Shown one piece after another: positions 1 to 64,000 of a stretch of DNA of 64,000 nt. The number at the start of each line of letters is the position of its first letter. Within the stretch, counting starts at the first letter, position 1. The notes under the pieces are model-generated. The model was not told the origin of the DNA. It worked only from the letters and a program-made list of their open reading frames with translations, and did not search any database. The DNA is from a bacterium (lineage in GTDB: Bacteria; JADJOY01). Both the position numbers and the translations under genes were made by a program. The stretch lies in contig JAXLQJ010000002.1 in the NCBI GenBank assembly GCA_046331705.1, positions 78,370 through 142,369 of the forward strand, given 5' to 3'.

Positions 1-402
1 GAAGCCGGTGATGCTTCTCGCTGTCGAGCGCCATGGCTTCGAGCAACGCCCGCGTCACCGTGCCGCCCTCCTCCGGAATCCGCGAGCGCAACTCGTGGCA
101 GGCATCGATCGTCTCGCGCTCGTGCCGTCGGAGCTCGCGCGTCAGCTGCAAGAGCTTCGGCCGATCGACGCTGTGGCGCTTGGTCGGCGACGCCTCCCGC
201 GGCTCGCGCAACCAGCTCGCCATGGTGCGCAGCAGCAGATGATGCAGCTCCTCCTCGGTGAGGATGTGACTCACGAGGCTGCCCAGCGCATCCTCGCCGA
301 GGTTCTCCGCGAGCTCCCGATACGTCTCGAGAATCCGTCCCTCTTCGTTCGCGTGGCGATCGAAGCTCGCCGCGAGCGATTCGCGCATCTCGTCCCTGGC
401 CA
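1..402 (-). CDS. hypothetical protein, partial (3' end beyond window start)
   Basis: Minus-strand frame with G/C-dominated third positions; GGAGGA 7 nt upstream of GTG at 402; reads VARDEMRESLAASFDRHANEEGRILETYREL. Preferred over overlapping plus ORF 8..469, whose third positions are mixed. Confidence 0.45.
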
Positions 403-444
403 CGGTCGTATCCTCCGCTCGTCGCGCGTCCGGGATCCGGATCG

Positions 445-2130
445 TCACGCGAGATACGTCTTCATGTAGCGGTCCATCTCGGACGTGGGCTTCCACCACT
501 TCCTGACGCCGAGATCCTCGGCGACGCTGTTGGCGCCCAGATATCCGGGCCCGCCCAGCACGAGCCCGCCGGGATAGGTCGACACGCCGCACACGTAGAG
601 ACCTTCGATCGGGGTGCGCGTGCTCGAGCAGTGCTCGTTCGGGCGGTAATAGCCCATCTGCAGCGGTCGATAGTCGCCGTGCTTGATCGAGCCGCGCCGC
701 ATGTGCGGAAAGCGGATCTCGATGTCCTCGGGGTCCTCCATCGAGCGGCTGACGATGTTCTCGGGCGTGAGGTTCGGCGCGGCCTTGCACCACTTGGCGA
801 GGATCGCTCGCTGGATCTCGTCGCGACGTGCGAGCCATCCGCCCTCGAGATCGTATGGGGCGTGGAGCTGGAACATCGAAACGTATTTCCCGGGCCGGTC
901 GCTCAGCGTCGGATCGAATTGGCTCTCGCAGGTCGAATGTCCGCCGAAGGCATTCAGATCCAGCTTGCCCTGGGCCACGTTCCCCCAATGCGCCAGCAGC
1001 GAATCGACGCCTTCGATCCCCACCACGGTGGCGAAGGCCTGATCGATCCAGGGGTCGTCCGAGCGGTACTTCGGGCGCTCGTTGGCGGCGATGTGAAGCG
1101 TGTTGAAACTCCACTTGTCCCATGCCCAGCCCTTCACCGAGTCCTTGAGCGCGGGCGTGAGGTGAGCCTCGCCGACCAGGTCGAGGAAGGTGGTGTGCGG
1201 ATCGAGCGTCGACATCACCACCTTGGCGCGCAGCTCGCGGTCCTCGTGGAAGAGATGGACGCCGACGGCGCGGCCGTTCTCCACGAGGATCTTGTCGACG
1301 GTGGCGGCTTCCAGGATCAGCCCGCCCCCCTTGAGCACCTGCCGTCCCAGGGCGCTCGCGAACTTGTGCGAGCCGCCGTAGCAGTAGCATTTGTTCATGG
1401 CGCGATCGATCATCAACGGCACCATGAAACCGAGGCCCGTCTCGCGAGGATCGAGCCCCCACATGCAGCTCGCGTAGAGCAAGAGCGCGCGCACCTTGTC
1501 GTGCTCGAAGGTCTCGGTGATGAGCTCGAGCGCGCTCTTCTCGCCCAGCTCCAGCATCTCTTGGCCGACCTTGGTGCGCTGCATCGCCATGGTGATCTCG
1601 ATGGGCGCCATGGGAGGGATGTAGGTCGCGGGCGCGATGATCTCGTCGACGATCTTGCGCCACTGGCGAATGACCTTGCCGAACCTCACCGAGTCCTTGA
1701 ACGAATACTTCGCGAAGGAATCCTTGGTGTCGTTCGCCATCTTGGCGAGCAGGATCGAGCGGCCGTCGTCGAACACCATCCCGGTCTGGCAATTCGGCCG
1801 GATCCAGGTCAGCGCCGGCCCGTCGAGGCCGAAGTCCCGGATGGCGGGCATGTAGTCCACCATCATGTGGTAGAGCACGTGCGGGTTCGACGAATAGCAG
1901 GGATAGAGATTCTCCTCGGTCGCGAGCCCACCCCCGGCCTCGAAGCGGCGCTCCACCACCGCGACGCTCAAGCCCGCCTGCGCGAGGTAGGCGCCGGCGA
2001 TGAGCCCGTTCGGTCCAGCGCCGATGATGACCACGTCGAACTCGCTTCGCTTCGGAAACTCCTCTTGCATGTGTCCGAAGGGATCGGACGGGTCGAACTC
2101 GAACTCGGACGTGTAGTTGAACTTGGGCAT
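445..2130 (-). CDS. FAD-dependent oxidoreductase, phytoene desaturase (CrtI) family, paralog 1
   Basis: N-terminal DVVIIGAGPNGL dinucleotide-binding motif and C-terminal RTPIEGLY motif; AGGACGAGG RBS before ATG (MPKFNYTSEF). Track ORF 445..2238 trimmed to this start. Confidence 0.8.
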   Translation of the reverse strand: MPKFNYTSEFEFDPSDPFGHMQEEFPKRSEFDVVIIGAGPNGLIAGAYLAQAGLSVAVVERRFEAGGGLATEENLYPCYSSNPHVLYHMMVDYMPAIRDFGLDGPALTWIRPNCQTGMVFDDGRSILLAKMANDTKDSFAKYSFKDSVRFGKVIRQWRKIVDEIIAPATYIPPMAPIEITMAMQRTKVGQEMLELGEKSALELITETFEHDKVRALLLYASCMWGLDPRETGLGFMVPLMIDRAMNKCYCYGGSHKFASALGRQVLKGGGLILEAATVDKILVENGRAVGVHLFHEDRELRAKVVMSTLDPHTTFLDLVGEAHLTPALKDSVKGWAWDKWSFNTLHIAANERPKYRSDDPWIDQAFATVVGIEGVDSLLAHWGNVAQGKLDLNAFGGHSTCESQFDPTLSDRPGKYVSMFQLHAPYDLEGGWLARRDEIQRAILAKWCKAAPNLTPENIVSRSMEDPEDIEIRFPHMRRGSIKHGDYRPLQMGYYRPNEHCSSTRTPIEGLYVCGVSTYPGGLVLGGPGYLGANSVAEDLGVRKWWKPTSEMDRYMKTYLA

Positions 2131-2152
2131 GGCCGAGCCTCGTCCTTTCGCC

Positions 2153-3877
2153 TCAACCGCGCTTCGCGGAGATCTTGCCTTGCTGCGGGATGTACCAAGG
2201 CGACGCGTACCACCAGTCGCCCGGCTCGGCGATGCCATCCTCGATGAGGATGTGCATGAGGTTGTAAGGGATCGCCATGAGGCAGAGCCCGCCTGGGTGC
2301 CCCGAGGTCTGATGCGCGTGGTAGAGGCCCTCGATCGGCGTGCGATAGCGCGCCAGCTCCTTGATCGGGCGGTTGGTCCAGAGCTGATCCTCGTCGTGGC
2401 GGCTGCCGCACCAGGTGCCGCCGATGAGCCCGGTGTTGCGGAACTCGACGTCGCGACCGGTGGCGCTCCAGTGGTGGATCAGGTTCGCGTCGTCCAGGCC
2501 GTCCACCATCTGGCCATACGCGGCGCGCATGTACGCATCCATCTCGGCCTTGTAGCGATCGAGGGCGTCCTCGCCTTCCTTGTGGAGGTCCGGCGACGTC
2601 ACCGCGACCTCGAAGGCGTTCGAGACGTAGCCGCGCCGATAGCTCGCCTGGCAGTCGGTGGGATCGAACGTCTGCGGCGGCGCGTGGAACCACATCACGC
2701 GCTCCGCCGGCACCACGGGTTGCCCTTTGTGCCCGTCCACGTCGGCGACGTTCTCGTAATAGATCTCGCGCGAGTCGCACGGATAGACGCCGAGCTGCGG
2801 GGTGCGCGCCGGACCCGCGCCGATACCTTTCGAGTCCGCGTGGGAGGCGAACTTCGCGTTGAGCCGGAGCGGCGTCTTGGTGTGAAAGACCGACACGTAG
2901 AGCGTCTGGTTCTTGAGGCTCACGTCCTTGATCTTCTGGATCACGCCCGGATCCAGGTGCTTCGGGCCGACCATCTTCAGGAACGCCTGGTGCACGTCGA
3001 CGGCGGCGATGACCGCCTTGTTCGCGCGGATGGTGCGACCGCCCATCGCCGCGGTCTCGCGGAGCCGCACGCCGATGGCACGACCATCCTCGATCAGGAT
3101 CTCTTCCACCGGACAGCAGGTGCGGACCATCGCGCCGTGGCTCACCGCAGCGCGATGGATCGCGTGGAAATAGCCGTGCAGACCGCCGCGCGGGATGCTG
3201 CGGTTCCCGGTGTTCGGAAGGGTGAGAAGCTGCACCGACGTCACCGCCGGGATCGCGACTCCCTCCCAGTGGCCCGCCGCCCCCGACGCCCAGGCCGCGA
3301 ACGCCATCGCGGTCTTGAAGTGCTCGGTCTCGCAGTGCTCGTCGAGCAGATCCAGCATCGTCATCTCGCGCAGCTCGTGCGTCCAGATGTCGGGCTGGTG
3401 CTGCTTGTAGACCTGCATGTACGGGACGTTGTCGTCCGTGACTTCCACCTCCGGCGGGTGCGGCGGGCACCAGAACGTCGCGCGCATCAGGTCGCGGGTG
3501 AAGGGCGGCGACCCCAACAACCCGCCGAGCTTCGCCCAGCCGAGCTTGTCGGTGTCGGAGATGGGCCGCCAGCCGTCCGTGCAGGCGAAGTCGGTGTTTT
3601 CCGTGAGCACGTCGTGGGGAGACCAATTCATGCGGAAACCGTGCTTGTGGAGCTCGAGCTGCTGGAAGCCCGGCGCCGGCGACGCGTACATGAGCATCGC
3701 GTGCGGAAAGATCCGCACGCCCGGGATCGGCTCCTGCGTCTCGCAGGCGCCGCCGCACTCGGTGCGCTCCTCGAGCACGCACACACTCAGGCCGCACTTC
3801 GCGAGGTACGCCGCCGTGGTCATGCCATTCGGCCCAGCGCCGACGATCACGATGTCGAACCGTTCGTCCTTGGCCAT
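2153..3877 (-). CDS. FAD-dependent oxidoreductase, phytoene desaturase (CrtI) family, paralog 2
   Basis: MAKDERFDIVIVGAGPNGM N-terminus with GGGAGG RBS; C-terminal RTPIEGLY motif. Track ORF 2153..4117 trimmed. Confidence 0.8.
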   Translation of the reverse strand: MAKDERFDIVIVGAGPNGMTTAAYLAKCGLSVCVLEERTECGGACETQEPIPGVRIFPHAMLMYASPAPGFQQLELHKHGFRMNWSPHDVLTENTDFACTDGWRPISDTDKLGWAKLGGLLGSPPFTRDLMRATFWCPPHPPEVEVTDDNVPYMQVYKQHQPDIWTHELREMTMLDLLDEHCETEHFKTAMAFAAWASGAAGHWEGVAIPAVTSVQLLTLPNTGNRSIPRGGLHGYFHAIHRAAVSHGAMVRTCCPVEEILIEDGRAIGVRLRETAAMGGRTIRANKAVIAAVDVHQAFLKMVGPKHLDPGVIQKIKDVSLKNQTLYVSVFHTKTPLRLNAKFASHADSKGIGAGPARTPQLGVYPCDSREIYYENVADVDGHKGQPVVPAERVMWFHAPPQTFDPTDCQASYRRGYVSNAFEVAVTSPDLHKEGEDALDRYKAEMDAYMRAAYGQMVDGLDDANLIHHWSATGRDVEFRNTGLIGGTWCGSRHDEDQLWTNRPIKELARYRTPIEGLYHAHQTSGHPGGLCLMAIPYNLMHILIEDGIAEPGDWWYASPWYIPQQGKISAKRG

Positions 3878-3930
3878 GAAGCCTCCCAGACTCGTCCCGT
3901 CACCCCACCGATCGACCGCCCCGGCGCCCG

Positions 3931-5559
3931 TCAGACGTAGCCCGCTTCTCGAGCCGCCGTGACGTACGTGGGCTCCGTCCACCACTTCGCGATCGCGAAG
4001 TCCTCGGCGATCGCGTTCGCGCAGTTGTAGCCAGGCCCGAAGATCACCATCCCCCCGGGCGCCGCGCTCGCGCCGCCGAGGTAGAGCCCCTTGACCGGCG
4101 TTCGATATTGCGAGCACTCCTGGTTCGGACGCAGGTAGCCCATCTGCAGCGGGTGGTACGCACCCTGCTTGTAGCTACCCCGCACCATGTTCGCGAACTT
4201 GTTCTGGAGGTCGGCAGGAGTCGTGAGATACGTCCACAACACGGCATCCTTGGTGAGGTTCGGAGCGTACCGACGAAGCACGGCGAGCTGCCGCTCGGCG
4301 GCCTCCTCTCGATACGCTCGATTCAGCCAACGTTCGGATCCCCCGTTCGCCAGCTCGAATGGCGCCATCTGGGAGATCAGTCCCGAGGCTCTCCCCGCGG
4401 GGGCTTGAAACGGATCGTGCCGGCTCGGAAAGCAGCAGTTGAAACCCGCGGCGTCCGGCATCTCGCCCCGCCCCATCGCATCCCAGTGGCTTTTCAGATC
4501 CGCCAGCGACTCGTAACCGAGGACGTAGATGAACGCGTCGTCGATCTCCGGCTCCTTCTCCGCGGCGGTGAAATGCGGCTGCTCGGCGAGGGCCAAGTGC
4601 TGGACGGCCAGGCTCCACTTCTCCCACTGCCACACACGCAGCATCTCGACGAACTCCTCGTCGAGCTTCTCCTCGCCCACGTACTTCAAGAAGGTCTGAT
4701 GGGTGTCGATGGTGCTCACGACGGCCTTGCTCGCCGCGTAGCGCGTCCCGTCCACGAGCTCGACGCCCTTGGCGACGTTGTTCTCGACCACGATCCGAGC
4801 GATCTGCGCGTTGGTTCGGATCTGACCCTTCTGCTCGAAGATCGATTTCAGCAGCGCTCCCGACACGCGGTGCGAACCGCCCACCGTGAGGCGATAATTC
4901 GCCATGCGATTCAAGTAGATCGGCACCATGTAGCTGACGCCCGACTGCGAATAGTCGAGCCCCCAATGACACGCCATGTAGAGCATCAGCGTTCGCACGT
5001 GCTCGTTCTCGAAGAGCTCGCAGACGATCTCTTCCGGCGTCTTCTCCGTGTACTCCGAGAGTGCTCGGCCGAGCTCCGTCATCTCCGCCCGCGCCGCCAT
5101 GAGCGGCGCCGCGTCCATCGGCACGTACGTCTGCGGCCCCAGGATGTGAGTCATCAGCTCGCCGAAGCGACGCTGCATGTCGCGGTAAGTATCCGCGTCT
5201 CGTCTCGAGAACCGAGCGATGGAAGCGCACGATCGCTCGACGTCGTGGTGAATGCAGAGCGCTCGCCCGTCCGCGAGCGGCATCGCGACCTGAAGCTCGG
5301 GGCGGATGTGTCGAACGCCGTATCGCTGCTCGAACTCGAAGTCCGAGTAGACCGGCGCGTAGTCGACCATCATCATGTAGACGGCGTGGGTGTTGTGATA
5401 GAAGTCCGGCAGCGTCACTTGCTCGGTGCAAAGGCCTCCTCCTGCTTCGAAACGTTTTTCGAGCAGCAACACCTTCTGCCCGGCCTTGCTCAGATACGCC
5501 GCGATGGCGAGCCCGTTCGGACCGCTTCCGATGACGATCACGTCGTAGACTTGCGTCAT
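3931..5559 (-). CDS. FAD-dependent oxidoreductase, phytoene desaturase (CrtI) family, paralog 3
   Basis: MTQVYDVIVIGSGPNGL N-terminus; C-terminal RTPVKGLY motif; 542 aa ORF. Confidence 0.8.
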   Translation of the reverse strand: MTQVYDVIVIGSGPNGLAIAAYLSKAGQKVLLLEKRFEAGGGLCTEQVTLPDFYHNTHAVYMMMVDYAPVYSDFEFEQRYGVRHIRPELQVAMPLADGRALCIHHDVERSCASIARFSRRDADTYRDMQRRFGELMTHILGPQTYVPMDAAPLMAARAEMTELGRALSEYTEKTPEEIVCELFENEHVRTLMLYMACHWGLDYSQSGVSYMVPIYLNRMANYRLTVGGSHRVSGALLKSIFEQKGQIRTNAQIARIVVENNVAKGVELVDGTRYAASKAVVSTIDTHQTFLKYVGEEKLDEEFVEMLRVWQWEKWSLAVQHLALAEQPHFTAAEKEPEIDDAFIYVLGYESLADLKSHWDAMGRGEMPDAAGFNCCFPSRHDPFQAPAGRASGLISQMAPFELANGGSERWLNRAYREEAAERQLAVLRRYAPNLTKDAVLWTYLTTPADLQNKFANMVRGSYKQGAYHPLQMGYLRPNQECSQYRTPVKGLYLGGASAAPGGMVIFGPGYNCANAIAEDFAIAKWWTEPTYVTAAREAGYV

Positions 5560-5656
5560 GAGATCCCTCGCGCCTCACTCGCGCCTCACGCGCGCCTCTC
5601 GCGCGCGGCGCGCAGCGCCCTCGCGGGGCTTCGCGCTTGCCATCGATGCGAAACGC

Positions 5657-7384
5657 TCACGCGACCCGCGGTCGGGCGTTCGCCTGCACCCGACGTTTCA
5701 CGATCTTGATCTGCTCGACCAGCGAGTCCGGCTCTTCCTTGCCTGGCTCGAGCCAAGGTTTCGCGAGCCCCAGATCCGCCGCGATGATCCGATAGCAGTT
5801 GTAGGCCTCCGTCGCTCCCGCGTTCGAGCCGACGTGCCACGCGCCGCCCGTGGCATAGAGGTTGGCGATCGGCGTGCGATGGTTCGCGAGCTCGGGCGTC
5901 GGACGGTTCTCGTCGGTCTGGAACGGCGAGCGATCGACGCCCGCCATGGTGCCGTTGGGACCGAGGTTCTTCATGCGGCGGTGATCGAACGAGCAGTTCG
6001 TATCGACGCCGATCACGTTGTCCCAGGTCATGTTGGGCGCGTAGTCCTGCCAGATCGTGATCAGCTCGTCGGCGTAGCGTTTCTTGATCTCGAGCCATTG
6101 CCGCTCGCTGAACGCCGTGGCGGGCGGTCCGAGCTGCTCGTTCTGGACGACGTGCTTTCCCGGAGGCGCGAAGCTCGGATCGACGAGGCTGTGACAGCCC
6201 ACCGTCGGCGCGTAGTCCTCGAGCGGCGGGAACTTCTGAAGCTTCTGGTACCAGCACTCGCGCGCCAGGTGCATCGGGTCGGGATCGGGCTGGAGCCCGA
6301 GCCACTGGCACTCGTGAATGTCCGGGTTGAACGCCTCGGCCTTGTACTTGGGCGCCGCGTGGACCGCGAAGCTGTACCACATGAGGCAGCCGAAGGTGTC
6401 TTGCAACAGCTCGACGCGCCGGCGCAGCAAGCCGTCCACGTGCTCCGCGCCGATCAGATCGAAGATCAATTGGTGCGGCGAGAGCGTGCTGACGACGATC
6501 TTGCGCGCCGCGATCTCGCTGCCGTCCGCGAGACGGATCCCGGTGGCGCGACCATTCTCGATGATGGCCTTGCTGACCGGTGAGCTGGTGAAGAACCGGC
6601 AGCCCCTCTGGATGAGGATCTGATGAGCCGCGTGCGCGATCTGGTGAGTGCCGCCGCGGTTGAAACCGATCGTCGGGAGCGTGGCCGCCATGCCCATCGT
6701 GGTCATGCCGGTGCCCGCTTCGTTGATGTCGACCACCGACGAGATGGCGAAACGCAGGATGCAGGATTGAAGCTCGGGAGACTCGAACCACTCCTGCGCG
6801 GCTCGTAGCCCGCTCGCCTTCATGGTCAACGTGTCCGGCGTGAAACCGTTCTCGAGCAGCGTCGGATAGAGCATCGCCTGGCGCTCCATGACGTCGCCCG
6901 AGATTCGTTCGTCGGCGGGCTTGAACAACGCGTCCACGAGCACCCGCAGGTATTCGTCGGTCTCGGTGAGCTTGGCGAGCCGACGCCAGGTATCGGCGTC
7001 GCGCTCCGAGAAGCGGGCGATCTCGTTGGCGGTCCGCTCTTGGGTGGGATCGTGCTTGACGCTGTAGATCGCGAGACAGCTCTCGGTGTCCCGGAACACG
7101 AAGCCGTCCGCGCACGTGTGCTGATCCCACTGCGCGCCGTAGTCCCAGAACTCGGGGAAGTCGCGCCACACGGGCGCGTAGTACCAGGGCAGGATGATGT
7201 TCGCGTGCGTGTTGCCGCGAAAGCCGGGGGCCGACGTCTCCTCGGTCGCGAGACAACCGCCGACCTCGTGACGGCGCTCGAAGATCCCGACGCTCATGCC
7301 GGCGTACTTCGTCAGGTACATCGCGAGCAACAGCGCCTTGTTGCCGCCCCCCACGATCACCGCGTCGAACGCCGCGTCGGCCAT
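5657..7384 (-). CDS. FAD-dependent oxidoreductase, phytoene desaturase (CrtI) family, paralog 4 (divergent GGGNKA nucleotide-binding loop)
   Basis: MADAAFDAVIVGGGNKAL N-terminus; C-terminal RTPIANLY motif; GAAGGGAG RBS before ATG. Confidence 0.75.
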   Translation of the reverse strand: MADAAFDAVIVGGGNKALLLAMYLTKYAGMSVGIFERRHEVGGCLATEETSAPGFRGNTHANIILPWYYAPVWRDFPEFWDYGAQWDQHTCADGFVFRDTESCLAIYSVKHDPTQERTANEIARFSERDADTWRRLAKLTETDEYLRVLVDALFKPADERISGDVMERQAMLYPTLLENGFTPDTLTMKASGLRAAQEWFESPELQSCILRFAISSVVDINEAGTGMTTMGMAATLPTIGFNRGGTHQIAHAAHQILIQRGCRFFTSSPVSKAIIENGRATGIRLADGSEIAARKIVVSTLSPHQLIFDLIGAEHVDGLLRRRVELLQDTFGCLMWYSFAVHAAPKYKAEAFNPDIHECQWLGLQPDPDPMHLARECWYQKLQKFPPLEDYAPTVGCHSLVDPSFAPPGKHVVQNEQLGPPATAFSERQWLEIKKRYADELITIWQDYAPNMTWDNVIGVDTNCSFDHRRMKNLGPNGTMAGVDRSPFQTDENRPTPELANHRTPIANLYATGGAWHVGSNAGATEAYNCYRIIAADLGLAKPWLEPGKEEPDSLVEQIKIVKRRVQANARPRVA

Positions 7385-7455
7385 CCGGACTCCCTTCTCT
7401 CGTCATCCGCCTGTCGATCGATACGGTGACTCCCCTGCGTCTTGTGCCACGCAGC

Positions 7456-7704
7456 TCAGAAATCGCCGGGATGGATCGGCGGCTTGAACCACGCGCGGAT
7501 GCGCAGCACGAAGGACACCACCGACATCGTGAGCATCGCCTTGAGAATGACGAGGATGTCCTGACGACTCACGGCACCGCGGATCTTCCAGCGCACCGGC
7601 TGAGTCGTTTGCATCTCCATGATGAGGTAATCGCCTTGAGCCTTCAGCGAGACCATCTCCGCCACCAGCTCCGCCTTGCCGAGTCCCGTCGATCGCATCA
7701 GCAT
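7456..7704 (-). CDS. small hypothetical protein with hydrophobic C-terminal segment (82 aa)
   Basis: High-GC3 minus frame; GAGGTGG RBS before ATG; putative TM stretch ILVILKAMLTMSVVSFVL; sits between the operator region and the oxidoreductase quartet. Confidence 0.45.
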   Translation of the reverse strand: MLMRSTGLGKAELVAEMVSLKAQGDYLIMEMQTTQPVRWKIRGAVSRQDILVILKAMLTMSVVSFVLRIRAWFKPPIHPGDF

Positions 7705-7759
7705 CGTTCGTCCACCTCGCTCGTGTCTCGAAAACCCGACCGGCCTCGATCGGCGCGCC

Positions 7760-8101
7760 TCAACTCATCGCCTCGAGATACTTTTCGAGGATGTGGCTCA
7801 TGATCTGCGCCGTCTGCGCCCGCGCTTTTCTGAGCGCGGGATTCGAATGGAGGAAGATGAGGTCGTCGAGCTCTTCGTCGGTGAAGGTCTCCGAGTAGAC
7901 GTACTCCGTGATCGCGATCGCTTGCTGGAAATCGTGGTGGTACTCGTCCTTTGCTTGCTGGAGCTCGGCCGCGAATCGTTCGTTTCCGTCGTTCTTGGCC
8001 TTCGCGATGAAGTACGTGAGCGCGAACTCGACGATGCTCGAATAGTGCGCGTGCGACTCCGATTCGCGCAGGTACTCGCGGGTCTTCTCTATCGATGCCA
8101 T
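7760..8101 (-). CDS. hypothetical protein (113 aa)
   Basis: ORF 7760..8347 trimmed to ATG at 8101 (MASIEKTREYLRESESHAHY); composition distinct from shadow ORFs; first gene downstream of the palindromic operator region on the minus strand. Confidence 0.55.
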   Translation of the reverse strand: MASIEKTREYLRESESHAHYSSIVEFALTYFIAKAKNDGNERFAAELQQAKDEYHHDFQQAIAITEYVYSETFTDEELDDLIFLHSNPALRKARAQTAQIMSHILEKYLEAMS

Positions 8102-8285
8102 GCGTGGCTCCGGGCAGTGGGCGAAGCGCGACGAGGCGCGCCCGGGCGCGTCGGCGCGAGCGCCGACGAGCTCGCAGAGGTTGCTTTCGCGTGAACCGAG
8201 CGCGTCGCGGAGAGTCGCGCGGAAGGTCTCGGTTGGGTGCGGATTCGAGTCACGACGTTCGCGTTTCGATTCCACCGCATGCGAA

Positions 8286-8301
8286 GTAGAACATGTTCTA
8301 C
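8286..8301. promoter_or_regulatory. perfect 16-bp palindrome GTAGAACATGTTCTAC, KstR-type (TnnAACnnGTTnnA) operator-like site
   Basis: Read directly; core TAGAACATGTTCTA fits the TetR/KstR-type consensus; lies in an AT-richer divergent intergenic region. Confidence 0.55.
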
Positions 8302-8475
8302 TCGACGGTATTTCAGGTGCGCAAGCAACTTGCGTGACCTGCAGCACGCAACGATGAAATATTTTTCGAATGGCTCACGGCGCGACGAGACGGTGCGCGG
8401 CGAGAATTTCGAGCGATCGAAGCGCTGGGTGACGGGCGTCACATTTTCAGCCGGCGGCGCTGTTCCATGATGCAA

Positions 8476-8491
8476 GTAGAACGTGTTCTAA
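8476..8491. promoter_or_regulatory. second operator-like palindrome GTAGAACGTGTTCTAA
   Basis: Core TAGAACGTGTTCTA is a perfect 14-bp palindrome fitting TnnAACnnGTTnnA; about 75 bp upstream of the acyl-CoA dehydrogenase start. Confidence 0.55.
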
Positions 8492-8562
8492 TCGAACCGA
8501 CGCGCCGCGGACGGACGGCGGCGGCACAGGCGATCCGCGGCGGATCGTGGAGCGAGCACGGC

Positions 8563-9744
8563 GTGGACTTCGAGCTCAGCCCGGAACAGCACGCGCTGCG
8601 GCGAGAGCTTCGGCGTTATTACCGCGAGCTCTTCACGCCCGAGCTGCGGGCGGCCCTCGACGCCGAATGGCACGAGGTGGGCGGTCCGGTGTTCCGCGAG
8701 GTGGTCGGACGCATGGGGGCGGACGGCTGGCTCGGCATCGGCTGGCCGCGCGAATACGGCGGCCAGGGCCGGACCGCGATCGAGCAGCTCATCTTCTGGG
8801 ACGAGACCTACCGGGCGCGCGCGCCGCTTCCCGTCATCTCGGTGAACACCGTCGGTCCCACGCTGATGCGCTACGGCACCGAGGACCAGAAGGCACGGCT
8901 GCTCCCGGGAATCCTGCGAGGCCAGCTCTTCTTCGCGATCGGCTACACCGAGCCCGGCGCGGGGACCGATCTCGCCTCACTCAAGACGCAAGCCCGCCGC
9001 GACGGTGACGAGTACGTCATCCAGGGACAGAAGGTCTTCACCACCCACGCGCACGACGCCGACTACGTGTGGCTGGCCGCCCGCACCGATCCCGAGGCGC
9101 CGAAGCACAAGGGCATCAGCATCATCCTGGTGCCCACCAGCACGCCCGGCTTCTCGGTGACTCCGACCTACACGCTCGGCGGCGAACGCACCAACACCAC
9201 GTACTTCGACGAGGTGCGCGTGCCGATCGCGAACCGGGTCGGCCCCGAGCACGGCGGCTGGCAGCTCATCACCGCGCAGCTCAATCACGAGCGCATCACG
9301 CTCGCAGCACCCGGCCTCGCCGATCGGTTGCTCGAAGAGGTCTGGCAATGGGCTCGGCGCACGCGCGGCCCCGACGGCGCGCCGATCGCCTCGGCGCCGT
9401 GGGTGGAGCTGTCGCTGGCGCGCGTCTACGCGAAGCTCGAGGCGCTCAAGCTCCTCAACTGGCGCTCCGCGTGGTCGATGTCGGAGGGCGTGCCGCGGAT
9501 GGCCGAGGCCTCCGCGCTCAAGGTGATGGGCACCGAGTTCTTCGGCGAGTGCTACCGGCTGCTGCTCGAGATCACCGGCGCCGCCGGCCTGGTTCCCCAA
9601 GGGGAGACCGGAGCGCTCTTCGGTGGCTTGCTGGAGCAGGCGTACCGGGGCGCCACCACGCTCACCTTCGGCGGTGGCGTGAACGAGGTGCAGCGCGATC
9701 TCATCGCGTGGTCGGGACTCGACCTGCCGAGGTCGCGAGGCTGA
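8563..9744 (+). CDS. acyl-CoA dehydrogenase
   Basis: VDFELSPEQHALRREL N-terminus typical of ACADs; C-terminal GGGVNEVQRDLIA; start moved from 8467 to in-frame GTG at 8563, because the 8467 start overlaps the operator palindrome. Confidence 0.8.
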   Translation: MDFELSPEQHALRRELRRYYRELFTPELRAALDAEWHEVGGPVFREVVGRMGADGWLGIGWPREYGGQGRTAIEQLIFWDETYRARAPLPVISVNTVGPTLMRYGTEDQKARLLPGILRGQLFFAIGYTEPGAGTDLASLKTQARRDGDEYVIQGQKVFTTHAHDADYVWLAARTDPEAPKHKGISIILVPTSTPGFSVTPTYTLGGERTNTTYFDEVRVPIANRVGPEHGGWQLITAQLNHERITLAAPGLADRLLEEVWQWARRTRGPDGAPIASAPWVELSLARVYAKLEALKLLNWRSAWSMSEGVPRMAEASALKVMGTEFFGECYRLLLEITGAAGLVPQGETGALFGGLLEQAYRGATTLTFGGGVNEVQRDLIAWSGLDLPRSRG

Positions 9745-9754
9745 CGAGGCAAAC

Positions 9755-10744
9755 ATGGCCGCCACCCCATCCGATCGCGAGCAGCTCGAGACGAGACTCA
9801 AGGGGTTCGCGGGCATCGCCGCGGGGCCGCCGGAGATCGCCCGCGACGTGGTGGAAGCCGCGACGATCCGCCAATGGTGCGATGCCCTCGACGATCGCAA
9901 CCCGATCTACACCGACCCCGCGGCCGCCGCCGCGTCGGTCCACGGCCGTGTGGTCGCTCCGCCCACCATGCTGCAGGCGTGGGTGCTGCCGGGCATCGAG
10001 ATGGCCAGCGGGGTCGCGCGCCCCGGCGACAAGCAGCGCGAGCTGCACGCGCTCCTCGACCGCCACGGCTACACCGGCGTCGTGGCCACCAATTGCCAGC
10101 AGGGCTACGACCGCTATCTGCACCTGGGCGAGCGCGTGACCGGCACCACCGTCATCGAGTCGATCTCGGGCGAGAAGGCGACCGCGCTCGGTATCGGCTA
10201 CTTCATCGACACGCGCACCACCTTCCGCGACGACGACGGCGAGCGCGTGGGATGGATGACGTTCCGCGTGCTCAAGTTCAAGCCCGCAGCGCCCCCTGCC
10301 GCGAGCGAGCGCGACGCCGCGGGCGCGCCCGTCAAGCCCCGGCGGCTGCGGCCCGCGCTGGGTCACGACAACGCGTGGTGGTGGGAAGGGATCCGCCGCG
10401 GCGAGCTGCTCATCCAGCGCTGCAAGAGCTGCGGCCACCTGCGCCATCCGCCGCGACCGATGTGCGGCGAGTGCCGTTCGCTCGAATGGGACGCGCTCTC
10501 CTCGAAGGGCCACGGCAGCGTCTACAGCTTCGTGGTGATGCACCACCCGCAGGTGCCCGGCTACGAGTACCCGCTCATCGTGGCCCTCGTCGAGCTCGAC
10601 GAAGGCACCCGGCTGATCGCGAACCTCACGGGCATCGAGCCCCGCGCCGTGCGCATCGGGCTGCGGGTCGCGCTCGCCATCGAAGCCGTCGATCCCGAGC
10701 TCAGCTTGCCGTTCTTCCACCCCGACACCACCGCACCGGGCTGA
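9755..10744 (+). CDS. MaoC-like hydratase fused to C-terminal DUF35 OB-fold/Zn-ribbon domain (ChsH2-like architecture)
   Basis: N-terminal hot-dog-like region; C-terminal CKSCGH...CGECRS zinc ribbon followed by an OB-fold-like segment; the same two-domain layout as mycobacterial ChsH2. Confidence 0.8.
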   Translation: MAATPSDREQLETRLKGFAGIAAGPPEIARDVVEAATIRQWCDALDDRNPIYTDPAAAAASVHGRVVAPPTMLQAWVLPGIEMASGVARPGDKQRELHALLDRHGYTGVVATNCQQGYDRYLHLGERVTGTTVIESISGEKATALGIGYFIDTRTTFRDDDGERVGWMTFRVLKFKPAAPPAASERDAAGAPVKPRRLRPALGHDNAWWWEGIRRGELLIQRCKSCGHLRHPPRPMCGECRSLEWDALSSKGHGSVYSFVVMHHPQVPGYEYPLIVALVELDEGTRLIANLTGIEPRAVRIGLRVALAIEAVDPELSLPFFHPDTTAPG

Positions 10745-10746
10745 CC

Positions 10747-11883
10747 ATGGATTTCGCGCTCGACGAGGATCAGCAGTCGCTCCAGGCGCTGGCCCGCCAG
10801 ATCTTGGAACGGGAGGTCACGCCAGCGCGGATTCGCGCGGCGCTGGCGAGCGCGGACGGCATGGATCACGCGCTCTGGTCGACGCTCGCCGACGCGGGCC
10901 TCCTGGGGATCGGCGTTCCCGAGACGCACGGCGGCCTCGGCGGCGGTCTCGAGGCGCTGAGCTTGCTGCTGGTCGAGGTGGGGCGCGCCGTGGCGCCCGT
11001 GCCGGCGCTCGCGTCGCTCGCGCTGGCGGGCCTCGCGATCGCGCGTTTTGGAACCGAGCGGCAACGCGCCGAGCTGCTCGCGCCGCTCGCCGCGGGCCGG
11101 ACCGTTCTCACCGCGGCGCTCGTCGACGGCGAATCGTCCGATCCCCTCCGCCCCGCATGCAGCGCGCGACGCGACGGCGCGAGCTGGGTGATCGACGGCT
11201 CGAAGCGCCAGGTGCCCGCGATCGCCGCCGCCAGCGCGATCGTCGTGCCCGCGCGCACCGAAGGCGGCGTCGGTCTCTTCGTGGTGCCGCCGAGCGCCGC
11301 CGGCGTCGAGCCGAGCCGCCGGCGCTGCTCGAGCGGCGAGCCGATCGCCGATCTGGCCCTCACGGGCGTGCGCGTGGACGCCGACGCGCTGCTCGGCACG
11401 GCGGCGCCCGTCGGCGACGACGCGAGCCGCTGGCTCCACGAGCACGCGCTCGCCGCGACTTGCGCCGTGCACCTGGGTGTCTGCGAGCGCGCGCTCGAGC
11501 TGACCCGCGACTACGTTCGCGAGCGGCGTCAGTTCGGCGTGCCGATCGGCTCGTTCCAGGCGGTGAGCCATCGCGCCGCCGATGGCTTCATCGACGTCGA
11601 GTGCATCCGCTGGACCACCTGGCAGGCGGTGACGCGGGTGGCGCGCGGCCTCGACGCGACCCGCGCGCTCGCCGTCGCGAAGTTCTGGGCCGCCGAGGGC
11701 GGAGCGCGCGTCACCAGCTCCGCGCAGCACCTCCACGGCGGCATCGGCGCCGACCTCGACTACCCGATCCACCGCTATTTCCTGTGGTCGAAGGCGCTCG
11801 AGCTGAGCCTCGGCGGTGCCACCGAGCAGCTCGCGAGGCTCGGTCGCGATCTGGTGACCCGCGGCCCGGAGGTGCTCGCATGA
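10747..11883 (+). CDS. acyl-CoA dehydrogenase (second subunit-like)
   Basis: MDFALDEDQQSLQALARQILEREV start 3 nt after the upstream stop. The track ORF 9874..11883 is an artefactual 5' extension in this frame. Confidence 0.8.
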   Translation: MDFALDEDQQSLQALARQILEREVTPARIRAALASADGMDHALWSTLADAGLLGIGVPETHGGLGGGLEALSLLLVEVGRAVAPVPALASLALAGLAIARFGTERQRAELLAPLAAGRTVLTAALVDGESSDPLRPACSARRDGASWVIDGSKRQVPAIAAASAIVVPARTEGGVGLFVVPPSAAGVEPSRRRCSSGEPIADLALTGVRVDADALLGTAAPVGDDASRWLHEHALAATCAVHLGVCERALELTRDYVRERRQFGVPIGSFQAVSHRAADGFIDVECIRWTTWQAVTRVARGLDATRALAVAKFWAAEGGARVTSSAQHLHGGIGADLDYPIHRYFLWSKALELSLGGATEQLARLGRDLVTRGPEVLA

Positions 11884-12308
11884 ACGACTGCGCGCTTCGC
11901 CTTCGCGACGTGAACGTGGGCGACGTGCTGCCCGAGCTGGCGATCGACGTCACCACCACCCTGATCGTCGCAGGCGCCCTCGCCTCGCACGACTTCACGC
12001 CCGTTCACCACGACAAGGCCGCTGCCCGAGCGCAGGGCTTGAACGACGTGTTCATGAACATCCTCACGACCAACGGCCTGGTGGGGCGCTACGTCACCGA
12101 TTGGGCCGGGCCGAACGCGCGGCTCACCGGCGTCGCGATCAAGCTCGGAGCGCCCAACCTGCCCGGCGACACGATGCGCATGTCGGGCGTCGTCAAGAGC
12201 AAGGACGACGCGCGCGGCTCCGTCGAGGTCGAGGTCACCGGCAAGAACTCGTGGGGAAACCACGTGACCGCGACGGTCGCGTTGCTGCTGCCCGAGGACG
12301 CCGCGTGA
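11880..12308 (+). CDS. MaoC family dehydratase, small hot-dog subunit (ChsH1-like)
   Basis: ATGA start/stop overlap with the upstream gene; GGAGG RBS; 142 aa MNDCALRLRDVNVGDV...; tail of track ORF 11157..12308. Confidence 0.75.
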   Translation: MNDCALRLRDVNVGDVLPELAIDVTTTLIVAGALASHDFTPVHHDKAAARAQGLNDVFMNILTTNGLVGRYVTDWAGPNARLTGVAIKLGAPNLPGDTMRMSGVVKSKDDARGSVEVEVTGKNSWGNHVTATVALLLPEDAA

Positions 12309-12357
12309 CGGCGCAGCTCCCGTCCGGACGCGCACCGAGCAGCGAGCGGAGCCACGC

Positions 12358-13530
12358 ATGCCCACGACGTTGAGGGATCAGGCCGCGATCGTCGGCATCG
12401 GCGAGACCGACTACTCGAAGAACTCGGGGCGCTCCGAGGTTCAGCTCGCCAGCGAAGCGGTCGCCGCCGCCCTCGACGACGCCGGGCTGCGCCCCTCCGA
12501 CGTCGACGGCATGACCACGTTCACCCTCGACTCGAGCGACGAGATCGAGGTGGCGCGTGCCGTGGGCATCCGCGACCTCACGTTCTTCAGCCGCGTGCCC
12601 CACGGCGGCGGCGCCGCGGTCGGCGTGGTCCATCAAGCGGCGATGGCGGTCGCCACCGGCGCGGCGCGCACGGTGGTGTGCTACCGCGCGCTCAACGGCC
12701 GCTCGGGTCAGCGCTACAGCTCCGGCGTCGCCGACGGGCCGACCACCTCCGATCTCATCCATTGGAGCTGGTACATGCCCTTCGGCCTCATGACGCCCGC
12801 GAGCTGGGTGGCGATGTTCGCCCAGCGCTACATGCACGAGTACGGCGTCACCAGCCTCGACTTCGGGCGGGTCGCGGTGTCGACGCGCAAGCACGCGGTG
12901 CGCAATCCGCGAGCGTTCTTCCACGGCAAGCCGCTCTCGATCGCCGAGCACCAGGCGTCGCGGCTGATCGTCGAGCCGTTGCGTCTCTACGATTGCTGCC
13001 AGGAGACCGACGGCGGCTGCGCCTGCATCGTGACCACGCCCGACCGCGCGCGCGATTGCCGCCAGCCCGCCGCGACGATTCGCGGCGTCGCGCAAGGCTC
13101 GTGCGCCGATCAGGAAGTGATGACCAGCTTCTATCGGCCGAGCATCTCCGGGCTGCCCGAGATGGACCTGGTGGCGCGCCAGGTCTACGACGTCTCGGGC
13201 TTGCGCCCAGACGACGTGGACGCGGCGGTGATCTACGACGCCTTCTCGCCCATCGTGCTGTGGCAGCTCGAGAGCTTCGGCTTCTGCAAGGTCGGCGAAG
13301 CGCGCGATTTCGTGAACGGCGGCAATCTCGAGATCGGCGGGCGCCTGCCGAGCAACACCCACGGCGGGCAGCTCAGCGAGGCCTACGTCCACGGCATGAA
13401 CGGCGTGAACGAGGGCGTGCGGCTGATCCGCGGCACCTCGTGCAATCAACCGCGGCGCAACGATCACGTGCTGGTCACCGCCGGCGTGGGCGTTCCGACC
13501 AGCGCCATGATCCTCGGCAAGACCGCGTGA
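12358..13530 (+). CDS. thiolase-like lipid-transfer protein (SCP-x type, Ltp2-like)
   Basis: IVGIGETDYSKNSGRSE thiolase-like N-terminus; CCQETDGGCACIV; GGAG RBS. Confidence 0.8.
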   Translation: MPTTLRDQAAIVGIGETDYSKNSGRSEVQLASEAVAAALDDAGLRPSDVDGMTTFTLDSSDEIEVARAVGIRDLTFFSRVPHGGGAAVGVVHQAAMAVATGAARTVVCYRALNGRSGQRYSSGVADGPTTSDLIHWSWYMPFGLMTPASWVAMFAQRYMHEYGVTSLDFGRVAVSTRKHAVRNPRAFFHGKPLSIAEHQASRLIVEPLRLYDCCQETDGGCACIVTTPDRARDCRQPAATIRGVAQGSCADQEVMTSFYRPSISGLPEMDLVARQVYDVSGLRPDDVDAAVIYDAFSPIVLWQLESFGFCKVGEARDFVNGGNLEIGGRLPSNTHGGQLSEAYVHGMNGVNEGVRLIRGTSCNQPRRNDHVLVTAGVGVPTSAMILGKTA

Positions 13531-14799
<1,269 letters not shown>

Positions 14800-14874
14800 G
14801 CTTCCGCGCCGACCAGCGGACCGCGTCGAACCACGCGAGGACCTCGACAACCCGAGCATGCGGAGGAGCTGGCG

Positions 14875-15810
14875 ATGACGACGAACGCGAGGCCGCTCGA
14901 AGGGAAGGTCGCGATCGTGACGGGCGCGGGACGTGGGCTGGGACGCGCCGAAGCGCTGGCGCTCGCCGCGCACGGCGCGCGCGTGGTGATCAACGACCTC
15001 GGCGTGGCGGGGGACGGCTCGGGCGCGGACGAGGGCCCCGCACGCGAGGTGGTGGCCGAGATCGAGCGCGCCGGTGGCGAGGCGATCGCCCATTTCGGCG
15101 ACGTCGCGCGCTGGGACGACGCGGCGGCGCTGGTGGCGCGGGCGGTCGACGTGTTCGGCGATCTGCACGTCCTCGTGAACAACGCCGGCTTCAGCCGCGA
15201 TCGCATGATCTTCAACATGTCGGAGCAGGATTGGGACTCGGTGATCCGCGTCCATCTCAAGGGCCATTTCTGCACCTCGCGATTCGCCACCGCGCATTGG
15301 AGGGAGCAGGCGAAGGTCGCGGGTGGCCCGGTCTACGGGCGCATCGTCAACACCGCGTCCGAGGCGTTCCTGTTCGGACCGGCCGGGCTGGCCAACTACG
15401 CCGCCGCGAAGTCGGGAATCGTCGGCCTCACCGTCGCCACCGCGCACGCGTGCGAGAAATACGGCGTGACGGCCAACGTGGTGTGCCCGCGGGCACGCAC
15501 CCGCATGAACAGCGAAGGGAGCCTCGGCGCGCTGTTCGCCAAGCCCGAGCAGGGATTCGACACCTACGACCCCGCCAACGTGGCGCCGCTGGTGGCGTAC
15601 CTCGCGTCGCCTGCCGCCGGGCGCATCAACGCCCACGTGTTCCTGGCGTGGGGAACGCAGGTCTGCTTGATCGGCGCGCCGCGCGTCCTCGAGACCTTCA
15701 CGAGCGACGCGCGCTGGACGGTCGACCGGCTCGACGAGCGCGTCGGCCGCTACCTGGAGACCCGCGATCCCGCCTCCACGGCGTTCGCCGCCGAGCTTCC
15801 CGGGATCTGA
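14875..15810 (+). CDS. SDR family oxidoreductase, MFE-2/Hsd4A-like hydroxyacyl-CoA dehydrogenase
   Basis: [13 protein letters not shown] cofactor motif, [14 protein letters not shown] segment, YAAAK catalytic motif; GGAGGAG RBS. Confidence 0.8.
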
Positions 15811-15832
15811 GCCGCGCGCGCGAGCCGTGCCG

Positions 15833-16615
15833 TCAGGACGCCTCGGCCTTCTCGATCAGCTTCCAGAGCAGCTTGGGCGCGAAGCGCCGGAGCCCGAGCA
15901 AGAACTTCGCCTCGCCGGTGGGGAAGACGATCTCGTCGCCGCGCTCGAGCGCTTCCTCGACCAGCTCCACGATGCGCTCCGGCTTCGCCAGCCGGCCCTG
16001 CTCGATGCCGATCTGGATCGAACGCGGATTGGATCCCTCGATCGCCTGCTCGAGCAGCGGCGTGTCCACCATCGGCGGACAGACGAGCAGGATGCGCACG
16101 CCGCTACCGCGATTCTCGTGGATCAACACCTCGGCGAAGATGTTCACCGCCGCCTTGCTGGCGTTGTAGGCGCCGAGGTGCGGAGTGGGCACCAGGCCCG
16201 CGAGCGAACCGTAGAAGATCCAGTCGCCCGCGCGGCGCGCGACCATCGCGGGCAAGGTGGCGGTGGCGAGATGGAGGGTGCCTTCGTAGTTGATGCGCAT
16301 GACGCGGCGGATGGTCTCGACCGGCATGGTCAGCAGCGGCGCCGTGGGCATGATCGCCGCCGCGTGAGTCACGCGGTCGACGGCGCCGAGCTCCGCGCCG
16401 ACGCGCTCCACGGTGGCGCGCACCTCGTCGAGATTCGCGAGGTCGCAGCGATAGGTGCGCACGCTGGCGCGCCCGGCGGCGGTGCGCGCGAGCCCCTCTT
16501 CGTTCACGTCGAGCGCCGCGACCGTGGCCCCCGCGTCGGCCAACCGCCACGCGGAGAGTTGCCCCATGCCACTGGCGGCGCCGGTGACCAAGGCGAGCTT
16601 CCCGTGAAAGGCCAT
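15833..16615 (-). CDS. SDR family oxidoreductase
   Basis: MAFHGKLALVTGAASGMG start (ORF 15833..16705 trimmed to ATG at 16615); YNASKAAV catalytic motif. Confidence 0.75.
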   Translation of the reverse strand: MAFHGKLALVTGAASGMGQLSAWRLADAGATVAALDVNEEGLARTAAGRASVRTYRCDLANLDEVRATVERVGAELGAVDRVTHAAAIMPTAPLLTMPVETIRRVMRINYEGTLHLATATLPAMVARRAGDWIFYGSLAGLVPTPHLGAYNASKAAVNIFAEVLIHENRGSGVRILLVCPPMVDTPLLEQAIEGSNPRSIQIGIEQGRLAKPERIVELVEEALERGDEIVFPTGEAKFLLGLRRFAPKLLWKLIEKAEAS

Positions 16616-16732
16616 CTGCGTTCCCCCCGCCCGCGGTCGCGCGCCTCGCGCGCGCGAGCGCCGAGCATACGTTTCACCCGCGCGACCACCCGTGACCTCG
16701 ATCACCCTGCTCGCACGTGCCCGACTGCGCCC

Positions 16733-16761
16733 TTGACCCTGGATCGGCGGGCCGGTAATAG
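16733..16761 (+). promoter_or_regulatory. sigma70-like promoter candidate TTGACC-N17-TAATAG
   Basis: Read in an AT-richer intergenic stretch about 45 bp upstream of the sterol desaturase-family gene; GGAGG RBS follows. Confidence 0.3.
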
Positions 16762-16806
16762 TGATTCTGAATTTAGGAATGCTGGTTTTTGAGCGGGAGG
16801 CTCTGC

Positions 16807-17484
16807 ATGTCGGTCGCCGTCGCCGTCGCGATCACGATTGGAATGGTGATGTCCGCCTTCACGATGGGGGCGGTGGTGTGGGGCTTCTACTCGCCGATCA
16901 GCGCCAACATCCGCATCCGGGAAGAGAAGGCGCGCAAGCTCAAGGGCTGGCCGGTGGCGCTGCGGATCGGGCTCAACGGGCTGTTCTCGTCGGGACTCGT
17001 GTACCTGCTCGCGCTGGCCTTGCAGCACCAGCTCTTCTACGCGGCGCGCCCGTCGCTGGCGCGGCTCGCGTTCGAGTCGGTCGCGGTGCTCGTCGTCTAC
17101 GACTTCCTCTACTACTTGCTGCACCGCTATCCGTTTCACGCGTGGCCGGGCTTGCGCGAGGTGCACGCGGTCCATCACCGCGCCAAGTACCCGATCGCGT
17201 TCGACAGCCTCTACCTGAATCCCATCGAGACCCTCGCCGGTCTCGCCTTGCTCACCTTCTGCACCTGGCTGGTCGGGCCGGTGAGCGTGCACGCGTTCGG
17301 GCTGATCTTCTTGGTGTACTCGCAGATGAACATCCTGGTTCACTGCGGGCTCGATCTGCCCGGCGCGCTCCGGCCGTTTGGCTTCATGGCGCGCAAGCAC
17401 GACGCGCATCACCGGCACATGAAGGCCGGCAACTTCGCGTCGCTGACTCCGATCTGGGATCGGCTCTTCCGCACCGCGGAGTGA
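16807..17484 (+). CDS. sterol desaturase / fatty acid hydroxylase superfamily membrane protein
   Basis: Histidine boxes HRYPFH, HAVHHR and HDAHHRH in a hydrophobic protein; start set at ATG 16807 behind GGAGG. Confidence 0.8.
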   Translation: MSVAVAVAITIGMVMSAFTMGAVVWGFYSPISANIRIREEKARKLKGWPVALRIGLNGLFSSGLVYLLALALQHQLFYAARPSLARLAFESVAVLVVYDFLYYLLHRYPFHAWPGLREVHAVHHRAKYPIAFDSLYLNPIETLAGLALLTFCTWLVGPVSVHAFGLIFLVYSQMNILVHCGLDLPGALRPFGFMARKHDAHHRHMKAGNFASLTPIWDRLFRTAE

Positions 17485-17543
17485 CGCCGAGCGGCGCCGG
17501 CGCTCGCTCCCGCTGCCTGCCGGACGGCGACCGCCGCTTCCCG

Positions 17544-19445
17544 TCAGGGGACCGTCCAGCGCGGCGGCAGCGGCGGCAAGCGGTGGGCGCGCGCCCACTC
17601 GCTCCACCACGTGTCGAAATCCTCGGGGAACACGTCGTCGCCGACTCCCTGGCGCGTCCAGAGCTCGAGCGCCAGCGCTCCGCCCACCGTGTCCGCGAGG
17701 GCGACCCCGAAATACTCCTCGATCGGCACGGGCTGCCCTTCGAACGGCGGCGGCGTTCCCGCCGAATAGCCCGAGAACGATCCGCGCTGGATGGCGAAGC
17801 GGATGCGCCGCGCATCGCCGAGCGCGGGACCGGCGGCGCACACGAACTGCGACGGCGTGACGAGCACGCCGGCGCCGAAATGATCCCACGCGACCCAGGC
17901 ATCGTTGCGATCGAGCCCCGCGATCCGCTCGATGATCGGCTTCACGATCGGGTGCGGCTCGTACCAACCGAGGACCCCGAGATTGGCGTCGAGGCTGCGG
18001 CCGAGCCGCGCGGCGGCCCAGCGATTCGCGGACACGATGGCCGTGTCGAGGTCGCCTTCCGCGGCGAACGGCTCGCCGCCGAGCTTACCGAGCGCCGTGA
18101 GCGCCGCCACCACGACCGGCCGCTCGACGGCGGGGTCCAGGCAATTCGCGAGACGCAGCAGCACGAGCACGTTCTCGTCCGAGCGGTCGCGGGACATCAG
18201 CGCGAGCCCGAGGTTGCGCAACGCGGGCATGCCGGTGAGCGGATCGACCACCGCCCTGCCGACACGTCCCCCGATCGACGGCACCAGGGCCACGCCAGCG
18301 ACCGCGGCGCAGAGCAGCAGCACCGGCGCGGCGCGCGCCAGCTTCCAGATCGCGAGCTGCTCGGGCGCGGGCGGCAAGCGCGCGAGCGAATGGACGTCGA
18401 GGGCGGGCTCGCGGCGGTCACCCGAACCGTCGCCGGCCGCGTCGTCGGGGTCGGGGTCGAGCGTGCCCGGGAACATCTCGTCCGCCCCGACCGCCGGGCT
18501 TTCCTCGAGCGCCACTGCGAGGAACGCCGCCAGATCGCGGGCGCGATCGCGCGCAACCTCGACCGTCCGTCCCGCGCCGAGCTGCTCGTCGCTCTCCCCG
18601 CCACGAAGCTCGACGAGCCACTCGCCGCGATCGGACGGCGACGCCAGCGCGCGCTTCGCCCAGCCCACGCGCAAGCCGGCGGGCAGCGCCTCGGTGCGTC
18701 GCGCGAATGCCAGGGGTCCGAGCGCCCGGAAGCGCGAGCGCGTGCGAGCCGCGCGATCGATCTCGATCACCTGCCACGACGCGAGCAACGCTCCCGCCGC
18801 CGCGAGCAGCCCGCCGAACACCACGCCGCCCCAGGCCACCGACTGCCCCTGGAGCCACAGGAACGCGAGCCCCACCGCCATCATCGGCACGCCGGCGGCC
18901 ACCTGCCGGCTCATCGTCACGATGCGAAAGGTCTGGGCGGCGCCGGCCACGGCACCGAACCGCTCGGCGCGCCGCACGAGGACGTTGAGCAGGATCGTGA
19001 AGATCGCCGGCAACACCAGGATCCAGGCGAGCGTGCGGACGGCGCGCCGCTCGAACGCGCCGACGTCGTCGACGTCGCCCCAGCGCACCCGCAAGCTGTC
19101 GTGGTTGATCCCGGTGGCGGGCAGCTCCGGGTTGAACCACACCGAGATCCGCGAGCCCACCGGGTGCGCGGCGATCGAGGCCGCGTCGCTCGCGAGCTCC
19201 TGCTCGGTGCCGTCGATGGTGCCGCGGAGCGTGCAGTGGACCGGCGAGGTGCCGGTGCGATGTCCCTGGGCGTCGTATTCGGGCTGACCACCCGTGCACG
19301 CGGAGCCCGTCACGACGAGCTCCGCGCGCCGGAATCCGGCGGCGTGACGAAGCACCAGCGAACGATTCCAGATCCCCGGGCCCACGATGAAGCCCAGCAG
19401 CACCACCAGCACGAGCACGGCGCGAACGAGCGTCCGGCCGTTCAC
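17544..19445 (-). CDS. hypothetical multi-pass membrane protein (633 aa)
   Basis: Several hydrophobic segments (VLVLVVLLGFIVGPGIW, WILVLPAIFTILLNVLV, VVFGGLLAAAGALLASW). Overlapping plus ORF 16761..19592 is Arg/Ala/Gly-rich shadow. Confidence 0.5.
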   Translation of the reverse strand: MNGRTLVRAVLVLVVLLGFIVGPGIWNRSLVLRHAAGFRRAELVVTGSACTGGQPEYDAQGHRTGTSPVHCTLRGTIDGTEQELASDAASIAAHPVGSRISVWFNPELPATGINHDSLRVRWGDVDDVGAFERRAVRTLAWILVLPAIFTILLNVLVRRAERFGAVAGAAQTFRIVTMSRQVAAGVPMMAVGLAFLWLQGQSVAWGGVVFGGLLAAAGALLASWQVIEIDRAARTRSRFRALGPLAFARRTEALPAGLRVGWAKRALASPSDRGEWLVELRGGESDEQLGAGRTVEVARDRARDLAAFLAVALEESPAVGADEMFPGTLDPDPDDAAGDGSGDRREPALDVHSLARLPPAPEQLAIWKLARAAPVLLLCAAVAGVALVPSIGGRVGRAVVDPLTGMPALRNLGLALMSRDRSDENVLVLLRLANCLDPAVERPVVVAALTALGKLGGEPFAAEGDLDTAIVSANRWAAARLGRSLDANLGVLGWYEPHPIVKPIIERIAGLDRNDAWVAWDHFGAGVLVTPSQFVCAAGPALGDARRIRFAIQRGSFSGYSAGTPPPFEGQPVPIEEYFGVALADTVGGALALELWTRQGVGDDVFPEDFDTWWSEWARAHRLPPLPPRWTVP

Positions 19446-19467
19446 GAGCGCCCCCGCACCGCGGGCC

Positions 19468-20643
19468 TCACAGCCGCACGCAGCGCACGCCGTCCTTCTC
19501 CATCTCGACGACGCACAGGTTGCACGGCACGCAGCGCGATTCGGTGGCGAGCCCAGCCTGGAAGCGCTTGGGCAGATCGGGCTCGGCGATGAGCGCCCGG
19601 CCCATCGACACCAGCTCGAAGCCCGCGCTCATCGCACGGCCGATCCCGGCGACGGTCTTGACGCCGCCCAGCAACGCCACCGGGATGCGCACCGCGTCGG
19701 CGACGCGCTTGGCGCCCTCGAAGAAGAAATTCTCGTGGAACGGATACTCCTTCACCACGATGCGCCCGAAGAGCTTGAGCCCCACGCGCCTGAGCGCGCC
19801 AGACTGCACGGCGACCATCTCGTTCACCGGCACCGTGCCACGCAGCATGTAGAACGGCGTACGGCTCACGAAGCCGCCGCTCGGCACCAGCGCATCGGCG
19901 CCGGCGGCTTCCAGCGCACGCGCCACCACGACGGCGTCGTCGTGGGTGACCCCGCCGCGAAAGCCGTCGTCGAGGTTCATCTTCACGAGCACCGCGGCGC
20001 GACCGCCGACCGCGGCCCGCACGCGCTTCACGATCTCCGCCGGCAATCGCACGCGCTTCTCGAGCGTGCCTCCCCAGTCATCGCGACGGCGGTTGGTGAA
20101 GGCGCTCACGAACTGGCTCAAGAGATAACCGTGGCCCACGTGGATCTCGACGGCGTCGAAGCCGGCCTCGACGGCGCGGCGCGCGGCCGTCACGAAATCC
20201 TCGACGATGCGCGCGATGTCGCCCTCGGTCATCGCGCGGCACACGCTCATCCCGTAGAGGTTGAGGGCCCGCGACGCGCCCATCGGACGCCCGCCGATCA
20301 CGTGCTTGTCGGCGAAGTAACCGGCGTGGCCGAGCTGGATGGCCGCCAGCCCACCTTCGCCGTGGACCGCGTCGGTCAGCCGCCGCAGCGGAGCCACGAT
20401 CTCGGGACGCATCCACAGCTGGTGCTCGAAGGTGAGACCGTCGTGCGCCACCGCGCAATACGCCACCGTGGTCATCGCGGTGCCGCCCGCGGCGATGCCG
20501 CGGTGGTGCTCGACGAGCTTCTCGGATGGAACGCCGTTCGGGGACATGCCCTCGAAGGTCGCCGTCTTGATGAAGCGGTTGCGAAGCCGAAGCGGCCCCA
20601 GCGAGGTCGGGGTGAAGGCCTTTTCCACGTCTCCGAGCGTCAT
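19468..20643 (-). CDS. NADH:flavin oxidoreductase, Old Yellow Enzyme family
   Basis: FIKTATFEGM, AAIQLGHAGY and EIHVGHGYLLSQF motifs typical of OYE-type TIM-barrel flavoenzymes. Confidence 0.85.
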   Translation of the reverse strand: MTLGDVEKAFTPTSLGPLRLRNRFIKTATFEGMSPNGVPSEKLVEHHRGIAAGGTAMTTVAYCAVAHDGLTFEHQLWMRPEIVAPLRRLTDAVHGEGGLAAIQLGHAGYFADKHVIGGRPMGASRALNLYGMSVCRAMTEGDIARIVEDFVTAARRAVEAGFDAVEIHVGHGYLLSQFVSAFTNRRRDDWGGTLEKRVRLPAEIVKRVRAAVGGRAAVLVKMNLDDGFRGGVTHDDAVVVARALEAAGADALVPSGGFVSRTPFYMLRGTVPVNEMVAVQSGALRRVGLKLFGRIVVKEYPFHENFFFEGAKRVADAVRIPVALLGGVKTVAGIGRAMSAGFELVSMGRALIAEPDLPKRFQAGLATESRCVPCNLCVVEMEKDGVRCVRL

Positions 20644-20868
20644 GCACCGCAGCGTGCCACGCGATCCGAGTGCGCGGCGAGGCGGCTGGCGGACGCGGGC
20701 GGCCGCCGCGCGCGCGCCGTCGCGCCTCGGTCCGGGCGGGCGCGGTGCGGGCGGGGTGCGCAGGCTACCCGCGCAACCCGGTGCCGCGCGGGGCGGCGAG
20801 TGCTATAGATTCGCGCTTCCCCGGGCGGTGCAAGGGCCCCCCGGGCGAGCCCCGACCAGGACCGAGCC

Positions 20869-21654
20869 ATGAACTATCGGACGATTCGCTACGAGACCGC
20901 CGACCAGGTGGCGACCATCACGCTCAACCGCCCGGAGTCGCGCAACGCCATCAGCCCGCTGATGATCAACGAGATCATCCACGCGCTCGAGTGCGCGCGG
21001 GCGGACGACGAAGTGCGCGTCATCGTCATCACCGGGGCCGGCAAGGGATTCAGCGCCGGCGGTGACCTCGGGATGATGGGCGGCGGCGGCAACGACGGCG
21101 ACGGCGAGACGGTCGAGATCAAGCACGGCTTCCCGGCGCTCAATCTCGCGTTCGCGCGGAACTCGAAGCCCACGATCGCCAAGGTGAACGGCCACGCCAT
21201 GGCCGGCGGTCTCGGGCTCATGGTGGCGTGCGATTTCGCGATCGCCTCCGACAAGGCCGAGTTCGCGACCCCCGAGATCAACGTCGGCCTCTTTCCGATG
21301 ATGATCATGGCCAACATCTTCCGCAACGTGCCGCGCAAGCGCGGCCTCGAGCTGGTGCTGCTCGGCGAGCGCATCGACGCGCGCGAGGCGGAGCGGATCG
21401 GTCTCATCACCCGCGCGGTGCCCGCCGCCGAGCTGGACACCGCGGTCGACGCGCTGGCCGCGAAGCTCAAGGCCAAGAGCCCGGCGATCCTGCGCCTCGG
21501 CCTCGAGGCCTTCTACGCGCAACAAGACATGGCGCTCGAGGAAGCGCTGCCCTACCTCGAGCAGATGCTGGGGCGTTGCTTCGAGACCGAGGATTTTCGC
21601 GAGGGCGTCGCCGCATTCCTGGAGAAGCGCCCACCGCGATGGAAGGGGAAGTGA
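20869..21654 (+). CDS. enoyl-CoA hydratase/isomerase (crotonase) family protein
   Basis: ITLNRPESRNAI, GAGKGFSAGGDL and KPTIAKVNGHAMAGG crotonase signatures. Confidence 0.85.
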   Translation: MNYRTIRYETADQVATITLNRPESRNAISPLMINEIIHALECARADDEVRVIVITGAGKGFSAGGDLGMMGGGGNDGDGETVEIKHGFPALNLAFARNSKPTIAKVNGHAMAGGLGLMVACDFAIASDKAEFATPEINVGLFPMMIMANIFRNVPRKRGLELVLLGERIDAREAERIGLITRAVPAAELDTAVDALAAKLKAKSPAILRLGLEAFYAQQDMALEEALPYLEQMLGRCFETEDFREGVAAFLEKRPPRWKGK

Positions 21655-21658
21655 CCGC

Positions 21659-22642
21659 ATGCGCTACGACGTCTTCGGTGTCGGCAACGCGATCGTCGAC
21701 TTGCAGCTCAAGATCGACGATCAGTTCCTCGATCACATCCGCGTCGCCAAGGGATTGATGACCCTGGTCGACGCCGATCGTCAGGTGGAGATCCTGGGCA
21801 CGCTCGCCGACCGCTCGGTCTCGCGTTGCTCGGGCGGCTCGGCGTGCAACACGGTCGTGGGTGTCGCGCACATGGGCGGGACCGGCGCCTACGCGTGCAA
21901 GACCGGCAACGACGATCTCGGCGAGTTCTACGTGAGCGACCTGAGGCACCTCGGGATCGCGGTGCCCGTGCCCGCCGCCGAGGGCATCACCGGAACCTCC
22001 GTCATCCTCATCACTCCCGATGCACAGCGCACCATGCTCACGCATCTGGGCATCTCGTCGAAGCTGGACCCCGCGGACCTGCCCGCGGACGAGATCGCGC
22101 AGGCCGAGTACCTCTACGTCGAGGGCTATCTCTTCCCCGGCGAGGAGACCCGCGCCGCGGCGCTCAAGGCCATCGAGATCGCCAAGGCGCGCGGCGTGAA
22201 GGTGGCGCTCACGCTCTCGGACGCGTGGGTGATCGGCACCTGCCGCACGCTCTTCTGGGAGCTGATCCGCGGCCCGGTGGACCTCCTCTTCGCGAACAAG
22301 GAAGAAGCGCACGCCTTGGTGGGCACGGACGATCCCATCGAGTGCGCGCGCACCATCCATCGCCACGCCACCAACGTGGCGCTCACGCTGGGCGTCGATG
22401 GCTCGCTGCTCATGCACGGCAACGAGGTCTTCCCGATCGAGGGCGTCCACACCCAGGCCGTCGACACCACCGGCGCCGGCGACATGTACGCTGCGGGTGT
22501 CCTCTACGGGCTCACCCACGGCTTGAGCTGGCAGCAGGCGGGGCGGCTCGGCTCCCATGCCGCCGCCAAGGTCGTCGGCCAGATGGGCGCGCGGCTGCCG
22601 CGCGCCTTCACCGCCGACGAGATCCGCGCGATGGCGGGCTGA
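21659..22642 (+). CDS. PfkB-family carbohydrate/adenosine kinase
   Basis: N-terminal GVGNAIVD and C-terminal DTTGAGDMYAAG anion-hole motif. Confidence 0.8.
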   Translation: MRYDVFGVGNAIVDLQLKIDDQFLDHIRVAKGLMTLVDADRQVEILGTLADRSVSRCSGGSACNTVVGVAHMGGTGAYACKTGNDDLGEFYVSDLRHLGIAVPVPAAEGITGTSVILITPDAQRTMLTHLGISSKLDPADLPADEIAQAEYLYVEGYLFPGEETRAAALKAIEIAKARGVKVALTLSDAWVIGTCRTLFWELIRGPVDLLFANKEEAHALVGTDDPIECARTIHRHATNVALTLGVDGSLLMHGNEVFPIEGVHTQAVDTTGAGDMYAAGVLYGLTHGLSWQQAGRLGSHAAAKVVGQMGARLPRAFTADEIRAMAG

Positions 22643-22685
22643 GCGCGTCACTCGCGATCGGCCAGAAAAGGAAAGGAAGACCCTC

Positions 22686-23276
22686 ATGACGACCCTGAAG
22701 GAGCTGCTCGCCAACCCGGGCGTGCGGCTCGCCGAAGTCACGAAGCACCTCGACGGTCTGAGCCGTTCGGAGCGCATCCTCGAGTGCATGACCCTCGACC
22801 GCCGCGCCCAGGAGCGTCTCTGGCAGATCGCCGAGCACAGCCAGCCGCTGGACCTCGACTACCTCCTGCCGTCCAGCGCCGAGCCGCTCGATCCCTACCC
22901 GTTCGAGGGCAAGAACTCGCTGCCGGTGTTCACCCGCTTCCAGAAGGTCTTCTACAAGACGCAGGAAGGAACGATCGGCGGCTACAACAACTCGAGCGTC
23001 GGGCCGGTGGTCGGCCCCGGGTACTACGTGACCCATCTGTGGGACGCTCGCCCCGGCGAGCTGGCGGTCGATTACCTGCAGGTGCCGAAGTCCAAGCCCG
23101 CGGCGTGGCCGCCCATCAAGCCGAACGACGTGGGCGTGAGCCAGTTCGTCTATGGTGGCATGGTCGATTTCCTGCGCTGGGTCAGCGACGACGTCGTGAT
23201 CGGACGCGCCTACAAGAAGGGCCAAGACCCCATGCCCAACTGGTTCGTGTTGTGCCGAACCCGGCCACGCGCCTGA
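22686..23276 (+). CDS. hypothetical protein (196 aa), paralogous to the next gene
   Basis: Tail of ORF 22557..23276 from ATG 22686 (MTTLKELLANPG); shares FxKxFYK and aromatic/Gly-rich segments with the downstream protein. Confidence 0.55.
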   Translation: MTTLKELLANPGVRLAEVTKHLDGLSRSERILECMTLDRRAQERLWQIAEHSQPLDLDYLLPSSAEPLDPYPFEGKNSLPVFTRFQKVFYKTQEGTIGGYNNSSVGPVVGPGYYVTHLWDARPGELAVDYLQVPKSKPAAWPPIKPNDVGVSQFVYGGMVDFLRWVSDDVVIGRAYKKGQDPMPNWFVLCRTRPRA

Positions 23277-23286
23277 GGAACTCACC

Positions 23287-23847
23287 GTGCGGATCGCCGC
23301 GCAACAGCTCGTACGTCTGCCCGAGGTAGAGCTCGATCTGCGCATGCGCGGGGGACGCGCGCCGCGCATCGAGGCGCTCGTGGGCTGGGAGTTCCGGGGC
23401 TTCAACGTCCCCGCCGTGACCGGGCTCTTGGGCTTCCAGAAGTTCAAGAAGGGCTTCTACCTGCGCCCCGACGAGAGCGCCGGCGCGGGGTGCTGCCACG
23501 GCTACAACGTGCTGGTGGCGCAAAACGAGCTCCACGAGCCCTGGCTCGCGAAGCCGTCGGAAGGGATGCCCAAGCGACACGGCTTCTACGACGTGGCGCC
23601 GGTGTCCGCGAGCGCTCGGCACCGGCTCTACCCCAACGCGCTCTTGATCGACTACGGGGTGCGCGAGAACAGCCGGGTCAACCCCGAGCGGCTGATCCGC
23701 GACTACCTGGTCCAGCCCGATCCCAGCGATCCCGACGTGCTGCTCGGCTTCGCCACCATCGCGCTGGGCTTCACCACCGTCCGGTTCGGCTTCTTCGTCC
23801 TCGATCGCGACCAGCCACCCGTCGGATTCACGCCGCCGAGTCGCTAG
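23287..23847 (+). CDS. hypothetical protein (186 aa), paralog of the upstream gene
   Basis: GTG start; FQKFKKGFYLRPDE, HEPWLAKP and IDYGVRE segments align by eye with the upstream protein. Confidence 0.5.
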   Translation: MRIAAQQLVRLPEVELDLRMRGGRAPRIEALVGWEFRGFNVPAVTGLLGFQKFKKGFYLRPDESAGAGCCHGYNVLVAQNELHEPWLAKPSEGMPKRHGFYDVAPVSASARHRLYPNALLIDYGVRENSRVNPERLIRDYLVQPDPSDPDVLLGFATIALGFTTVRFGFFVLDRDQPPVGFTPPSR

Positions 23848-23942
23848 AAGCCGGTTGCGCGTCGTGCTTCGCGCCGCGCCAGGCTCCTCACACCACGTCC
23901 TCTCGGGGCTCTCGACAGACCCCCGACCCGCGCGGCGCTGCC

Positions 23943-24545
23943 TCACCGGATCGGCGGCCTGGAACCGCTGGAACCGTCCTCCGCGCAAACCCAGCGCTCG
24001 TTGGTGAGCGACGTGAGCACGTGGTCGCGCCACGCGCCGCCGATCCTCAGATAGTCCCGCGCGTAGCCCTCGACCACGAAGCCGAGCCGTCGCAACAGCC
24101 GACCGCTGCGCTCGTTGGTCGGCTGGTGGTTCGCCATGACGCGGTGGAGCCTCATCTCCTCGAAGACGTAGGCGATCGCGGCGGTGAGCGCCTCCGCCAT
24201 CAAGCCCTGCCCCTCGCAAGCTCCATCGAGCTTGTAGCCGAGATGGCACGCCTGGAACGCTCCCCGCACCACGTTCGAGAACTGGATCTCGGCGAGCACC
24301 GGCCCGCGCGGATCCTCCCGCGCCACCGCCACCAGCACCAGACCGCGGTCCTCGTGGTGGTCGCGCTCGGCGCTCGTGACCCGGCGCGCCACCGCCTCCG
24401 CCAGCGAGCCCTGGTGCGGCGGCGGGCTGAAGCGCGCGAAGTGCTCCGCGTTGCGCTCGTTGAACGCCAGCACGCGCTCGAGGTCGGCGGGCTTGGGCAC
24501 GAACAGCACGAGCCGCGCGGTGGTGAGGGTCGGCGGTCGGTTCAC
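23943..24545 (-). CDS. GNAT family N-acetyltransferase
   Basis: ARLVLFVP...RGLVLVAV...RRLGFVVEGY acetyltransferase fold pattern; ORF 23943..24833 trimmed to GTG at 24545. Confidence 0.7.
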   Translation of the reverse strand: MNRPPTLTTARLVLFVPKPADLERVLAFNERNAEHFARFSPPPHQGSLAEAVARRVTSAERDHHEDRGLVLVAVAREDPRGPVLAEIQFSNVVRGAFQACHLGYKLDGACEGQGLMAEALTAAIAYVFEEMRLHRVMANHQPTNERSGRLLRRLGFVVEGYARDYLRIGGAWRDHVLTSLTNERWVCAEDGSSGSRPPIR

Positions 24546-24931
24546 GCCGCGGCGCCCTTTCGAAGGTGCTCGCTCACGAGCATCGAGAGCGCGCCGAAAC
24601 CGAGCAGATTCAGCCCCGGGACGAAGAGGACGATCGCCCACAGCAGCGTGGCGCGCGAGCCGAGCGCGCGGGCCACCCGAACCCCGGCACCCAGACCGGC
24701 GAGCGCGAACATCATCGAGACCGCCGCCAGCGCCCCCGCAGCGAGGCGCGGCTCGACGGCGTCGAACAGGGGCGCCGGGCTGCGAAAGGCGAGCACGGCC
24801 GCGATCGCGAAGAGCCACTGGAGCGCGAACCACGCGGCGAGCTTGCGGTGCTCGGAGCGCACGTTCGCGACGGCGTCGGCGCGCTGCGACGCGCGGCGGC
24901 GCTCGAGCTTGCGGGTCAGCTCCTCGTTCAC
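24542..24931 (-). CDS. small hypothetical membrane protein
   Basis: Three hydrophobic stretches; 4-nt overlaps with both neighbouring minus-strand genes suggest coupling; start uncertain. Confidence 0.35.
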
Positions 24932-25434
24932 CGTCGCCGCGCCTTCTTGAGCGGCTTCGCCAGGTGCCGGAACTCGTCGACGACGCGCTGGTAGACGGCG
25001 CGCTTGAACGGCACGATCAAGGCCGGCACGTCGTCGATCGGCACCCATTTCCAGGCGGCGAACTCGGGATGATCGGTCTCGAGATCGATGTCCGAATCAC
25101 CGCCGGTGAAGCGCATCGCGAACCACTTCTGACGCTGACCGCGATAGCGACCGCTCCACACCTTGCCGAGGAGCTTGTCGGGCAGGTCGTAGTCGTACCA
25201 GCTCGCCGACTCGCCGAGGAACTCGGCGGCGTCGGTGCCGATCTCCTCGACCAGCTCGCGCAACGCCGCGGCGCAAGGCTCTTCGCCCTCGTCGATGCCA
25301 CCCTGGGGGAATTGCCAAGCGGGCGTGTTCTGGTCGATGCGCCGGCCGACGAAGACCCGTCCCGCGCGGTTGATCAGCACCACGCCGACACACAGTCGGT
25401 AGGGGAGGCTCTCTCGTTCGATCGACCTTCGCAT
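24928..25434 (-). CDS. NUDIX hydrolase (RppH/Ap4A hydrolase-like)
   Basis: Nudix box [22 protein letters not shown]. Confidence 0.75.
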
Positions 25435-25533
25435 CGCTCGCCCTCCGCATCGGCGGCGCACCTCGAACCGCGCCCGGGCCTCGCATGTATCCTACTCGCG
25501 CGCGACCCGTCGATCGTCGCCGCGAGCAACCCC

Positions 25534-26403
25534 ATGGACATGACCCTGAGCCTGCCCCGGCGCTTCGAGCGCGCCTACCCGCCCACCCTCCCCGCCGCTG
25601 GCGCGGCTCGTTGGCTGGTGTTTCGCGGCGAGGAGCTGGTGGTGAGCGAGTGCGGCACCACCGTCGAGCTGCTCACGGGCGACGCGCTCGGCTGCGGTCT
25701 CGGCGCCGAGGTCCGCGAGATCGTCCACCTGGGGCGCCTCGACGGCGTGAGCTGCCTCGCGGGCAGCGTCCCCGGCGATGCGCACCTCGACGAGGGCCTG
25801 CGGACGATGGACCTGCGCACCCTCTTCGAGCATCTGCCCGCGGACCTCTACGCGGTCGCCGGCTACGCCTACCAGCTGGTGCGCTGGCAGCGAGCGAGCC
25901 GCTTCTGCGCCTTCTGCGGCGCCGCGACCGGCCCGGTGGAGGGCGAGTGGGGGCGGCGCTGCGGCGGCTGCAACCACGTGACCTACCCGCACGTCAGCCC
26001 GTGCGTGATCGTGCTGATCCACGACGGGGGCGATCGGTTGCTGCTCGCGCATCGGCGCGGCCGCGGCGCGATGCGCAGCTTGATCGCGGGCTTTCTGGAG
26101 CCGAGCGAGAGCCTGGAAGAGGCGCTCCGGCGCGAGGTGCGCGAGGAAGTCGGGCTCGAGATCGACGACATCCGCTACTTCGCGAGCCAGCCGTGGCCGT
26201 TCCCGCACCAGCTGATGGTGGGGTTCTTCGCGCGGCACGCGGGCGGCGAGGTGCGGCCGGACGGCGACGAGCTCGACGAGGCGCGCTGGTACGACGTCGA
26301 CGATCTGCCGACGCTTCCCGGTCCGATCAGCATCGCGCGCCGGCTCATCGACGCGTTCGTGACCGACCGGATCGCGCTCCGCTCGGCTGGACGGAACGAC
26401 TAG
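25534..26403 (+). CDS. nudC: NAD+ diphosphatase (NudC-type NUDIX hydrolase with zinc ribbon)
   Basis: CAFCGAATGP...CGGCNHVTYP zinc ribbon followed by Nudix box GFLEPSESLEEALRREVREEVG; tail of track ORF 24376..26403 from ATG 25534. Confidence 0.8.
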   Translation: MDMTLSLPRRFERAYPPTLPAAGAARWLVFRGEELVVSECGTTVELLTGDALGCGLGAEVREIVHLGRLDGVSCLAGSVPGDAHLDEGLRTMDLRTLFEHLPADLYAVAGYAYQLVRWQRASRFCAFCGAATGPVEGEWGRRCGGCNHVTYPHVSPCVIVLIHDGGDRLLLAHRRGRGAMRSLIAGFLEPSESLEEALRREVREEVGLEIDDIRYFASQPWPFPHQLMVGFFARHAGGEVRPDGDELDEARWYDVDDLPTLPGPISIARRLIDAFVTDRIALRSAGRND

Positions 26404-26489
26404 AACGCGTTTCAATCCGCCGCCGTCACCGCGCCGGAGCCGGGCTCGCCGCCGGGCGCCCCGAGGCGCGTGCCCCCCGAGGTCCACTC

Positions 26490-27479
26490 ATGAAGGTCGC
26501 CGTCACCGGCGCCGCCGGACACGTCGGCGGCAACCTGGTCCGGGCGCTCCTCGAGCGTCGCCACCAGGTGCGCGCGATCGTGTACCAGGACACCCGCGCC
26601 GTCGACGGCCTCGCCGTCGAGCGCGTGCCCGCGGACGTGCTCGACGCCGACCAGGTGCAGCGCGCCTTCGAGGGAGTCGACTGGGTCTTCCACCTCGCCG
26701 CCAAGGTCTCGATCGAGGGCGACCCCGACGGCTCGGTGCACCGCACCAACGTGCTCGGCACACGCCACGTGGTCGAGGCCTGCCTGGCGCGCGGCGTGAA
26801 GCGCCTGGTCCACTTCAGCTCGGTCCACGCGCTGCGCAACGATCCGTACGACGTGCCGATGGACGAAGGGCGCCCGCTCGCCGACGAAGGACATGCCTTC
26901 GCCTACGATCTCTCGAAGGCCGGTTCGGAACGCGAGGTCCAGGCGGGCATCAAGCGCGGCCTCGACGCCGTGATCGTGAATCCCACCGCCATCCTCGGCC
27001 CCAGCGACTTCAAGCCGTCGCGCATGGGTCAGGTGCTCGTCGATCTCCACTTCCGGCGCTTACCGGCGCTGGTGGCCGGCGGCTTCGACTTCGTGGACGT
27101 GCGCGACGTCGCCGAGGGCGCCATCGCCGCCGCCGAGAGAGGCCGCACCGGCGAGCGCTACCTGCTCGGCAACGAGTACCGGCCGGTGCGCGAGCTCGCC
27201 GGGCTCTGCCGCGACGTCGCCGGCATCCGACCGCCGCGCTTCACGTCGCCGCTTTGGCTCGCCAGGGCCGGAGCGCCGTTCGCCGTCGCGTGGGCCAAGG
27301 TCTCCGGCACGCGCCCGCTCTTCACCGAGGAGTCCCTGCACGCGCTCGCGGGCAATCCCAACGTGAGTCACGAGAAGGCCACCCGCGAGCTCGGCTATCG
27401 ACCGCGCCCGCTCGCCACGAGCGTCGCCGACACCTACGGCTGGCTGCGCGAAGCCGGCCTGCTCGAAACCAAGACGTGA
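26490..27479 (+). CDS. NAD-dependent epimerase/dehydratase family protein (extended SDR, 3beta-HSD-like)
   Basis: MKVAVTGAAGHVGGNLV Rossmann start; YDLSK catalytic motif; tail of track ORF 25485..27479. Confidence 0.8.
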   Translation: MKVAVTGAAGHVGGNLVRALLERRHQVRAIVYQDTRAVDGLAVERVPADVLDADQVQRAFEGVDWVFHLAAKVSIEGDPDGSVHRTNVLGTRHVVEACLARGVKRLVHFSSVHALRNDPYDVPMDEGRPLADEGHAFAYDLSKAGSEREVQAGIKRGLDAVIVNPTAILGPSDFKPSRMGQVLVDLHFRRLPALVAGGFDFVDVRDVAEGAIAAAERGRTGERYLLGNEYRPVRELAGLCRDVAGIRPPRFTSPLWLARAGAPFAVAWAKVSGTRPLFTEESLHALAGNPNVSHEKATRELGYRPRPLATSVADTYGWLREAGLLETKT

Positions 27480-27486
27480 GGCATCG

Positions 27487-28248
27487 ATGACCGAGCATCA
27501 GCTCTACATGTGGGTGGTCTGGATCTGGCTCGGCCTCGCGGCGTTCACCTTCGTCTCGCTGTTCTTCTTCACCGCTCCCTACGGGCGCCATGCGCGCGCC
27601 GGCTGGGGGCCGATGATCGAGCGCACGGCCGCGTGGATGATCATGGAATCGCCGGTGGTCTTCCTGCCGCTGATCCTGTTCTTGGTGAGCGACCGGCGCG
27701 CGCTGGTGCCGTACGGGATCTTCCTGCTGATCTGGGAGTTTCACTACGTCCACCGCACCTTCGTGTTCCCGTTCCGGCTGCGCGGCGGCCAACCCCAGAT
27801 GCCGCTCTCGATCGTGGCGAGCGCGATCGTGTTCAACGTCGGCAACGCCTATCTGCAAGCGCGCTGGCTCTTCCACCTGCGCGAGCCCTATCCCGCCACT
27901 TGGCTGAGCGATCCGCGCTTCGCCATCGGCCTGGTGCTCTTCGCCGTCGGCTTCGCCATCAACTACCACTCCGACGGGATCACGCGGAATCTGCGCAAGC
28001 CCGGCGAGACCGGCTACAAGATCCCCTACGGTGGGTTCTTCCGCTGGGTGTCGGCGCCCAACTACCTGGGCGAGCTGATCGAGTGGACCGGCTGGGCGAT
28101 CCTCACGTGGTCGCGCGGCGGTGTGGTGTTCGTGATCTGGAGCGCCGCGAACCTGGTGCCGCGCGCGATCGCCAACCACCGCTGGTACCGCGAGAAGTTC
28201 CCGGACTACCCGCCCGAGCGTCGCGCCATCGTTCCCGGGCTGCTCTGA
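27487..28248 (+). CDS. 3-oxo-5-alpha-steroid 4-dehydrogenase (steroid 5-alpha-reductase / DUF1295) family membrane protein
   Basis: C-terminal GGFFRWVSAPNYLGELIEWTGWAI matches the SRD5A-family signature; multi-pass hydrophobic protein; starts 7 nt after the upstream stop. Confidence 0.8.
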   Translation: MTEHQLYMWVVWIWLGLAAFTFVSLFFFTAPYGRHARAGWGPMIERTAAWMIMESPVVFLPLILFLVSDRRALVPYGIFLLIWEFHYVHRTFVFPFRLRGGQPQMPLSIVASAIVFNVGNAYLQARWLFHLREPYPATWLSDPRFAIGLVLFAVGFAINYHSDGITRNLRKPGETGYKIPYGGFFRWVSAPNYLGELIEWTGWAILTWSRGGVVFVIWSAANLVPRAIANHRWYREKFPDYPPERRAIVPGLL

Positions 28249-28270
28249 ACGCTGCGCGCGCCGCGCGCGC

Positions 28271-29449
28271 TCATGCGCCGAAGATCGGCAGCGGGCCGGG
28301 GTCCTCGGCGAGCCGGCGCGTCAGGTAGTCGGCGGGCGGGATCTCCTCGAGCGCGAAGGTGATGCGGCGCGAGGTGACGTCCTCGGCGAGCGTGAGGTAG
28401 CCCTCGTCCGCGAGCGCGCACAGCATCCCGAAGACGTGGCTCGGGGTCGACACCGTGTGGCTGTGCGCCTGCGGCACGAGCGGGCTCAGATCCGCCGCCG
28501 TGAACGGCTCGCGGCGCGGCGCCGGGCCGTCGGCGTGCAGGAACTCGTTGCGCAAGATGCGGTAGAGCCCCTCGAAGTAGCGCTCGGCGAAGCGCACCCA
28601 GGCCATCGGCTCGACCACCGCGAAGCGGCCGTGCGGCGGCAGCACCACGCGCACGGCGAAGCGCTCGAAGAAGCGGCGGATTCGACGCAACGTGAGCAGA
28701 TAGCTCTCGAAGCCGCGCGAGTAGCCCTGCCCCATCACGGTGAAGATGGGCACCACGAAGTCGCGGCTCGCGGGCTCCTCGACGCGCCCGACGCAGATGA
28801 TGGTGTCGCCGGGGATCACCACGCCGCGCGCGGTGTCGAGGTAGAGCACGCAGTCGTTGGAATGCCCGGGGCTCGCGAGCGCGACGAACCCCGGCGGCAA
28901 CCGTCCCTCGTCGACGAAGCGCAGCGCCGCCTTGGGGGTGCGGGCGAAATACTGGGCATACGGCGCGCGGCGCGGATGCTCGAGCATCGCGGTGCCGGTG
29001 AAGGTCGAGAGGTCGATCAAGCCGAACTGGGCGCGGGCCTGGAAGATCAGGAAGGTCTCGTCGAAGTACGAGGCGGCCGGTTGGGTCAAGAAGCGGTAGC
29101 CCGCCGAGTGGACGTGGATGGGCGCGCGCTCGCCGGGCGCGCGGCCGAGGCCCGCGACGACACCCGCCATGCCGGCGTGATCGCCGTGGCAATGGGTCAC
29201 GAGCACGGCGTCGAGCTCGGCCACGTCGGCCTGCACCAGCGCGTTGGTCAGCTCCGCGACGATGTCGGGCCGCGCCGCGGGCGCCTCGAAGAGCAGCGCG
29301 CGAGCGCCATCGCGGATCAGCACGGGATTGATGCGGCGCGGCGACGGATAACCGCTCGCGACCGGGTGCACCGAGACCTCGGCGGCGAGGCCGAGGTCGG
29401 CGAGTGCCACGTCGAAGGGCACGAGGGCGCGGCGGGTCTCTTCGGACAC
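28271..29449 (-). CDS. MBL-fold metallo-hydrolase
   Basis: VLVTHCHGDHAG metal-binding motif (HxHxDH). Confidence 0.75.
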   Translation of the reverse strand: MSEETRRALVPFDVALADLGLAAEVSVHPVASGYPSPRRINPVLIRDGARALLFEAPAARPDIVAELTNALVQADVAELDAVLVTHCHGDHAGMAGVVAGLGRAPGERAPIHVHSAGYRFLTQPAASYFDETFLIFQARAQFGLIDLSTFTGTAMLEHPRRAPYAQYFARTPKAALRFVDEGRLPPGFVALASPGHSNDCVLYLDTARGVVIPGDTIICVGRVEEPASRDFVVPIFTVMGQGYSRGFESYLLTLRRIRRFFERFAVRVVLPPHGRFAVVEPMAWVRFAERYFEGLYRILRNEFLHADGPAPRREPFTAADLSPLVPQAHSHTVSTPSHVFGMLCALADEGYLTLAEDVTSRRITFALEEIPPADYLTRRLAEDPGPLPIFGA

Positions 29450-29624
29450 GAAGGCTCGCGATCAGCCCCGTCGACGGCCTCGGGGGCGCGGCGGTGCAGT
29501 GGCGCTGAAGCTATGCGATGGCCTGCGCCTCGGCGAGAGCGCCGCGAGCGCCGCACCCGAGCTCGCGACCCGCGTCGAGGAGCACGCGCATCGCACCCAG
29601 CGCGCCGAGCGGATCCAAACGGGC

Positions 29625-32621
29625 ATGGATTCTGCTAACTCCACCTCGGTGCGATCGATCGAGCCTCGGGTCAAGCGAGCTGGAAGCCGGCGCCAGCGGC
29701 GCGCCGCGCGACTCGTCGGCCCGACGCTGGCGTGCGGCTGTGCCTTCGCGCTGCTGCTCGCGCGCGCCTCGGCGAGCGCGGCGGCGCCCGCCCCGGGCAA
29801 CCCCTACGTCGCGCGCTTCGGCGCCGCCGATCTGCCGGGCGACGCATACAACTACGGTGTGGCCGTCGACGCGGCCGGGGAGGTGCTGGTCGCGAACACG
29901 GCCGGGCTGATGCGCTTCGCCGGCGGCCAGTGGGAGCTCGTCGAGCTCCCGGGCCATCTCGAGGTGCGCTCGATCGCGACCACCGCCGACGGCCAGATCT
30001 TCCTAGGTTCGTTCGATCAGTTCGGTCGCTTGCACGAGGACCGCTTCGGCACGCCGCGCTTCGCCCCGCTCCAAGACGAGTTCCGGCGCGATCGCGAAGC
30101 GGGCTCGATCAGCGAGGTCTTCCGCACCGCGAGCACACGCGACGGCGTCTATTTCATCGCCTATTCCGAGGCCTTCTTGCTGGGCGCGGACGGGGCGCGA
30201 CGGCGCTTCTCGGCGGGGCAACGCATCGTCGCCGCGGCGCACGCTGGCGATACGGTGCTGGTTCAGCACGAGCGCGGCCCGCTCACGCGGCTCACCCCGG
30301 CGGGCTACGTCGACGTCCGCGGCCCCGCGGATCTCGGCCCCGACGGCCCGGTCTTCTCGGCAGCGGTTCCCGCACCCGACGGCAGGATTTACCTGCTCAG
30401 CCGTGACCGCGGCTGGTACCGCTTCGACGGCGAGTCCGTCGAGCGCTTCGAGGCCCCCAGCAGCCAGCGGCTCGGCGAGGCGCGCTGCTTCCGCGCGGTG
30501 AGCCTGCCGGAGGGCGGCTACGCGGTGGGGTGCGACTCGGGTGAGGTCTTCCAGCTCACTCCCACGCTGGACGTGAGCCACGTACACCGCGTGAGCGAGC
30601 TGCCGATCTCGGGCCTGGCGATCGACCGCGAAGGCTTCCTGTGGGTGGCCACCGAGGGCGAGATGCTGCGCATCGCGCTCGGCTCGGCGTGGAGTCTCTA
30701 CGACTCGTCCCTCGGTCTGCGCGGCACGATCCAGGGGAGCGCCGATCTCGGCGATACCACCTGGGTCGCCACCACCACCGGTGCCTATCGTTCGCATACC
30801 GACGGCGAGGGGCGGCTCTCGTTCGAGCACGTCGACACCGGGCTCGCGGAGGTGACCGATATCCAGGGGACTCCCTTCGGCATCCTGATCGCGGGCGGCG
30901 ACGGGCTCGTGGCCTGGGACGAGGGACGCTTCGAGCGGGTGCTGGAGAACGTCGGCGTGTGGAGCGTGGAACCGGCGTCCGCGGAAGGCGACCTGTTCTA
31001 CGCGATCGAGGACGAGCGGCTCGCGATCGTGCGCCACGAGCGCGCGGGCTGGCGGGTCACGGACACCAGCGGTGGCCCGCCGGTCGGCCTGAGCTCGCTG
31101 GCGCGCGGGCGCGACGGAGAGCTCTGGGCGGGGCAGATGCGCGGCGGCTTGATCCGCTTCCAGCTCGCGGCCGACGGCGCGCGGATCGCAAGCTGGGAGC
31201 CGCGTCCGCTGGCGGGCGCCTCGCCGGCGACGCCCTCCACCTGGGTGTTCCAGATCGGCGAGCGCGTGTTCGCCCGCGACGCCGACCGCTACTTCGTGCT
31301 CGACGACGGCGAGTTCCGGCGAGTGCGCGCCGGCGACGGCCTGCCGCAGACCATGCTCGACGAGCTCTCCGGCGAGGCGCTCACGTGTCCCGACGGACGA
31401 AGCTTCGCGCTCACCTCGACCAAGCTCTTCACGCGCGCTCCGAACGCTCGCGACTGGAGCGAGGTGCGGCCCTTCGACGGCGCCGCGCGGCGCATTCTGG
31501 GGGCGGATTGCGGCGCCGAGCACACGCTGCTGATCCAATCCGAGCGCGGCCTGCTGCGGTTCGATCCCGCCCGTCCGCGCGCGGCGGTGGGACGGCTCGT
31601 CACGCGGCTGCGGCGGGCCGTCGTCGTGCGCGCACGCAGCATCGACGAGCCGCTGGCGCTGGATTCGACGGAGCCGCTCGCGATTCAGCCGTTCCGGCGG
31701 ATGCGCTTCGAGTATGCGGTCCCCACCGGCGAGCTCGAGGTTCGCTATCGCACGCGCCTGGTCGGCCTCGACGACGACTGGACTCCCGCGACCCACGAAC
31801 CCGACCGCGAGCTCGGCGCGCTGCCCCCCGGGGACTACCGGTTCGAGGCGATCGCCATGGTGGCCGGCGCCCAGGAGGTGCAGCCCGCGACGCTGGCGTT
31901 TCGCGTGCTACCGCGCTGGTATCAGCGGCCCGCCGTGGCCGCGCTGGCGCTGGTTCCGCTCGGACTGCTCGTGGCCGGCGTGGTTCGATGGCGATCCGCG
32001 GCCTTGCTGCGGGCGAACGCGGCGCTCGACGCGCTGGTGCGACAGCGAACCCGCGAGCTCGAGGAAGCCAACGCGCGGCTCGAGCAACAAGCACGGCACG
32101 ACGACCTGACCGGGCTCGCCAACCGGCGGCGGCTCGAGCATTTCGGCGCGACCGCCTTCGCCGACTCCATTCACCTCGATCGACCGCTGTCGCTGCTGAT
32201 GGTCGACGCCGACCACTTCAAGGTGCTCAACGATCGGCTCGGGCACGCCGCGGGCGACCGGCGGCTGCGCGAGATCGCCGCCGTCCTGCGCGGCCACATC
32301 GAAGGCGCTCACGAGCTGGCGGCGCGCTACGGCGGGGAGGAATTCGCGCTCGTCCTACCCGAGGTGCCGCTCGAGGCCGCACACGCTCGCGCCGAAATCA
32401 TCCGCAGGGCGGCAGCCAAGCTCACGGACGGCGTCCTCTCGACGGTGTCGATCGGCGTGGCCGAGCGAGGGGCCCACGGCGCGACCTCGCTCGAGCACCT
32501 GTTGCGTCTGGCGGATGCGGCGCTCTACCGCGCGAAGCAGCGAGGTCGCGACCGCGTGGCCGTCGCCGAGGCGGGCCTCGTGGACGAACCGCACACCCGC
32601 GAGACGACCGCGACCGCGTGA
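29625..32621 (+). CDS. sensor diguanylate cyclase (signal peptide, periplasmic propeller-like region, TM helix, GGDEF domain)
   Basis: C-terminal RYGGEEFALVL GGDEF motif after coiled coil; TM WYQRPAVAALALVPLGLLVAGVV; ORF 29499..32621 trimmed to ATG at 29625 before a signal-peptide-like stretch. Confidence 0.8.
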   Translation: MDSANSTSVRSIEPRVKRAGSRRQRRAARLVGPTLACGCAFALLLARASASAAAPAPGNPYVARFGAADLPGDAYNYGVAVDAAGEVLVANTAGLMRFAGGQWELVELPGHLEVRSIATTADGQIFLGSFDQFGRLHEDRFGTPRFAPLQDEFRRDREAGSISEVFRTASTRDGVYFIAYSEAFLLGADGARRRFSAGQRIVAAAHAGDTVLVQHERGPLTRLTPAGYVDVRGPADLGPDGPVFSAAVPAPDGRIYLLSRDRGWYRFDGESVERFEAPSSQRLGEARCFRAVSLPEGGYAVGCDSGEVFQLTPTLDVSHVHRVSELPISGLAIDREGFLWVATEGEMLRIALGSAWSLYDSSLGLRGTIQGSADLGDTTWVATTTGAYRSHTDGEGRLSFEHVDTGLAEVTDIQGTPFGILIAGGDGLVAWDEGRFERVLENVGVWSVEPASAEGDLFYAIEDERLAIVRHERAGWRVTDTSGGPPVGLSSLARGRDGELWAGQMRGGLIRFQLAADGARIASWEPRPLAGASPATPSTWVFQIGERVFARDADRYFVLDDGEFRRVRAGDGLPQTMLDELSGEALTCPDGRSFALTSTKLFTRAPNARDWSEVRPFDGAARRILGADCGAEHTLLIQSERGLLRFDPARPRAAVGRLVTRLRRAVVVRARSIDEPLALDSTEPLAIQPFRRMRFEYAVPTGELEVRYRTRLVGLDDDWTPATHEPDRELGALPPGDYRFEAIAMVAGAQEVQPATLAFRVLPRWYQRPAVAALALVPLGLLVAGVVRWRSAALLRANAALDALVRQRTRELEEANARLEQQARHDDLTGLANRRRLEHFGATAFADSIHLDRPLSLLMVDADHFKVLNDRLGHAAGDRRLREIAAVLRGHIEGAHELAARYGGEEFALVLPEVPLEAAHARAEIIRRAAAKLTDGVLSTVSIGVAERGAHGATSLEHLLRLADAALYRAKQRGRDRVAVAEAGLVDEPHTRETTATA

Positions 32622-32680
32622 CGCGCCGTGCTGGCGCGGACCGGCGGCGCCGTGCTGGCGCGGATGAGCGCGGCGAGTCG

Positions 32681-33496
32681 TCAGCCGCCACCGCCGCGCC
32701 GGCGATGAACGGTGCGCTCGCGACCGCCGCTCACGCTGCCACCGTCGCGCTGTCGCCAGCCGCTGCGATCCGTGCTGAAGCCACCGCCTTGATTGCCCTG
32801 ACCGTCGGTGTGGCTCTTCCAGTCCCAGCGGCCCTCGCCGTCGCGAGTGGCCGAGCCACTCGTCTCGGATCCCCACTCGCGACCAGCGCGTCCCTGCCCC
32901 TCGCGATCGCGCTGCCACTCGACGCCGTCCTCGGTGGCCTGGGCGCCGCCCGTCTCGCTACGCGACCAGCTCCGGCCTTGCGCGTCCTCGCCCTGACGCT
33001 CGCGACTCCAGGTGGTCCCGTCCTCGCCGCGTTGCACGTTGCCCGAGAGCTCGGCGCCTTGGGTCTGGCCGTTGGGGCCGGTGCGCTCGACGTCGCCCGA
33101 CCACGAGCGGCTGCCGTCCTCGCCCTTGGTGACGGTCACGTCCTTGTCGACGTTGACCGTCTTGCCGTCCTGATTCGTGTAGGTCTTGTCGCGCGAGTAC
33201 GTGGTGGTGCCGTCCTCGTTGTGGGTGACGGTGCCCTCGCGCTCGATGGTGCCGGAGCGACCCGCCGCGGTCGTGCCCGAGGTCGAGCTGCTCGTGGTGC
33301 GGCCGTCCTCGGTGCGTTGCGCCGAGCCCGAGGTGGTCGAGGACCAGGAATTCCCGGCCGAGCCGGTGACCGTGTTCTCGCGCGACCACTCGGCACCGGA
33401 TCCCTCCTCGGCCCGGCTCGATGTGGCCGCGCCGTGAAACACGGCGCAGCACGCTCCCGCCACCACGACCCGCCGCCAGCTCCTCGTCATCGTCAT
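32681..33496 (-). CDS. secreted low-complexity protein (Gly/Ser/Thr/Arg/Asp/Glu-rich, Trp-punctuated)
   Basis: GGAGGAG RBS before ATG at 33496; signal-peptide-like MTMTRSWRRVVVAGACCAVFHGAATSSRA; ORF 32681..34435 trimmed. Confidence 0.5.
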   Translation of the reverse strand: MTMTRSWRRVVVAGACCAVFHGAATSSRAEEGSGAEWSRENTVTGSAGNSWSSTTSGSAQRTEDGRTTSSSTSGTTAAGRSGTIEREGTVTHNEDGTTTYSRDKTYTNQDGKTVNVDKDVTVTKGEDGSRSWSGDVERTGPNGQTQGAELSGNVQRGEDGTTWSRERQGEDAQGRSWSRSETGGAQATEDGVEWQRDREGQGRAGREWGSETSGSATRDGEGRWDWKSHTDGQGNQGGGFSTDRSGWRQRDGGSVSGGRERTVHRRRGGGG

Positions 33497-33540
33497 CGAA
33501 TGCTCCTCCGTGTCGCGAGGCCAGCGCCGCCGCGATCGAT

Positions 33541-34926
33541 TCACCACGCCCCGGTGCCGCGCACGATCGCCGGCACGGTCTTGAGCAGGATCTCGAGATC
33601 CTTGAGCAGGCTCCAATTGTCCACGTATTCCATGTCCATGTGCATCCAGCGCTCGAAATCGACCTGGTTGCGCCCGCTCACCTGCCACGGCCCCGTGATC
33701 CCCGGCTTCATGCTGAGCCGGCGGCGCTGCCAAGGCTGGTAGGCGTCGACCTCGCTGGGAATGGGCGGGCGCGGTCCCACCAGGCTCATGTGGCCGAGCA
33801 ACACGTTGACGAGCTGCGGCAGCTCGTCCACCGAGGTCGCCCGCAGCACGCGACCCACCTTCGTGACGCGCGGATCGTTGCGGATCTTGAACACCGGCCC
33901 GTCCATCTCGTTCAGCGCCTCGAGCTCGCCGCGGCGATGCTCGGCGTCGACCACCATGGTGCGGAACTTGAGCAGCGTGAAGCGTCGCTTGTTGAGCCCG
34001 TACCGTACCTGGCGGAAGAACACTGGGCCGGGGCTCGTGAGCCGGATCGCGGCAGCGGCGAGCAAGGCGAGTGGCGACGTCACCACCAGCGCGACGCTGG
34101 CCACCACCACGTCGATGGCGCGCTTGACGAGGAGCTGCCAGTAGCGCGACGGCGGAATGCCGAACGAGATCGACGGGATGCCGTTCAGCGTCTCGAGGTA
34201 GTTGTCCATCGAGTCGAGCGGTGGCGGCAGGAAGAAGAGACGTGCCTTCACTCCTTCGCGCGCGCACATCGGCAGCCATTCCGTCAGGCGGGCCGTGCCC
34301 AGGTCGTTGAGCAGGAAGGCCACCTCGTCCACGGGCCGCGACTTGAGGACCGCCTCCAGGTCGTCCAACGAGCCCAGCGTCTCGAGGCCGCGCTCCGCCG
34401 CGTCCGCGACGTCGGGCGCGAGGCAGCCGACGCATTGATAGCCCCGCCCCGGGTTCCCTTCGATCGACGCAACCAGCTCCTGCGCTTGCGCGCCGGCCCC
34501 AACCACCAAGACGTAGCGCTGGTTGTAGTGCCGGCTGCGGATCAGCTCGAGCAGCCGCTTGACGACCACCCGCTCCACGCTGAGCGCCACGACTCCGACC
34601 CCGACGAAGGTCAGGATCAGGCTACGGCTGATGGTCGGATCCTTGAGCGCGAAGAGCGTGAACCCGAGGATCCCCAGCACGGCCATGCCGGTGCGCAGCT
34701 GCATGCCGACCAGCGAGCCGAAGGACGCGGATCGATAGGAGTAATAGCCACCGGTGACGTGCAGCACGATCACCCAGGTGACGGTGGCGGTCAGCATCAC
34801 CCAGCGGTACGCCTCGAACGCCAGCAGCGCCGGCACGTCGGGCGCGAGGAGCTCGACGCGCACCAAGTTCTGGGCGGCGTAGACCCAGCCGAACACCAGG
34901 CCCAGCAGCACGGCGTCGAGCACCAT
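33541..34926 (-). CDS. exopolysaccharide polyprenyl glycosylphosphotransferase (bacterial sugar transferase)
   Basis: C-terminal VLLGHMSLVGPRPPIPSEV and ITGPWQVSGRN motifs; N-terminal TM segments; start set at ATG 34926. Confidence 0.75.
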   Translation of the reverse strand: MVLDAVLLGLVFGWVYAAQNLVRVELLAPDVPALLAFEAYRWVMLTATVTWVIVLHVTGGYYSYRSASFGSLVGMQLRTGMAVLGILGFTLFALKDPTISRSLILTFVGVGVVALSVERVVVKRLLELIRSRHYNQRYVLVVGAGAQAQELVASIEGNPGRGYQCVGCLAPDVADAAERGLETLGSLDDLEAVLKSRPVDEVAFLLNDLGTARLTEWLPMCAREGVKARLFFLPPPLDSMDNYLETLNGIPSISFGIPPSRYWQLLVKRAIDVVVASVALVVTSPLALLAAAAIRLTSPGPVFFRQVRYGLNKRRFTLLKFRTMVVDAEHRRGELEALNEMDGPVFKIRNDPRVTKVGRVLRATSVDELPQLVNVLLGHMSLVGPRPPIPSEVDAYQPWQRRRLSMKPGITGPWQVSGRNQVDFERWMHMDMEYVDNWSLLKDLEILLKTVPAIVRGTGAW

Positions 34927-35291
34927 GTGCGCGCCGCGCAGCAGGGATTCGTGCTCTTTGATCACGACGGTGCGTTCGCGAGGTGCGCGGTGGAAGCTCG
35001 ACGATGAGCGGGGCTCGTTCGCTTCTTCCGCGAAATGCAGGAAATCACGCGAAATCCCGCCCCTTATAGCACGTCCGTCCGCAGCGAGCCGACCCCACCA
35101 CCGGCCGCCGAGTGCCGCCACGCGCGATCCGCGGGGCCGCCGAGGATCGTCTTTGACGTGAGGAGTCCGCGTTGGTAACTTGCGCGCGACTCGTGCTTCC
35201 ACGGGTCGCTCGCGCGATGCCTTCGGTGGCCCTCCTCTCTCGCCTCGCCGCGCCCACGCCGCAGCCGATCGCAAGGTTGCGCGCCACCAGC

Positions 35292-37307
35292 ATGCTCACC
35301 CGGCTCACCGGGGTTACCCGCAGTCGGGGCGGCAAGGCGGCGCGCCGGATCGCCGTCGTGCTCGCGATCCTGATCGGCCTCGCCGGCGGGACGGCGAGCG
35401 CGTCGCGACCGCTCGATCCGGCGCTCTTCCCGGCGCCGCCGCAGCTCGAAGCGAACGTCCTGTTCTGGACGGACGTCTACAGCCGTTACGACAGCCATCG
35501 CGTGGTCATCCACGACAACGTGTATCTGGACATCGTCTACACCGTGCTCGATTTCAGCGAGCTCGATCGCCAGGACATCTCGGATGCCGCCAAGGCCTCG
35601 AGCCGCGCGGACAGGGTCGAGCGCGCGCTCGCGAGCTACGCCGACATCCTGCGGGATCTGGCCGGATCACCGAGCCCCGGCGCCACCATCAGCGCCTCCG
35701 AGCGCCGCGACGTGGAGACGATGTTCCGGCGAGTGAGCGGCGGCGACGGCAAATACCTCGCCGCCGTCGACCGCCTTCGCGCGCAAACCGGGCTCGCCGA
35801 CAAGTTCGAAGGCGCCATCCGCCGCTCGGGCCGGTACATGCCCGAGATCGAGCGCATCTTCCGCACCCGCGGGCTGCCGATCGAGCTCTCGCGGCTGCCT
35901 TTCGTCGAGTCCATGTTCCAGGACCGCGCGCGCTCGAAGGTGGGCGCCGGCGGCATCTGGCAGTTCATGCCTTCCACCGGCCGCCTCTACCTGCGCATTC
36001 GCCGTGAGCTGGACGAGCGCTGGGATCCCTTCGCCGCGAGCGACGGCGCCGCGCGGCTGCTGGCGGACAACTACGAACGGTTGGGGAGCTGGCCGCTCGC
36101 CCTGACGGCGTACAACCACGGCGCGGCGGGAATGGCGCGCGCGGCGAGCCAGCTCGGCACCACCGACCTCGGCGTGATCGCCTGGAACTACGACTCTCGT
36201 TCGTTCGGGTTCGCCTCGCGGAACTTCTACGCCGAGTTCCTCGCCGCGGTCTCGGTCTACGAGAACCGCGCCATCCATTTCCCGGGTGTCGTCCCGGATG
36301 CCGCGCTGGCGTTCGACGAGCTGGTGGTGTCGAAGCCGATCTCGATTCGCACCCTCGCCGATCGGACCGGCACCAGCGTCGACTCGATCGAAGACTTGAA
36401 CCTCGGCCTGACCTCGGGCGTCCTCGCCGGCAAGTACCCGCTGCCGGCGGGCTACCGGCTGCGCGTTCCCGAGGGCTCGCGAGGCGTTTTCCTGGCCGCG
36501 CTCGAGTCCGCCGCTCCTGCCGTGCGGACCGCCAGCGCCCCAGCCACTTCCACCCGAACGCACGTGGTCGCGCGCGGCGAGACCGTCTCGCAGATCGCGG
36601 CGCGTTACGACGTCCCCACGAACGACCTGCTGCGCGCCAACGGCCTGCGACCGTCGTCGCGCATTCGGCAGGGTCAGCGGCTGCGCGTGCCGACGGCCGG
36701 CTCCGGCGAGGACACGCCGGAAACGACACTCTCGGTCGTGGCGCTCGCCGAGCCGGAATCGACCCCGTCGGCGAGCCAGCCGAGCCAACCGGCGGACGCG
36801 GCTCCTCGGCTCGTGGCCAAGCGCAGCTCGACACCGTCCACGGCCCGCGCCGCCGCGTCGGCGAAGCCGATCGACACGGCCTCGGCCGCGCCTGCGGCGT
36901 CTCGCACCGAGACTCACCTGGTGGCGCGGGGCGAGACGCTCTCGAGCATCGCCGCACGTTACGGTACGACCGCGCAAGCGATCCAAGCCGCGAACGGGCT
37001 ACGCAAGAACGGTCAGATCAAGGCGGGTCAGACGCTTCGGATCGACGACGCCGCCGAAGCGGCGCCGACCCTACCCGCCGCGCCGCCCCCAGCGGTGGCC
37101 AAGGCCGAGCGCGACACGCGCGTCAGTCGCGCCGAGGGCGCTCGTGCCGAGCCCCGCAAACCCGTGACGCACAAGGTGAAACGCGGCGAGACCCTGGTCG
37201 AGATCGCATCTCGGTACGGCACTTCGGTCACCGATCTCAAGAAAGAGAACCGGCTGCGCGGACCGACCATCCAACCCAACCAGCTGCTCCGTATTCCCCG
37301 CGATTGA
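35292..37307 (+). CDS. membrane-bound lytic murein transglycosylase D-like (SLT domain plus three LysM repeats)
   Basis: SLT-like FVESMFQDRARSKVGAGGIWQFMPSTG; three LysM repeats (HVVARGETVSQIAARY, HLVARGETLSSIAARY, HKVKRGETLVEIASRY); signal-peptide-like N-terminus from ATG 35292. Confidence 0.8.
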   Translation: MLTRLTGVTRSRGGKAARRIAVVLAILIGLAGGTASASRPLDPALFPAPPQLEANVLFWTDVYSRYDSHRVVIHDNVYLDIVYTVLDFSELDRQDISDAAKASSRADRVERALASYADILRDLAGSPSPGATISASERRDVETMFRRVSGGDGKYLAAVDRLRAQTGLADKFEGAIRRSGRYMPEIERIFRTRGLPIELSRLPFVESMFQDRARSKVGAGGIWQFMPSTGRLYLRIRRELDERWDPFAASDGAARLLADNYERLGSWPLALTAYNHGAAGMARAASQLGTTDLGVIAWNYDSRSFGFASRNFYAEFLAAVSVYENRAIHFPGVVPDAALAFDELVVSKPISIRTLADRTGTSVDSIEDLNLGLTSGVLAGKYPLPAGYRLRVPEGSRGVFLAALESAAPAVRTASAPATSTRTHVVARGETVSQIAARYDVPTNDLLRANGLRPSSRIRQGQRLRVPTAGSGEDTPETTLSVVALAEPESTPSASQPSQPADAAPRLVAKRSSTPSTARAAASAKPIDTASAAPAASRTETHLVARGETLSSIAARYGTTAQAIQAANGLRKNGQIKAGQTLRIDDAAEAAPTLPAAPPPAVAKAERDTRVSRAEGARAEPRKPVTHKVKRGETLVEIASRYGTSVTDLKKENRLRGPTIQPNQLLRIPRD

Positions 37308-37379
37308 GCGACGCGTGACGCCCTCGGCAACGTGTGCCGCGAAACGCAACACCGACTTGCACTTTCCCACGGCGATCTC

Positions 37380-37409
37380 TTGACACGGGTCAAAACGCGT
37401 CGGTAGCAT
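37380..37409 (+). promoter_or_regulatory. sigma70-like promoter candidate TTGACA-N18-TAGCAT
   Basis: Read in the intergenic region about 140 bp upstream of the ferredoxin gene. Confidence 0.3.
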
Positions 37410-37547
37410 CGAAAATGATTGTCAGTCGCAACGCGTGCAACTACCCCGTCGGCCGGCCGCTGCGTCGCGCTTCGATGCTACGGGTACTTCACTCGCCACG
37501 GACGCGCGGGCTGACGCGCGGTCCCGGGAGGCTGAAAAGAGGTTCTC

Positions 37548-37787
37548 GTGTTCCACCAAATCACGGATGACTGCATCCGCTGCGACGCCTGCCCACGGGA
37601 ATGCCCGGTCGGTGCGATCGCGCCAGGACCACGCAAGTACCTGATCCGAAAGGATGCATGTCTCGACTGCGGCGCCTGCGTCGCGGTCTGCCCAACCGAC
37701 GCCATCGTCTGCAACGCGCGCAGCCACGACGAGATCACGGATGCCTGGGGTCAAAGCGAATCCGAGTCGCTCCAAGCCAGTGGATGA
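37548..37787 (+). CDS. 4Fe-4S dicluster ferredoxin
   Basis: CIRCDACPRECP and CLDCGACVAVCP cluster motifs; AAGAGG RBS before GTG. Confidence 0.8.
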   Translation: MFHQITDDCIRCDACPRECPVGAIAPGPRKYLIRKDACLDCGACVAVCPTDAIVCNARSHDEITDAWGQSESESLQASG

Positions 37788-38967
37788 CCGCATCGTCGTC
37801 ATCGACGAGCGCTTGCGCAAAGTCTTCCACTTCTACATCTCGCTCTTTCCCAACTACCGCGAGGCTGGTCGCGCGGTGGGCGTCGGCAAAGACACGATCG
37901 CGAAGTACGCCACCGAGAGCAACAACATGGCGTACCCGATCTACTTGGCGATGACGAGCGAGATCCAGCGGCGGGTGCCGCGCAAGCAGGTCGTCGAGGT
38001 CTTCGGCAGAACCGGCCTGGATCGCTGGCCCGTGGAGGTGCGATCCAAGAACGGCAGCCAGATCGACAACGTGATGTTCGAGATCACGCCGGGCATCCGG
38101 CGCTTGATCCAGCACTTCACGGCGGCGTTTCCGAACCGGAGCCAAGCCGCGCGCGCGCTCGACCTGAACCCGCGCACGCTCAAGGCGTACGCCAACGGCC
38201 AGATCCAATGCTTTCCGCGCAGTCGCTTCAAGCGCATGGTGGACATCCTGCGCGAGCACGGCGAGGACGAGAGCGTGTTGCTCGAGATGGTCGGCTCGAA
38301 CGAGTGGGAAGCCGTCATTCGCGAGCGCACGCGCTCGGAAACGCTCTACATGGATCGCGAGCAGCTGCTCGAGCGGCTGGTCGATTTCCTGGCCGCGGGC
38401 GACGCGGACCTGAAGGACGTGAGCCGGCCGATCTACAACGCCTGCCGGCGCTATTTCGGCGCGCTCGGTCCGGCGTGCGACGCGGCCATGGACTTCCTCG
38501 TCGACCGCACCGAGAAGCGCGGCAGAGCCTTGGTGCAAGCCGGAAAGATCGTCGAGGCGCAGGAACTGGTGCTGCGCTTCGAGCGCGCGCTACGCACCTA
38601 CACGGCGAAGATCAAGGCGCGGGTCCACGCCGCGCGCCGAGAATCCAAGCTCGACTGGCAGGAGCGCGTGGTCCAGATGGTGAAGCGCAAGGACCGCATC
38701 AAGGATCTGATCCAGAAGGAAAGCCAGTTCCATCCCGACGTCAACGCGCGCGCCGAGCACGAGAAGATTCGTTTCGCGCACCCGTACCTGCGTGGCTTCC
38801 GGATCTACTCGCGCGACTTCACCTATCGCCCGGGCGAGCTGCTCTTCCATCCGCTCTTCGGGATGGGTCGCGTCGTGGACGTCGTCGATCGCGGCCACAT
38901 GCGCGTCTCGTTCGGCTCGAAGCACGGCGCCAAGCTGCTGGCCTTCCAGCCCGAACGCCACGCCTGA
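37780..38967 (+). CDS. hypothetical protein with HTH-like motifs and C-terminal Tudor/CarD-like segment
   Basis: GTG start overlapping the ferredoxin stop (GTGGATGA); HTH-like AGRAVGVGKDTIAKY and SQAARALDLNPRTLKAY; C-terminal GELLFHPLFGMGRVVDV; ORF 37654..38967 trimmed. Confidence 0.5.
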   Translation: MDDRIVVIDERLRKVFHFYISLFPNYREAGRAVGVGKDTIAKYATESNNMAYPIYLAMTSEIQRRVPRKQVVEVFGRTGLDRWPVEVRSKNGSQIDNVMFEITPGIRRLIQHFTAAFPNRSQAARALDLNPRTLKAYANGQIQCFPRSRFKRMVDILREHGEDESVLLEMVGSNEWEAVIRERTRSETLYMDREQLLERLVDFLAAGDADLKDVSRPIYNACRRYFGALGPACDAAMDFLVDRTEKRGRALVQAGKIVEAQELVLRFERALRTYTAKIKARVHAARRESKLDWQERVVQMVKRKDRIKDLIQKESQFHPDVNARAEHEKIRFAHPYLRGFRIYSRDFTYRPGELLFHPLFGMGRVVDVVDRGHMRVSFGSKHGAKLLAFQPERHA

Positions 38968-39067
38968 ACGGCCCGCGAACGGCGGGCGCGCGTCTCGACG
39001 CACGCCGTCGATCGCGCGGCTTCGCCGTGACGGGAAGCGGCGACGCAGGCCCCGCGATGGGGCGAGC

Positions 39068-39925
39068 TCACCCGGCAGCAGGCGCGGCGAGCTTGTCGAC
39101 GATCTCGCGCATCTGGGCGAAGGCCCGGCGCATGCGCGAGCCGGCGGAAAGCATCTGCGATCCATCGACCAGCACCACGTGGCCGTCGCGACAGGCGGGC
39201 ACGTCGCTCAGCTCGAGCATCTCCTCGCGGTGCTTGGGGCGGAATCGGAACGGATCGCTGGCCAGCAGCACGAGCGCCGGGCTGGCGCTGACCAGGTCGG
39301 CCAGCTCGATCGCCTGCACGGGCTCGCCCTTCGCGGGAAACACGTTGTCGAGGCCGTGCAGCGCGAGGAAATCACTCGCGTACGTCTGGGCCGAGAGCGC
39401 GGCGAACGGGTCCTTGGAGACCAAGCACGCCGTCCGGATCCGGGGCCGACCGCGCGCCCACAGCTTGCTCACGTTCTGCTCGGCACGGATCTCTTGAACC
39501 AGCGCTGCCGCCTGTTCCTCGCGATCGACGAGAATCCCCAGCGTCTCGAGGTTGGCCACCGCCTCCTCGACGGTCTTCACGTGCACGACGAACAGCGGCA
39601 CCTTGCTGCCGAGCTTCTCGAGATCCTCGGCGCGGTTGTGCTCGAGATCGGCGAGCACCAGGTCCGGCATGAGGTCGGCCACCCGCTGCAGATCCAGGTC
39701 CTTCGAGACCTGCGGTCGCTCCAAGCCTCGCACGCGCTCGCCCCGCGGCTGGCCACCACCCTTGCCATTGCCGACCAGCTCGTCGTCGAGGCCCAGATCG
39801 CTGAGCGTCTGGGTGATGGTGGGCGAGAGCGAGACCACGCGGCGGGGATAGCGCAGCAGCTCGCGCCGGGCTCCCGTGCCGTCGGTGATCGAGATGAATT
39901 CGAGCGCAGCGGCCCGTACACCCAT
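39068..39925 (-). CDS. periplasmic-binding-protein-fold protein (BtuF/TroA-like), no obvious signal peptide
   Basis: RRVVSLSPTITQTLSDLGLDDELVG pattern typical of class III solute-binding proteins. Confidence 0.5.
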   Translation of the reverse strand: MGVRAAALEFISITDGTGARRELLRYPRRVVSLSPTITQTLSDLGLDDELVGNGKGGGQPRGERVRGLERPQVSKDLDLQRVADLMPDLVLADLEHNRAEDLEKLGSKVPLFVVHVKTVEEAVANLETLGILVDREEQAAALVQEIRAEQNVSKLWARGRPRIRTACLVSKDPFAALSAQTYASDFLALHGLDNVFPAKGEPVQAIELADLVSASPALVLLASDPFRFRPKHREEMLELSDVPACRDGHVVLVDGSQMLSAGSRMRRAFAQMREIVDKLAAPAAG

Positions 39926-40230
39926 CAGAAACCTCGTCGGGGCGAGCGTCGCGTTTCGAACGGCCCCTGCGTCGTCGATGCCGATCGTGGTCGGTCGCCC
40001 AGGAAGGCTGCGCTCGACCTCGAGTCCATCGCGAGTTTCGCTGATCGCGGACCGGAGTGTTCGCGGATGACGATGGACGCCGCGCGCGCGTCCTGGGCCC
40101 TCGGCGCTTTCCGCTCTCGGCGCTCCAATCGCGTTTCGAAGATACGCGCGCCCCGGGGCAGAAGCAACCGAACGTCGACGCCGCCGACGGGGGGCCGCGG
40201 CCGCGCCGATCGACGTACACTGGCATCACC

Positions 40231-40713
40231 ATGGCCGACGATCTGACGCGAGCCGACGTCCCAACCCTCCTCGCCACGCTGCGCCTCGACGACCCCACGG
40301 CGCGGGATCGCGCCACCGCCGAGCTCTGGGAGCGCTGGTTCGACGAGAAGGGGCCGGATGCGCGGCGGCGGCTCGAGTACGGCACGACCCTGCTCAGCGT
40401 CGAGCGCTTCGCCGAGGCGCTCGCCGTCTTCGAGCACCTGCTGGGCTCGCATCCCGACTTCGCCGAGGCGCACAACAAGCGCGCGACCGTGCTGTTCTTG
40501 ATGCGTCGCTACGAGGACGCCCGCGCGGAGTGCCTCGAGACCTTGCGCCTCAACGACACGCATTTCGGGGCCTGGCAGGGCCTCGGCTTGTGCGAGATGG
40601 AGCTGGGTCATTTCCTGGCCGCGGCGAGGGCCTTCGAGCGCGCGCTCGCGATCCAACCGCACACGCCGCGGAATCGCGAGTTCCTGGACCGCTGCCGCCA
40701 GCAGATCAACTGA
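40231..40713 (+). CDS. tetratricopeptide repeat protein
   Basis: TPR-like helical repeats (AEAHNKRATVLFLMRRYEDA..., GAWQGLGLCEMELGHFLAAARAFERALAI); ORF 40057..40713 trimmed to ATG 40231. Confidence 0.6.
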   Translation: MADDLTRADVPTLLATLRLDDPTARDRATAELWERWFDEKGPDARRRLEYGTTLLSVERFAEALAVFEHLLGSHPDFAEAHNKRATVLFLMRRYEDARAECLETLRLNDTHFGAWQGLGLCEMELGHFLAAARAFERALAIQPHTPRNREFLDRCRQQIN

Positions 40714-40733
40714 GCCTGGAAGGGCTGCGCCCG

Positions 40734-41249
40734 CTATTCGGATCCCGGCGCGCCACCCGCGCCCGGCGCATCGACCAGGAAGTGGGCGTTCGCCGAGGCG
40801 ATGGGTTGCTCGGGATCGCGCTGCCACGCACGCACGAACACGTTGACCACGCGGCGACCCTGCTTGGTGACGTAGCCCTGCGCGCGGACGTCCTCGGGAC
40901 GCGCGGAACGCAGGTAGTCGATGGTCAGATTGATGATCTTCGGCACGCCGATCCCCTCGACGCGCCAGGCCACGGTCACCAACGCGGTCATCTCGAGCAG
41001 CGCGCCCACCGTTCCCCCGTGCAATGCCGGAAGCACGGGGTTGCCGATGAGCCGCTCGCTGAACGCGAGTCGTCCGATCAGGTCCTCGTCCTCGAGCTCC
41101 GCGGACACACCCAGAAATCGCGCGTACGGGATGCCCGCGACCAGCAGCATCGGCGCGCGCGTGCGGCGCGCCTCGGCCACGCGCTCGATCCAGCGTCGCG
41201 TGGTAGCGAGCGCGTCGCGATCGGTGGGGCGCGGCGTGGCGTCGCTCAT
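40734..41249 (-). CDS. PaaI-family hot-dog thioesterase
   Basis: LPALHGGTVGALLEMT motif; start set at ATG 41249 (MSDATPRPT). Confidence 0.6.
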   Translation of the reverse strand: MSDATPRPTDRDALATTRRWIERVAEARRTRAPMLLVAGIPYARFLGVSAELEDEDLIGRLAFSERLIGNPVLPALHGGTVGALLEMTALVTVAWRVEGIGVPKIINLTIDYLRSARPEDVRAQGYVTKQGRRVVNVFVRAWQRDPEQPIASANAHFLVDAPGAGGAPGSE

Positions 41250-41722
41250 GCCGGCCTCCGCGGGCGCCGCGTGAGCATGAAGGCGCCTGTCGCCGAGGCG
41301 ATCGGATCGTCCGGATCGTCGTGATACGCGACGGCGCGTGCGAACGCGACGTGACGGGTGAGTCGATAGCAATCCGCGCGTGCCAGCACGGCTTGGCGCG
41401 CCGTGGCGGGGCGCAGGTAGTCGATCCGAAGGTCGAGCGTCGCCACCGCCGCTGGCTTCACGAGCGCTGCCATCACGGCCATGCCGCACGTGGAATCGAG
41501 CAAGGCGGTGATGACGCCGCCAGCCAACACCCCCGTGATCGGATTGCCCACCAAGTCCTCGCGATACGCCAATCGCATGCGCCCGCCGCCGGGCCACACG
41601 TCGAGAAGCTCGAGCCCGAGCTCGCGGTTGTGAGGAATGCCCTCCATGCAGATCTGCCGCAGGATGTCGAGCTGCGGCAGCGCATCCTGAGGGCGAGCGC
41701 GACGATCGTCTTGCGGGTCCAT
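41246..41722 (-). CDS. PaaI-family hot-dog thioesterase (paralog)
   Basis: ITGVLAGGVITALLDSTCGMA motif; 4-nt overlap with the downstream paralog. Confidence 0.6.
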   Translation of the reverse strand: MDPQDDRRARPQDALPQLDILRQICMEGIPHNRELGLELLDVWPGGGRMRLAYREDLVGNPITGVLAGGVITALLDSTCGMAVMAALVKPAAVATLDLRIDYLRPATARQAVLARADCYRLTRHVAFARAVAYHDDPDDPIASATGAFMLTRRPRRPA

Positions 41723-41757
41723 GGCGCCGCAAATCTAGCGTATGGTGGCGCGGGCGC

Positions 41758-43212
41758 ATGCGCGTCCTACTCGTCCACCCCCACCTCTTCCATCACCCGA
41801 CGGCGACCGTTCCGAGCGGGCTCGCGTGGCTGGCGGCGGCGCTGCGGGCGCGTGGCGCCCAAGTGGCTCTGCTCGATCTCGCCTTCGTCTGGAACCGCAG
41901 CCGCGTCATCCCCGCGGCGATCGGCGAGCTCGAGCCCGACGTCATCGGCATCGGCGTCGCGCACCTCGACAACGAGTGCGCGTTCCACTCGATCACGTTC
42001 CTTCCGCAAATCCGCTGGGTGATCGATCGCATCCGCGCCGCCAGCCGCGCCCCGATCGTGGCAGGCGGCTTCGGCATCACGCAGTGCGCCCGCGACGTGC
42101 TCACGTACCTGGGCCTGGCGCACGGCTTCCAGGGCGGCGACGTGGCGGAGGCGGCGCGCTGGATCGAAGCCGTCGGCGGACGCGACGATCGCGCCGAGGT
42201 GGCCGGCGCCATCCGCTGGACCGGTGCCGCGTACGAGAGCTTCACCGCGGCCGCGCGACCGACCCACGGGCTGCCCATCCCGTGCTCGGCAGCGCACGAC
42301 CTCGTCGACTACTCGCCGTACCGGCGGACGTCGGCTGCGGCCGTGGTGCCGATCGTGCTGGATCGGGGCGGCGTTCCGGCGCGGCGACCCGCGGCCGAGA
42401 TCGCGGACGAGCTCGGCGCGCTCGCCGCAACGCGTTCGGTTTCCCGCGCCTTGCTCGCGGGCCTGACGGTGGGGCTCGATCCCGCCCACGACGACGAGCT
42501 GCTCGAGACCTTGGCGAGCCGTGGCGCGCCGCTCGCCACGGAGATCCAGCTCGCGGCGCGCGCCGCGACTCGCGAGCGGGTCGCGCTGCTGCGCGCCAGC
42601 GGCGCCCGCGCGATTCGGCTGCGGCTCGCGGCGCCGGCCAGCGGCGAGGTGTCGCGCCCATCTCGGCTCGCCGCCGAGCGCGATGCGCTTCCGCGCGCGC
42701 TCGAGCGCATCGGCGGCGCCATCCCCATCCGGCTCGAGGTTGCGATCGGCGGGCTCGACGAGTCGGCAGACTCACTCGCACGAACGCTCGCCCTCGTCGA
42801 TGCGTTGCACCCGCGGCCGGCTGCGATCGAGCTCGTCCCCGGCGTCCGGCTCTGGGACGAGCCCGGCGAGGGCGCCGTCATCCGGCGCGGCGGCTTCGCC
42901 GGTGACTCGCCGATCTGGCCGCGCTTCGGCTTCGCCGCCGAGATCGAGTCGGGCTTGGCGGAGCGCCTCCGGCAGTTCGCCTCGACGCGCCCGGGCGTGA
43001 GCGTGGACTCGACGCCTACGCGCCGTGGCAACGCGTTGCCCACGCGATCGGGCGCCGCTGCGGGGTCTGGCCCGCGTGGCTCGCGGGCTCGGCGCTGGCC
43101 GATCTCCCGAAACGCCTGCGACGCGCGTGTATCGAAAGAGTACCGTTCCGCATGCAGCCGATGTAACATCCGTCGACGCCACGATCGAAACCGAGACGAA
43201 CGTCGAGCATCC
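41758..43212 (+). CDS. B12-binding-domain radical-SAM-like protein lacking the CxxxCxxC motif; 3' boundary unresolved
   Basis: N-terminus MRVLLVHPHLF...GLAWLAAALRARGAQVALLDL resembles the B12-binding domain of class B radical SAM enzymes, but no Cys triad follows; codon bias decays near 43000 yet the frame has no stop before 44298. Confidence 0.4.
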
Positions 43213-44298
43213 ATGGCCTCGCCGACCACGACCACGGTCCTCACGCAGGAAGAGATCAAGGTTCCCTGGAAGCTGTTCCGCGGGAACCATCAGCGCAGCG
43301 GCCAAGTCGCCGCGATGAATCCGGTTCGTCTCACCGGCGTGCGCTGGGAGCTGCGCGTCGGTCGCGTGACGTGGTCATCGCCCGCGATCGACGACGACAC
43401 CGTCTACATCGGCCTCGAGGACGGCGCGCTGCTGGCGGTCGACGCACGTTCCGGCAAGCGCGTGTGGCGATATCGCACGGGCGGCGCCGTGCTGAGCTCG
43501 CCCGCCATCGATGGGGAATTGGTGCTGGTCGGATCCGAGGACCAGAACCTGCACGCCGTCGACCGCAAGGTCGGCGTGGCGCGCTGGACCGCGCCGCTCG
43601 GAAGCGCGGTGACCAGCTCGCCGCTGGTGAAGGGCGGGCGCATCTTCGTGGGTTCGTGGGACGAGAACCTCTACTGCCTCTCGGAGAAGGACGGCGCGGT
43701 GCTGTGGAGCCATCCCACCGGCGGGCGCGTGTGGAGCTCGCCTGCGCTAGCCGACGACACCGTGGTGGTGGCATCGGCGTCCGGCTACATCCTGGCGCTC
43801 GATCCCCGTGACGGCTCACGGAAGTGGCGCTTCAAGGCCCGCAACCGCATCTACTCGACGCCCGCCATCGCCCACGGAATGGTCTTCGTGGGCTGTCACG
43901 ACGGCAACCTCTACGCCATCGACATGAAGACGGGCAAGCGGCGCTACGCGGTGGAGACCAAGGACAAGATCCGGTCGTCGCCGGCGGTCGTGGAAGGCAA
44001 GGTCCTGTTCGGGTCCGAGGACGGGAAGTTCCATTGCATCGACGCGCTGAGCGGCGAGCAGCGCTGGGTCTTCGATGCCAAGGGCGGCATCGACTCGTCG
44101 CCCGCCGTGAGCGGCGACACCGTCCTCTTCGGCACGCTCGCCAACCGCGTGCACGCGCTCGACGTGAACAACGGCCGCGAACGCTGGGGCTTCTCCACCG
44201 ACGACTGGGTCGATTCCAGCCCGGCGCTGTGGGGTCGATTGATCGTGTTCGGGTCGTACGACGGCCACCTCTACGGGCTCGAGTTCGACACCGAGTGA
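43213..44298 (+). CDS. PQQ-like beta-propeller repeat protein (BamB-like fold)
   Basis: Repeated SSPA(I/V)..G.(V/I)(Y/F).G..DG.L.A(V/L)D propeller blades; ATG at 43213 follows an AT-richer stretch; in frame with the upstream ORF. Confidence 0.6.
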   Translation: MASPTTTTVLTQEEIKVPWKLFRGNHQRSGQVAAMNPVRLTGVRWELRVGRVTWSSPAIDDDTVYIGLEDGALLAVDARSGKRVWRYRTGGAVLSSPAIDGELVLVGSEDQNLHAVDRKVGVARWTAPLGSAVTSSPLVKGGRIFVGSWDENLYCLSEKDGAVLWSHPTGGRVWSSPALADDTVVVASASGYILALDPRDGSRKWRFKARNRIYSTPAIAHGMVFVGCHDGNLYAIDMKTGKRRYAVETKDKIRSSPAVVEGKVLFGSEDGKFHCIDALSGEQRWVFDAKGGIDSSPAVSGDTVLFGTLANRVHALDVNNGRERWGFSTDDWVDSSPALWGRLIVFGSYDGHLYGLEFDTE

Positions 44299-44326
44299 GG
44301 CGCCGCTCGCAGCCGCGCCAACCCGA

Positions 44327-44638
44327 TCAGTCCTCGCCTTCGCCTTCGTCCTCGTCCAGGAAGAATCGACGCTTGCGGGCGTAGAACTCCTCCAGCTCGC
44401 GTCGCGCCATCCAGAAATCGCCACCATCGAGGCCGACCGCCAGCGCCAGCTCCTTGGCGCGGTTGACGATCGTGACTTGCTGCCACTCCTCCTCGAAGAT
44501 GTCAATCTCGAGTCCGTCCAGCAGCCCGCGCAACGTGCGGCCGAACTCGGCCGACTCCATGTGCGACGCGCGCTGCCGCTGGGTCCCGAGCCAGCTCGGA
44601 TGGGCTCGATCCACGTCCTTGGGGTCGTTCGTGCTCAT
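44327..44638 (-). CDS. small acidic hypothetical protein (103 aa)
   Basis: ORF 44327..44779 trimmed to ATG 44638 (MSTNDPKDVDRAH); acidic C-terminal tail DEDEGEGED. Confidence 0.45.
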   Translation of the reverse strand: MSTNDPKDVDRAHPSWLGTQRQRASHMESAEFGRTLRGLLDGLEIDIFEEEWQQVTIVNRAKELALAVGLDGGDFWMARRELEEFYARKRRFFLDEDEGEGED

Positions 44639-44879
44639 GTTCGATCTCGATTCGCGCGTTCCAGGGTACGAGCGCCGTCGCGGTCGAGCAAGCGACGACG
44701 CCCGTGCCACGGCTCGAGCGCCAGAGGCAGTCGGCGCGGTCTCGCGCGCCGGGCCGCAAGCGCCTTCGGGCCTTCTCACGACCAGGGGCCCATGCTAGGT
44801 TTGCGTGCTTTGCCGAGGCTTCGGCGTCCGATCCGATCGGGTCGTGGGCGCCACTGGATCGCCCGGCTCGGAGGCTTCC

Positions 44880-44969
44880 TTGGGTAGCGTGGTCAAGAAG
44901 CGGCGCAAGAAGATGCGGAAGCACAAGTACAAGAAGCTGCTTGCCCGCATGCGCCACCGCAAGAAGTGA
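44880..44969 (+). CDS. bS22-like small basic ribosomal protein (AURKAIP1/COX24-type), 29 aa
   Basis: TTG start behind GGAGG; encodes MGSVVKKRRKKMRKHKYKKLLARMRHRKK, closely resembling actinobacterial bS22 ([25 protein letters not shown], recalled); below the ORF-track size cutoff. Confidence 0.6.
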   Translation: MGSVVKKRRKKMRKHKYKKLLARMRHRKK

Positions 44970-45011
44970 ACGCCGCGCTTCGCTCTTCCTCGAGGCGCTC
45001 ACCCACGTCAG

Positions 45012-45043
45012 GCCGCACCGCGCGCGAACGCGCCGGGTGCGGC
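45012..45043 (+). terminator. GC-rich imperfect hairpin downstream of the bS22-like ORF
   Basis: GCCGCACC ... GGTGCGGC arms around a GC-rich loop; no U-tract. Confidence 0.25.
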
Positions 45044-45184
45044 AGCGATCGTCCCTCGGCTTAGCCCCGGCGCCGTTGGCGATCGGTTGCGGATCGCGAG
45101 CGATCCCACGCCACGCGTCGGTTGTGCGGTGACGATCGTGAGCGCTACCATCGACCGTCCACCCAGGCCCTGAGGACGCGAACG

Positions 45185-46234
45185 ATGGAGCCCACGCGCA
45201 TTCGACGTTGCCACGGACACGATGGAACCGAGCTCCACGTCGAGGAGTACGGCAGCGGCGCCCCCATCGTGCTCTGCAATGGCGTCGTCTGCACCATCGG
45301 CCCCTACTGGCAATTCTTGATTCGGCACCTGGCCACGCTGGGCCGGGTGATCGCCTGGGACTATCGCGGACACGGACGATCCGGGGTACCGCGAGACCTC
45401 GAGGCCTGCGCGATCGGGGACCACGTCCGCGACCTCGGCTGCGTCCTCGACGCCACGGGCGTCGAGGACGCCGTGCTCATCGGCCACAGCATGGGTTGCC
45501 AGGTGATCCTGGAGGCCTATCGGCAATTTCCCGAGCGTATCCGCGGGCTAGTTCCGATCTGCGGCACGTACGGCCGGCCTTACCGGACCTTCTACGGGAA
45601 GGACTTCCTGGAGCCGTTCTACGACCCGATGCTGCGGGAGGTGCGACGGCATCACGAGCTCGTTCGGCAGATCGCCGACGTCGTGAAGCGCACGCCGATC
45701 CCGCAGCTGGTGGCACGCGCCGGCGCTGTCCACTGGTACCTCGCCCCGTGGAGCTCGATGGACGCGTACTTCGAGCACGTGTTCTCGATGAACACGGAGT
45801 TTCTGCTCACCGTGGTGCGACGCATGGGCGAGCACAGCGCAGAGGACCTGTTGCCGCACGTGGACGTTCCCACGCTGATCGTCGCCGGCGCCAAGGATCC
45901 GTTCACGCCCCCTTCCGTGGCGTGGGAGATGCACCGCCAGATCCCCGGCGCGGAGATCCTGGTGATCCCGAACGGCACCCACGTGGCACAGCTCGAGCAC
46001 CCGGACCTGGTGGGGCTGCGAATCGAGAAGTTCGTCTCCGACCACGGCTTGCTCTCGAGGCGCGGGCGAAGCAGCGGCGCGTCCGCCCGGGAGCGGGCCA
46101 ACGGCCGCGAACGCGCCGCGCCTCGTCGCCGGTCGCGTGCCACGCGGCCCGCCGGTGAGGATGGACGCGAGCGCGCTCCGGCACGACGGCGACGAGCGGC
46201 GCGCGGCGCGCGCGTGTCCTCACGTCTCGCTTGA
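45185..46234 (+). CDS. alpha/beta hydrolase with Arg-rich C-terminal tail
   Basis: Nucleophile elbow GHSMGC; HGRSG oxyanion region; ORF 45122..46234 trimmed to ATG 45185. Confidence 0.75.
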   Translation: MEPTRIRRCHGHDGTELHVEEYGSGAPIVLCNGVVCTIGPYWQFLIRHLATLGRVIAWDYRGHGRSGVPRDLEACAIGDHVRDLGCVLDATGVEDAVLIGHSMGCQVILEAYRQFPERIRGLVPICGTYGRPYRTFYGKDFLEPFYDPMLREVRRHHELVRQIADVVKRTPIPQLVARAGAVHWYLAPWSSMDAYFEHVFSMNTEFLLTVVRRMGEHSAEDLLPHVDVPTLIVAGAKDPFTPPSVAWEMHRQIPGAEILVIPNGTHVAQLEHPDLVGLRIEKFVSDHGLLSRRGRSSGASARERANGRERAAPRRRSRATRPAGEDGRERAPARRRRAARGARVSSRLA

Positions 46235-46379
46235 GATGCGCAGCCTGCGCGGCGTCGACACCGACGCCGCACCCATCCCCCCGCGCCCTTCAGCCGAGCG
46301 GCATCGCATGCAGCTTCGAAGCGTACGCGCGCACCGATCGACCGCTCGCGCCCCGCGCTCTCGGCGACCGAGGAAATGA

Positions 46380-47198
46380 ATGGAACCCAAGCTCGCGGTA
46401 TTCGTGGACTTCGAGAACATCGAGCGCGGCATCGAAGAGGCCGGGCTCGGCAAGTTCCAGGTGGACTTGGTGCTGAATCGCCTGCGCGAGAAAGGCAAGG
46501 TGATCGTGTCGCGGGCCTACGCCGACTGGGGTCGGTACACGGCCTACAAGTTCGATTTCCAGGACCACGGCATCGATCTGATCGAGCTACCGTCGCGCCG
46601 CAAGGGCCAGAAGAACATGGCCGACATCAAGATGGTGGTGGACGCGCTCGACTACGCGTGGAAGTGGTCCTACATCGACTCGTTCGTGATCGTCTCGGGC
46701 GACAGCGACTTCACGCCGCTGATCTCGAAGCTGCGCGAGTACAACCGCTTCGTGATGGGCATGGGCGTACGCAAGTCCACCTCGACGCTGATCGCCGACA
46801 CCTGCGACGAGTTCGTCTACTACGACGATCTGGTGCGCATCAAAGAGAAGCAACGCGAGCGGCGCCGCATCGACGACGACCCGAGCCAGGTCTTCACGCT
46901 GCTCGTCGAGACGGTGGACGCGATGAAGGCGAGCCACGAGGTCATCCTGAGCTCCATGGTCAAGCAGACCATGCTGCGCAAGAAGCCGGATTTCGACGAG
47001 CGCGCGCTCGGCTTCCGCACCTTCAAGCGGCTGCTCGAGAACGCGCGCGACAAGGGCCTGATCGGCTTGGTGCGCGACGAGCGCAGCGGCACCTATCGGA
47101 TCGTCGAGCCCGAAGAGGGTGCCGCGGCGCAACCCGTCAAGAGCGTTCGATCCGAACGACCAGCGGCGGGTGCGCCCCCGGATGGCGGCGTAACGTGA
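46380..47198 (+). CDS. NYN domain (LabA-like) protein
   Basis: LAVFVDFENI...VSRAYADW...VIVSGDSDFTPL pattern of NYN/LabA nucleases; GAGGAAATGA RBS context. Confidence 0.8.
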   Translation: MEPKLAVFVDFENIERGIEEAGLGKFQVDLVLNRLREKGKVIVSRAYADWGRYTAYKFDFQDHGIDLIELPSRRKGQKNMADIKMVVDALDYAWKWSYIDSFVIVSGDSDFTPLISKLREYNRFVMGMGVRKSTSTLIADTCDEFVYYDDLVRIKEKQRERRRIDDDPSQVFTLLVETVDAMKASHEVILSSMVKQTMLRKKPDFDERALGFRTFKRLLENARDKGLIGLVRDERSGTYRIVEPEEGAAAQPVKSVRSERPAAGAPPDGGVT

Positions 47199-47808
47199 GC
47201 GTGCCGGTCTCGTCCGTCGCGAGCCCGCGGACCACGACCACGCGATTGAGCGGGATGACGCGCTCGATGAACTTGAAGCCGAGCGTCTGGACGTCCATGC
47301 GACGATCGAGATCGGCCGTCAGCACGTAAGGGAACTCCTTGACCTTGAGCTTGGCCTCGGTCTGGCTCGCGAGCCCGATGCGCTCGAAGCGCTCGACGAT
47401 GGTCTCCGACTCGAATTGCGCGCCTTCGGGATCGACGGTCACCTCGTCGTCCCGATCGCCGAGCCAGAAGATGCCGCACGAGCGGCGCTTCGCCATCAGC
47501 ACGTCCTGACCGCTCGAGGAATCCTGGTCGCCGAGCAGCGGCAGCGCGCCGTCGCGGGCCTTGCGCTTCCAGAGGCGTTCGACGACGTACTCGTAGTAGA
47601 TGCACGGGCTCGAATCGATGCCGGAGCGCAAGGCCGCGGGCGTGCGCGCCATGCCGCTCACCTCGACCGGTAGACGGAAGGTTCCTTTCGGGTGCCGCGA
47701 ACGGTGTTCCTGATACGACCGCACGAGCTCGCGCACCGACACCACGCGCCCGGGCGCGAGCGCACCGGGGCTTGGCGTGGGAACGTCGGGACGCTGCATG
47801 AGTCGCAA
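47137..47808 (-). CDS. hypothetical protein
   Basis: ORF with non-shadow composition (Lys, Phe, Tyr, Ile present); convergent 62-bp overlap with the NYN gene; start uncertain. Confidence 0.35.
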   Translation of the reverse strand: MRLMQRPDVPTPSPGALAPGRVVSVRELVRSYQEHRSRHPKGTFRLPVEVSGMARTPAALRSGIDSSPCIYYEYVVERLWKRKARDGALPLLGDQDSSSGQDVLMAKRRSCGIFWLGDRDDEVTVDPEGAQFESETIVERFERIGLASQTEAKLKVKEFPYVLTADLDRRMDVQTLGFKFIERVIPLNRVVVVRGLATDETGTLTLRRHPGAHPPLVVRIERS

Positions 47809-47853
47809 GACCGGATCCTCGGGCGCGCCAGGCTCGCCGGCACGGTCGCTCCG

Positions 47854-48969
47854 TTACTCGAAGATGTCTCGAACGCGATCGAAGAACCCACGATCCTCCG
47901 GCGGCGAGGCCCCATCCTCGCGCGCGAGCGCCTCGTAGAGCTCGCGCTGCCGGGCGTTCAGCTCGTCGGGAACGTGGACGCGAATGCGTACTTTCTGATC
48001 GCCGCGGCCGGCGGCGCTGCCCGACGGCATCCCCTTGTTCCGCAAGCGATAGATGCGCCCGGGCTGGGTCCCGGGCTGCGTCTTCATGCGGATCGGACCA
48101 TCGAGCGTGGGAATCTGCACCTCGGTACCGAGCGCCGCCTGCGCGACGGTCAACGTCAGGTCGTAGATGAGGTCCGCACCCTCGCGCTTGAACTGGGGAT
48201 GCTCCTGGATCTGCACCACCACGTAGAGATCGCCGGCGCCGCCCCCGGCGATCCCCATCTCGCCCTCGCCCTGCAGCCGGAGCCGGCTCTCGTGCTCGAC
48301 GCCCGCAGGCACGCGCACCTTGAGCTCGTGGCGCGCCTTCACCGAGCCCGCGCCCTGACACCGCGAGCACGGATCTCGCACGATTCGTCCTCGCCCCTCG
48401 CATTGCGTGCAGGGCTTCGAGACGCTGAAGAAGCCTTGCTGCAGGCGAACCTGCCCCGAACCGCGACAGCTCGGGCACGTCGTCGAGCCGGTGGCGCTCG
48501 CGGCGCCGGTGCCATTGCAGTGGGCGCATGGCCGGCGGCGCGGCACACGGACGCGCTTCTCCGTGCCGAACGCGGCTTCTTCCAGCGTGATCTCGAGGTT
48601 GTAGCGCAGGTCGGTGCCACGCTCGCCGCGTGACTGCGAGCCCGGGCCGCGGCCACCGAAGATGTCGTTGAAGAGATCGCCGAAGAGATCCTGGAAGTTG
48701 CCCGGTCCTTGCGGGCCGGCCCCCGGACGGGCACCACCGAAGGGGCCACCCGCCGAGCCAAAGCGATCGTAGTTCGCCCGCTTCGGCGGATCGCTGAGCA
48801 CCGAGTACGCCTCGGAGAGCTCCTTGAAGCGCTCCTCTGCCGCTGGATTCCCGGGATTCTTGTCCGGATGACACTCGTGGGCGAGGCGGCGATACGCCTT
48901 CTTGAGGTCATCGGGCGTCGCGTTCCGGGACACCCCCAGCACTTGGTAGTAATCGCGGGCCGCGCTCAC
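47854..48969 (-). CDS. dnaJ: molecular chaperone DnaJ
   Basis: J-domain DYYQVLGV...HPDKNP; four CxxCxGxG zinc-finger repeats; start set at GTG 48969 behind GGAGG, giving a GTGA overlap with the upstream Hsp70-like stop. Confidence 0.85.
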
Positions 48970-50756
48970 GACGACAGCACCTCCGGCGTCGCCGACGAAC
49001 GAAGCCACGGCGCGAGCGCCCTGGCGGCGTGCTGGATTCGCTCGAGATCGGCGCTCGCGAGCGCGCTGCGAGCGCGCTCCATCGCCACGCCGAGATCACG
49101 CTCCGACGCCGCGTTTCCGCGCAGCCGTCCCTCGCCCAGGATGCGCGCGGTGGTGAGCAGCTGCCCGTCCAGCATCCAACGGGCGCGCAACAACCCCTCG
49201 TGGCCGCGTTGCGATTCGAGCAATCGATCCAGCTCGTGCGTGATGTCCGCCAGCGCGGGAACGGCGCCCTCCAGCCGCTCCAGCGCAGCGGTCTCGAGCG
49301 AGCCCGGCGCGCGCACGCCCACCGCGAGCCGCCCGTCGGTACTGGCCTCGACGACCAGCTCGACCCGACGGAAGTCGTTCCGCGGGCCGGAATCGGACGC
49401 CATCCGGAACGAGGCCAGCGAGGCTCCGAGCTCCGCCCGGTCGACCTCGCCCTCGATGAGCTCGACCGGCTGCCGTCCGAGGGCCGAGACCGGATACGGC
49501 CCGCTCACCGTCGCCGGCAGCGGCGCGAAGCGATCGACGAACCGCAGCACCCCGCCGTCGGGATTGCGGACGCCGATGGCGTGAGGCGCGACCTGCAAGA
49601 GGAAGACGTCCGGGACGTCGCCCTCGCGGCGGGCTCCGTGAAGACACGCACCCACCGCACCCCACGGCGTGCGGTCCGGGTCGATCCGCACCTCGCGCGC
49701 CGCGCGAGCGCGCAGCGCTTGCGCGACGAACGTGATCGACGGCGCGCCGCCCACGACCTGCCAGCGCGACACCCGATCCGGCGCCGTGCCCTTGAGCACC
49801 GACGCCAGCTCCTCCTCGAACGCGCCGAGCAACGGCCGCGCGAGCTCGCGAAGCCGATCCCCGTCGACCTCGACGTCGAGGTGGCGCGGGCCGGCGGCGG
49901 TGAGCGCCAGGTACGGCACCGTCACCCGCGTCGGCACCTTGGGTTGCGACCGCAGACGCGCCAGCCCGTCCTCGCACGCGGCGCGCAGCCGTGCCACCGA
50001 TCGCGGCCGCATGCCGGCATCCAGGATCAGCTCGCCCTCGAAGGGCGCGGCGAGGAACCGCATCATGCGGACGAGAAGATCGTCGCCCAGCCCAGCCACC
50101 CTGCCGCCCATGCGCTCGAGCTCGATCGCCTCGTCGGAAAGATCGATCAGCGCCGCGCCGACGCTCGCGCTCTCGTGCTCCACCAAGCCCACGGTTCCCC
50201 GCGCTCCCGAGTCGTGGAGCGCGGTGGCGATCGCGGCGGCGGCCGGCAACGTGTGCACCTGCTCGAACCCCGCGGCGCGCGCCGCCAACGCGACGCGCTC
50301 GCGCGCCGTCGCGCCGTACCACGTCGGATAAGCGATCGACGCGACGCCGATCGAGCGTCCGATCCAATCGCTGGCTCCCTGACGAAGCCGCGCGAGCAAG
50401 CAGGCGACCAACGCCGTGACGCTCCACTCCGCGCCCCGGATGCCGAGCTGCGGCCCGGTCGCGTCGAGGCGCGGCTGCGGCAGCGAGAGCAACGCCGCGT
50501 CGTCGGACGGGACGGTGCGCGCGAGCCCCAGCGCATGCACGAGACGAGCCGCCGCCCCGTCCGGATCGGAGACCGACCGCGCGCGCGCATCGTGGCCGAC
50601 GCGAACCAAGCCGGCGGCGTCCACGTGGACGATCGCCGGCCCCTCCAACGCCGTGGCGGCCAGACGCTGCATGCGCTCGCCCTTGCCGCGCATGACCACG
50701 CCGGCGAGCTGGCGATCGGAGAGATCGATGCCGAGTATCGGCTCGTGCAACCCCAC
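48966..50756 (-). CDS. Hsp70-family (actin-like ATPase fold) protein, highly divergent
   Basis: [17 protein letters not shown]-terminus (compare DnaK GIDLGTT); [15 protein letters not shown]...[16 protein letters not shown] matches the Hsp70 adenosine motif, but phosphate-2 DLGGGTFD is not recognisable. Confidence 0.6.
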
Positions 50757-50933
50757 CTCGATCCCTCCGGAAGACGGCGTCTTCCGATCCTACGATGGTC
50801 CCCGCCAGCGAGCCACCGCGACGCGTGGAACGCGACTCGGCCGCCCCGGCGCGTGCTTCAGCTCGGACGTCCCCGCAACGCGCGCGAGGCCACGACCGAC
50901 GAGCCCGGGCGGCGGCCTCGGCACCTGCCTCCG

Positions 50934-51884
50934 TCAGTCATCGTCCGAGGAATCCTCGCCATTTCGGGTCGAAACCTTGGGCGCCGGCCCACCGAGCGCG
51001 ACGCGATCGGGAGCCGGCTTGGGTGCCGCCTTGGCGACGGCCACCATCGCGGGCCTGAGCAAACGGTCCTTGTAACGATAGCCCTTCACGTACTCGCTGG
51101 CGACGTGTCCCGGTGGCACGTCACCGCTCTCGACCTGGGTCATCGCGTCGTGCAACTGGGGATCGAACACGGTGCCCACCGAAGAGAAGGGCTCCACCCC
51201 GAACTTCGCGAGCGTGTGCAGGATCTGGTTGTGGGTGATCTTGACGCCCTCGGCGATCGAGGCGACGTCGTTGGCTTGCGAGGCGGCGCCGAGCGCGCGC
51301 TCCAGGTTGTCGATCGCCGGCAGCATCTCCCGGAGCAGCTCCTCTTGCGCGTACTGAACCGCATCGGCCTTGTCCTTCGCCGAGCGGCGTCGATAGTTCT
51401 CGAAATCCGCTTGAAGCCTCAGCCGCGCCTCGTAGCTCTTCTCACCCTCGGCCTTGGCCTCGGCGAGCTGCTTCTCGACCTCGGCCAAGTGGCGCTCGAG
51501 CTGCTGAAGGAGCTTGGCCGGGACCTTCTTGCCCTTCTTCTTGCCGAGCTCGGCATCCTCCGACTGTCCCTTGTCCGGCGTGGGCTCCGAACCCGAGCCC
51601 GCTTCCTCGCCGATGCCGGCGTCGCCACGTCGCAGCTGCTCGAGGAACGCCTCCGCGAGCGCGGCCGCTTCGGCCACGGCCTTGGACTTGTGGGCACCAT
51701 CCTCGCCAGCGCCGCCGGCGGGCGCGGGCTCGGCGCCGGGCTCCTGCGTGATGCCCGGTGCGTCGTCGTTGTTGGACGGCGGGTTGCGACTGGCATCTCG
51801 TTCCGACAAGGACAGCCTCTCTTCCCTGGCAAGGGTTGCGAATGGTGCTCGTACGCGTCCTGGCGGCGGCCCGTCCGCTCGCAA
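50934..51884 (-). CDS. grpE: nucleotide exchange factor GrpE
   Basis: RLQADFENYRRRSAKDK signature; start uncertain (long Ala/Pro-rich N-terminus). Confidence 0.8.
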   Translation of the reverse strand: MRADGPPPGRVRAPFATLAREERLSLSERDASRNPPSNNDDAPGITQEPGAEPAPAGGAGEDGAHKSKAVAEAAALAEAFLEQLRRGDAGIGEEAGSGSEPTPDKGQSEDAELGKKKGKKVPAKLLQQLERHLAEVEKQLAEAKAEGEKSYEARLRLQADFENYRRRSAKDKADAVQYAQEELLREMLPAIDNLERALGAASQANDVASIAEGVKITHNQILHTLAKFGVEPFSSVGTVFDPQLHDAMTQVESGDVPPGHVASEYVKGYRYKDRLLRPAMVAVAKAAPKPAPDRVALGGPAPKVSTRNGEDSSDDD

Positions 51885-51908
51885 CGGACGGCGAACGGTG
51901 CACCGCGA

Positions 51909-52970
51909 CTAGCGCGGTTCCAGGAATCGGCTGATGAGCTGCGCCGTGTATTCGACCATGGGGATGATTCGCGAATAGTCCAGCCGCGTGGGGCCGAGGA
52001 TTCCGATCGAGCCAATCACTTGAGGCCCGCGTCGATACGGCGACGACACCACGACCAGATCGTCGACTCCGTCGATCCCGGCCTCCGAGCCGATCGAGAC
52101 GCACACACCGCCGGCGACGCGCGCGCGATCGAGGATGTTCACGATCCGCTCCCGATCCTCCAGCGCCTCGATCAGCGCCCGGACTCGCTCGGGCTCGCTG
52201 AACTCGCGGTGCGCGAGCAGGCTCGAGGTGCCTTCGACGAACACCTCGCCTTGACCCTCGTTCTCGAACACGCAGCGACTGACCGCGAGAATGCGGCGCG
52301 AGAGATCATCGATCAGCTCGCGGTCGCGGGCCAGCTCGTCCAGCAGACGGTCGCGCACCTGGTCGAGCGGTGCTCCCGTGAGGCGTTCGCAGAGCAGCTC
52401 CGTGAGCCGATTCAAGCGGGTCTGGGCGACGTCCTCGTCGAGGCGCACGATGCGATTCACGATCACGCCCGTCGACGACACGAAGATGACCAGGATCTCC
52501 GCGGGCCGCAGCCGCACGAAGTCGACGTGCTGGAACACCGCGTCGCCCAGCATCGGCGCCACCGCCATCCCCGGGCAACGCGAGAGCCGCGACAACGCCC
52601 GCGACGCGTCCCGCAAGCACGCCGCGAGCCCACCCTCCGAGCTCGCCGTCACCTGGTTGAGCGACTGGCGATCCGCGCGGCTCAGGGTGTAATCCGCCAT
52701 GCGCGTCTCGACGAACCAGCGAAACGCGTGCTCGGTGGGCACCCGGCCGGCCGACGTGTACGGATGCGACAGCAACCCGGCGTCCTCCAGGTCCATCATC
52801 TCGTTTCGGACCGTGGCCGGGCTCACGTCGAGCCCGTGCGCGCGAGTCAGGGTTCGCGAGCCCACCGGCTCACCCGAGGCGATGTAGGTCTCGATCACCA
52901 GCTCGAGGACCCGGCGGCTGCGCTGTGGCAGCTCGTCGATGGATCGCGGCGTGCGGCTGGTCGTGGTCAT
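51909..52970 (-). CDS. hrcA: heat-inducible transcription repressor HrcA
   Basis: N-terminal winged helix RSRRVLELVIETYIASGEPVGSRTL; overall HrcA-like length and organisation; directly upstream of grpE. Confidence 0.85.
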   Translation of the reverse strand: MTTTSRTPRSIDELPQRSRRVLELVIETYIASGEPVGSRTLTRAHGLDVSPATVRNEMMDLEDAGLLSHPYTSAGRVPTEHAFRWFVETRMADYTLSRADRQSLNQVTASSEGGLAACLRDASRALSRLSRCPGMAVAPMLGDAVFQHVDFVRLRPAEILVIFVSSTGVIVNRIVRLDEDVAQTRLNRLTELLCERLTGAPLDQVRDRLLDELARDRELIDDLSRRILAVSRCVFENEGQGEVFVEGTSSLLAHREFSEPERVRALIEALEDRERIVNILDRARVAGGVCVSIGSEAGIDGVDDLVVVSSPYRRGPQVIGSIGILGPTRLDYSRIIPMVEYTAQLISRFLEPR

Positions 52971-53277
52971 GACTGAGCGGTGCGGGAGCGAGAGCGCAAC
53001 TTTGAGACGCGGTTAGCGTCAAGCTATCAGTCGCCATTTCGGCATGTCAAGCAAGACTTCCGCCATCGCGTCCGGCAAAACTCGATTGATTTCGACACCT
53101 TATGGCTTGACGTCGGGGCGCGATCCGGGTCATGCCCGACGCACCACCGAGCCGATGTTGCACATGCGGCGCCAACTCCTCGCCGCCACGCCACGATCCC
53201 GCGGGGTCATGCGCCGAGATGAAACGCAGGTTTGGGAATTGCCAGTCGCGGTCCGGCGCGGGTATGGTCGGCGCAGC

Positions 53278-53583
53278 ATGGCTCGCCCAACCAAGCGGAT
53301 CTCGGAGCGTGAAAGCGCCGAGATCCAGCTCCTCGATACGCTCGAAGAAGTGGCACGCCAGGTCGGCGTGGAGGTGGTTCACGACCACATCCGCGCCGAG
53401 GGCTTCATGTCGCGTGGCGGCTCGTGTCGCTTGCGGGATCGCTGGATGATCCTGCTCGACCGCAAGATGCCCACGTCGGACAAGGTGGATCTGCTCGCCA
53501 CCGAGCTCCGCCAGTGGCCGATCGACGGGGTCTTCGTCCCCCCCGCGATCCGCCACTTGCTCGAGCCGCGCTCCGCTTCCTGA
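53278..53583 (+). CDS. hypothetical protein (101 aa)
   Basis: Tail of ORF 53044..53583 from ATG 53278 (MARPTKRISERESAEIQLLDTLEE); followed by a short GGGTGC/GCACCC hairpin. Confidence 0.35.
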   Translation: MARPTKRISERESAEIQLLDTLEEVARQVGVEVVHDHIRAEGFMSRGGSCRLRDRWMILLDRKMPTSDKVDLLATELRQWPIDGVFVPPAIRHLLEPRSAS

Positions 53584-53718
53584 CCGGGTGCTGGGACGTG
53601 CTGACCGGCACCCCGACGCACCACCGATCCCCACCAATCGTTTCATCCGTCGCGGCGTACGCGCCCCAGGGGCGCGTCCAGCCGACGCGACGCGATAGCC
53701 ATGCGAAGAGGAGCCACG

Positions 53719-55353
53719 ATGGGTGACCTCATCCTTGCGATCGACCAGGGAACCACCGGCACGCGAGTCATTGCGTACGACCGACGAGCACGCCAGGTCG
53801 CGCAATCGTACCGCGAGTTCACCCAGTACTATCCGCGCCCCGGCTGGGTCGAGCACGACGCCGACGAGATCTGGGAGAGCACGCTCACCACGCTTCGCGA
53901 GTGCCTCAAGCGCGCCGACGCGGATCTCTCGCGCGTGCACGCCATCGGCATCACCAATCAGCGCGAGACCGTGGTGCTCTGGGATCGCGCCACGTCGCGG
54001 CCCGTGCATCGCGCGATCGTGTGGCAATGCCGGCGCACCGCCGAGCTCTGCAACCAGCTGAAGGCCGAGGGACGCGAGCGCCTATTCCGTCGCAAGACGG
54101 GCCTCGTGCTCGATGCCTACTTCTCCGGAACGAAGCTGCGCTGGATGCTCGAACAAAACCCCGTTCTGGAAGCGCGCGCCAAGGCTGGCGAGCTGGCTGC
54201 CGGCACCATCGACTCGTGGCTGATCTGGAAGCTGACCGACGGCGAGAGCCACGTCACCGATCCGACCAACGCCTCGCGCACGCTCCTCTACGACATCCAC
54301 GAGCGCGACTGGAGCGATCCGCTCCTCGGCGTGCTGCGCGTGCCGCGCGCGGTGCTGCCCCAGGTGCGCCGGTCGAGCGGCGAGTTCGGGCGCGTCAGCG
54401 CCAAGCTCGGGCTGGGCGGCACGCCACCGATCAGCGGCGTCGCCGGCGATCAGCAAGCGGCGCTCTACGGTCAGGGTGCGTGGTCGCCAGGCATGGGCAA
54501 GAACACGTATGGAACCGGATGCTTCCTGCTCATGAACACGGGCACCGAGCTGGTGCACTCGAAGCGCGGCTTGCTGACCACGCTCGCGTGTGACGCCGAC
54601 GGGCGCCCCGCCTATGCCCTCGAGGGGTCGGTCTTCATCGCCGGCGCGGCGCTGCAATGGTTACGCGACGAGCTCGGCCTGATCTCGAGCGCGGCCGAGT
54701 CGGAGGAACTGGCACGCGCGGTGGACGACACCGCGGGCGTCTACATGGTTCCCGCATTCGTCGGGCTGGGGGCGCCGTACTGGGACATGGGCGCCCGCGG
54801 CGCGCTGGTGGGGCTCACGCGTGGCGCGAACCGCAAGCACGTGGTCCGCGCCACCCTCGAGTCACTCGCCTATCAGACCAAGGACGTGTGCGATGCGATG
54901 ATCGCCGACGCCGGGCTCGACCTGAGGGAGCTACGCGTCGACGGCGGCGCCTGCCGCAACGACTTCCTGATGCAGTTCCAGGCCGACGTGCTCGGTGTGG
55001 CCGTGGACCGCCCCACCGTGATCGAGACCACGGCGCTCGGCGCCGCGTTCCTGGCGGGGCTCGGAAGTGGATTCTGGAAATCGCCGAGCGAGGTAGCCGG
55101 AGTGCGCGAGACCCATCGTCGCTTCGAGCCGGCGATGGCGCGAGCGCGCGCCGCCGAGCTCTACGAGGGGTGGAAGCAGGCGGTGGCGCGGGTGCGCAGC
55201 GCCACGCCAGCGGCTGCGCCGGCGAAACCCGCGCGGCGCGCTGGGCCGGCGAGTGCGGCCAAGCGGGCGAGCGCGCCCAAGCCGCGCGTCACACGGGCCG
55301 CTTCCAAGGCAGCCAAGCCGGCGCGCACCGCCAAGCGAGGCCGCAAACGCTGA
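53719..55353 (+). CDS. glpK: glycerol kinase with Lys/Ala/Pro-rich C-terminal tail
   Basis: LILAIDQGTTGTR N-terminus; FGGY-kinase motifs throughout; GAAGAGGAG RBS; about 45 extra basic C-terminal residues. Confidence 0.85.
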   Translation: MGDLILAIDQGTTGTRVIAYDRRARQVAQSYREFTQYYPRPGWVEHDADEIWESTLTTLRECLKRADADLSRVHAIGITNQRETVVLWDRATSRPVHRAIVWQCRRTAELCNQLKAEGRERLFRRKTGLVLDAYFSGTKLRWMLEQNPVLEARAKAGELAAGTIDSWLIWKLTDGESHVTDPTNASRTLLYDIHERDWSDPLLGVLRVPRAVLPQVRRSSGEFGRVSAKLGLGGTPPISGVAGDQQAALYGQGAWSPGMGKNTYGTGCFLLMNTGTELVHSKRGLLTTLACDADGRPAYALEGSVFIAGAALQWLRDELGLISSAAESEELARAVDDTAGVYMVPAFVGLGAPYWDMGARGALVGLTRGANRKHVVRATLESLAYQTKDVCDAMIADAGLDLRELRVDGGACRNDFLMQFQADVLGVAVDRPTVIETTALGAAFLAGLGSGFWKSPSEVAGVRETHRRFEPAMARARAAELYEGWKQAVARVRSATPAAAPAKPARRAGPASAAKRASAPKPRVTRAASKAAKPARTAKRGRKR

Positions 55354-55407
55354 ACCGAACGAGCGACGTGGCTTCGGCGCGCGGCCGCCACGGCGCCGCG
55401 GCTGGAC

Positions 55408-57930
55408 TCAGAAGATCCCCTTGATCCAGTCCCAGGCGCTGTCGTCGCGCTCCTTGGGGCTCGTGGACCGGCTGCCGTTTGGCGGGGCCGCATCACGCGA
55501 TCCGCGACCCGCACCCGCGGCGCTCTCGTCGTCGCCGCGAACCTTGTCGAGCAGCGTCGGATGCAGCGGACACGTACGGCTCGGCTGGGTGCCTTCGAGA
55601 AAGGGCAGGCGCTCCGTCCGCGGGCACGCTGCGGTCGCCAGCAAGCCCGTCTCCGGATCGATCTCCGCGAAGGAGATCCCGCGCGGCGCCTCCAACTCGT
55701 CCGCCGGCCACCACGACGTGTGCGTGACGTAATCGACCCAGATGGGTAGCGCCGCCTTCGCCCCGACCATCCCGACCGGCTGGTTGTTGTCGCGGCCCAC
55801 CCAGACGACGACCACGCGGCCCGGCAGGTAGCCCGCGAACCAGGCGTCGCGGAAGTCGTCGGTGGTGCCCGTCTTGCCGGCAGCGGGACGATCGAGCCCG
55901 AGCGTCCGCGCCGACGCTCCCGTCCCCGTCTGCAGCACCTCCTCGAGCGTCCAGGTGACGAGATACGCGATCTCGGGATCCATCACGCGCGTCGCCCGCG
56001 GCCGCGTGCGGGTCAGCACGCGGCCATTGGCGTCCACCACCGAGCGCACGGTGGTGGGAGAGGTGCGCAGGCCACCGGAGGCCAGCACGCCGTACGCGCG
56101 CGCGACGTCGAGCGGAGTCACCTCCGCCGCACCCAGCGCCAGCGACGGCACGTTGGGCAGCTTGCCGCCGAAGCCGACCGCTTCGAGCTGCTTGCGCAAG
56201 GCGGCCGTCCCGACCTGCTGCCAGATCCGGACCGCCGGCGTGTTGAGCGAGAGCGCCAGCGCCTCGTGAAGCGGCACGACGCCGCGATACTCGCCGTCGT
56301 AGTTGGTGGGGCGCCACGTCTGCCGATCGTAGCGGATCGTGATCTCGCGGTCCTCGACCTCGCTGGCGAGCGTGGGATGGAAGTCGCGCTGTCCCGCGAG
56401 CGCACACGCGTAGAGAAACGGCTTGAAGAGCGAGCCGGGCTGGCGGCGACTCTTGACCGCGCGGTTGTACGGCGCGCTCCGGTAATCGCGACCGCCGACC
56501 AGCGAGCGGATGGAGCCCGTGTCGGGGTCGAGCTCGATCAACGCCGCCTGCAGTCGCGCGGGGTCGCCCTCGGGATGGTGCTCGTCGCGACGCTTCTCGA
56601 GCGCCGCCAACCCCTCGGCTACCGCGCGCTCCGCCTCGTGCTGGAGGATCGGATCGAGCGTGCTCATCACGCGCAAGCCGCCCGCGTTGAGCGTGTTGGT
56701 GCTGTAGGTGGATTCGAGCTCGTCGCGCAGCAGATCGACGAAATAGGGGGCGCCCTCGGGGGGACCGGGAGCGTAGGACTGGCTGAGCGGCTCGCGCGCG
56801 GCGCGCTCCGCTTCCTCGGGGCTCAGCCGATGGGTCTTCACCATGCGGTCGAGCACCACCGCGCGGCGCTCGCGCGCCGCGTCCGGGTGCCGGAAAGGAT
56901 CGTAGCGGCCCGGCGACCGGATGAGCCCGCCCAACATCGCGCACTCGCCGAGGCTCAGGTCCTCGACGGGCTTGCCGAAGTAGTAGCGCGCGGCCTCGCC
57001 CACCCCGTAGACGCCCATGGCGCCGCGCTGCCCGAGGTAGATGGCGTTCAGGTACACGCCCAGGATCTCGTCCTTGTCGTAGAGCGCGTCCAGCACCAGC
57101 GCCATCGCCGCCTCGCGGACCTTGCGCGACAGCGTGCGTTCGGGAGTCAGGAACAGGTTCTTCACCAGCTGCTGCGTGATCGTGCTGCCGCCCTCTTGCA
57201 CCGAACCGGAGCGCAGGTTGGCGACCAGCGCGCGCGCGATCCCGATCGGGTCGACGCCCGCGTGATCGAGGAAGCGAGTGTCCTCGGTGGCGACGATCGC
57301 GTTGACGAGCGCGCGCGGGACCTTGCCGACCTCCACCAGCTCGCGCTCCTCCCAAACCCGTTCGAACAAGCCGCTCACGACCTCCGGTTCGAGCACGTAG
57401 GGCGGCGTGGCCTTGCGATCGGGAGCGACGACCTGCGTCACGCGTCCGTCGTCGAGCGTGAGCACGACGCGGTACGCGGGCAGCTTGCGATCGCCGTACG
57501 CGAGCGCACGCACCCCGATCTCGACCCGATCCGGCTGGACGTGGAACTGGCCCGAGCGAACGGGCGTGGTATCGACGCGCCGATACCCGGCGTTCACCAG
57601 CCGGTCGAGGATCTTGAAGCGCGTCACCTCGAGGCCGCGCGCGAGGACTGGCGGCTCGGCGTAGACGCGCGACGGCAGACGGAAGCGCTGTCCCTCGAAT
57701 CGCGCGATGATGTCCTGCGAGATCGAGAATCCCCACACGAGCGCGAGCGCCGTCCCGTAGAGGACCACGTACGGCAGCACGCGCCGGATCAGACCGCGAC
57801 GCTTGGAGCGCCGCCAGAGATCCGTCTGCTCCGTCGCCGGGCGCCGGCCGCGTCCGCGCCCTGCTTCCCGCGTCGTCTTCGCTCTACGCGATCGGGCCGC
57901 CACCAGCTCGCCTGGAACCGCCGCGCGCAC
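55408..57930 (-). CDS. penicillin-binding protein 1A family (bifunctional glycosyltransferase/transpeptidase)
   Basis: GT51 motifs EDTRFLDHAGVD and GGSTITQQLVKN; transpeptidase SLFKPF and KTGTT motifs. Confidence 0.85.
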   Translation of the reverse strand: MRAAVPGELVAARSRRAKTTREAGRGRGRRPATEQTDLWRRSKRRGLIRRVLPYVVLYGTALALVWGFSISQDIIARFEGQRFRLPSRVYAEPPVLARGLEVTRFKILDRLVNAGYRRVDTTPVRSGQFHVQPDRVEIGVRALAYGDRKLPAYRVVLTLDDGRVTQVVAPDRKATPPYVLEPEVVSGLFERVWEERELVEVGKVPRALVNAIVATEDTRFLDHAGVDPIGIARALVANLRSGSVQEGGSTITQQLVKNLFLTPERTLSRKVREAAMALVLDALYDKDEILGVYLNAIYLGQRGAMGVYGVGEAARYYFGKPVEDLSLGECAMLGGLIRSPGRYDPFRHPDAARERRAVVLDRMVKTHRLSPEEAERAAREPLSQSYAPGPPEGAPYFVDLLRDELESTYSTNTLNAGGLRVMSTLDPILQHEAERAVAEGLAALEKRRDEHHPEGDPARLQAALIELDPDTGSIRSLVGGRDYRSAPYNRAVKSRRQPGSLFKPFLYACALAGQRDFHPTLASEVEDREITIRYDRQTWRPTNYDGEYRGVVPLHEALALSLNTPAVRIWQQVGTAALRKQLEAVGFGGKLPNVPSLALGAAEVTPLDVARAYGVLASGGLRTSPTTVRSVVDANGRVLTRTRPRATRVMDPEIAYLVTWTLEEVLQTGTGASARTLGLDRPAAGKTGTTDDFRDAWFAGYLPGRVVVVWVGRDNNQPVGMVGAKAALPIWVDYVTHTSWWPADELEAPRGISFAEIDPETGLLATAACPRTERLPFLEGTQPSRTCPLHPTLLDKVRGDDESAAGAGRGSRDAAPPNGSRSTSPKERDDSAWDWIKGIF

Positions 57931-57948
57931 CCGCGGACGGGTGTGCGC

Positions 57949-58893
57949 TCAGCGCGAGCCGCGGGGGCTGGCCGAGCCGCCCAGCTCCTTGAGCTTCTCG
58001 CGCGCCATGCGGGCCTCTTCCGTCGACGGATAGGAATCGACGAGCTTGAGCAGCACCACCCGCGCATCACCGGTGTAGTTGAGGCTCGCGAAGCAAAGAC
58101 CCTGCTTGAGCAGCGCCGCCGGAACCTTGTCGCTCCGGGGATAGTTCTTGATGAGCTTGTCGTAGGCGGGCAAGGCCCACTCGAACTGACGCTCGTTGTA
58201 GAACGTCTCGCCGACGTAGAACTGCGCGTCATCCGCCAGATCTTCGTCCGGGCGGCCGGCCAAGTAGGCGAGAAACGCGTTCCGCGCATCCTTGTAGCGA
58301 CCCGCTTGGAGCGCGCTGTAGCCGGTCTGGAACTGCTGGGATGGCGGAAGCGCCGCTGGCGACACCGGCGCCGCGGGTGCGGTCGCGGCTGGCGCAGGGA
58401 CCGCGGGCGCCACGGGTGTGGGCGCCGTCGCGGTGGGGGACGGCGGCATCGGGGTCACCCCGACCGGCGCCAACGTGCCCGCATCGGGTGGCTTCACACC
58501 GAGGCGCGTCTCGAGCTCGATGACGCGGTTACGCACCTCGAGAAGCTGCGCCATGACCTGCTCGTTGAACGCGTCGCTGAGCTGGTCGTCGAGGCGCCCC
58601 TTCGGCGTCCGACGCTCGTCCACTTGGCCGCGCAACGCGCGCAGGTCCGAGTTGAGGCGCTCGGAGTCCGCGGAGAGATCGGCGTTGCGAGTGCGGATCT
58701 CCTGGAGCTCCTTCGACTGGGCCGCGCGCTCGGCCTCCAGCCGATCGACGCGCATCAGCAGCGAGGTGTACTCGGCCTTGCTCACGCAGCCCGCGAGCGC
58801 TCCGACCAGCAGGAACGTCCCACACACGCGGGGCGCGCGCGCCCCACGGGCAATCGCGCGAATCGACGTGTCGAACCGTATGCGCTCGTTCAT
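57949..58893 (-). CDS. cpoB: Tol-Pal system protein YbgF/CpoB
   Basis: Lipoprotein-like N-terminus; coiled coil; C-terminal TPR region (FYVGETFYNERQFEWALPAYDKLIKNYP); position immediately downstream of pal. Confidence 0.7.
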   Translation of the reverse strand: MNERIRFDTSIRAIARGARAPRVCGTFLLVGALAGCVSKAEYTSLLMRVDRLEAERAAQSKELQEIRTRNADLSADSERLNSDLRALRGQVDERRTPKGRLDDQLSDAFNEQVMAQLLEVRNRVIELETRLGVKPPDAGTLAPVGVTPMPPSPTATAPTPVAPAVPAPAATAPAAPVSPAALPPSQQFQTGYSALQAGRYKDARNAFLAYLAGRPDEDLADDAQFYVGETFYNERQFEWALPAYDKLIKNYPRSDKVPAALLKQGLCFASLNYTGDARVVLLKLVDSYPSTEEARMAREKLKELGGSASPRGSR

Positions 58894-58970
58894 GACGCGG
58901 CGAGGATAGATGCTGTGGATGGTCCTGTCAGCCCACGGCCATCACCGAGGACGCCGTGAGCTGCGCGCGC

Positions 58971-59519
58971 TCACTGACCCAGCACGCGGAACTGCGCCCG
59001 TCGATTCTTCGAGAACGCCGCCTCGTCGTGCCCCACCACCGCCGGCAGCTCTTCGCCGTAGCTGATCGTCTCGATCCGCGACGCGGAGATGCCGAGCTGC
59101 ACCAGGTAGTTCTTCACCGCGCCCGCGCGCTTCTGGCCGAGCGCCATGTTGTACTCGTTGGTGCCGCGCTCGTCGGTGTGGCCCTCGATCTCCACGCGCA
59201 GCGACGGCGTGCTGCGCAACGTCTGGTAGTCCTCCTGCAACGTGGCGCGCGCATCCGCGGAAAGAGTCGACGAGTCGTAGTCGAAATAGATCCGCGCGAG
59301 CCCCGGCGGATCGATCGTGCCGCGACCGGCGCCCTCGGTGTCGAACGGTGTCGAGGAGACCATCGGCGACGCCTTGTACGGCGTGGTGGGCGTGGTCGAC
59401 GAGATGGGCGGCGACATGTCGGGGGGCTGAGCCGGCTGCTCCTTGGAGCACCCACCCGCCACCGCCAGCACCAGCGAACCAACGCAGCACAGACGCTTCA
59501 CTTCGTCCCGCAAGCTCAT
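58971..59519 (-). CDS. pal: peptidoglycan-associated lipoprotein Pal
   Basis: Lipobox LAVAGGCS; OmpA-like C-terminal domain (IEGHTDERGTNEYNMALGQKRA...NRRAQFRVL); start set at ATG 59519. Confidence 0.85.
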   Translation of the reverse strand: MSLRDEVKRLCCVGSLVLAVAGGCSKEQPAQPPDMSPPISSTTPTTPYKASPMVSSTPFDTEGAGRGTIDPPGLARIYFDYDSSTLSADARATLQEDYQTLRSTPSLRVEIEGHTDERGTNEYNMALGQKRAGAVKNYLVQLGISASRIETISYGEELPAVVGHDEAAFSKNRRAQFRVLGQ

Positions 59520-59798
59520 TCCGACATCTCCTCGACGACCGTCGTGGGCCGTCACCAGCGCCGCGCGATGCTTTCCACCTCGGAAGCCAGCGCGGTCACC
59601 CTTTTCATCGTGCGGATCTTCGTTGCCACCGAGAGCCGAGCCGCTTGCCGCCGTCCGTGCGCGGTGCTCGTCGAGCTCGATGCATGGGTTACCGGAGAAG
59701 CCGCGACCACGTCAATGCAACCAAGCGCCTCCTGACCATTCCTTGACCGAAAAACCAACACGCGTGCAGTGAGCCTCGCGTCGCGAGCACCGAGCGCC

Positions 59799-61154
59799 TC
59801 ACGGCGCGTGCTGCATCGGTCCCCAATCGGGCTGCAGGTCCATGGCGCGGCCATCGGTGAGCCTCACGGGTTTCCCACCGAGAGCCGACACCAAGAACAG
59901 GCTCGACGAGCCGCCACCACCCGAGCTGTAAACGAGCGTGCGGCCGTCCGGCGACCAGCTTGGATGCTCGTCGGATCCTGGCCCGTCGCTGACCCTGCGG
60001 ACTCCGGAGCCGTCGGCATTCATCACGTAGATCCGCCACGGGCCCGGGTTCGCCTCGAACGCGATCATCTGACCGTCCGGCGAGAACCTCGGCGAACCGT
60101 GGTCCATCCCCATCGTCGAGATCTTGCGCTGGCCGGATCCGTCCGAGTTCATCAAGTAGAGCTGGGGACGCCCCGCGCGATCGGAGACGAAGACGATCTG
60201 GCTACCGTCGGGCGACCACGATGGCGAAACGTCGAGCGCGTCGCCCGAGGTGAGCTTGGTGAACCCGGACCCATCCACACCGATGATGCAAATGTTTCCG
60301 TCCTTGCTGAACGCGACGCGACGGCCGTCGGGCGAGAAGGCACCGCCCGTGTTCAGCCCTCCGCTCGCGATCAGGCTCGGGCGCCCCGTGGCCGCGTCTT
60401 GGATCCAGAGGTCCGGCTTGTAGCTTCGATACGACGTGTAAAGAATCGAGCTTCCGCTCGGCGACCAATCCGGCATCATCGCGATCTTGTCGTCGAACGT
60501 GAGGCGCGTGAGGTTGCTGCCGTCGGTGTCGATGACGAAGATGTCCTTGCGACCTGCGTGGCCGCGCGTCGATGAAAAGACGATGCGCGTTCCGAACGCG
60601 CCCATCTTGCCCGTGGTCGCCTCCAGCACACGGTTCGCGAAATCGTGGACCGCCGCTGCCAGCTGGCTGGGCGGCACTTGGTATTTCCTACCGAGGATCT
60701 GCCGCGCGTCGGGCACCTTGTGGAGCCTGAGCTCGAGCGCGTAGGCGCCGCCGCTCTGCTCGGCGGTCGCCTTGATGAGGAAATCCGCGCCGAGCGTCCG
60801 CCAAGGCGCGAAGTCGATCTCGCCGTCGACGACCGGTGCCGCCTGCGCGTCCTCCGCGTACGAGCCTTCGGGTATCCAGTGAAAGAACCCGGAAAGCTCG
60901 AGATCGCGAACCAGGAGGTCGTGCATCTTCTTGAGCTGCGGGTCGCCGGGCGAAAGCCCAGGCCCGACCTTCCATGCCGCGTGCGCAAAATGCCACGCAG
61001 CGCCGCCCTCGACGGAGACTCGCCACGGTGTCACCGCTGCATCGTCGTTCGTCGCTTGGCCAAACGCCGCGCCGGCACGGAGCGTCGCCAAGACGGCGAG
61101 CAGACCCACGACGATGCCACGCGCTCTCGCGACTCGAGGCCCAGGTCGTTTCAT
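59799..61154 (-). CDS. tolB: Tol-Pal system beta-propeller protein TolB
   Basis: Signal peptide; repeated DWSPDG/FSPDG propeller blades. Confidence 0.85.
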   Translation of the reverse strand: MKRPGPRVARARGIVVGLLAVLATLRAGAAFGQATNDDAAVTPWRVSVEGGAAWHFAHAAWKVGPGLSPGDPQLKKMHDLLVRDLELSGFFHWIPEGSYAEDAQAAPVVDGEIDFAPWRTLGADFLIKATAEQSGGAYALELRLHKVPDARQILGRKYQVPPSQLAAAVHDFANRVLEATTGKMGAFGTRIVFSSTRGHAGRKDIFVIDTDGSNLTRLTFDDKIAMMPDWSPSGSSILYTSYRSYKPDLWIQDAATGRPSLIASGGLNTGGAFSPDGRRVAFSKDGNICIIGVDGSGFTKLTSGDALDVSPSWSPDGSQIVFVSDRAGRPQLYLMNSDGSGQRKISTMGMDHGSPRFSPDGQMIAFEANPGPWRIYVMNADGSGVRRVSDGPGSDEHPSWSPDGRTLVYSSGGGGSSSLFLVSALGGKPVRLTDGRAMDLQPDWGPMQHAP

Positions 61155-62164
61155 CCTGCAGATCCCCCTTCAGCGACGAACTCGATGGCGCCCGCGAACG
61201 ACGACCGTTGCCAGCAAGCGGGCAGCGGCTCGAACGGTGCCGCCTTCTTGAGGCCCGCGATCACCGACTCGTCGAACAATCGATCTCCGCTCGACGTACC
61301 CACCGATTGGCTCACGAGCGATCCATCCTTCGCGATCTCGAGCTTGATGAGCGCGGTGAGACCGCGGCGCTGATCGGGATAGTTGACGCTGGCGCGGAGC
61401 TTCTTGATCACCTCGCTGCCGTATTGGGCCAACGCCGCCTGGCATGCATCCGCCGGCACCTTGCCGGTGCCCCCCTCGACGCCCCACGTGACGCCGGTCT
61501 CCACGCCGGCTTTCGCCGCGCGCTCCGCCATTTCCTGGATGCGCTTTTCCATCGACGCAACGTCCGATTCGCTGGGGCGTGTCGTCGTCACGTCGGCGGG
61601 CTTGCTCGGTTTGGCGGCGGAGCTCGTCTTGGCCGGCGACTCCTTCGCCGAGTCGGGCTTCTTCGACTTGTCCGCGTCCACCAGCTTCTCGGGCTTCTCC
61701 GGCTTCTTGGGCTCGGGCGGCTTCGTCTCTTTCGGCTTCTCGGCCTTGGCGTCGCGGAGTGGCTTTTCGGGCGCCTTTGGCTTCTCGGGCTCTTTGGGCT
61801 TCTCCGGCGGCTTGACCGGTTTCTCCTCGCGAATGGGGATGGCGTTCGGCGGCGGCTCGGGTGGCTTGACGGGCTTGGGTGGATCGGGGGGCGGTGTCTC
61901 CGCGGTTTTCGGCTCGGGCGGCCGTGGCGCAACGGGCGCAGAAGGCGCAGACGGCTTGCTGCCGCCGCCCTCGATCGCCGCCAGCTCCTCCGGCGAGACG
62001 AGGCTCGCGCCGATGACCGGCGGGGGCGAGAAGAAGGACGCCTCGTTACTGCGAGTGATCGCCAGCGCTGCGATGGCGGCCGCGTGCAGCACGAGCGAGA
62101 TCGCGAACGCCAGGCGAAGCCCGCGCGGGACTCGATCCTTGAGCGCGCTCGTCCGCGGGATCAC
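61151..62164 (-). CDS. tolA: TolA/TonB-family energy-transducer protein
   Basis: N-terminal TM helix, long Pro/Lys/Glu-rich spacer, C-terminal globular domain; position between tolR and tolB. Confidence 0.7.
   Translation of the reverse strand: MIPRTSALKDRVPRGLRLAFAISLVLHAAAIAALAITRSNEASFFSPPPVIGASLVSPEELAAIEGGGSKPSAPSAPVAPRPPEPKTAETPPPDPPKPVKPPEPPPNAIPIREEKPVKPPEKPKEPEKPKAPEKPLRDAKAEKPKETKPPEPKKPEKPEKLVDADKSKKPDSAKESPAKTSSAAKPSKPADVTTTRPSESDVASMEKRIQEMAERAAKAGVETGVTWGVEGGTGKVPADACQAALAQYGSEVIKKLRASVNYPDQRRGLTALIKLEIAKDGSLVSQSVGTSSGDRLFDESVIAGLKKAAPFEPLPACWQRSSFAGAIEFVAEGGSAG
61560..61930. repeat. imperfect coding repeats (PEKPK-type Pro/Lys/Glu-rich) inside the tolA-like gene
   Basis: Recurring GGCTTCTC/GGGCTT-type units on the plus strand, matching the KPPEKPKEPEKPK protein repeats. 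Confidence 0.4.
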
Positions 62165-62640
62165 TTCCGCTTCTCGCTCTTCCCCGTCGTCGCTGCCGCC
62201 GAGGCGGTCGTGGGCATGGTGACGAGCCCGACACCCGTCACGCCGGCGTCCTTGAGCGCCGACATCAGCGCGACCACCTTGCCGTAGTCGACTTTCTCGT
62301 CGCCCCGCAGAAAAACGTCCTTCTTGGGGTCGTTCTGACGAGCGGTCTGGACGAACTGCACCAGGCCATCCAGGTCTTGCGGCTTGCTGTCACGCAGCAG
62401 GAAATACGTGCCCTTGGGATCGATCGTGATCACGATCGGATCGCGCGTGTCCGTCGTCATCGGTTCCGCGGGCTTGGTCTGCGGCAGGTCGACCTTCACT
62501 CCTTGATTGATGTCCAGCATCGGCGCCGAGACCATGAAGATGATGAGCAAGACCAGCATCACGTCGACCAACGGCGTCACGTTGATCTCGGCCATCTGCG
62601 CGCGGCCTCGCGCAGGGCTACGACTGAGCTGGATCGACAT
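62161..62640 (-). CDS. tolR: biopolymer transport protein TolR/ExbD
   Basis: INVTPLVDVMLVLLIIFMV TM motif typical of ExbD/TolR; 4-nt overlap with tolA start. Confidence 0.8.
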   Translation of the reverse strand: MSIQLSRSPARGRAQMAEINVTPLVDVMLVLLIIFMVSAPMLDINQGVKVDLPQTKPAEPMTTDTRDPIVITIDPKGTYFLLRDSKPQDLDGLVQFVQTARQNDPKKDVFLRGDEKVDYGKVVALMSALKDAGVTGVGLVTMPTTASAAATTGKSEKRK

Positions 62641-62710
62641 GGTCGGTCACGCGTGACGGGCGCGCGGCGAGCGCTCGTTCGCTAGGAAGCGGGGATCCGG
62701 CGCAGAAGGT

Positions 62711-63454
62711 TCATTCGCTCGTGAGCGCGTCGCGCAACACCTGCCGCTGAGCCAGATTCAGAAACTCCGTCCGAAACCCTTCCAGCTCGCCGGCAAGGTA
62801 TCCGATCTGATTGTGAAACAGATTGTAAAAAAGCACCGCCGGGATCGCCGCTGCCAAGCCCGCCGCCGTCGCGATCAGCGCCTCGGCGATGCCCGGTGCG
62901 ACCGCCTGAACGGTGGATGCGGCACCCGCGCTGATTCCCTGGAATGCGCGGATGATGCCGAGCACCGTGCCGAAGAGACCGATGAACGGGGTGGCGCTGG
63001 CGGTGGTCGCGAGCAGCCCCAGGCCGCGCTCGAGCTTGCGCACTTGCAGGCTGATCGATGCGTCGAGCGCGCGCTCCACCGTGGTGAGACCCACCACGCG
63101 CACGGCTTCCACCAGCGATTGCTTGGCCGAAGGCCCACCGAGACTGCCGAGCGCCTTGAGCTCGCGGTAGCCCGCGCGAAACACCTCGGCCTCGAGCGCG
63201 TGCGTGAAGCGCGGCGCCTGATCGTAGATCGAGCTCAGGCTGCGCGCTTCCCAGAAGACCTTCACGAACTCGACACCCTGCGTCCGGCTCGCGCGAATCT
63301 CGCGCCACTTCCAGAGGATCACCGCCCAGCTCGCCACCGAGAACACGCACAGCATCAACATCACGAGCTTGGCGTCGAGCCCCGCGTGACGCAGCAAGCT
63401 CACGATGCTCTGGCCGGCGGCTCCGGTCGCGATCACGAAAGTCGGTGGGTGCAT
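62711..63454 (-). CDS. tolQ: proton-channel protein TolQ/ExbB (MotA/TolQ/ExbB family)
   Basis: Three TM segments with conserved C-terminal region ATPFIGLFGTVLGIIRAF. Confidence 0.85.
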   Translation of the reverse strand: MHPPTFVIATGAAGQSIVSLLRHAGLDAKLVMLMLCVFSVASWAVILWKWREIRASRTQGVEFVKVFWEARSLSSIYDQAPRFTHALEAEVFRAGYRELKALGSLGGPSAKQSLVEAVRVVGLTTVERALDASISLQVRKLERGLGLLATTASATPFIGLFGTVLGIIRAFQGISAGAASTVQAVAPGIAEALIATAAGLAAAIPAVLFYNLFHNQIGYLAGELEGFRTEFLNLAQRQVLRDALTSE

Positions 63455-63875
63455 GGAGGTTCGCTCGCCCCGCTCCGTGGCAGCACCGGATACGCGGGCG
63501 ATGAGTTCGCTGAGCGTTGGGGGATCTGCGGACCTTCTATGAATCGGCCGGGTGACGGGCCGATGGAGCCAGGGGTTCGCGCACTGGGCTGGCGAGACGG
63601 AAGACGCGACCCTCGCGGCCAGCGCCGCCCCTCGATGCGCGCAGGATGATCGAAAGGCCGGGCCGCGTCAATGCGATCCCGGCTCCACGGCGCGCCGCCG
63701 AGGCCGCGGATCGCGGGCCGGTTCCGTCGCGATCCCGCGAGCTTGCCGGGTCGCGGGGGTTGCGCCGATCCGCCGGGAACGTTCCACGGGGCCACCCTTC
63801 CGCGGCTCGACGCGCTCGGGCCACCGATCCCTCGCCGGCGGGAAATCGCAGGCACGGTTCATGACGTCGAGACGG

Positions 63876-63904
63876 TTGACGGGCACGAATCCGTGGATAA
63901 GATT
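63876..63904 (+). promoter_or_regulatory. sigma70-like promoter candidate TTGACG-N16-TAAGAT
   Basis: Read directly; immediately upstream of the CIRCE-like inverted repeat, as at groE-type promoters. Confidence 0.3.
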
Positions 63905-63905
63905 C

Positions 63906-63932
63906 CTGGCACTCACCGATTCGGAGTGCTAA
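63906..63932 (+). promoter_or_regulatory. CIRCE-like inverted repeat CTGGCACTC-N9-GAGTGCTAA (HrcA operator-like)
   Basis: Perfect GCACTC/GAGTGC arms with 9-nt spacer; right arm identical to the CIRCE consensus half GAGTGCTAA; left arm differs at two flanking positions. Confidence 0.5.
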
Positions 63933-64000
63933 CAGGGGTTCGTTTGCGACCCGGCGGGTGCGCCGGCGCGTGGGCGTCCATCCGTTCCGCGCCAGCTCGC

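Follow-up and report, generated by a model that had tools for sequence, protein, structure and literature searches.

The helicases PcrA and UvrD use a Tudor domain to bring their motor to RNA polymerase and UvrB. The C-terminal domain (CTD) of PcrA binds the SI1 insert of RpoB and UvrB via one motif, so that the two partners compete, and this type of Tudor domain contacts the SI1 hairpin rather than the β1 lobe, without competing with Mfd (PMC8318588); PcrA mutants at H681, W684, K712 and L714 have been tested in RNA polymerase pulldowns (PMC5397179). Binding to the TGE hairpin of SI1 has so far been described for helicases only. In CarD/CdnL proteins, the RID is N-terminal and is followed by a C-terminal helical domain whose tryptophan wedge contacts promoter DNA, and the CarD protein of Myxococcus xanthus has an HMGA-like tail. 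In anaerobes, small iron–sulfur electron carriers typically belong to PerR regulons.

The locus described here lies in a 64-kb stretch of bacterial DNA (the window) and consists of a ferredoxin gene followed by an overlapping gene, whose product is referred to below as X. Judged by its sequence, X is an undescribed and very rare protein that joins two predicted DNA-binding modules to a Tudor domain of PcrA/UvrD type; literature searches found neither a description of this HTH plus Tudor architecture nor a non-helicase protein with a PcrA/UvrD-type Tudor domain.

Gene structure, overlap and phylogenetic spread

The coordinates of the locus are collected in Table 1; the frame of X ends with the stop codon at 38965–38967. 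The first product had been annotated from the start as a 79-residue 2x[4Fe-4S] ferredoxin, an identification confirmed by its two CxxCxxCxxxCP motifs (C9, C12, C15, C19 and C38, C41, C44, C48), whose eight cluster cysteines are kept in all ferredoxin homologues, as well as by matches to Pfam Fer4 (E 5.5e-12, 45.4 bits, cut-off 21.1) and NCBIfam FdxA_fam (NF058577; 74.8 bits, cut-off 65). The protein thus passes the threshold of the clostridial-type 2[4Fe-4S] ferredoxins (FdxA_fam), but differs from them by a conserved, acidic C-terminal tail of 27 residues, encoded by the end of the gene that overlaps X. Within this tail, outside the cluster-binding core, the motif E-I-T/R-D-A-W is kept down to the 52% relative. 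Purine-rich counterparts of the Shine–Dalgarno-like stretch in front of the gene are found in sister loci L008 (ACGAGG), L001 (CGAGG) and L023 (GAGGGGG).

Table 1. Features of the ferredoxin–X locus, in positions of the 64-kb window; residue numbers refer to the 408-residue form of X.
Feature	Position	Strand	Basis or remark
Sigma-70-type promoter-like site, TTGACA, 18-nt spacer, TAGCAT	37380..37409	+	10/12 consensus positions
Fur-family (PerR/Fur-type) operator-like palindrome GAAAATGATTGTC	37411..37423	.	Two bases 3' of the -10 hexamer
Shine–Dalgarno-like AAGAGG, 7 nt 5' of the ferredoxin start codon	37535..37540	+	Sequence reading
Ferredoxin gene, 79 aa, 2x[4Fe-4S]	37548..37787	+	GTG start; Fer4 and FdxA_fam matches; 8 conserved cysteines
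Overlap of ferredoxin 3' end and X start, 47 nt	37741..37787	+	ATG kept in every ferredoxin-linked locus
Gene X, most likely 408 aa, uncharacterised	37741..38967	+	Conserved ATG; less likely alternative GTG 37780 (395 aa)
Putative HTH module 1, residues 15-105, core motif LFPNYREAGRAVGVGKDTIAKY	37783..38055	+	NUMOD1, homology to module 2, AF2
Putative HTH module 2, residues 108-198, core motif FPNRSQAARALDLNPRTLKAYANGQ	38062..38334	+	HTH_31, HTH_3, HTH_28, HTH_23; Foldseek
Long-helix region, residues 206-352	38356..38796	+	Helical bundle or coiled coil
PcrA/UvrD-type Tudor domain, residues 355-404	38803..38952	+	Profile vs PDB, hhalign, Foldseek

The initial annotation had X start inside the string GTGGATGA (37780–37787), giving a protein of 395 residues. 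This start was discarded: because GTG 37780 is replaced by GCG in the homologous locus L010, while ATG 37741 is conserved in all ferredoxin-linked loci including L010, X most likely has 408 residues and an overlap of 47 nt, rather than 395 residues and 8 nt. The conserved ATG arises from rare codons used by the ferredoxin frame (GAT, 27% of Asp; CAT, 18% of His) and lies 3' of a GAG-containing, Shine–Dalgarno-like stretch, which L023 and L003 have as a strong GGAGG or GGGGAG. An overlap of 47 nt was also called independently in L020, L021, L022 and one JGI contig; L023 has one of 41 nt and L003 one of 65 nt. Classical coupling by a stop/start overlap of 1–4 nt (ATGA or TGATG) is absent, since the conserved start precedes the ferredoxin stop by 47 nt; the two proteins are presumably co-translated from a single mRNA.

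Both genes evolve under purifying selection (dN/dS 0.05–0.13 for the ferredoxin gene and 0.02–0.15 for X), which in a genome of 69% GC argues that neither is a chance open reading frame. Across species-level genomes the locus shows stable chromosomal synteny, with an MltD-like SLT/LysM gene upstream and a TroA-like gene downstream; the FtsJ, PTPS and MltD-like genes near X represent lineage-specific housekeeping synteny, and no neighbour was found to be kept throughout the X family, the surroundings of distant relatives being variable. Neither the 130-nt leader nor the rest of the locus matched an Rfam RNA or riboswitch at E<=1, a scan of the + strand found no terminator, and GC-rich hairpins 3' of X are no stabler than shuffled sequence (z 0.61).

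Homologues of X are few, with 4 in an index of 5.8 billion proteins and 24 hits (about 20 clusters) among 1.84 billion cluster representatives. All known members come from MAGs of uncultured bacteria (deltaproteobacterial/Myxococcota-like, Bdellovibrionota and Gemmatimonadota). Those copies that have a source name are all called "hypothetical protein"; most have none. Some of the MAGs are labelled Deltaproteobacteria, an older class name that covers the myxobacteria and hence the source of M. xanthus CarD. About 11 independent contigs preserve the overlapping order of ferredoxin and X (52–98% identity in X), and all six close homologues of the ferredoxin retrieved by a word-indexed search of the 5.8 billion proteins adjoin X or sit in an X-linked contig. 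On the other hand, the 59% relative of X in L002 has no ferredoxin, with a P450 upstream instead, and no ~30% relative has an adjoining one. The link between the two genes is tight but limited to one subclade; given its absence from L002 and from all ~30% relatives, the ferredoxin is not required for the core function of X.

Predicted promoter and operator, and the PerR-like gene of sister loci

The promoter-like site at the head of the operon, from which transcription would be expected to start near 37416, is the sole one of its kind within 37200–39200, and the pattern TTGACA-N18-TAsCAT is kept at the corresponding place in L001, L008, L009, L010 and L012, as well as, located via the operator, in L020/L021. 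The adjoining palindrome occupies the same place in L001, L008–L012 and L020/L021, promoter and palindrome being conserved together in 7 distinct contigs; in L001 the box is a perfect palindrome, GAGAAT-C-ATTCTC. A search of the 64-kb window for the underlying pattern GARAATSATTSTC finds this single instance, even when one mismatch is allowed (0.12 occurrences expected by chance). Its resemblance to the inverted repeat of PerR/Fur regulons suggests that a Fur-family regulator binds this predicted operator.

A candidate for such a regulator is encoded by the sister loci themselves, six of which (L001, L010, L012, L020/L021, L022 and the JGI contig) have a Fur-family, PerR-like gene at the head of the operon. 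The L001 protein is closest to Bacillus subtilis PerR (PDB 2fe3, E 2e-22) and keeps H37, D85, H91, H93 and D104, the five regulatory-site ligands of PerR; against NCBIfam, it scores below all cut-offs (108 bits vs 180), so that the signal may be peroxide, iron or zinc. No Fur-family gene was found anywhere in the 64-kb window, and no remnant of the PerR-like gene was detected in the leader. By comparison with PerR/Fur regulons that include iron–sulfur carriers, the partner gene of the ferredoxin here encodes a putative DNA-binding protein, not a detoxification enzyme.

Domain architecture of X

The AlphaFold2 (AF2) model of X has a mean pLDDT of 83.9. Two helix-turn-helix-like segments had been noticed in the protein from its sequence alone, and they are borne out: the N-terminal part is a tandem duplication of a ~85-residue unit (hhalign of the halves, probability 99%, E 4e-18), several HTH families match it, and its structure resembles phage repressors. 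Module 1 is modelled as helical with a pLDDT of 80–91; HTH_31 and NUMOD1 match 13/19 members of the family (HTH_31 best E among relatives 2e-5), HTH_3 matches 6/19 (best E 1.4e-5), and HTH_28 and HTH_23 also match module 2, whose NPRT-KAY segment shows the highest conservation in the family. The HTH_31 match extends to X of the window (E 2e-4), where its 21.9 bits lie under the Pfam cut-off of 27; no Pfam model reaches its cut-off on this protein. In Foldseek searches of BFVD, phage CI/XRE repressors match X with a best E of 2.4e-3 (probability 0.99), phage CI and HTH repressors being its best full-length matches; the whole model against the PDB returned only weak eukaryotic Tudor/PWWP and low-probability Rgg/PlcR matches.

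Like XRE/CI repressors (HTH_3, HTH_31; phage CI), X bears the signature AA-x-LGV-x-x-T-x-x-Y-x-x-G within helical HTH modules and finds its closest structural counterparts among CI and HTH proteins. It differs from them in having two tandem ~85-residue modules per chain, each of which includes additional helices and short strands, in scoring below Pfam cut-offs, and in lacking the peptidase or typical C-terminal domain of phage CI. The long-helix region that follows the modules is possibly an oligomerisation or spacer domain.

The likeness to phage repressors, together with weak NUMOD1 and homing-endonuclease-repeat similarities and the variable neighbourhoods of distant relatives, could mark X as the remnant of a mobile element or prophage repressor in functionally meaningless surroundings. 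This is very improbable in view of the strong purifying selection, of the stable chromosomal synteny with housekeeping neighbours (MltD-like, FtsJ, PTPS), of the lack of integrase or phage genes close to X and of the absence of PHROGs or PADLOC matches. A phage or defence origin of X was dismissed on the latter ground.

The C-terminal ~50 residues of X are predicted to form a five-strand barrel with a pLDDT of ~90 (AF2 strands 367–370, 374–383, 386–391 and 397–401), which Foldseek assigns to Tudor/PWWP folds with a probability of 0.9–0.97. A profile of 16 CTDs of the X family, searched against the PDB, matched six UvrD/PcrA CTD structures: UvrD 7egt_B (6.2e-6), 4c2t_A (3.8e-5), 7egs_B (5.9e-5), 6yi2_A (7.2e-5) and 9dqs_A (7.8e-4), and PcrA 5dma_A (E 9.6e-4). 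The same profile gave E 0.06 for the Mfd RID, 0.19–0.25 for CdnL and 0.85–1 for CarD, and CarD/CdnL structures align to X over only ~25 residues. Direct alignment of the X and PcrA CTDs by hhalign (probability 94.5%, E 7e-8) pairs PcrA H681, W684, F705, K712 and L714 with X H370, F373, F391, K398 and L400.

X thus shares with the PcrA/UvrD CTD (PF21196; 5DMA, 6YI2, 7EGS/7EGT, 9DQS) a ~50-residue five-strand barrel at the extreme C-terminus and the His, aromatic, Lys and Leu residues that were mutated in the RNA polymerase tests of PcrA. H370, F373, K398 and L400 are invariant in the five closest sequences; family-wide, the H370 position is invariant, L400 is nearly so, and the F373 position is Phe, Tyr or Leu. 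The key lysine, by contrast, varies among distant members, the K398 position (PcrA K712) being Lys or Arg in only ~10/16, so that partner binding is perhaps not a property of the whole family. The PcrA_UvrD_tudor model (PF21196) matches 2/19 members weakly and is not significant on X of the window. Whereas PcrA and UvrD join the barrel to an SF1 helicase motor, X has a helical region and two HTH modules in front of it: Pfam and NCBIfam detect no helicase domain in X, whose N-terminal 200 residues are the HTH modules. The hairpin motif [VIL]DxxTGE[VIL][VILT] is absent from the six frames of the window, outside which rpoB and uvrB lie.

The initial annotation had likened this segment to the Tudor-like domain of CarD/CdnL. 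A Tudor-like barrel is indeed present, but by sequence it is of the PcrA/UvrD-helicase type: Pfam CarD_TRCF_RID (PF02559) does not match X of the window at E<=1, and its matches in 6/19 relatives are weak (best E 0.0066). Membership of X in CarD/CdnL was rejected on these grounds and on the CarD/CdnL E-values of 0.2–1, as opposed to 6e-6 for UvrD. The arrangement differs as well, the barrel occupying residues 355–404 of 408 where the CarD/CdnL RID is N-terminal; the Tudor domain belongs to a sequence family other than that of CarD/CdnL/Mfd-RID, the CarD helical domain with its wedge is lacking, and in place of an HMGA-like tail the putative DNA-binding part of X is an XRE-type HTH. X would accordingly be expected to dock at the SI1 hairpin or UvrB, and not at the β1 lobe.

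These data also bear on the proposal that ferredoxin and X form a redox-linked transcription factor pair, which in its strictest form makes X a CarD/CdnL-family factor on the β1 lobe of RNA polymerase, switched by the ferredoxin as its dedicated redox-sensing partner. The tight, conserved overlap, a ferredoxin subfamily found only with X, the tail motif conserved outside the cluster core, the PerR/Fur-type operator in front of the operon and the weak CarD_TRCF_RID matches lend such a pair partial support. Yet most of the family lacks the ferredoxin and X has no conserved cysteines; for the CarD/CdnL form, the profile E-values (0.06–1 for CarD/CdnL/Mfd), the missing PF02559 match, the C-terminal position of the barrel and the SI1 preference of PcrA-type Tudor domains, which do not compete with Mfd (PMC8318588), make it unlikely.

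A putative stress operon and its meaning

The reading that we favour, with a probability of about 0.5, is that the two genes form an operon for peroxide or metal stress: the ferredoxin would carry electrons, and X would be a DNA-binding adaptor docking on UvrB or the β subunit of RNA polymerase. The operon, of two genes here and three in sister species, would be read from the sigma-70-type promoter with its Fur-family operator directly after the -10 element. Because the regulator of the sister operons is PerR-like, transcription would probably be repressed under normal conditions and released upon exposure to peroxide or a change in metal status. One transcript would then yield the 2x[4Fe-4S] ferredoxin and the 408-residue X, made together because X starts 47 nt inside the ferredoxin gene. 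The tandem XRE/CI-like modules of X would bind DNA, presumably at a direct-repeat or bipartite site, its long helical region would space or oligomerise the protein, and its Tudor domain may dock it on the TGE β-hairpin of RNA polymerase β (SI1 insert) or on UvrB. X could in this way bring RNA polymerase to specific DNA sites or hold it there, or else rival UvrD for the enzyme. The ferredoxin would most simply be a co-induced electron carrier, and could also relay redox or iron–sulfur status to X through a putative contact between the two.

A less probable, though credible, alternative is that X is an ordinary XRE/CI-type repressor that dimerises through its helical region and uses the barrel for oligomerisation or for binding a ligand or nucleic acid, the ferredoxin being an electron carrier from the same PerR/Fur regulon, for peroxide detoxification or iron handling. 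The best full-length structural matches of X, to phage CI and HTH repressors, the variable lysine at the position of PcrA K712, the many roles of Tudor/SH3-like barrels and a ferredoxin that is dispensable in most lineages, and of a kind typical of anaerobe PerR regulons, would all fit. What this account leaves aside is that the CTD matches UvrD/PcrA specifically, and not SH3 or Tudor domains in general, and that family alignments show little or no variation at H370, F373 (Phe, Tyr or Leu at this position), F391 and L400.

Still more doubtful is a role of X not as a transcription factor but as a DNA-binding adaptor for DNA repair, induced by oxidative stress, whose Tudor domain engages UvrB and recruits nucleotide excision repair or blocks UvrD. 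The PerR-like regulator of the sister-species operon would suit it, as would the binding of UvrB and RpoB by the PcrA/UvrD CTD through the same motif, with competition between the two (PMC8318588); however, two XRE-type HTH modules suggest recognition of a specific sequence and not of damage, and repair genes are linked to X in none of the loci examined.

That a PcrA/UvrD-type Tudor domain is combined here with two putative DNA-binding modules suggests that sequence-specific DNA-binding proteins can also use the helicase-docking hairpin, and, if this is true, X could compete with UvrD during stress. At its boldest, and as an unlikely extrapolation, X would found a new class of transcription factors docking on the helicase interaction motif (TGE hairpin, β SI1) by a UvrD-type Tudor domain; in this clade, a dedicated [4Fe-4S] ferredoxin would gate its activity by signalling peroxide or iron status to it, in a PerR–ferredoxin–X relay that would also compete with UvrD for RNA polymerase and UvrB under oxidative stress. 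The conserved PerR-like/ferredoxin/X operon offers a concrete, testable setting for these ideas, namely induction by peroxide or metals and docking on RpoB or UvrB.

Gene structure of the ferredoxin-X pair

In the interval from the 3' end of an MltD-like SLT/LysM gene to a TroA-like gene, the 64-kb window (GC content 69%) carries two same-strand ORFs, a ferredoxin gene and then the gene for an uncharacterised protein, X. The first, preceded by an AAGAGG Shine-Dalgarno sequence 7 nt 5' of its start codon, encodes a genuine 79-aa 2x[4Fe-4S] ferredoxin, as initially annotated: it contains two CxxCxxCxxxCP motifs, matches Pfam Fer4 (E 5.5e-12) as well as several dicluster models, and scores 74.8 bits on NCBIfam FdxA_fam, above the cut-off of 65.

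The frame of X is open from 37654 to its stop at 38965-38967, and the initial annotation began the protein at GTG 37780, giving 395 aa. Its junction sequence GTGGATGA is indeed found at 37780-37787 and the genes do overlap, but when the junction is compared across seven ferredoxin-linked loci the GTG is disfavoured as a conserved start: it is GCG in L010, whereas an ATG equivalent to that at 37741 is kept in all seven. In the ferredoxin frame this ATG is made of xAT-Gxx codons (Asp/His then Ala/Gly), GAT (27%) and CAT (18%) being minority codons here, a pattern that suggests selection to retain the start of X. Because ATG conservation and codon pattern point to such selection, we take X to be a 408-aa protein whose gene overlaps that of the ferredoxin by 47 nt, the 395-aa version being a less likely alternative. 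The 47-nt overlap is also present in independent gene calls of L020, L021, L022 and one JGI contig, and in L023 and L003, which are more distant, the equivalent ATG follows a strong GGAGG or GGGGAG. In their non-overlapping parts, compared with five orthologous loci, both genes are under strong purifying selection (dN/dS: ferredoxin 0.05-0.13, X 0.02-0.15).

Downstream, an 846-aa ORF apparently joins an N-terminal region to C-terminal PQQ-like beta-propeller repeats. Its L001 counterpart consists of two separate genes (445 and 361 aa), and the N-terminal region lies where L001 has a weak B12-binding gene; possible explanations are a fusion, a missed stop and ORF read-through in GC-rich DNA.

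Coordinates of features in the window, in homologous loci on other contigs (L numbers) and in the AlphaFold2 model of X
Feature	Sequence	Position	Strand	Remark
MltD-like SLT/LysM gene	window	35172-37307	+	5' flank of pair
Ferredoxin ORF	window	37548-37787	+	GTG start
X gene	window	37741-38967	+
TroA-like periplasmic metal-receptor gene	window	39068-39925	-	3' flank, convergent with X
TroA-like/Peripla_BP_2 equivalent	L001	11331-12188
TroA-like/Peripla_BP_2 equivalent	L020	2470-3327
846-aa ORF	window	41758-44298	+
PerR-like Fur-family gene	L001	9313-9747		first in operon
PerR-like Fur-family gene	L010	3064-3492		first in operon
PerR-like Fur-family gene	L012	5314-5745		first in operon
PerR-like Fur-family gene	L020	494-928		first in operon
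PerR-like Fur-family gene	L022	139-576		first in operon
P450 gene	L002	3315-4508
X homologue	L002	4646-5851		138 bp from P450 gene
X relative (~30%)	L019	2490-3572
MltD-like SLT/LysM gene	L019	5671-7326
Bac_transf gene	L019	7554-8978
Helical HTH module 1	X	residues 15-105
Helical HTH module 2	X	residues 108-198
Long helices	X	residues 206-352
Small beta barrel	X	residues 367-401

Domains of X

No Pfam or NCBIfam model attains its cut-off on X. An AlphaFold2 model built on a 19-sequence alignment (mean pLDDT 83.9) bears out the two HTH-like segments initially proposed: the modules are mutually homologous (hhalign probability 99%, E 4e-18) and carry the classic signatures AGRAVGVGKDTIAKY and AARALDLNPRTLKAY, HTH_31 and NUMOD1 match 13 of the 19 family members (HTH_3, HTH_28 and HTH_23 several more), and the top Foldseek matches among viral models are CI repressors and XRE/HTH proteins (best E 2.4e-3, probability 0.99). 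The helical region that follows matches only generic bundles. X has no conserved cysteines and is therefore not itself an Fe-S protein.

The X profile also matches P0024 and P0027, two proteins built of the PF18780 'homing endonuclease associated repeat', over the segment with NACRRYFGALGPACDAAM (window ~38365-38553, residues ~209-271). This repeat may be the origin of the first part of the helical region. One X-family member, P0005 (531 aa), has a ~120-residue insertion resembling a duplicated long-helix segment.

The last ~50 residues of the model group with Tudor/PWWP/Agenet folds (Foldseek, probability 0.9-0.97), so that the Tudor-like, RNA polymerase-interacting kind of domain initially proposed stands, but its assignment to the CarD/CdnL family fails. 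CarD_TRCF_RID gives no match to X even at E<=1, and a profile of 16 X-family C-termini searched against all PDB sequences ranks the C-terminal domains of UvrD and PcrA first (7egt, 4c2t, 7egs, 6yi2, 9dqs, 5dma; E 6e-6 to 1e-3), ahead of the Mfd RID (3mlq; 0.06), CdnL (2lqk, 2lt4; 0.19-0.25) and CarD (4l5g, 4xlr; 0.85-0.95). The match to the G. stearothermophilus PcrA domain, in a sequence whose numbering agrees with the residues named in PMC5397179, has hhalign probability 94.5% and E 7e-8.

Sanders et al. chose PcrA H681, W684, K712 and L714 as a candidate RNA polymerase-binding surface, named F705 as an aromatic-cage residue, and reported that point mutations in the domain greatly lower polymerase binding (PMC5397179). 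These five positions align to H370, F373, K398, L400 and F391 of X, respectively, all invariant across the closest five sequences; family-wide, H370 and F391 do not vary, L400 hardly does, and about 10 of 16 members have Lys or Arg at the K398 position. What the Tudor domain of PcrA recognises is a TGE beta-hairpin, present in SI1 (an insert of the RNA polymerase beta subunit RpoB) and also in UvrB, and not the beta1 lobe to which Mfd and CarD bind (PMC8318588); the docking site of X likely differs from that of CarD/CdnL. The barrel has another non-helicase carrier in P0025, a 366-aa M20 peptidase from the X-profile search of cluster representatives, the final ~50 residues of which fit the Tudor part of that profile (E 3e-6).

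Candidate promoter and operator, and a PerR-like gene

The region has a single sigma-70-like site (TTGACA, 18 nt, TAGCAT), whose -35 hexamer lies at 37380, where the initial annotation began the feature. It is followed, two bases 3' of the -10, by GAAAATGATTGTC; this imperfect 6-1-6 palindrome resembles a Fur-family operator and has no second occurrence within the 64-kb window, and its L001 counterpart is perfect. Promoter and box are both kept in seven distinct contigs, and the box alone also in L020/L021. Moreover, a 144-aa Fur-family gene lies between promoter and ferredoxin in L001, L010, L012, L020/L021, L022 and the JGI contig. The best matches of the L001 protein, which falls under NCBIfam cut-offs, are PerR models and, among structures, B. 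subtilis PerR (2fe3, E 2e-22); it retains all five regulatory-site ligands of the latter (H37, D85, H91, H93 and D104), the last of which is of diagnostic value.

This gene is missing from L008, L009, L023 and the window (gap 37424-37547), with no remnant seen in the window leader; presumably, then, these genomes carry the regulator gene at another site. Despite its absence, the window, L008 and L009 retain the operator. L023 does not match the window-type operator and has a different, classic-looking Fur-box-like sequence, GATAATTGCGAATGATTAC (within 175-245), upstream of the -35 of a TTGACA-17-TATCAT promoter, whereas the window-clade box follows the -10.

The 130-nt leader matches no Rfam family. 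A perfect 11-nt inverted repeat (37403-37413/37471-37481, GTAGCATCGAA/TTCGATGCTAC) links the -10/operator region to it, probably by chance because it is absent from L008 and L001. Throughout the close clade the TroA-like 'helical backbone metal receptor' gene and X are convergent; this metal-related neighbour agrees with a Fur-family operator, yet synteny alone may explain it.

Linkage, rarity and a proposed mechanism

The ferredoxin directly precedes and overlaps X in the window, L001/L011, L008, L009, L010 and L012 (X identity 85-98%), and the overlap recurs in L020/L021, L022, the JGI contig, L023 and L003/L004 (52%). A word-indexed search of 5.8 billion proteins returned just six close homologues of the ferredoxin, and X follows in 4/4 of those examined for context; the contig of a fifth equals in length that of L010, where X is also linked. 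The co-occurrence thus holds across one subclade, but not outside it: L002 (59%) has a cytochrome P450 and no ferredoxin upstream, and the ~30% relatives (L005-L007, L013-L019) have neither a CxxCxxCxxxC ORF within 2.5 kb of X nor any other common neighbour. FtsJ, PTPS and MltD-like genes beside X reflect lineage-specific synteny. The L002 P450 is, on this single contig, another redox protein beside X. In L019, MltD-like SLT/LysM and Bac_transf genes, both also neighbours in the window, lie within 5 kb of the ~30% relative of X in another order and without ferredoxin, an arrangement that hints at insertion of the ferredoxin (and PerR) genes into an older neighbourhood.

The X family is very rare, with four homologues in the 5.8-billion-protein index. 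A profile search of 1.84 billion cluster representatives gives 24 matches, and about 17 of these span all or nearly all of the length (E<=1e-30). Most copies are unnamed, the others all being 'hypothetical protein', and those with a labelled MAG source come from Deltaproteobacteria, Bdellovibrionota and Gemmatimonadota; this rarity, and its restriction to uncultured hosts, limits the significance of X. Ferredoxin, HTH modules, Tudor RNA polymerase-interaction domain and Fur-family operator are each of a known kind; no annotation or paper found here describes a protein other than a helicase that joins a PcrA/UvrD-type Tudor domain to two HTH modules.

The analysis establishes gene structure, domain identity, conservation and operator sequence; from these we propose a stress-controlled operon, all binding events of which are inferred. 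Peroxide or altered metal status would free the box beside the -10 from a PerR-type repressor, and one mRNA would then yield ferredoxin and, from the internal overlapping start, X. The ferredoxin would most economically be a co-induced electron carrier; that it is a redox input to X is possible, given their exclusive linkage and a conserved acidic tail, although its absence from most of the X family argues against a part in the core mechanism of X. As for X itself, it would hold DNA via its two XRE-like modules while its UvrD-type Tudor domain grips the SI1 hairpin of RNA polymerase beta, or UvrB, and may in this way bring polymerase to its sites or keep it there, or else act as a competitor of UvrD.

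Follow-up and report, generated by a model that had tools for sequence, protein, structure and literature searches.

TsrM is a tryptophan 2-C-methyltransferase, a class B radical SAM enzyme that acts without radical chemistry. AprD4, whose architecture is class B-like, is not known to use cobalamin. For the family TIGR04072, named "lipid biosynthesis B12-binding/radical SAM protein", we know of no experimental test of function, and a literature search for this family and for cluster-less B12/radical SAM homologs returned nothing specific. Within TsrM the cofactor sites comprise a three-Cys [4Fe-4S] cluster, Glu273 of the GGE motif, Asp335 of the ribose motif, and Arg69 on the lower face of the cobalamin (PMC9204698). 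In class B enzymes, residues touching the DMB tail and the lower corrin face belong to the downstream cobalamin motif, G-x-S/T-x-(R/N/Y) (PMC9204698).

In the window, i.e., the whole stretch of 64,000 nucleotides analyzed here, a Cys-less relative of these enzymes (gene 1) and a PQQ-like β-propeller (gene 2) appear within a single reading frame. On the evidence of the sequence comparisons these are very probably two neighboring genes joined in the assembly by one missing G.

The 846-residue reading frame and the missing base

The ORF, called on the forward strand at 41758..44298, would encode 846 aa; its product was deposited as MFN7950483.1 and named only as a PQQ-like propeller. The features discussed below are collected in Table 1. 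In the frame of the ORF, GC3 amounts to 0.86-0.98 from 41760 to about 43000, is down to 0.64-0.72 at 43020-43200, and is back up from about 43260, in agreement with the decay of codon bias near 43000 described in an earlier reading made from the sequence alone (the sequence-only reading). Across the region of the dip (about 43000-43200) total GC falls from about 0.77 to 0.66, and the GC3 periodicity switches to the other frame at 42960-43080 in the frame plot. That reading was also right that no in-frame stop separates the radical-SAM-like part from the propeller part. The missing stop is unremarkable, since a stop-free run of 67 codons is likely to occur by chance: judged by base composition the probability is 0.27, and of all stretches of 67 codons in the window 54% lack a stop. 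Similarity of the intervening codons, read in the frame of the ORF, to homologs was sought and none was found.

Table 1. Coordinates of the features of the locus, numbered from the first nucleotide of the window.
Feature	Position	Strand	Remarks and basis
Two 4HBT-type thioesterase genes, divergent from gene 1	40734..41722	-	PF03061, tblastn synteny
Gene 1, undisturbed part, residues 1-418, Cys-less class B radical-SAM-like	41758..43011	+	Pfam, NCBIfam, PDB, AlphaFold, GC3
Cys-loop deletion site, codons R203/G204	42364..42369	+	About 15 residues with the CxxxCxxC [4Fe-4S] loop absent in comparison with cluster-bearing relatives
Lesion TCGAC, one G missing between 43011 and 43012, frame shifts	43009..43013	+	DNA alignments A4, A6
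Spurious "linker" of the 846-aa ORF (TPTRRGNALPTRSG...RDERRAS)	43012..43212	+	67 out-of-frame or non-coding codons
True 3' end of gene 1 in the shifted frame, encoding AYAPWQRVAHAIGRRCGVWPAWLAGSALADLPKRLRRACIERVPFRMQPM; stop TAA at 43164-43166	43014..43166	+	Translation, homologs
Conserved stretch of about 80 nt, ATCGAAAGAGTACCGTTCCG.A..CAGCCGA.GTAACATCCG...CGAAACCGA...	43130..43212	+	Overlaps the end of gene 1 in part
Gene 2, 361-aa 8-bladed PQQ-like/BamB-like β-propeller	43213..44298	+	PF13570, PF13360, PF01011

At the site of the lesion all six close relatives read TCGGA(C/T) in the DNA alignments. The proteins of five related loci (L001, L005, L006, L008, and L009) match the window in frame 1 as far as about 43011-43053 and in frame 3 from about 42975-43011 on. 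When the G is restored, the protein of gene 1 has 469 aa and ends at the TAA given in Table 1, 46 nt ahead of the propeller gene. The repaired protein aligns in a single frame over residues 1-469 to those of L006 and L008 and over 1-468 to that of L009. Its last 51 residues match the conserved tail of the family, bearing the invariant D.D.Y.PW.R...WP.W motifs, and few parts of the gene 1 family are better conserved than this tail (mean identity 61%). The frameshift thus falls at residue 418, 51 codons before the natural stop and 3' of the whole enzyme-like core.

Gene 1 is the only gene split between frames in the syntenic block of about 17 kb, when the proteins of five syntenic loci are compared with the window, and a Pfam analysis of ten overlapping same-strand ORFs found no other split gene in the window. 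The missing G reflects either a mistake in the assembly or a genuine mutation, which would probably be inactivating; in the latter case the organism may make the chimeric protein or may have lost the function of gene 1. The 846-aa chimera was called because the shifted frame is free of stops for 67 codons and coincides with the frame of gene 2. MFN7950483.1, being very probably such a chimera of two genes, is therefore unfit as evidence for an architecture combining a B12 domain with a propeller.

Domains and lost motifs of the radical-SAM-like gene

The product of gene 1 consists of a Rossmann/B12-binding-like domain (residues ~1-165), a linker, a degenerate partial TIM barrel (~191-370), and a C-terminal extension. 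PF02310 (B12-binding) matches residues 18-123 with 31.9-33.2 bits against a cut-off of 32.1, residues 3-166 match the N-terminus of the TsrM-type family TIGR04428 (E=2.5e-14) and that of TIGR04072 (E=3.9e-13), and the sequence of TsrM (PDB 6wte) is matched at residues 3-158 with E=1.4e-12 (profile E=4e-95). Together these matches bear out the B12-binding, class B radical-SAM-like N-terminus that the sequence-only reading had assigned to the ORF. The N-terminal Rossmann-type B12-binding domain typical of class B is present, with an invariant GG motif (G103-G104), and the partial (β/α)6 TIM-barrel core of the radical SAM fold is recognizable from profile matches and from the predicted structure. 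The AlphaFold model has a pLDDT of 93.9 and a pTM of 0.93; its top fold match is TsrM 6wte (TMq 0.78, E=1e-23), and matches to TsrM, OxsB, AprD4, and MiaB all reach a probability of 1.0. In this model the two-domain TsrM-like fold is kept. The undisturbed part of gene 1 aligns along its full length to homologs P0002-P0005 and L006-L009, and an exhaustive profile search identified TIGR04072-like proteins as the nearest cluster-bearing relatives, with full-length alignments of 90-170 bits.

Gene 1 and its closest homologs form a clade of nine sequences, all of them metagenomic. The CxxxCxxC motif is absent in all nine, L006-L009 included. In alignment A5 the C...C..C pattern occupies columns 529-536 in 141 of the 150 sequences and is a gap in all five rows of the clade. 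Where cluster-bearing relatives read QTKRGCxxxCxYCxYPxxEG, the window reads LDR/GGVPARRP, the slash (residues 203/204, nt ~42366/42367) marking a gap of about 15 residues; that DRGGVPARRP stands where the cluster motif is expected had been recognized before. The sole invariant Cys of the clade, C74, lies in the other domain, and the three-Cys [4Fe-4S] motif of an active radical SAM enzyme is lacking in the window protein as in its eight clade relatives. Judging from the alignments, the loss of the cysteines is real and clade-wide.

Other cofactor sites were mapped with the motif definitions for TsrM, OxsB, and TokK (PMC9204698). Two of the four SAM-contact motifs of active enzymes are lost in the window protein: lAGL stands in place of the GGE motif (fvDs), and the ribose motif (g.ds) has likewise been replaced; GxIxGxxE (iGgPgEt) and the β6 Arg (R364) are retained. 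The downstream cobalamin motif of class B is missing too; the window protein reads G64-I-G66-V-A68-H69 there, and the clade has G/A-x-G/A-x-A/P versus G-x-S-x-R-N in the relatives. Because the [4Fe-4S] loop, two of the SAM-contact motifs, and the downstream cobalamin motif are lost, the protein is predicted to be unable to carry out the reductive cleavage of SAM.

The protein of gene 1 very probably descends from TIGR04072-like enzymes, within the cobalamin-dependent (class B) radical SAM enzymes; its CxxxCxxC loop was lost by deletion, and the GGE motif, the ribose motif, and the Ser/Thr and Arg-Asn of the downstream cobalamin motif were lost as well. On these sequence features it is probably a non-catalytic descendant, and it most likely serves as a binding or scaffolding partner that may cooperate with the propeller. 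A different and unlikely reading, to which a small chance is nonetheless given, takes the Cys-less clade to be cluster-free and SAM-independent and still cobalamin-binding, so that together with the propeller it would constitute a B12-dependent sensor, a carrier, or a non-radical enzyme; in its further form the deletion of the G would be real and the product of the ORF a natural Rosetta-stone fusion of the two partners. A new lower-face site could arise from the invariant LDNxC74-A-x-H77 loop, which sits where TsrM has its Arg69 loop.

The propeller gene, related loci, and alternative readings

Gene 2 was predicted in the sequence-only reading to be a PQQ propeller beginning at an internal ATG at 43213, and this start stands: PF13570 and PF13360 are matched with E=1.9e-86 and E=4e-55, respectively, and every ortholog opens with MASPTTTTVLTQEE at the equivalent ATG. 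Three orthologs of 361, 361, and 380 aa sharing this Met are 96, 94, and 58% identical to it, and identity to the copies in L006-L009 is 92-96% in the genome scan. The sequence shows eight blade motifs of the form [ST][ST]P[AL], and neither a signal peptide nor a lipobox is visible in the first 40 residues (MASPTTTTVLTQEEIKVPW...). The product is very conserved and apparently cytoplasmic. A protein homolog search with the propeller returned distant repeat-propeller proteins only, and no B12-like gene was detected in the examined locus DNA beside the distant propellers of L010-L015.

The stretch immediately upstream of gene 2 (Table 1) hardly varies among seven genomes, both where it is coding and where it follows the stop codon, and its conservation extends to synonymous positions, suggesting that the nucleotide sequence itself is constrained. 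Probably it serves the propeller gene as a regulatory or leader sequence. An AT-richer, promoter-like stretch had been proposed here; the drop in GC is evident and the stretch is unusually conserved, yet the promoter-like character did not hold up, as neither a sigma-70 consensus nor a terminator was found in it. It has no match in Rfam, and its RNA structure is not significant (z=0.44). Selenocysteine was considered as well: the TGT (Cys) of the window corresponds in L005, L006, and L008 to an in-frame TGA with conserved sequence after it. This was judged unlikely, because L001 has CTC (Leu) at this position, L007 and L009 differ too, and the conservation includes synonymous positions.

Gene 1 and the propeller gene are separate in all eight related loci recovered (L001-L003, L004, L005; L006-L009) and are fused in none; gene 1 always adjoins the propeller gene in the same orientation, and the two probably form an operon. 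The thioesterase genes are syntenic with gene 1 in most relatives (L001, L002, L003, and L005) and are absent from L004.

These loci bear on a genuine functional fusion, in which a B12-like domain and a propeller would make up one polypeptide with a linker. The constant co-oriented adjacency of the two genes makes a Rosetta-stone relation plausible and the in-frame stop is indeed absent, but a stop-free run of this kind is expected by chance, and neither a conserved single ORF nor a coding-like linker was found. The "linker", with its GC3 collapsed to the values given above, consists of the conserved tail read out of frame and of the conserved spacer; a fusion would sacrifice 51 of the best-conserved residues in the family; and among the best 120 propeller homologs listed none carries a B12 or radical SAM domain. 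The fusion is accordingly considered very unlikely. The alignment to homologs proposed in the sequence-only reading gave the same picture, with similarity in frame 1 ending and resuming in frame 3 and with two genes in the eight relatives. Of the three options offered there, the genuine fusion was not supported; a frameshift or sequencing error and a degenerate pseudo-enzyme ahead of a separate gene both apply, and these two combine in the preferred reading of two genes and one missing G.

About equally improbable is that gene 1 is a pseudogene decaying throughout the clade, with the propeller alone being functional. All the catalytic motifs are lost, the copy in the window is frameshifted, and gene 1 is the fastest-evolving gene of the neighborhood, with 45-68% identity versus 59-96% for the neighbors compared. 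The dN/dS values are 0.29-0.61 for gene 1, 0.07-0.25 for the flanking genes, and 0.03-0.05 for gene 2, although as absolute figures they are unreliable because dS is near saturation (0.6-1.1). Against decay, the ORF of gene 1 has stayed intact over about 1.4 kb in eight of the nine lineages despite a dS of about 0.9, and pN is far below pS (z=4-10). The 80 invariant columns include the distinctive motifs LDLxFVWNRS, LDNxCAxH, WPRF, and DxDxYxPW, the constraint is focused in the Rossmann domain and the tail, and a fold is predicted with a pLDDT of 94. By these comparisons gene 1 evolves fast, yet is under purifying selection.

The chance that gene 1 has an intact Cys-containing core concealed by a frameshift or sequencing error, and is thereby an active enzyme, is close to nil: a frameshift does exist in gene 1, but it lies downstream of the whole core and its repair restores the conserved tail and the stop only, contrary to the possibility raised in the sequence-only reading, cluster-bearing enzymes align over 41758-43014 in one frame in tblastn, GC3 keeps to a single frame between 41760 and 43000, and all eight independent homologs likewise lack the Cys loop. 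Just as negligible is programmed ribosomal frameshifting or recoding at about 43011 to yield the full-length protein, since the correct tail does follow directly after the site in the +1 frame, but neither a slippery heptamer nor a homopolymer run is present in GAC-TCG-ACG and all relatives use a single frame with the extra G, arguing that there is no conserved recoding signal.

Comparison with known systems

To our knowledge, pseudo-enzymes derived from radical SAM enzymes are scarcely documented, and the present clade can thus serve as a usable example. It would show a radical SAM enzyme shedding its defining iron-sulfur site by a clean deletion of the loop, while keeping the fold, purifying selection, and the pairing with one partner gene.

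Gene 2 shares the 8-bladed PQQ-like repeats with BamB and with the propellers of PQQ-dependent dehydrogenases, and remains well below the equivalog cut-offs of both. Its scores for BamB are 186.7 versus 285.2 (TIGR03300) and 148 versus 423 (NF008351), and for the PQQ alcohol dehydrogenase 99.8 versus 480 (TIGR03075), with a length of 361 aa instead of the expected ~550-600 aa.

Members of TIGR04072 are similar to gene 1 in length (~420-490 aa) and in their C-terminal P.W tail; they possess QTKRGCxxxCxYC, and the TIGR04072-like relatives are 20-28% identical to gene 1. One of these relatives, P0010, lies above the cut-off of the family (377 versus 360 bits), and P0006 and P0008 lie just below it. 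Full-length membership at 360 bits or more does not extend to gene 1, whose 48.8-50.6 bits come from residues 2-127 alone; the scores of clade members P0003 and P0005 are 74 and 67 bits, and the clade matches just the N-terminal ~130-145 residues.

TsrM (6wte/6wtf) provides the best match in both sequence and fold, with the same order of a Rossmann cobalamin domain at the N-terminus and a partial TIM barrel after it, and shares with gene 1 the GG (β4), GxIxGxxE, and β6-Arg motifs. Unlike TsrM, the clade has its Cys loop deleted, AGL in place of GGE, and G-x-G-x-A/P in place of G-x-T-x-R, and the score of gene 1 for the TsrM-type NCBIfam model is 52.6 bits versus a cut-off of 500. AprD4 (6fd2), a fold match with a TMq of 0.57-0.61, is likewise a case in which one cofactor site was lost or changed and the fold was kept. 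AprD4, however, retains the radical SAM cluster and catalysis, whereas the clade of the window has lost the cluster.

One reading frame, two genes

The 846-aa frame has the outline that the sequence-only reading gave it: a B12-binding-like N-terminus, no CxxxCxxC motif anywhere in its length, and a PQQ propeller with no in-frame stop codon between the two halves. Residues 1 to ~165 resemble the Rossmann domain with which class B radical SAM enzymes bind cobalamin, with a borderline match to Pfam PF02310 (31.9–33.2 bits, cut-off 32.1) and matches to TIGR04428 of the TsrM type (E=2.5e-14), TIGR04072 (E=3.9e-13) and TsrM in PDB entry 6wte (E=1.4e-12). Residues ~520–843 are a PQQ-like/BamB-like propeller, matched by PF13570 with E=1.6e-81 on the whole ORF and 1.9e-86 when read from the ATG at 43213. 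The decay of codon bias and the AT-richer stretch ahead of this ATG are likewise found: GC3 in the ORF frame is 0.86–0.98 up to ~43000, 0.64–0.72 at 43020–43200 and high again from ~43260, and the same dip takes total GC from ~0.77 down to 0.66. The missing stop is little evidence for anything, since 67 stop-free codons have p~0.27 from base composition and 54% of the 67-codon stretches of the window are equally stop-free.

Features of the window discussed in the text
Feature	Position	Strand	Length	Conserved in
Three tandem paralogous FAD-dependent amine-oxidase/phytoene-desaturase-like oxidoreductase genes	445–5574	-
Upstream neighbourhood of gene 1: Peripla_BP_2 (siderophore/B12-type periplasmic binding protein), TPR, two divergently oriented 4HBT thioesterase genes	39068–41722			window, L001, L005–L009
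ORF as read	41758–44298	+	846 aa
Gene 1, missing G restored	41758–43166	+	469 aa
Almost invariant stretch	43130–43212		~80 nt	window, L001, L005–L009
Gene 2 (propeller)	43213–44298	+	361 aa
Small gene	44327–44779	-
Intergenic stretch	~44869–44976			L001, L006, L007
Alpha/beta-hydrolase-like gene	from ~45122

Of the explanations offered earlier, the frameshift stands. A homolog search with residues 1–485 returned only the deposited protein itself (NCBI MFN7950483.1, labelled 'PQQ-binding-like beta-propeller repeat protein') and three stand-alone proteins of 426–461 aa with 42–64% identity. Aligning these homologs, as had been proposed, places the end of similarity at ...GVSVDS (residue 418); past this divergence the homologs continue DAYAPW..R.AHA.GRRS..WPAW...LADLPK.LR, a tail which the next frame of the window encodes from 43011 as DAYAPWQRVAHAIGRRCGVWPAWLAGSALADLPKRLRRACIERVPFRMQPM, followed by TAA at 43164–43166. 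In DNA alignments the window reads TC-GAC against TCGGA(C/T) in six relatives, one G being missing, and the frame plot agrees, since high GC3 switches to the other frame at 42960–43080. Insertion of one base yields a 469-aa protein aligning in a single frame over residues 1–469 to L006 and L008 and 1–468 to L009.

A genuine fusion is not borne out, because in every related locus carrying a gene 1 relative (L001–L003, L004 and L005 from assemblies, L006–L009 from GTDB species genomes) a separate gene follows gene 1, and none encodes one continuous protein. The downstream gene encodes 361 aa in L001 and L005 and 380 aa in L004, while in L006, L007 and L009 the match spans 1082–1083 nt. The encoded protein starts MASPTTTTVLTQEE from a Met that corresponds to ATG 43213, in agreement with the separate start proposed there, and is 92–96% identical to the propeller of the window (58% in L004); the second half of the window's frame, from 43213, is exactly 361 aa. 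Since the genes are separate in all relatives and the second half has this length, the ORF is two genes which a one-base deletion has joined. Its 67-codon 'linker' consists of a 46-nt spacer and, ahead of it, the conserved gene 1 tail in the wrong frame. The 'fusion' is no biological architecture, and the immediate value of the analysis is the correction of a chimeric database entry.

As to the origin of the deletion, two things count against a generally error-prone assembly: gene 1 is the one gene of the ~17-kb syntenic block that is broken across frames here, and ten ORFs that overlap on the same strand in other parts of the window are independent, complete genes. MAGs of this lineage are not free of frameshift (indel) errors: at L009:6001–7082 (JADJOY010000023.1, a long-read 'tig' contig of a 'Deltaproteobacteria bacterium' MAG) the propeller ortholog is split between two frames near residues 27–38. 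A real deletion would probably have inactivated gene 1 rather than created a useful fusion; gene 1 has two best-conserved parts, and the tail that is lost is one of them, with pairwise identity averaging 61% and 11 of its 52 columns invariant. Programmed frameshifting at this site is unlikely, there being no slippery sequence and a single frame in all relatives.

A clade without the cluster loop

An exhaustive profile search over 1.84 billion representatives recovered a tight clade (proteins P0001, P0003, P0004 and P0005, each at least 548 bits), to which P0002 from the residues 1–485 search also belongs; below it scores fall sharply to at most 170 bits, with hundreds of full-length relatives of 420–490 aa. 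The nearest of these reach or closely approach the cut-off of the 'lipid biosynthesis B12-binding/radical SAM protein' family, TIGR04072 (P0010, 377 bits vs 360), and bear QTKRGCxxxCxYCxYPxxEG. CxxxCxxC is present in 141 of the 150 alignment rows; all five clade rows have a gap of ~15 residues at its position, where the window reads LDR directly followed by GGVPARRP. With four further members from L006–L009, nine of nine lack the motif, and the sole invariant Cys is C74, in the Rossmann domain. The Cys-less state is real and extends to the whole clade. A frameshift hiding an intact Cys-containing core is ruled out, as is an intact paralog in the window, because cluster-bearing enzymes match this gene only, in one frame over 41758–43014. 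Outside the clade, the TIGR04072-like P0024, P0097 and P0052 retain the loop with CxxxCxxC incomplete or absent (P0024 has no Cys there), which suggests that members of this family lost the cluster site independently.

The propeller and the surrounding DNA

Eight blade motifs of the form [ST][ST]P[AL] occur in the propeller, which has no visible signal peptide and scores far under the BamB and PQQ-dehydrogenase equivalog cut-offs. Among its 120 best homologs listed, all of them generic repeat propellers, several carry a fused Ser/Thr kinase or PKD domain, and none is fused to a B12 or radical SAM domain; no B12-like gene was detected in the locus DNA examined around the distant propellers of L010–L015 (25–36% identity).

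The ~80 nt preceding its ATG are almost invariant DNA in seven genomes, in which the adjacent gene 1 protein is only ~50–68% identical. The stretch is coding in the window, L001 and L009, lies after the stop in L005, L006 and L008, and in L007 its first bases overlap the gene 1 stop TGA; the conservation extends to synonymous positions and to the rare codons AGA and GTA. Rfam match, sigma-70 consensus and significant RNA fold are all absent. The stretch, labelled 'promoter-like' earlier, probably serves the propeller gene as a promoter, operator or leader. Just before it, 43127–43129 is TGT (Cys) in the window and an in-frame TGA ending gene 1 in L005, L006 and L008, with identical conserved in-frame sequence up to TAA, superficially resembling a Sec/Cys pair; selenocysteine was judged unlikely because L001 has CTC (Leu), L007 and L009 differ too, and conservation is at the nucleotide level.

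The upstream neighbourhood, near which L001 has a FUR gene, is absent from L004, which keeps the gene 1 and propeller pair alone. The intergenic stretch between the small gene and the hydrolase-like gene shares 93% identity with L001 across 69 nt, with no tRNA or Rfam match. The tandem oxidoreductase genes are not one split gene, since each of the three matches Pfam profiles from position 1.

Constraint on gene 1 and relation to known families

As dS is near saturation (0.6–1.1), dN/dS is meaningful as relative values only: 0.29–0.44 for gene 1 (0.61 vs L004), 0.07–0.25 for the flanking thioesterase, TPR and periplasmic-binding-protein genes, and 0.03–0.05 for the propeller among close relatives. 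Because of this pattern, pS exceeding pN (z=4–10) and an ORF intact over ~1.4 kb in eight of nine lineages, gene 1 is fast-evolving, yet no pseudogene. Constraint is concentrated in two parts. One is the C-terminal tail, the other the Rossmann domain, which averages 61% identity with 53 of its 165 columns invariant. The barrel, once catalytic, is least constrained (44%, 18 of 180). All nine genomes hold the gene 1 and propeller pair, including L004, where the two lie 18 nt apart in a different neighbourhood. The strictness of this pairing, with the conservation of the Rossmann domain and of the tail, leads us to propose that gene 1 probably has a non-catalytic binding or scaffold role exercised with the propeller.

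The motif definitions for OxsB, TsrM and TokK (PMC9204698) were applied to the family alignment. Gene 1 keeps the beta4 GG motif (G103-G104, the same in all 150 rows), a GE-like G126-x-D128, GxIxGxxE as IGG..E335 and the beta6 Arg (R364). It has lost the Cys loop by deletion and, by replacement, both the GGE motif (fvDs to lAGL) and the ribose motif (g.ds). Its downstream cobalamin motif no longer has the Ser/Thr and the Arg-Asn. A degenerate pseudo-enzyme, the remaining earlier alternative, is thus also supported clade-wide. Evidence on cobalamin retention points both ways: the GG motif of the DMB pocket survives, but the lower-face residues are gone. No description of such a cluster-less clade was found in the literature, and in the longer term it offers a clean case of a radical SAM enzyme turned pseudo-enzyme beside a fixed partner gene.

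By homology and confidently predicted fold (pLDDT 93.9, pTM 0.93), the gene 1 protein is a member of the class B radical SAM lineage. It lacks the functional features that define a radical SAM enzyme and falls short of the TIGR04072 score threshold. Where TsrM has G65-x-T67-x-R69 in the downstream cobalamin motif, the window has G64-I-G66-V-A68-H69, with A or P at the Arg position across the clade. TIGR04072 is the closest curated family and TsrM the closest solved structure, being the best fold match of the model (TMq 0.78, E=1e-23), followed by OxsB, AprD4 and MiaB.

Follow-up and report, generated by a model that had tools for sequence, protein, structure and literature searches.

A TTG-initiated gene assigned to the ribosomal protein bS22 family in an uncultured, Tol-Pal-bearing bacterial lineage

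The stretch of DNA analyzed here (64,000 nucleotides, hereafter the window) carries at positions 44880–44969 of the forward strand what is almost certainly a real gene of the bS22 family of small ribosomal proteins. It is best explained as a stand-alone gene, probably expressed from its own putative promoter and with a role in the ribosome that is assigned by homology. The family is curated by both Pfam and NCBIfam and the exact protein is deposited in GenBank, so that the identification is correct and already known.

Gene and predicted product

The open reading frame comprises 29 sense codons, from a TTG at 44880–44882 to the TGA stop at 44967–44969, and is preceded by a GGAGG sequence at a distance of 5 nt (CTTCC). 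The initial annotation had described a 29-codon frame with a TTG start behind GGAGG, and its coordinates and translation agree exactly with ours.

44880–44969, forward strand: coding sequence of 29 codons, from TTG to TGA, assigned to a small ribosomal protein of the bS22 type
44870–44874, forward strand: Shine-Dalgarno sequence GGAGG, read directly from the sequence and invariant in all six related genomes

The predicted product, (M)GSVVKKRRKKMRKHKYKKLLARMRHRKK, contains 10 Lys, 6 Arg and 2 His, with a mass of 3.7 kDa and a computed pI of 12.0. Lysine and arginine make up 16 of the 29 residues (55%; 62% when His is added). These values lie within those that characterize bS22, namely about 29–33 residues, 55–65% Lys plus Arg (both ranges taken from published values) and a pI of about 12 or higher. 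The fraction of lysine among the Lys and Arg residues is 0.62, versus 0.00–0.49 in six neighboring genes of this genome of approximately 68% GC. The lysine content thus runs against the local trend, and is unusually high at this base composition. Because stop-free stretches are common in several frames of such a GC-rich window, the open frame is by itself uninformative.

Family assignment

Searches with bS22 and AURKAIP1 models, which the initial annotation had proposed as a check, place the peptide above the cut-offs of both families. It scores 34.9 bits (E 1.2e-8) against the NCBIfam equivalog NF047430, "30S ribosomal protein bS22", a narrow margin of just 0.9 bit over the cut-off of 34, and 30.6 bits against Pfam PF08213 (COX24_C), for which the cut-off is 23. 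A local family profile built from homologues outside the lineage of the window matched one of the 1039 stop-to-stop segments in the six-frame translation of the window, with a score of 46.5 bits and an E-value of 1.6e-13; the top score of the same profile in 20 simulated windows was 7.3 bits. The family match of the 29-residue frame is therefore far above chance.

A search of the PDB with the peptide aligned residues 1–28 without gaps to the bS22 chains of Mycobacterium and Cutibacterium, including 5O5J, 5O61 and 8CRX, with E-values of about 5e-4 each. The match of the single peptide to mitochondrial mS38 was weaker, and mS38 chains were retrieved with the family profile at E-values of 3e-5 to 2e-3. 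In an alignment of 15 family members, the peptide is 59% identical to bS22 of M. smegmatis and C. acnes, and contains all of the positions that are invariant in the set (K6, K7, R8, R9, K10, M12, K14, K16, K19 and L20). The N-terminal motif MGSV(I/V)KKRRK and Lys16, both of which distinguish bS22, are present; in M. smegmatis, this lysine is reported to contact the backbone of h44. The proposed bS22-like, AURKAIP1/COX24 identity of the frame is thus borne out by both family models and by the gapless alignment to solved bS22 chains.

In the PDB, neither the peptide (E ≤10) nor the profile (E ≤1) recovered any chain whose name places it in a ribosome of Flavobacterium, Porphyromonas or Borrelia. 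The peptide is therefore assigned, on the strength of its sequence, to the actinobacterial and mS38 type and not to the subtype of Bacteroidota and Borrelia. The likeness that had been claimed to actinobacterial bS22 holds, whereas that to the Bacteroidetes protein does not extend beyond structural correspondence, with no match to a chain so named in the PDB.

Conservation in related genomes

The related set of six consists of the window and five other genomes from its uncultured lineage. All five carry the reading frame, the TTG and the GGAGG:

L001: GCA_964392195.1
L002: JGI 3300006092
L012: GCA_016713535.1, "Deltaproteobacteria bacterium"
L014: GCA_964650975.1
L015: GCA_964450125.1, the closest relative

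These loci were reached via the neighboring proteins, and the local order of genes is common to all six: a B12-binding-domain gene, a beta-propeller gene, a divergently oriented hypothetical gene of 101–104 codons, the small reading frame and an alpha/beta-hydrolase gene. The longer loci run on into NYN, GIDE, dnaJ, hsp70, grpE and hrcA.

Among the relatives, DNA identity is 86–100% over the reading frame, versus 49–76% over the 180-nt flanks. The variable columns of the frame fall 4, 2 and 9 times at the first, second and third codon positions, respectively, and L015 differs from the window by four synonymous and no non-synonymous changes. Summed over all pairs, there are 13 amino-acid differences in the proposed frame, as compared with 32–40 in each of the five other frames. 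This pattern shows purifying selection on the proposed frame, which alone is conserved, and alternative frames and antisense reading frames were rejected on the same counts. GGAGG is kept in all six genomes although the 5′ untranslated region around it varies. Conservation of the frame and of the ribosome-binding site in related genomes, put forward in the initial annotation as a further check, was thus found throughout the set.

The gene in the window starts with TTG, whereas the homologues from other phyla that were read with an ATG start have it at exactly the position of this TTG. An upstream in-frame GTG at 44805 was considered as an alternative start and rejected, as the region 5′ of the TTG is poorly conserved and contains insertions and deletions whose lengths are not divisible by three.

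Expression signals and flanking elements

Several putative elements flank the gene:

44773–44801, forward strand: promoter-like element, TTCTCA (44773–44778), a 17-nt spacer and TAGGTT (44796–44801); putative, from conservation only
45012–45043, forward strand: GC-rich hairpin GCCGCACC...GGTGCGGC, 43 nt after the stop codon, in MFE and centroid folds
45122–45151, forward strand: promoter-like element TTGTGC-18-TACCAT ahead of the alpha/beta-hydrolase gene (45185–46234), from conservation

In five aligned loci, conservation 5′ of the Shine-Dalgarno sequence is confined to one block, CTTCTC(a/t)CG-N11-(a/g)TGCTA, which also occurs in L015. In the window, the spacer of the corresponding element contains a TG at 44793–44794, and TTCTCA-17-TGcTAGGTT plausibly represents a −35 box followed by an extended −10 box. 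A strict consensus scan for promoters and terminators called neither for this gene. The block is kept in L014 despite a 5′ untranslated region that is approximately 50 nt shorter, which argues against a conserved structured leader. A leader of this kind, as a means of autoregulation, was also disfavored by an RNAalifold covariation term of only −0.6 kcal/mol. Rfam gave no match at the gathering threshold over the whole window, which has no 16S rRNA, and none at E ≤1 over 44600–45250.

The Shine-Dalgarno region (CCGGAGG) and the start region (CCUUGG) could pair with each other (44868–44886, forward strand), and TTG fits this pairing better than ATG. The pairing is invariant among the relatives and so offers no covariation. 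As a candidate regulatory element the hairpin was rejected, since its energies of −5.6 to −8.6 kcal/mol (z-scores of −1.6 to +0.6) are no better than those of shuffled sequence.

Downstream of the gene, the 45012–45043 hairpin lacks a run of T and has a z-score of only −1.1. GC-rich hairpins also occur downstream of the gene in L001, L002 and L012, in non-homologous sequence, and only that of L012 is significant (z −3.35); a terminator function of the hairpin in the window is possible but weakly supported. Ahead of the hydrolase gene, the window, L001 and L002 have in common the block GGTTGTGCG…GAGCG.TA.CATCG, within intergenic sequence that is otherwise variable. With a separate promoter-like element before the hydrolase, the bS22 gene looks monocistronic rather than a leader reading frame for that gene.

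Genomic neighborhood

The features that surround the gene are the following:

44330–44638, reverse strand: 103-residue hypothetical protein (GenBank locus tag U0610_02080) with an acidic tail (…LDEDEGEGED), divergent from the bS22 gene in all six genomes
47854–52970, reverse strand: chaperone cluster hrcA, grpE, hsp70-like and dnaJ, near the genes for an FGGY kinase and for PBP1A and near the Tol-Pal cluster
57952–62640, reverse strand: Tol-Pal cluster of CpoB-like, Pal, TolB, TolA and TolR

No gene of translation is linked to the bS22 gene in the window, its neighbors being the lineage-specific 103-residue hypothetical and the alpha/beta-hydrolase. The 103-residue protein has no match in Pfam, and its eight database homologues all belong to the lineage of the window; the bS22 genes of other phyla do not have it as a neighbor. 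The acidic neighbor was considered as a partner or chaperone of bS22 and rejected, as its family is confined to the lineage and the only evidence that ties it to bS22 is the gene order shared by these genomes in general.

Gene order across 47854–62640 (reverse strand) is the same in related MAGs. HrcA is 74–90% identical to the proteins of four lineage MAGs, after which identity falls to 54% for one match; the best matches that carry an organism name are approximately 40% identical, apart from one of 77% in a Deltaproteobacteria MAG. This steep fall indicates that the lineage is deep and poorly sampled.

Upstream, in the region 41758–44298 (forward strand) and especially at 43011–43121, the B12-binding-domain gene is apparently frameshifted. 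Residues 1–424 of its orthologue in L001 match frame 1 (41758–43053), and residues 407–443 match frame 3 (43011–43121). As a consequence, the frame-1 reading frame continues without a stop into the beta-propeller gene (start at 43213), giving an apparent reading frame of 846 residues. Misassembly, pseudogene formation or true divergence may each account for this. The two adjacent genes have also diverged to very different degrees: when 41758–44295 of the window is compared with 7091–9590 of L001, the beta-propeller protein is 94% identical and the adjoining B12-binding-domain protein 47%.

Proposed role and alternative explanations

The gene product most probably sits in the 30S subunit of the organism from which the window derives, by analogy with the family members of known structure. 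In these, bS22 takes the form of a bent, basic helix that is enclosed by h27, h44 and h45 of the 16S rRNA beside the decoding center, and contacts the 23S rRNA (H67–H70 region) to form an additional bridge between the subunits. In M. smegmatis, the protein is dispensable; its loss makes the cells more sensitive to aminoglycosides owing to a Lys16-mediated change in the h44 drug pocket. The gene in the window would be transcribed from the promoter-like element approximately 80 nt upstream and translated from the TTG by means of the GGAGG. The peptide of 3.7 kDa, 62% of which is basic, is predicted by homology to fold into a bent helix that would enter the 16S rRNA pocket of h27, h44 and h45 adjoining the decoding center. 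The invariant Lys16 and the other lysines and arginines of the peptide would touch the phosphates of the rRNA, and its C-terminal end would extend to the H67–H70 region of the 23S rRNA and add an inter-subunit bridge. Loss of the protein would be expected to be tolerated and to increase aminoglycoside sensitivity, as in Mycobacterium smegmatis.

Independent support for a ribosomal role of the family outside Actinomycetota comes from two Dehalococcoidia MAGs, L008 (2693–3955) and L010 (2699–3938). In both, the homologue lies inside the S10 operon between rplW (uL23) and rplB (uL2), with rplC upstream and rpsS downstream. The two homologues score 60–66 bits on NF047430, and the copy in L010 also starts with TTG.

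Function mainly away from the ribosome, as a free cationic RNA-binding or antimicrobial peptide encoded by a real PF08213 gene, is improbable. It would accommodate the position of the gene, alone and away from ribosomal genes, and the conserved, weak TTG start, which is unusual for a protein needed at one copy per ribosome; in addition, synthetic bS22 of Cutibacterium acnes has been reported to inhibit bacterial growth and cell-free translation in vitro. All structurally examined members of the family, however, are bound to the ribosome, the residues conserved in the peptide of the window are those that contact rRNA, including Lys16, and there is neither a signal peptide nor a nearby export gene. 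The homologues within the S10 operon of Dehalococcoidia likewise argue against this reading. The TTG and the stand-alone arrangement could also be taken to mean that bS22 is here an optional component of the ribosome, its supply tuned by its own promoter and the weak start codon. Some of the ribosomes might then contain it only in particular circumstances, for instance where aminoglycoside-type compounds in the environment have to be tolerated. We consider this unlikely; conservation of the TTG in six genomes and the isolated position of the gene are all that speaks for it.

The short reading frame lies on the same strand as the alpha/beta-hydrolase gene, 215 nt 5′ of it, and the two are paired in all six genomes, as would be expected of a regulatory leader peptide (an upstream reading frame) for the hydrolase. 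Such a role is very improbable, given that the peptide is conserved across phyla next to other neighbors (a response-regulator-like gene, ribosomal genes and others) and that the sequence separating it from the hydrolase gene varies considerably and contains insertions and deletions. The GC-rich hairpin 3′ of the frame and the conserved promoter-like element at 45122–45151 also separate it from the hydrolase. As to a chance reading frame in GC-rich DNA, a conserved non-coding element or an antisense gene, the region is indeed free of stops in two further frames, one sense and one antisense, in five of five genomes, as expected at 68% GC. These explanations are refuted by the profile score of 46.5 bits, compared with at most 7.3 bits in simulated windows, by the predominance of third-position and synonymous changes, by the 32–40 amino-acid differences in the five other frames as against 13, and by the absence of an Rfam match. 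Given frame-specific conservation together with the synonymous bias, a chance frame, a gene on the antisense strand and an element that is non-coding throughout are all excluded. A stand-alone gene of the bS22 family with a probable ribosomal role is the reading that is retained.

Comparison with known bS22 proteins and related small-subunit proteins

The closest counterparts of known structure are the actinobacterial bS22 proteins of M. smegmatis (MSMEG_0945), M. tuberculosis (Rv0550B) and C. acnes (5O5J, 5O61, 8CRX), which belong to the same NF047430 family. The identity is 59%, the alignment of residues 1–28 has no gaps, and MGSV(I/V)KKRRK and Lys16 are common to both. The proteins are similar in size (29 residues in the window, 33 in actinobacteria) and in charge; the C-terminus in the window is 3–4 residues shorter and its tail differs (ARMRHRKK against RRTRVQRRKLGK). 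Like its actinobacterial counterparts, the gene stands alone and is easily overlooked by gene callers. The host of the window is not a member of Actinomycetota but belongs to a double-membraned, Tol-Pal-bearing uncultured lineage.

The bS22 proteins of Bacteroidota (Fjoh_1533 of F. johnsoniae, and P. gingivalis) and of Borrelia burgdorferi (bb0822) are also highly basic and approximately 30 residues in length. They are reported in the same h44/h45 pocket, and are often unannotated; the Borrelia gene bb0822 has a GUG start, and its product was missed by shotgun mass spectrometry. Peptides of this kind are expected to be cut into small fragments by trypsin. They have been described as structural counterparts with low sequence identity, that between F. 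johnsoniae and C. acnes being 37%.

In mitochondrial mS38 (AURKAIP1 in mammals, Cox24 in yeast), the conserved C-terminal domain corresponds to the peptide of the window (PF08213). The mitochondrial proteins are 70–200 residues long, with an N-terminal extension, and are nuclear-encoded and imported into mitochondria, whereas the bacterial protein is the bare domain. The peptide represents the homologous domain and not a member of mS38 proper. According to the literature, the corresponding small-subunit pocket is occupied in eukaryotes and archaea by eL41, a very small basic protein that consists of one unbent helix of approximately 25 residues, in contrast to the bent helix of bS22.

Distribution across phyla

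Experimental observations of bS22 come from Actinomycetota, Bacteroidota and Borrelia, the latter two being double-membraned and studied by cryo-EM. The Borrelia report predicts further cases that have gone unnoticed because the genes are short and have non-canonical start codons. The NCBI name AURKAIP1/COX24 domain-containing protein is also carried by close homologues in Deltaproteobacteria and Thermodesulfobacteriota MAGs. A scan of one genome per GTDB species yielded at least 8 confirmed homologues among the 600 stretches listed; those confirmed among the matches listed include strain NaphS2, Desulfobacteraceae, Nitrospiraceae and Dehalococcoidia/Chloroflexi. The taxonomic distribution obtained in this way is a lower bound.

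The presence of the gene in a Tol-Pal-containing genome had been put forward as phylogenetically interesting. The Tol-Pal cluster is real (57952–62640, reverse strand), but bS22 was already on record from the double-membraned Bacteroidota and Borrelia, and the occurrence of homologues in Desulfobacterota, Nitrospirota and Chloroflexota further shows that the surprise was overstated. The gene adds one more data point to a wide occurrence of PF08213-type bS22 outside Actinomycetota, double-membraned lineages included, with a location in the S10 operon in Dehalococcoidia. This distribution bears on a possible ancestral origin of bS22 in bacterial ribosomes, with loss in E. coli-like lineages, and on whether mitochondrial mS38 descends from it.

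Public records and annotation

The gene had been regarded as unannotated. A protein identical over all 29 residues is, however, already present in GenBank under the domain name of the family (MFN7950485.1, "MAG: AURKAIP1/COX24 domain-containing protein [bacterium]", on a contig of 352 kb). Under the current NCBIfam model, this record could be given the name "30S ribosomal protein bS22". The practical value of the finding lies in annotation, and it offers little new biology.

The expectation that such genes are easily missed was confirmed in the related genomes: no gene is called at the locus in L014 or L015, and in L001 and L002 it is called with false extensions (75 and 91 residues, respectively). 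Missed calls and false N-terminal extensions of this kind arise because the start codon is TTG. Database homologues were searched for with a 54-residue in-frame extension of the peptide. Among the 101 homologues, position 1 is Leu in 75 and Val in 5 (80/101), nearly all of these with false upstream extensions, and the extended entries reach 39–92 residues. In one database homologue, P0003, part of the peptide is duplicated in tandem (…LGSVVKKRRKKMRKHKHMLGSVVKKRRKKMRKHKHRKLL…).

Follow-up and report, generated by a model that had tools for sequence, protein, structure and literature searches.

A divergent Hsp70 with a degenerate nucleotide site between grpE and dnaJ, a candidate ATP-independent partner of DnaJ

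A cycle driven by ATP defines how Hsp70 chaperones act. Members that have given it up are known mainly from eukaryotes, namely Hsp110, which needs to be in its ATP-bound state for exchange, and Ssz1/HSPA14, of which Ssz1 still binds ATP. Ssz1/HSPA14 is a non-hydrolysing Hsp70 of the eukaryotic ribosome-associated complex that acts as the partner of a J-protein, Zuo1, driving a separate canonical Hsp70 (PMC8476630, PMC9197937), and HSPA14 has no lid (PMC13580251). Among bacteria, dnaK is present in 98.9% (PMC11019930), and no DnaK derivative is known from a genome that lacks a bona fide DnaK (PMC13580251). DnaK-derived paralogues are described from the Myxococcales, with 15 Hsp70-family genes in M. 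xanthus and 12 in A. dehalogenans (PMC13580251, PMC8265645).

Here, an operon is described that lies in a 64-kb stretch of bacterial DNA, called the window. The genes hrcA, grpE, X and dnaJ are co-directional on the minus strand, X being the label for the 596-aa Hsp70-like gene product encoded between grpE and dnaJ.

Layout and ancestry of the operon

The coordinates of the four genes (Table 1) agree with those of an earlier, sequence-only reading, which had taken the 596-aa protein for the operon's own, highly divergent Hsp70, overlapping dnaJ at a GTGA. The match to PF00012, the gene order, and the positions of the X stop codon (TGA, 48968..48966) and the dnaJ start codon (GTG, 48969..48967) bear this out. 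The start of grpE is uncertain, being either 51884 or, according to the gene caller, 51809, and the protein has 291 aa on an identical Logan contig (L016). DnaJ shows all of its hallmarks, which are the HPD motif, the KKAYRRLA helix II, the Gly/Phe region and four CxxCxGxG motifs, and hrcA is 92, 81 and 73% identical to the copies in the related loci L002, L001 and L012. A promoter-like block stands out upstream of hrcA, in a region that is otherwise poorly conserved.

The X start codon is preceded, at a distance of 6 nt, by its ribosome-binding site, and the 3' 60 nt of the grpE-X spacer are conserved in L002 and L001. The predicted RNA fold of this spacer is not significant (z = -0.16), so a structured RNA or thermometer is not supported, and a scan of the entire window against Rfam gave no match. 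The 4-nt overlap of X and dnaJ recurs in L001, L002, L012, L007 and L004; it supports the co-expression with dnaJ proposed by the sequence-only reading, and suggests matched production of the two proteins only. A gene for a GIDE-domain protein directly follows dnaJ in every family locus and is missing from the outgroup loci; it is possibly a fifth member of the operon. Neither its product nor X was matched by PADLOC, which covers anti-phage defence.

Table 1. Positions of the operon features in the window
Feature	Position	Strand	Remarks
Promoter-like block 5' of hrcA	53018..53054	-	TTGCTTGACA..GAAAT..CTGATAGCTTGAC; near-invariant in all four family loci
hrcA, heat-shock repressor, operon gene 1	51909..52970	-	TIGR00331 292.6 bits (cut-off 197.2); PF01628
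grpE, nucleotide exchange factor	50934..51884	-	PF01025 168.4 bits, residues 127-285; low-complexity N-terminal extension
grpE-X spacer, 177 nt	50757..50933	-	ribosome-binding site GGAGGG at 50768..50763
X, whole gene	48966..50756	-	DnaK-derived Hsp70, degenerate nucleotide site; PF00012 100.5 bits
X, ATPase-like domain, aa 1-381	49614..50756	-	actin-like fold kept; catalytic, phosphate and adenosine residues replaced
X, linker aa 382-392 (DVFLLQVAP) and beta-basket aa 393-500	49257..49613	-	most conserved part of X
X, helical lid, aa 501-596	48969..49256	-	helices 502-541, 549-566, 571-588, 591-595
GTGA overlap, X stop and dnaJ start	48966..48969	-	translational coupling
dnaJ, canonical type-I J-protein	47854..48969	-	TIGR02349 412.8 bits (cut-off 377)
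GIDE-domain gene, 45 nt 3' of dnaJ	47137..47808	-	PF12483 45.3 bits

The nearest outgroup dnaJ genes, which are about 54% identical, sit in operons of the order hrcA-grpE-dnaK-dnaJ with a dnaK of 635 aa, and X therefore holds the ancestral dnaK slot. Judged by this gene order, X is probably the positional descendant of dnaK or its in-place replacement, and the term "paralog", which the sequence-only reading had used, becomes doubtful, as a canonical dnaK lies exactly there in the outgroups. The outgroup operons have a dnaK-dnaJ spacer of about 100 nt where the X family has the GTGA overlap. They also differ in their operator: two of them (L010 and L011) carry a perfect CIRCE, whereas none was found at up to three mismatches in the operon of the window or in L001, L002, L007 and L012. 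The X operon has lost the CIRCE operator of its outgroup relatives and so does not have, upstream of hrcA, the element that marks an operon under HrcA/CIRCE control.

A canonical dnaK was found neither in the window, where a tblastn search with E. coli DnaK matches X alone, nor in the 10-kb flanks of the related loci. A CIRCE near the end of the window was considered as a pointer to dnaK and discarded, since it is groEL that follows it. DnaJ with its full set of hallmarks and GrpE, which is under constraint, both imply an ATP-using Hsp70 partner, and we infer that a working DnaK is encoded elsewhere in the carrier genome, in line with the near-universal presence of dnaK in bacteria and the known distribution of DnaK derivatives.

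Architecture, nucleotide site and conservation of X

In profile searches, X lies above the gathering threshold of the Pfam HSP70 family (20.6 bits), with residues 7-479 covering profile positions 1-481 of 599, and far under the cut-offs of the DnaK equivalog models NCBIfam TIGR02350 and NF001413 (= PRK00290), with 120.7 versus 822.55 bits and 127.1 versus 648 bits. The HscA equivalog TIGR01991 gives 57 bits against a cut-off of 708.55. The relationship to DnaK extends along the chain: the NCBIfam DnaK model is colinear with X over residues 6-582, phmmer aligns X residues 7-565 to residues 4-571 of E. coli DnaK, and the X linker is the counterpart of DVLLLDVTP in DnaK. Canonical DnaKs are the top-scoring relatives of X outside its family, at an identity of only 20-25%; X is 23% identical to the outgroup DnaK, although this DnaK and that of E. 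coli share 66% identity.

The AlphaFold model of X, computed from an alignment of 71 sequences that are mostly canonical Hsp70s, has a pLDDT of 90.3 and a pTM of 0.90; it was made after a run with the eight family sequences alone had given a pLDDT of just 48. It predicts the four parts of the Hsp70 superfamily, an actin-like ATPase domain, a hydrophobic linker, a beta-sandwich or beta-basket (strands within residues 385-495) and a helical lid. In Foldseek, the model superposes over about 600 columns on the full-length, domain-docked ATP-state DnaK 4B9Q (TM 0.80). It also fits the J-domain-bound DnaK 5NRO (TM 0.80) and the yeast Hsp110 Sse1 (TM 0.76-0.78), against a TM of just 0.49 for the ADP-state DnaK 2KHO. 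The docked conformation may stem from the canonical Hsp70s that form the bulk of the alignment, not from X itself. Relative to DnaK, X carries deletions and no insertions, the beta7-beta8 hairpin is shorter, and the disordered C-terminal tail is absent. The sequence-only reading had seen no recognisable substrate-binding domain; the span of the DnaK profile, the modelled beta-basket and lid, and the superposition on DnaK contradict this, and structure prediction, which it had proposed as a check, returns a complete Hsp70 architecture.

The nucleotide site has fared differently. Its phosphate loops read IDLSDRQ for IDLGTTNS and VEHESASVG for YDLGGGTFD in three independent alignments, which confirms the degeneracy reported earlier. 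Only 4 of the 21 nucleotide-site residues that are invariant in canonical DnaKs are kept and 17 are replaced, compared with 21 of 41 kept among the other invariant columns of the ATPase domain (Fisher p = 0.027). In E. coli numbering, the replacements include T11D, T12R, K70V, E171L, D194E, G196E, T199S, D201G, K270L, S274R and R345S, while D8, P143, R151 and G341-G342 are retained. D8 is the only residue left of the catalytic and phosphate-binding set (D8, T11, T12, K70, E171, D194, G196-G198, T199 and D201). Among the adenosine and ribose contacts, G229 and G341-G342 are kept, whereas K270L, S274R, T344P and R345S are changed and G228 is lost. Neither set is therefore that of a catalytically competent Hsp70, and the GrpE-binding loop has a replacement at G32 as well. 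The pattern is common to all eight members of the family, with T11D, T12R, K70V/A/M, E171L/I/M, D194E, G196E/D, G197x, G198A, T199S/V/A and D201G/A. The profile alignment, in which the catalytic residues are not intact, upholds the view of X as catalytically impaired; the wording proves too mild for 17 of 21 replaced residues that include the adenosine contacts. Because of these replacements, X has likely lost nucleotide binding altogether; given the surviving D8, G229 and G341-G342, it may retain some non-canonical binding.

Conservation within the family is distributed unevenly. Invariant columns make up 64% of the linker, 60% of the beta-basket, 36% of the ATPase domain and 19% of the lid, long invariant stretches of residues occur, and the linker and beta-basket region has the top identity in every pairwise comparison. 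For the pair of the window and L002, dN/dS is 0.19 for X, 0.06 for hrcA, 0.047 for dnaJ and 0.23 for grpE, figures which are rough, as dS is saturated (about 0.8). X is maintained by purifying selection, and the linker and beta-basket, rather than the ATPase domain, are where it acts most strongly.

Eight homologues of the same length class were found, with intact reading frames of 595-599 aa at 53-77% identity in other lineages, and a relative on a 352-kb NCBI contig (MFN7950490.1) is more than 90% identical. The L007 copy has two frameshifts; small indel errors of this kind would be expected on its "tig"-named contig, which was taken as a long-read assembly. Among 1.84 billion representatives, the family forms a single isolated cluster at 50% identity, the next match scoring 173 against 1118 bits. 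A repeat protein search with a profile of the family and a distant match added almost no new members, and the top out-of-family match of a word-based search (P0009) was dismissed, having an unrelated context and sample. A survey of 185,579 species genomes found X in 5, with identical gene order each time, and its carriers are high-GC bacteria, uncultured and rare. They include the assemblies GCA_964392195.1, GCA_964447125.1 and GCA_964650975.1, the JADJOY01 and CAYVDO01 MAGs and the MAG that encodes MFN7950490.1, and SRR14234049 is one of the source samples.

Candidate roles of X

The reading favoured here, with a probability of roughly 0.55, is that X is a DnaK-derived pseudo-ATPase that serves as an ATP-independent partner of DnaJ. 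Nearly all ATP-handling residues are lost, and X therefore most likely acts without ATP, binding DnaJ. It would no longer cycle with nucleotide and would be a fixed-state binding module that grips a partner or a stretch of a client with its beta-basket. X and DnaJ would be produced in stoichiometric amounts and act jointly, and the pair would pass substrates on to a DnaK that is catalytically competent and has its gene elsewhere in the genome; the J-domain of DnaJ and GrpE would serve that DnaK. Its function would be close to that of a holdase or co-chaperone subunit, by analogy with the non-hydrolysing Ssz1 and its J-protein Zuo1.

A stronger version, which is put forward tentatively and as doubtful, holds that X and DnaJ form an obligate nucleotide-free heterodimer in which X is a structural subunit of the J-protein; at its extreme, there would be neither a canonical DnaK nor an ATP cycle. 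Such a heterodimer, if true, would mean that bacteria had independently evolved their own equivalent of Ssz1-Zuo1, using the original dnaK gene.

It is unlikely, though conceivable, that X is a regulatory decoy, held in a docked state that accepts J-domains, which sequesters DnaJ, HrcA or some other regulator, thereby adjusting chaperone availability or the stress response. The fit of the model to the J-domain-binding docked state of 5NRO would agree with this, as would the coupling to dnaJ and the presence of HrcA in an operon without CIRCE, and a J-domain complex would persist without hydrolysis. However, both the window copy and P0002 have Q where DnaK has R167, a J-domain contact. N170 and T173 differ as well, and four residues are deleted from the acidic loop 206-217; the beta-basket being the most conserved part would also be left unexplained.

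An Hsp110-like role, in which X would associate through its ATPase-like domain with the ATPase domain of a canonical DnaK and promote nucleotide exchange or boost disaggregation, is rather improbable. It has been proposed for DnaK-derived paralogues (review PMC13580251), and the similarity of the predicted model to Sse1 includes the docked conformation. GrpE is already encoded next door, though, constraint peaks on the linker and beta-basket instead of the ATPase-like surface that would form the interface, and X, with only 596 aa, has no Hsp110-type insertions. The nucleotide contacts are lost, whereas exchange by Hsp110 needs the ATP-bound state.

There is little to favour X as the organism's working DnaK, active through substitute residues and served by the co-encoded GrpE and DnaJ, even though it sits where dnaK is expected, flanked by canonical grpE and dnaJ genes, retains the linker, P143, R151, G341-G342 and the Mg-ligand D8, and is the only Hsp70 in the window. 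K70 is replaced by V, A or M and E171 by L, I or M, the phosphate loops and K270, S274 and R345 are gone, and so is G32 of the GrpE loop. Moreover, the rate of evolution of X is 3-4 times that of dnaJ and hrcA, and constraint on X is weaker in the ATPase domain than in the beta-basket, the opposite of what canonical DnaK shows.

That X is a functionless, decaying dnaK remnant or a mis-called frame, as its extreme divergence from DnaK and the L007 frameshifts might suggest, is highly improbable given its GC3 of 0.89, which is like that of the neighbouring genes, the conserved ribosome-binding site and dnaJ coupling, the equally long, intact homologues with their invariant stretches, and the dN/dS, and both a pseudogene and the frame artefact named in the sequence-only reading were rejected.

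Comparison with known systems

X shares with canonical DnaK (TIGR02350/PRK00290) the operon position, the length class, the four-part architecture and the hydrophobic linker. It differs in the replaced nucleotide site, in the beta-basket being more conserved than the ATPase domain and in the missing C-terminal tail, and its operon differs in the 4-nt dnaJ overlap, which takes the place of a spacer, and in the loss of CIRCE. The change took place at the locus where the housekeeping DnaK is normally encoded, and the neighbours GrpE and DnaJ are both fully canonical. Should X prove to be a DnaJ partner that works without nucleotide, it would offer a natural experiment on the abilities of the Hsp70 scaffold, and of its docked state, in the absence of ATP, and would show the in-place repurposing of an essential chaperone gene. 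With only a handful of uncultured lineages carrying the family, the impact is limited.

The coupling of X and dnaJ suggests, from the genes, a pairing of Hsp70 and J-protein similar to that of Ssz1/HSPA14. These proteins are lid-less or bind ATP without hydrolysing it, whereas X keeps a full lid and has lost the nucleotide contacts, and its origin is independent, being bacterial and from DnaK. With Hsp110/Sse1, X shares the standing of an Hsp70-derived co-chaperone candidate and, in the predicted model, the overall fold and docked conformation, but it has neither the ATP need nor the long insertions and extensions of Hsp110; the nucleotide site, beta-basket insertion and C-terminal extension that characterise Hsp110/Grp170 are all missing. 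Like the Myxococcales paralogues, X is a diversified Hsp70 derivative from a high-GC bacterium, here one labelled deltaproteobacterial, and, as its isolated cluster indicates, it groups with none of them. Those derivatives keep the ATPase domain and truncate or lose the lid or the basket; X does the opposite and so reverses the pattern of the bacterial derivatives described to date, the substrate-binding half and the linker being kept and the nucleotide site dismantled.

Gene order and surroundings of X

The minus strand from 47854 to 52970 carries four genes, hrcA, grpE, X (the Hsp70-like gene in the position of dnaK) and dnaJ, and their coordinates and stop and start codons bear out the order and the GTGA overlap proposed in the sequence-only reading. 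The reading frame of X, for which an artefact had been considered, is genuine, and the gene order and overlap are correct, since a GGAGGG site lies 6 nt 5′ of its GTG start codon and its GC3 of 0.89 resembles that of every genuine gene in this ~70% GC window. Directly 5′ of this ribosome-binding site stands a perfect small hairpin (GGAAGAC-gcc-GTCTTCC), which is conserved in the family locus L002; the whole region folds no better than shuffled sequence.

Features of the window, with positions and strands
Feature	Position	Strand	Remarks
hrcA	52970..51909	-	TIGR00331, 292.6 bits
grpE	51884..50934	-	PF01025; start 51809 by the gene caller on an identical Logan contig
X	50756..48966	-	596-aa ORF
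dnaJ	start GTG at 48969	-	true start; overlaps X stop TGA (48968..48966)
Hairpin 5′ of X	50763-50790	-	
GIDE-domain gene	47137-47808	-	PF12483, soluble, 223 aa
NYN/OST-HTH gene	46380-47198	+	
Block upstream of hrcA	~53054..53018	-	
101-aa ORF	53278-53583	+	
Class A penicillin-binding protein gene	55408-57930		
tol-pal cluster	57949-63454	-	
CIRCE	63906-63932	+	2 mismatches

Every locus of the family shows the order hrcA-grpE-X-dnaJ with the 4-nt overlap by which X is coupled to dnaJ, followed by a GIDE-domain gene, which is found in no outgroup, and then by a convergent NYN gene. The identity of DnaJ homologues falls from 92/83/78% within the lineage to ~55% outside it, where two of the nearest dnaJ genes belong to hrcA-grpE-dnaK-dnaJ operons that encode a canonical DnaK of 635–636 aa and have a spacer of ~100 nt before dnaJ. 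Between the window and one of these outgroup loci (L010), identity is 39% for hrcA, 43% for grpE and 54% for dnaJ, and 23% for X against a DnaK that is itself 66% identical to that of E. coli. By gene order and sequence, X occupies the ancestral dnaK slot, and the most economical reading is that the resident dnaK diverged in a burst or was replaced in place, presumably after another Hsp70 had assumed the housekeeping role. The word “paralog” is one exception in an earlier interpretation that was broadly right.

The GIDE-domain gene, encoded 45 nt after dnaJ, may be a fifth gene of the operon with a functional link to X; at its 3′ end it overlaps the NYN/OST-HTH gene by 62 nt. Divergent from hrcA is a conserved 101-aa ORF without a significant match in Pfam, represented by an 86–101-aa gene in L002, L012 and L016. 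The tol-pal cluster is complete (tolQ, tolR, a TonB_2-type tolA, tolB, an OmpA-type pal and a TPR ybgF-like gene) and, like the penicillin-binding protein gene that follows it, consists of ordinary Gram-negative envelope genes.

Both outgroup operons have a perfect CIRCE (TTAGCACTC-N9-GAGTGCTAA) 30–60 nt upstream of hrcA, and none was found at any family locus with up to three mismatches allowed. All four family loci have a nearly invariant block upstream of hrcA, TTGCTTGACA..GAAAT..CTGATAGCTTGAC, which is a candidate for a new promoter or operator of the operon; it holds two GCTTGAC repeats and lies at the position of the outgroup CIRCE. The sole good CIRCE of the window (CTGGCACTC-N9-GAGTGCTAA) is preceded by a promoter-like site, TTGACG..GATAAGATT, and groEL starts ~130 nt downstream of it, past the window end, as the identical contigs L015 and L013 show, with no groES between the two. 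Since this CIRCE precedes groEL, HrcA still has a target; its own operon is apparently not among its targets.

Nucleotide site and scaffold of X

X passes the Pfam HSP70 model (100.5 bits) and stays below the DnaK cut-offs of NF001413 (PRK00290; 127 bits vs 648) and TIGR02350 (121 bits vs 823), while HscA models score it lower than DnaK models do. By these profiles, X belongs to the Hsp70 superfamily but is not a DnaK proper, and it likewise falls outside HscA, Hsp110 and the Ssz1-type proteins when tested for membership.

Three independent, agreeing alignments (phmmer against PDB DnaK, MAFFT with E. coli DnaK, and L-INS-i with 20 diverse canonical DnaKs) map its residues in E. coli numbering. 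D8 is retained, and both phosphate loops are replaced (G10S, T11D, T12R, N13Q; D194E, G196E, G197S, G198A, T199S, D201G), as their earlier description as degenerate had it, together with the catalytic residues (K70V, E171L), the adenosine contacts (K270L, S274R, T344P, R345S) and G32 of the GrpE-binding loop. The same or equivalent nucleotide-site replacements are shared by 8/8 family members. A set of 21 canonical DnaKs has 62 ATPase-domain columns without variation; X retains 25 of them, and the loss is concentrated on the active site, where 4 of 21 columns are kept vs 21 of the 41 others (Fisher p = 0.027). Judged by these residues, the canonical Hsp70 catalytic mechanism is closed to X.

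The lack of a recognisable substrate-binding domain, an error in an otherwise mostly correct observation, is refuted: the DnaK profile model is colinear with X up to residue 582, and the linker reads DVFLLQVAP vs DVLLLDVTP in DnaK. AlphaFold was uninformative on the eight family sequences alone (pLDDT 48); with 71 aligned sequences, from the family and from diverse Hsp70s, it gives a model (pLDDT 90.3, pTM 0.90) composed of an ATPase-fold domain, a linker strand, a beta-basket (strands 385–495) and a helical lid (502–595), so that, as modelled, X keeps the full Hsp70 scaffold. Foldseek matches this model to ATP-bound Ssb (TM 0.82), ATP-bound, domain-docked DnaK (4B9Q, 0.80) and DnaK with bound J-domain (5NRO, 0.80), and less to ADP-state DnaK (2KHO, 0.49). 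Canonical sequences make up most of that alignment, so the predicted docked state says little of X itself.

Distribution and constraint

A word-based search of 5.8 billion proteins finds eight X clusters (53–100% identity, 577–599 aa), the next match having 24% identity, and a profile search of all 1.84 billion 50%-identity representatives finds exactly one family cluster (1118 bits), followed by canonical DnaKs with 173 bits at best. Carriers are 5 of 185,579 species-representative genomes, all five of them MAGs, one labelled “Deltaproteobacteria bacterium” and derived from activated sludge; the NCBI name for a close relative is “Hsp70 family protein” only.

For the closest pair, the window and L002, Nei-Gojobori dN/dS values, which are rough since dS is near saturation, are 0.19 for X, 0.06 for hrcA, 0.05 for dnaJ and 0.23 for grpE. 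X evolves 3–4 times faster than its neighbours, yet it is under purifying selection. Its copy in the MAG JADJOY01 (L007 10001–10366) has two frameshifts in the first 370 nt and runs through three reading frames; errors of long-read assembly are the likeliest cause, pseudogenisation in that lineage being the lesser possibility.

Invariant columns make up 36% of the ATPase domain, 64% of the linker, 60% of the beta-basket and 19% of the lid, which shows, within the family alignment, the linker and beta-basket to be the constrained parts. One stretch of 28 residues is invariant across all family members, and it spans the loops that form the DnaK peptide cleft. The distribution of invariant columns is the reverse of that in ordinary DnaKs, where conservation is higher in the ATPase domain (PMC11019930).

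Possible functions and known counterparts

The co-encoded DnaJ keeps its HPD motif, basic helix II, Gly/Phe region and 4/4 zinc-finger motifs under very strong constraint, and GrpE is also constrained. The sole known roles of the J-domain and GrpE are in driving the Hsp70 ATPase cycle, from which we infer a gene for a competent DnaK elsewhere in the genome; no second Hsp70 was found within the 64-kb window. dnaK is present in 98.9% of bacteria (PMC11019930), and a survey of DnaK derivatives finds none without a bona fide DnaK (PMC13580251). GrpE has a low-complexity, Ala/Glu/Gly-rich N-terminal extension of ~90–120 aa, the whole protein having 282–316 aa in the family vs 207–225 aa in the outgroups, and GrpE N-terminal tails reportedly contact the DnaK substrate-binding domain (PMC12633562).

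In the best model, X would be a binding module that works independently of nucleotide and is produced 1:1 with DnaJ; its beta-basket would take up clients or a segment of a partner, and X would cooperate with DnaJ to feed the real DnaK. A rival is an Hsp110-like role, in which the ATPase-like domain of X would pair with the ATPase domain of DnaK; the model of X matches yeast Hsp110 (Sse1) at TM 0.76. X could also act as a decoy, sequestering DnaJ or else a regulator, or it might keep a residual, non-canonical ATPase activity. A functionless relic is largely excluded, X being under purifying selection.

We rate X as an Hsp70-derived pseudoenzyme or co-chaperone. The functional analogue of the proposed pairing with DnaJ is Ssz1 with the J-protein Zuo1, a non-hydrolysing Hsp70/J-protein pair (PMC8476630, PMC9197937). 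Known bacterial DnaK derivatives, mainly of Myxococcales, have a substrate-binding domain that is partly lost and an ATPase domain that is kept (PMC13580251, PMC8265645), whereas X has followed the opposite trajectory, and has done so in the ancestral operon slot.
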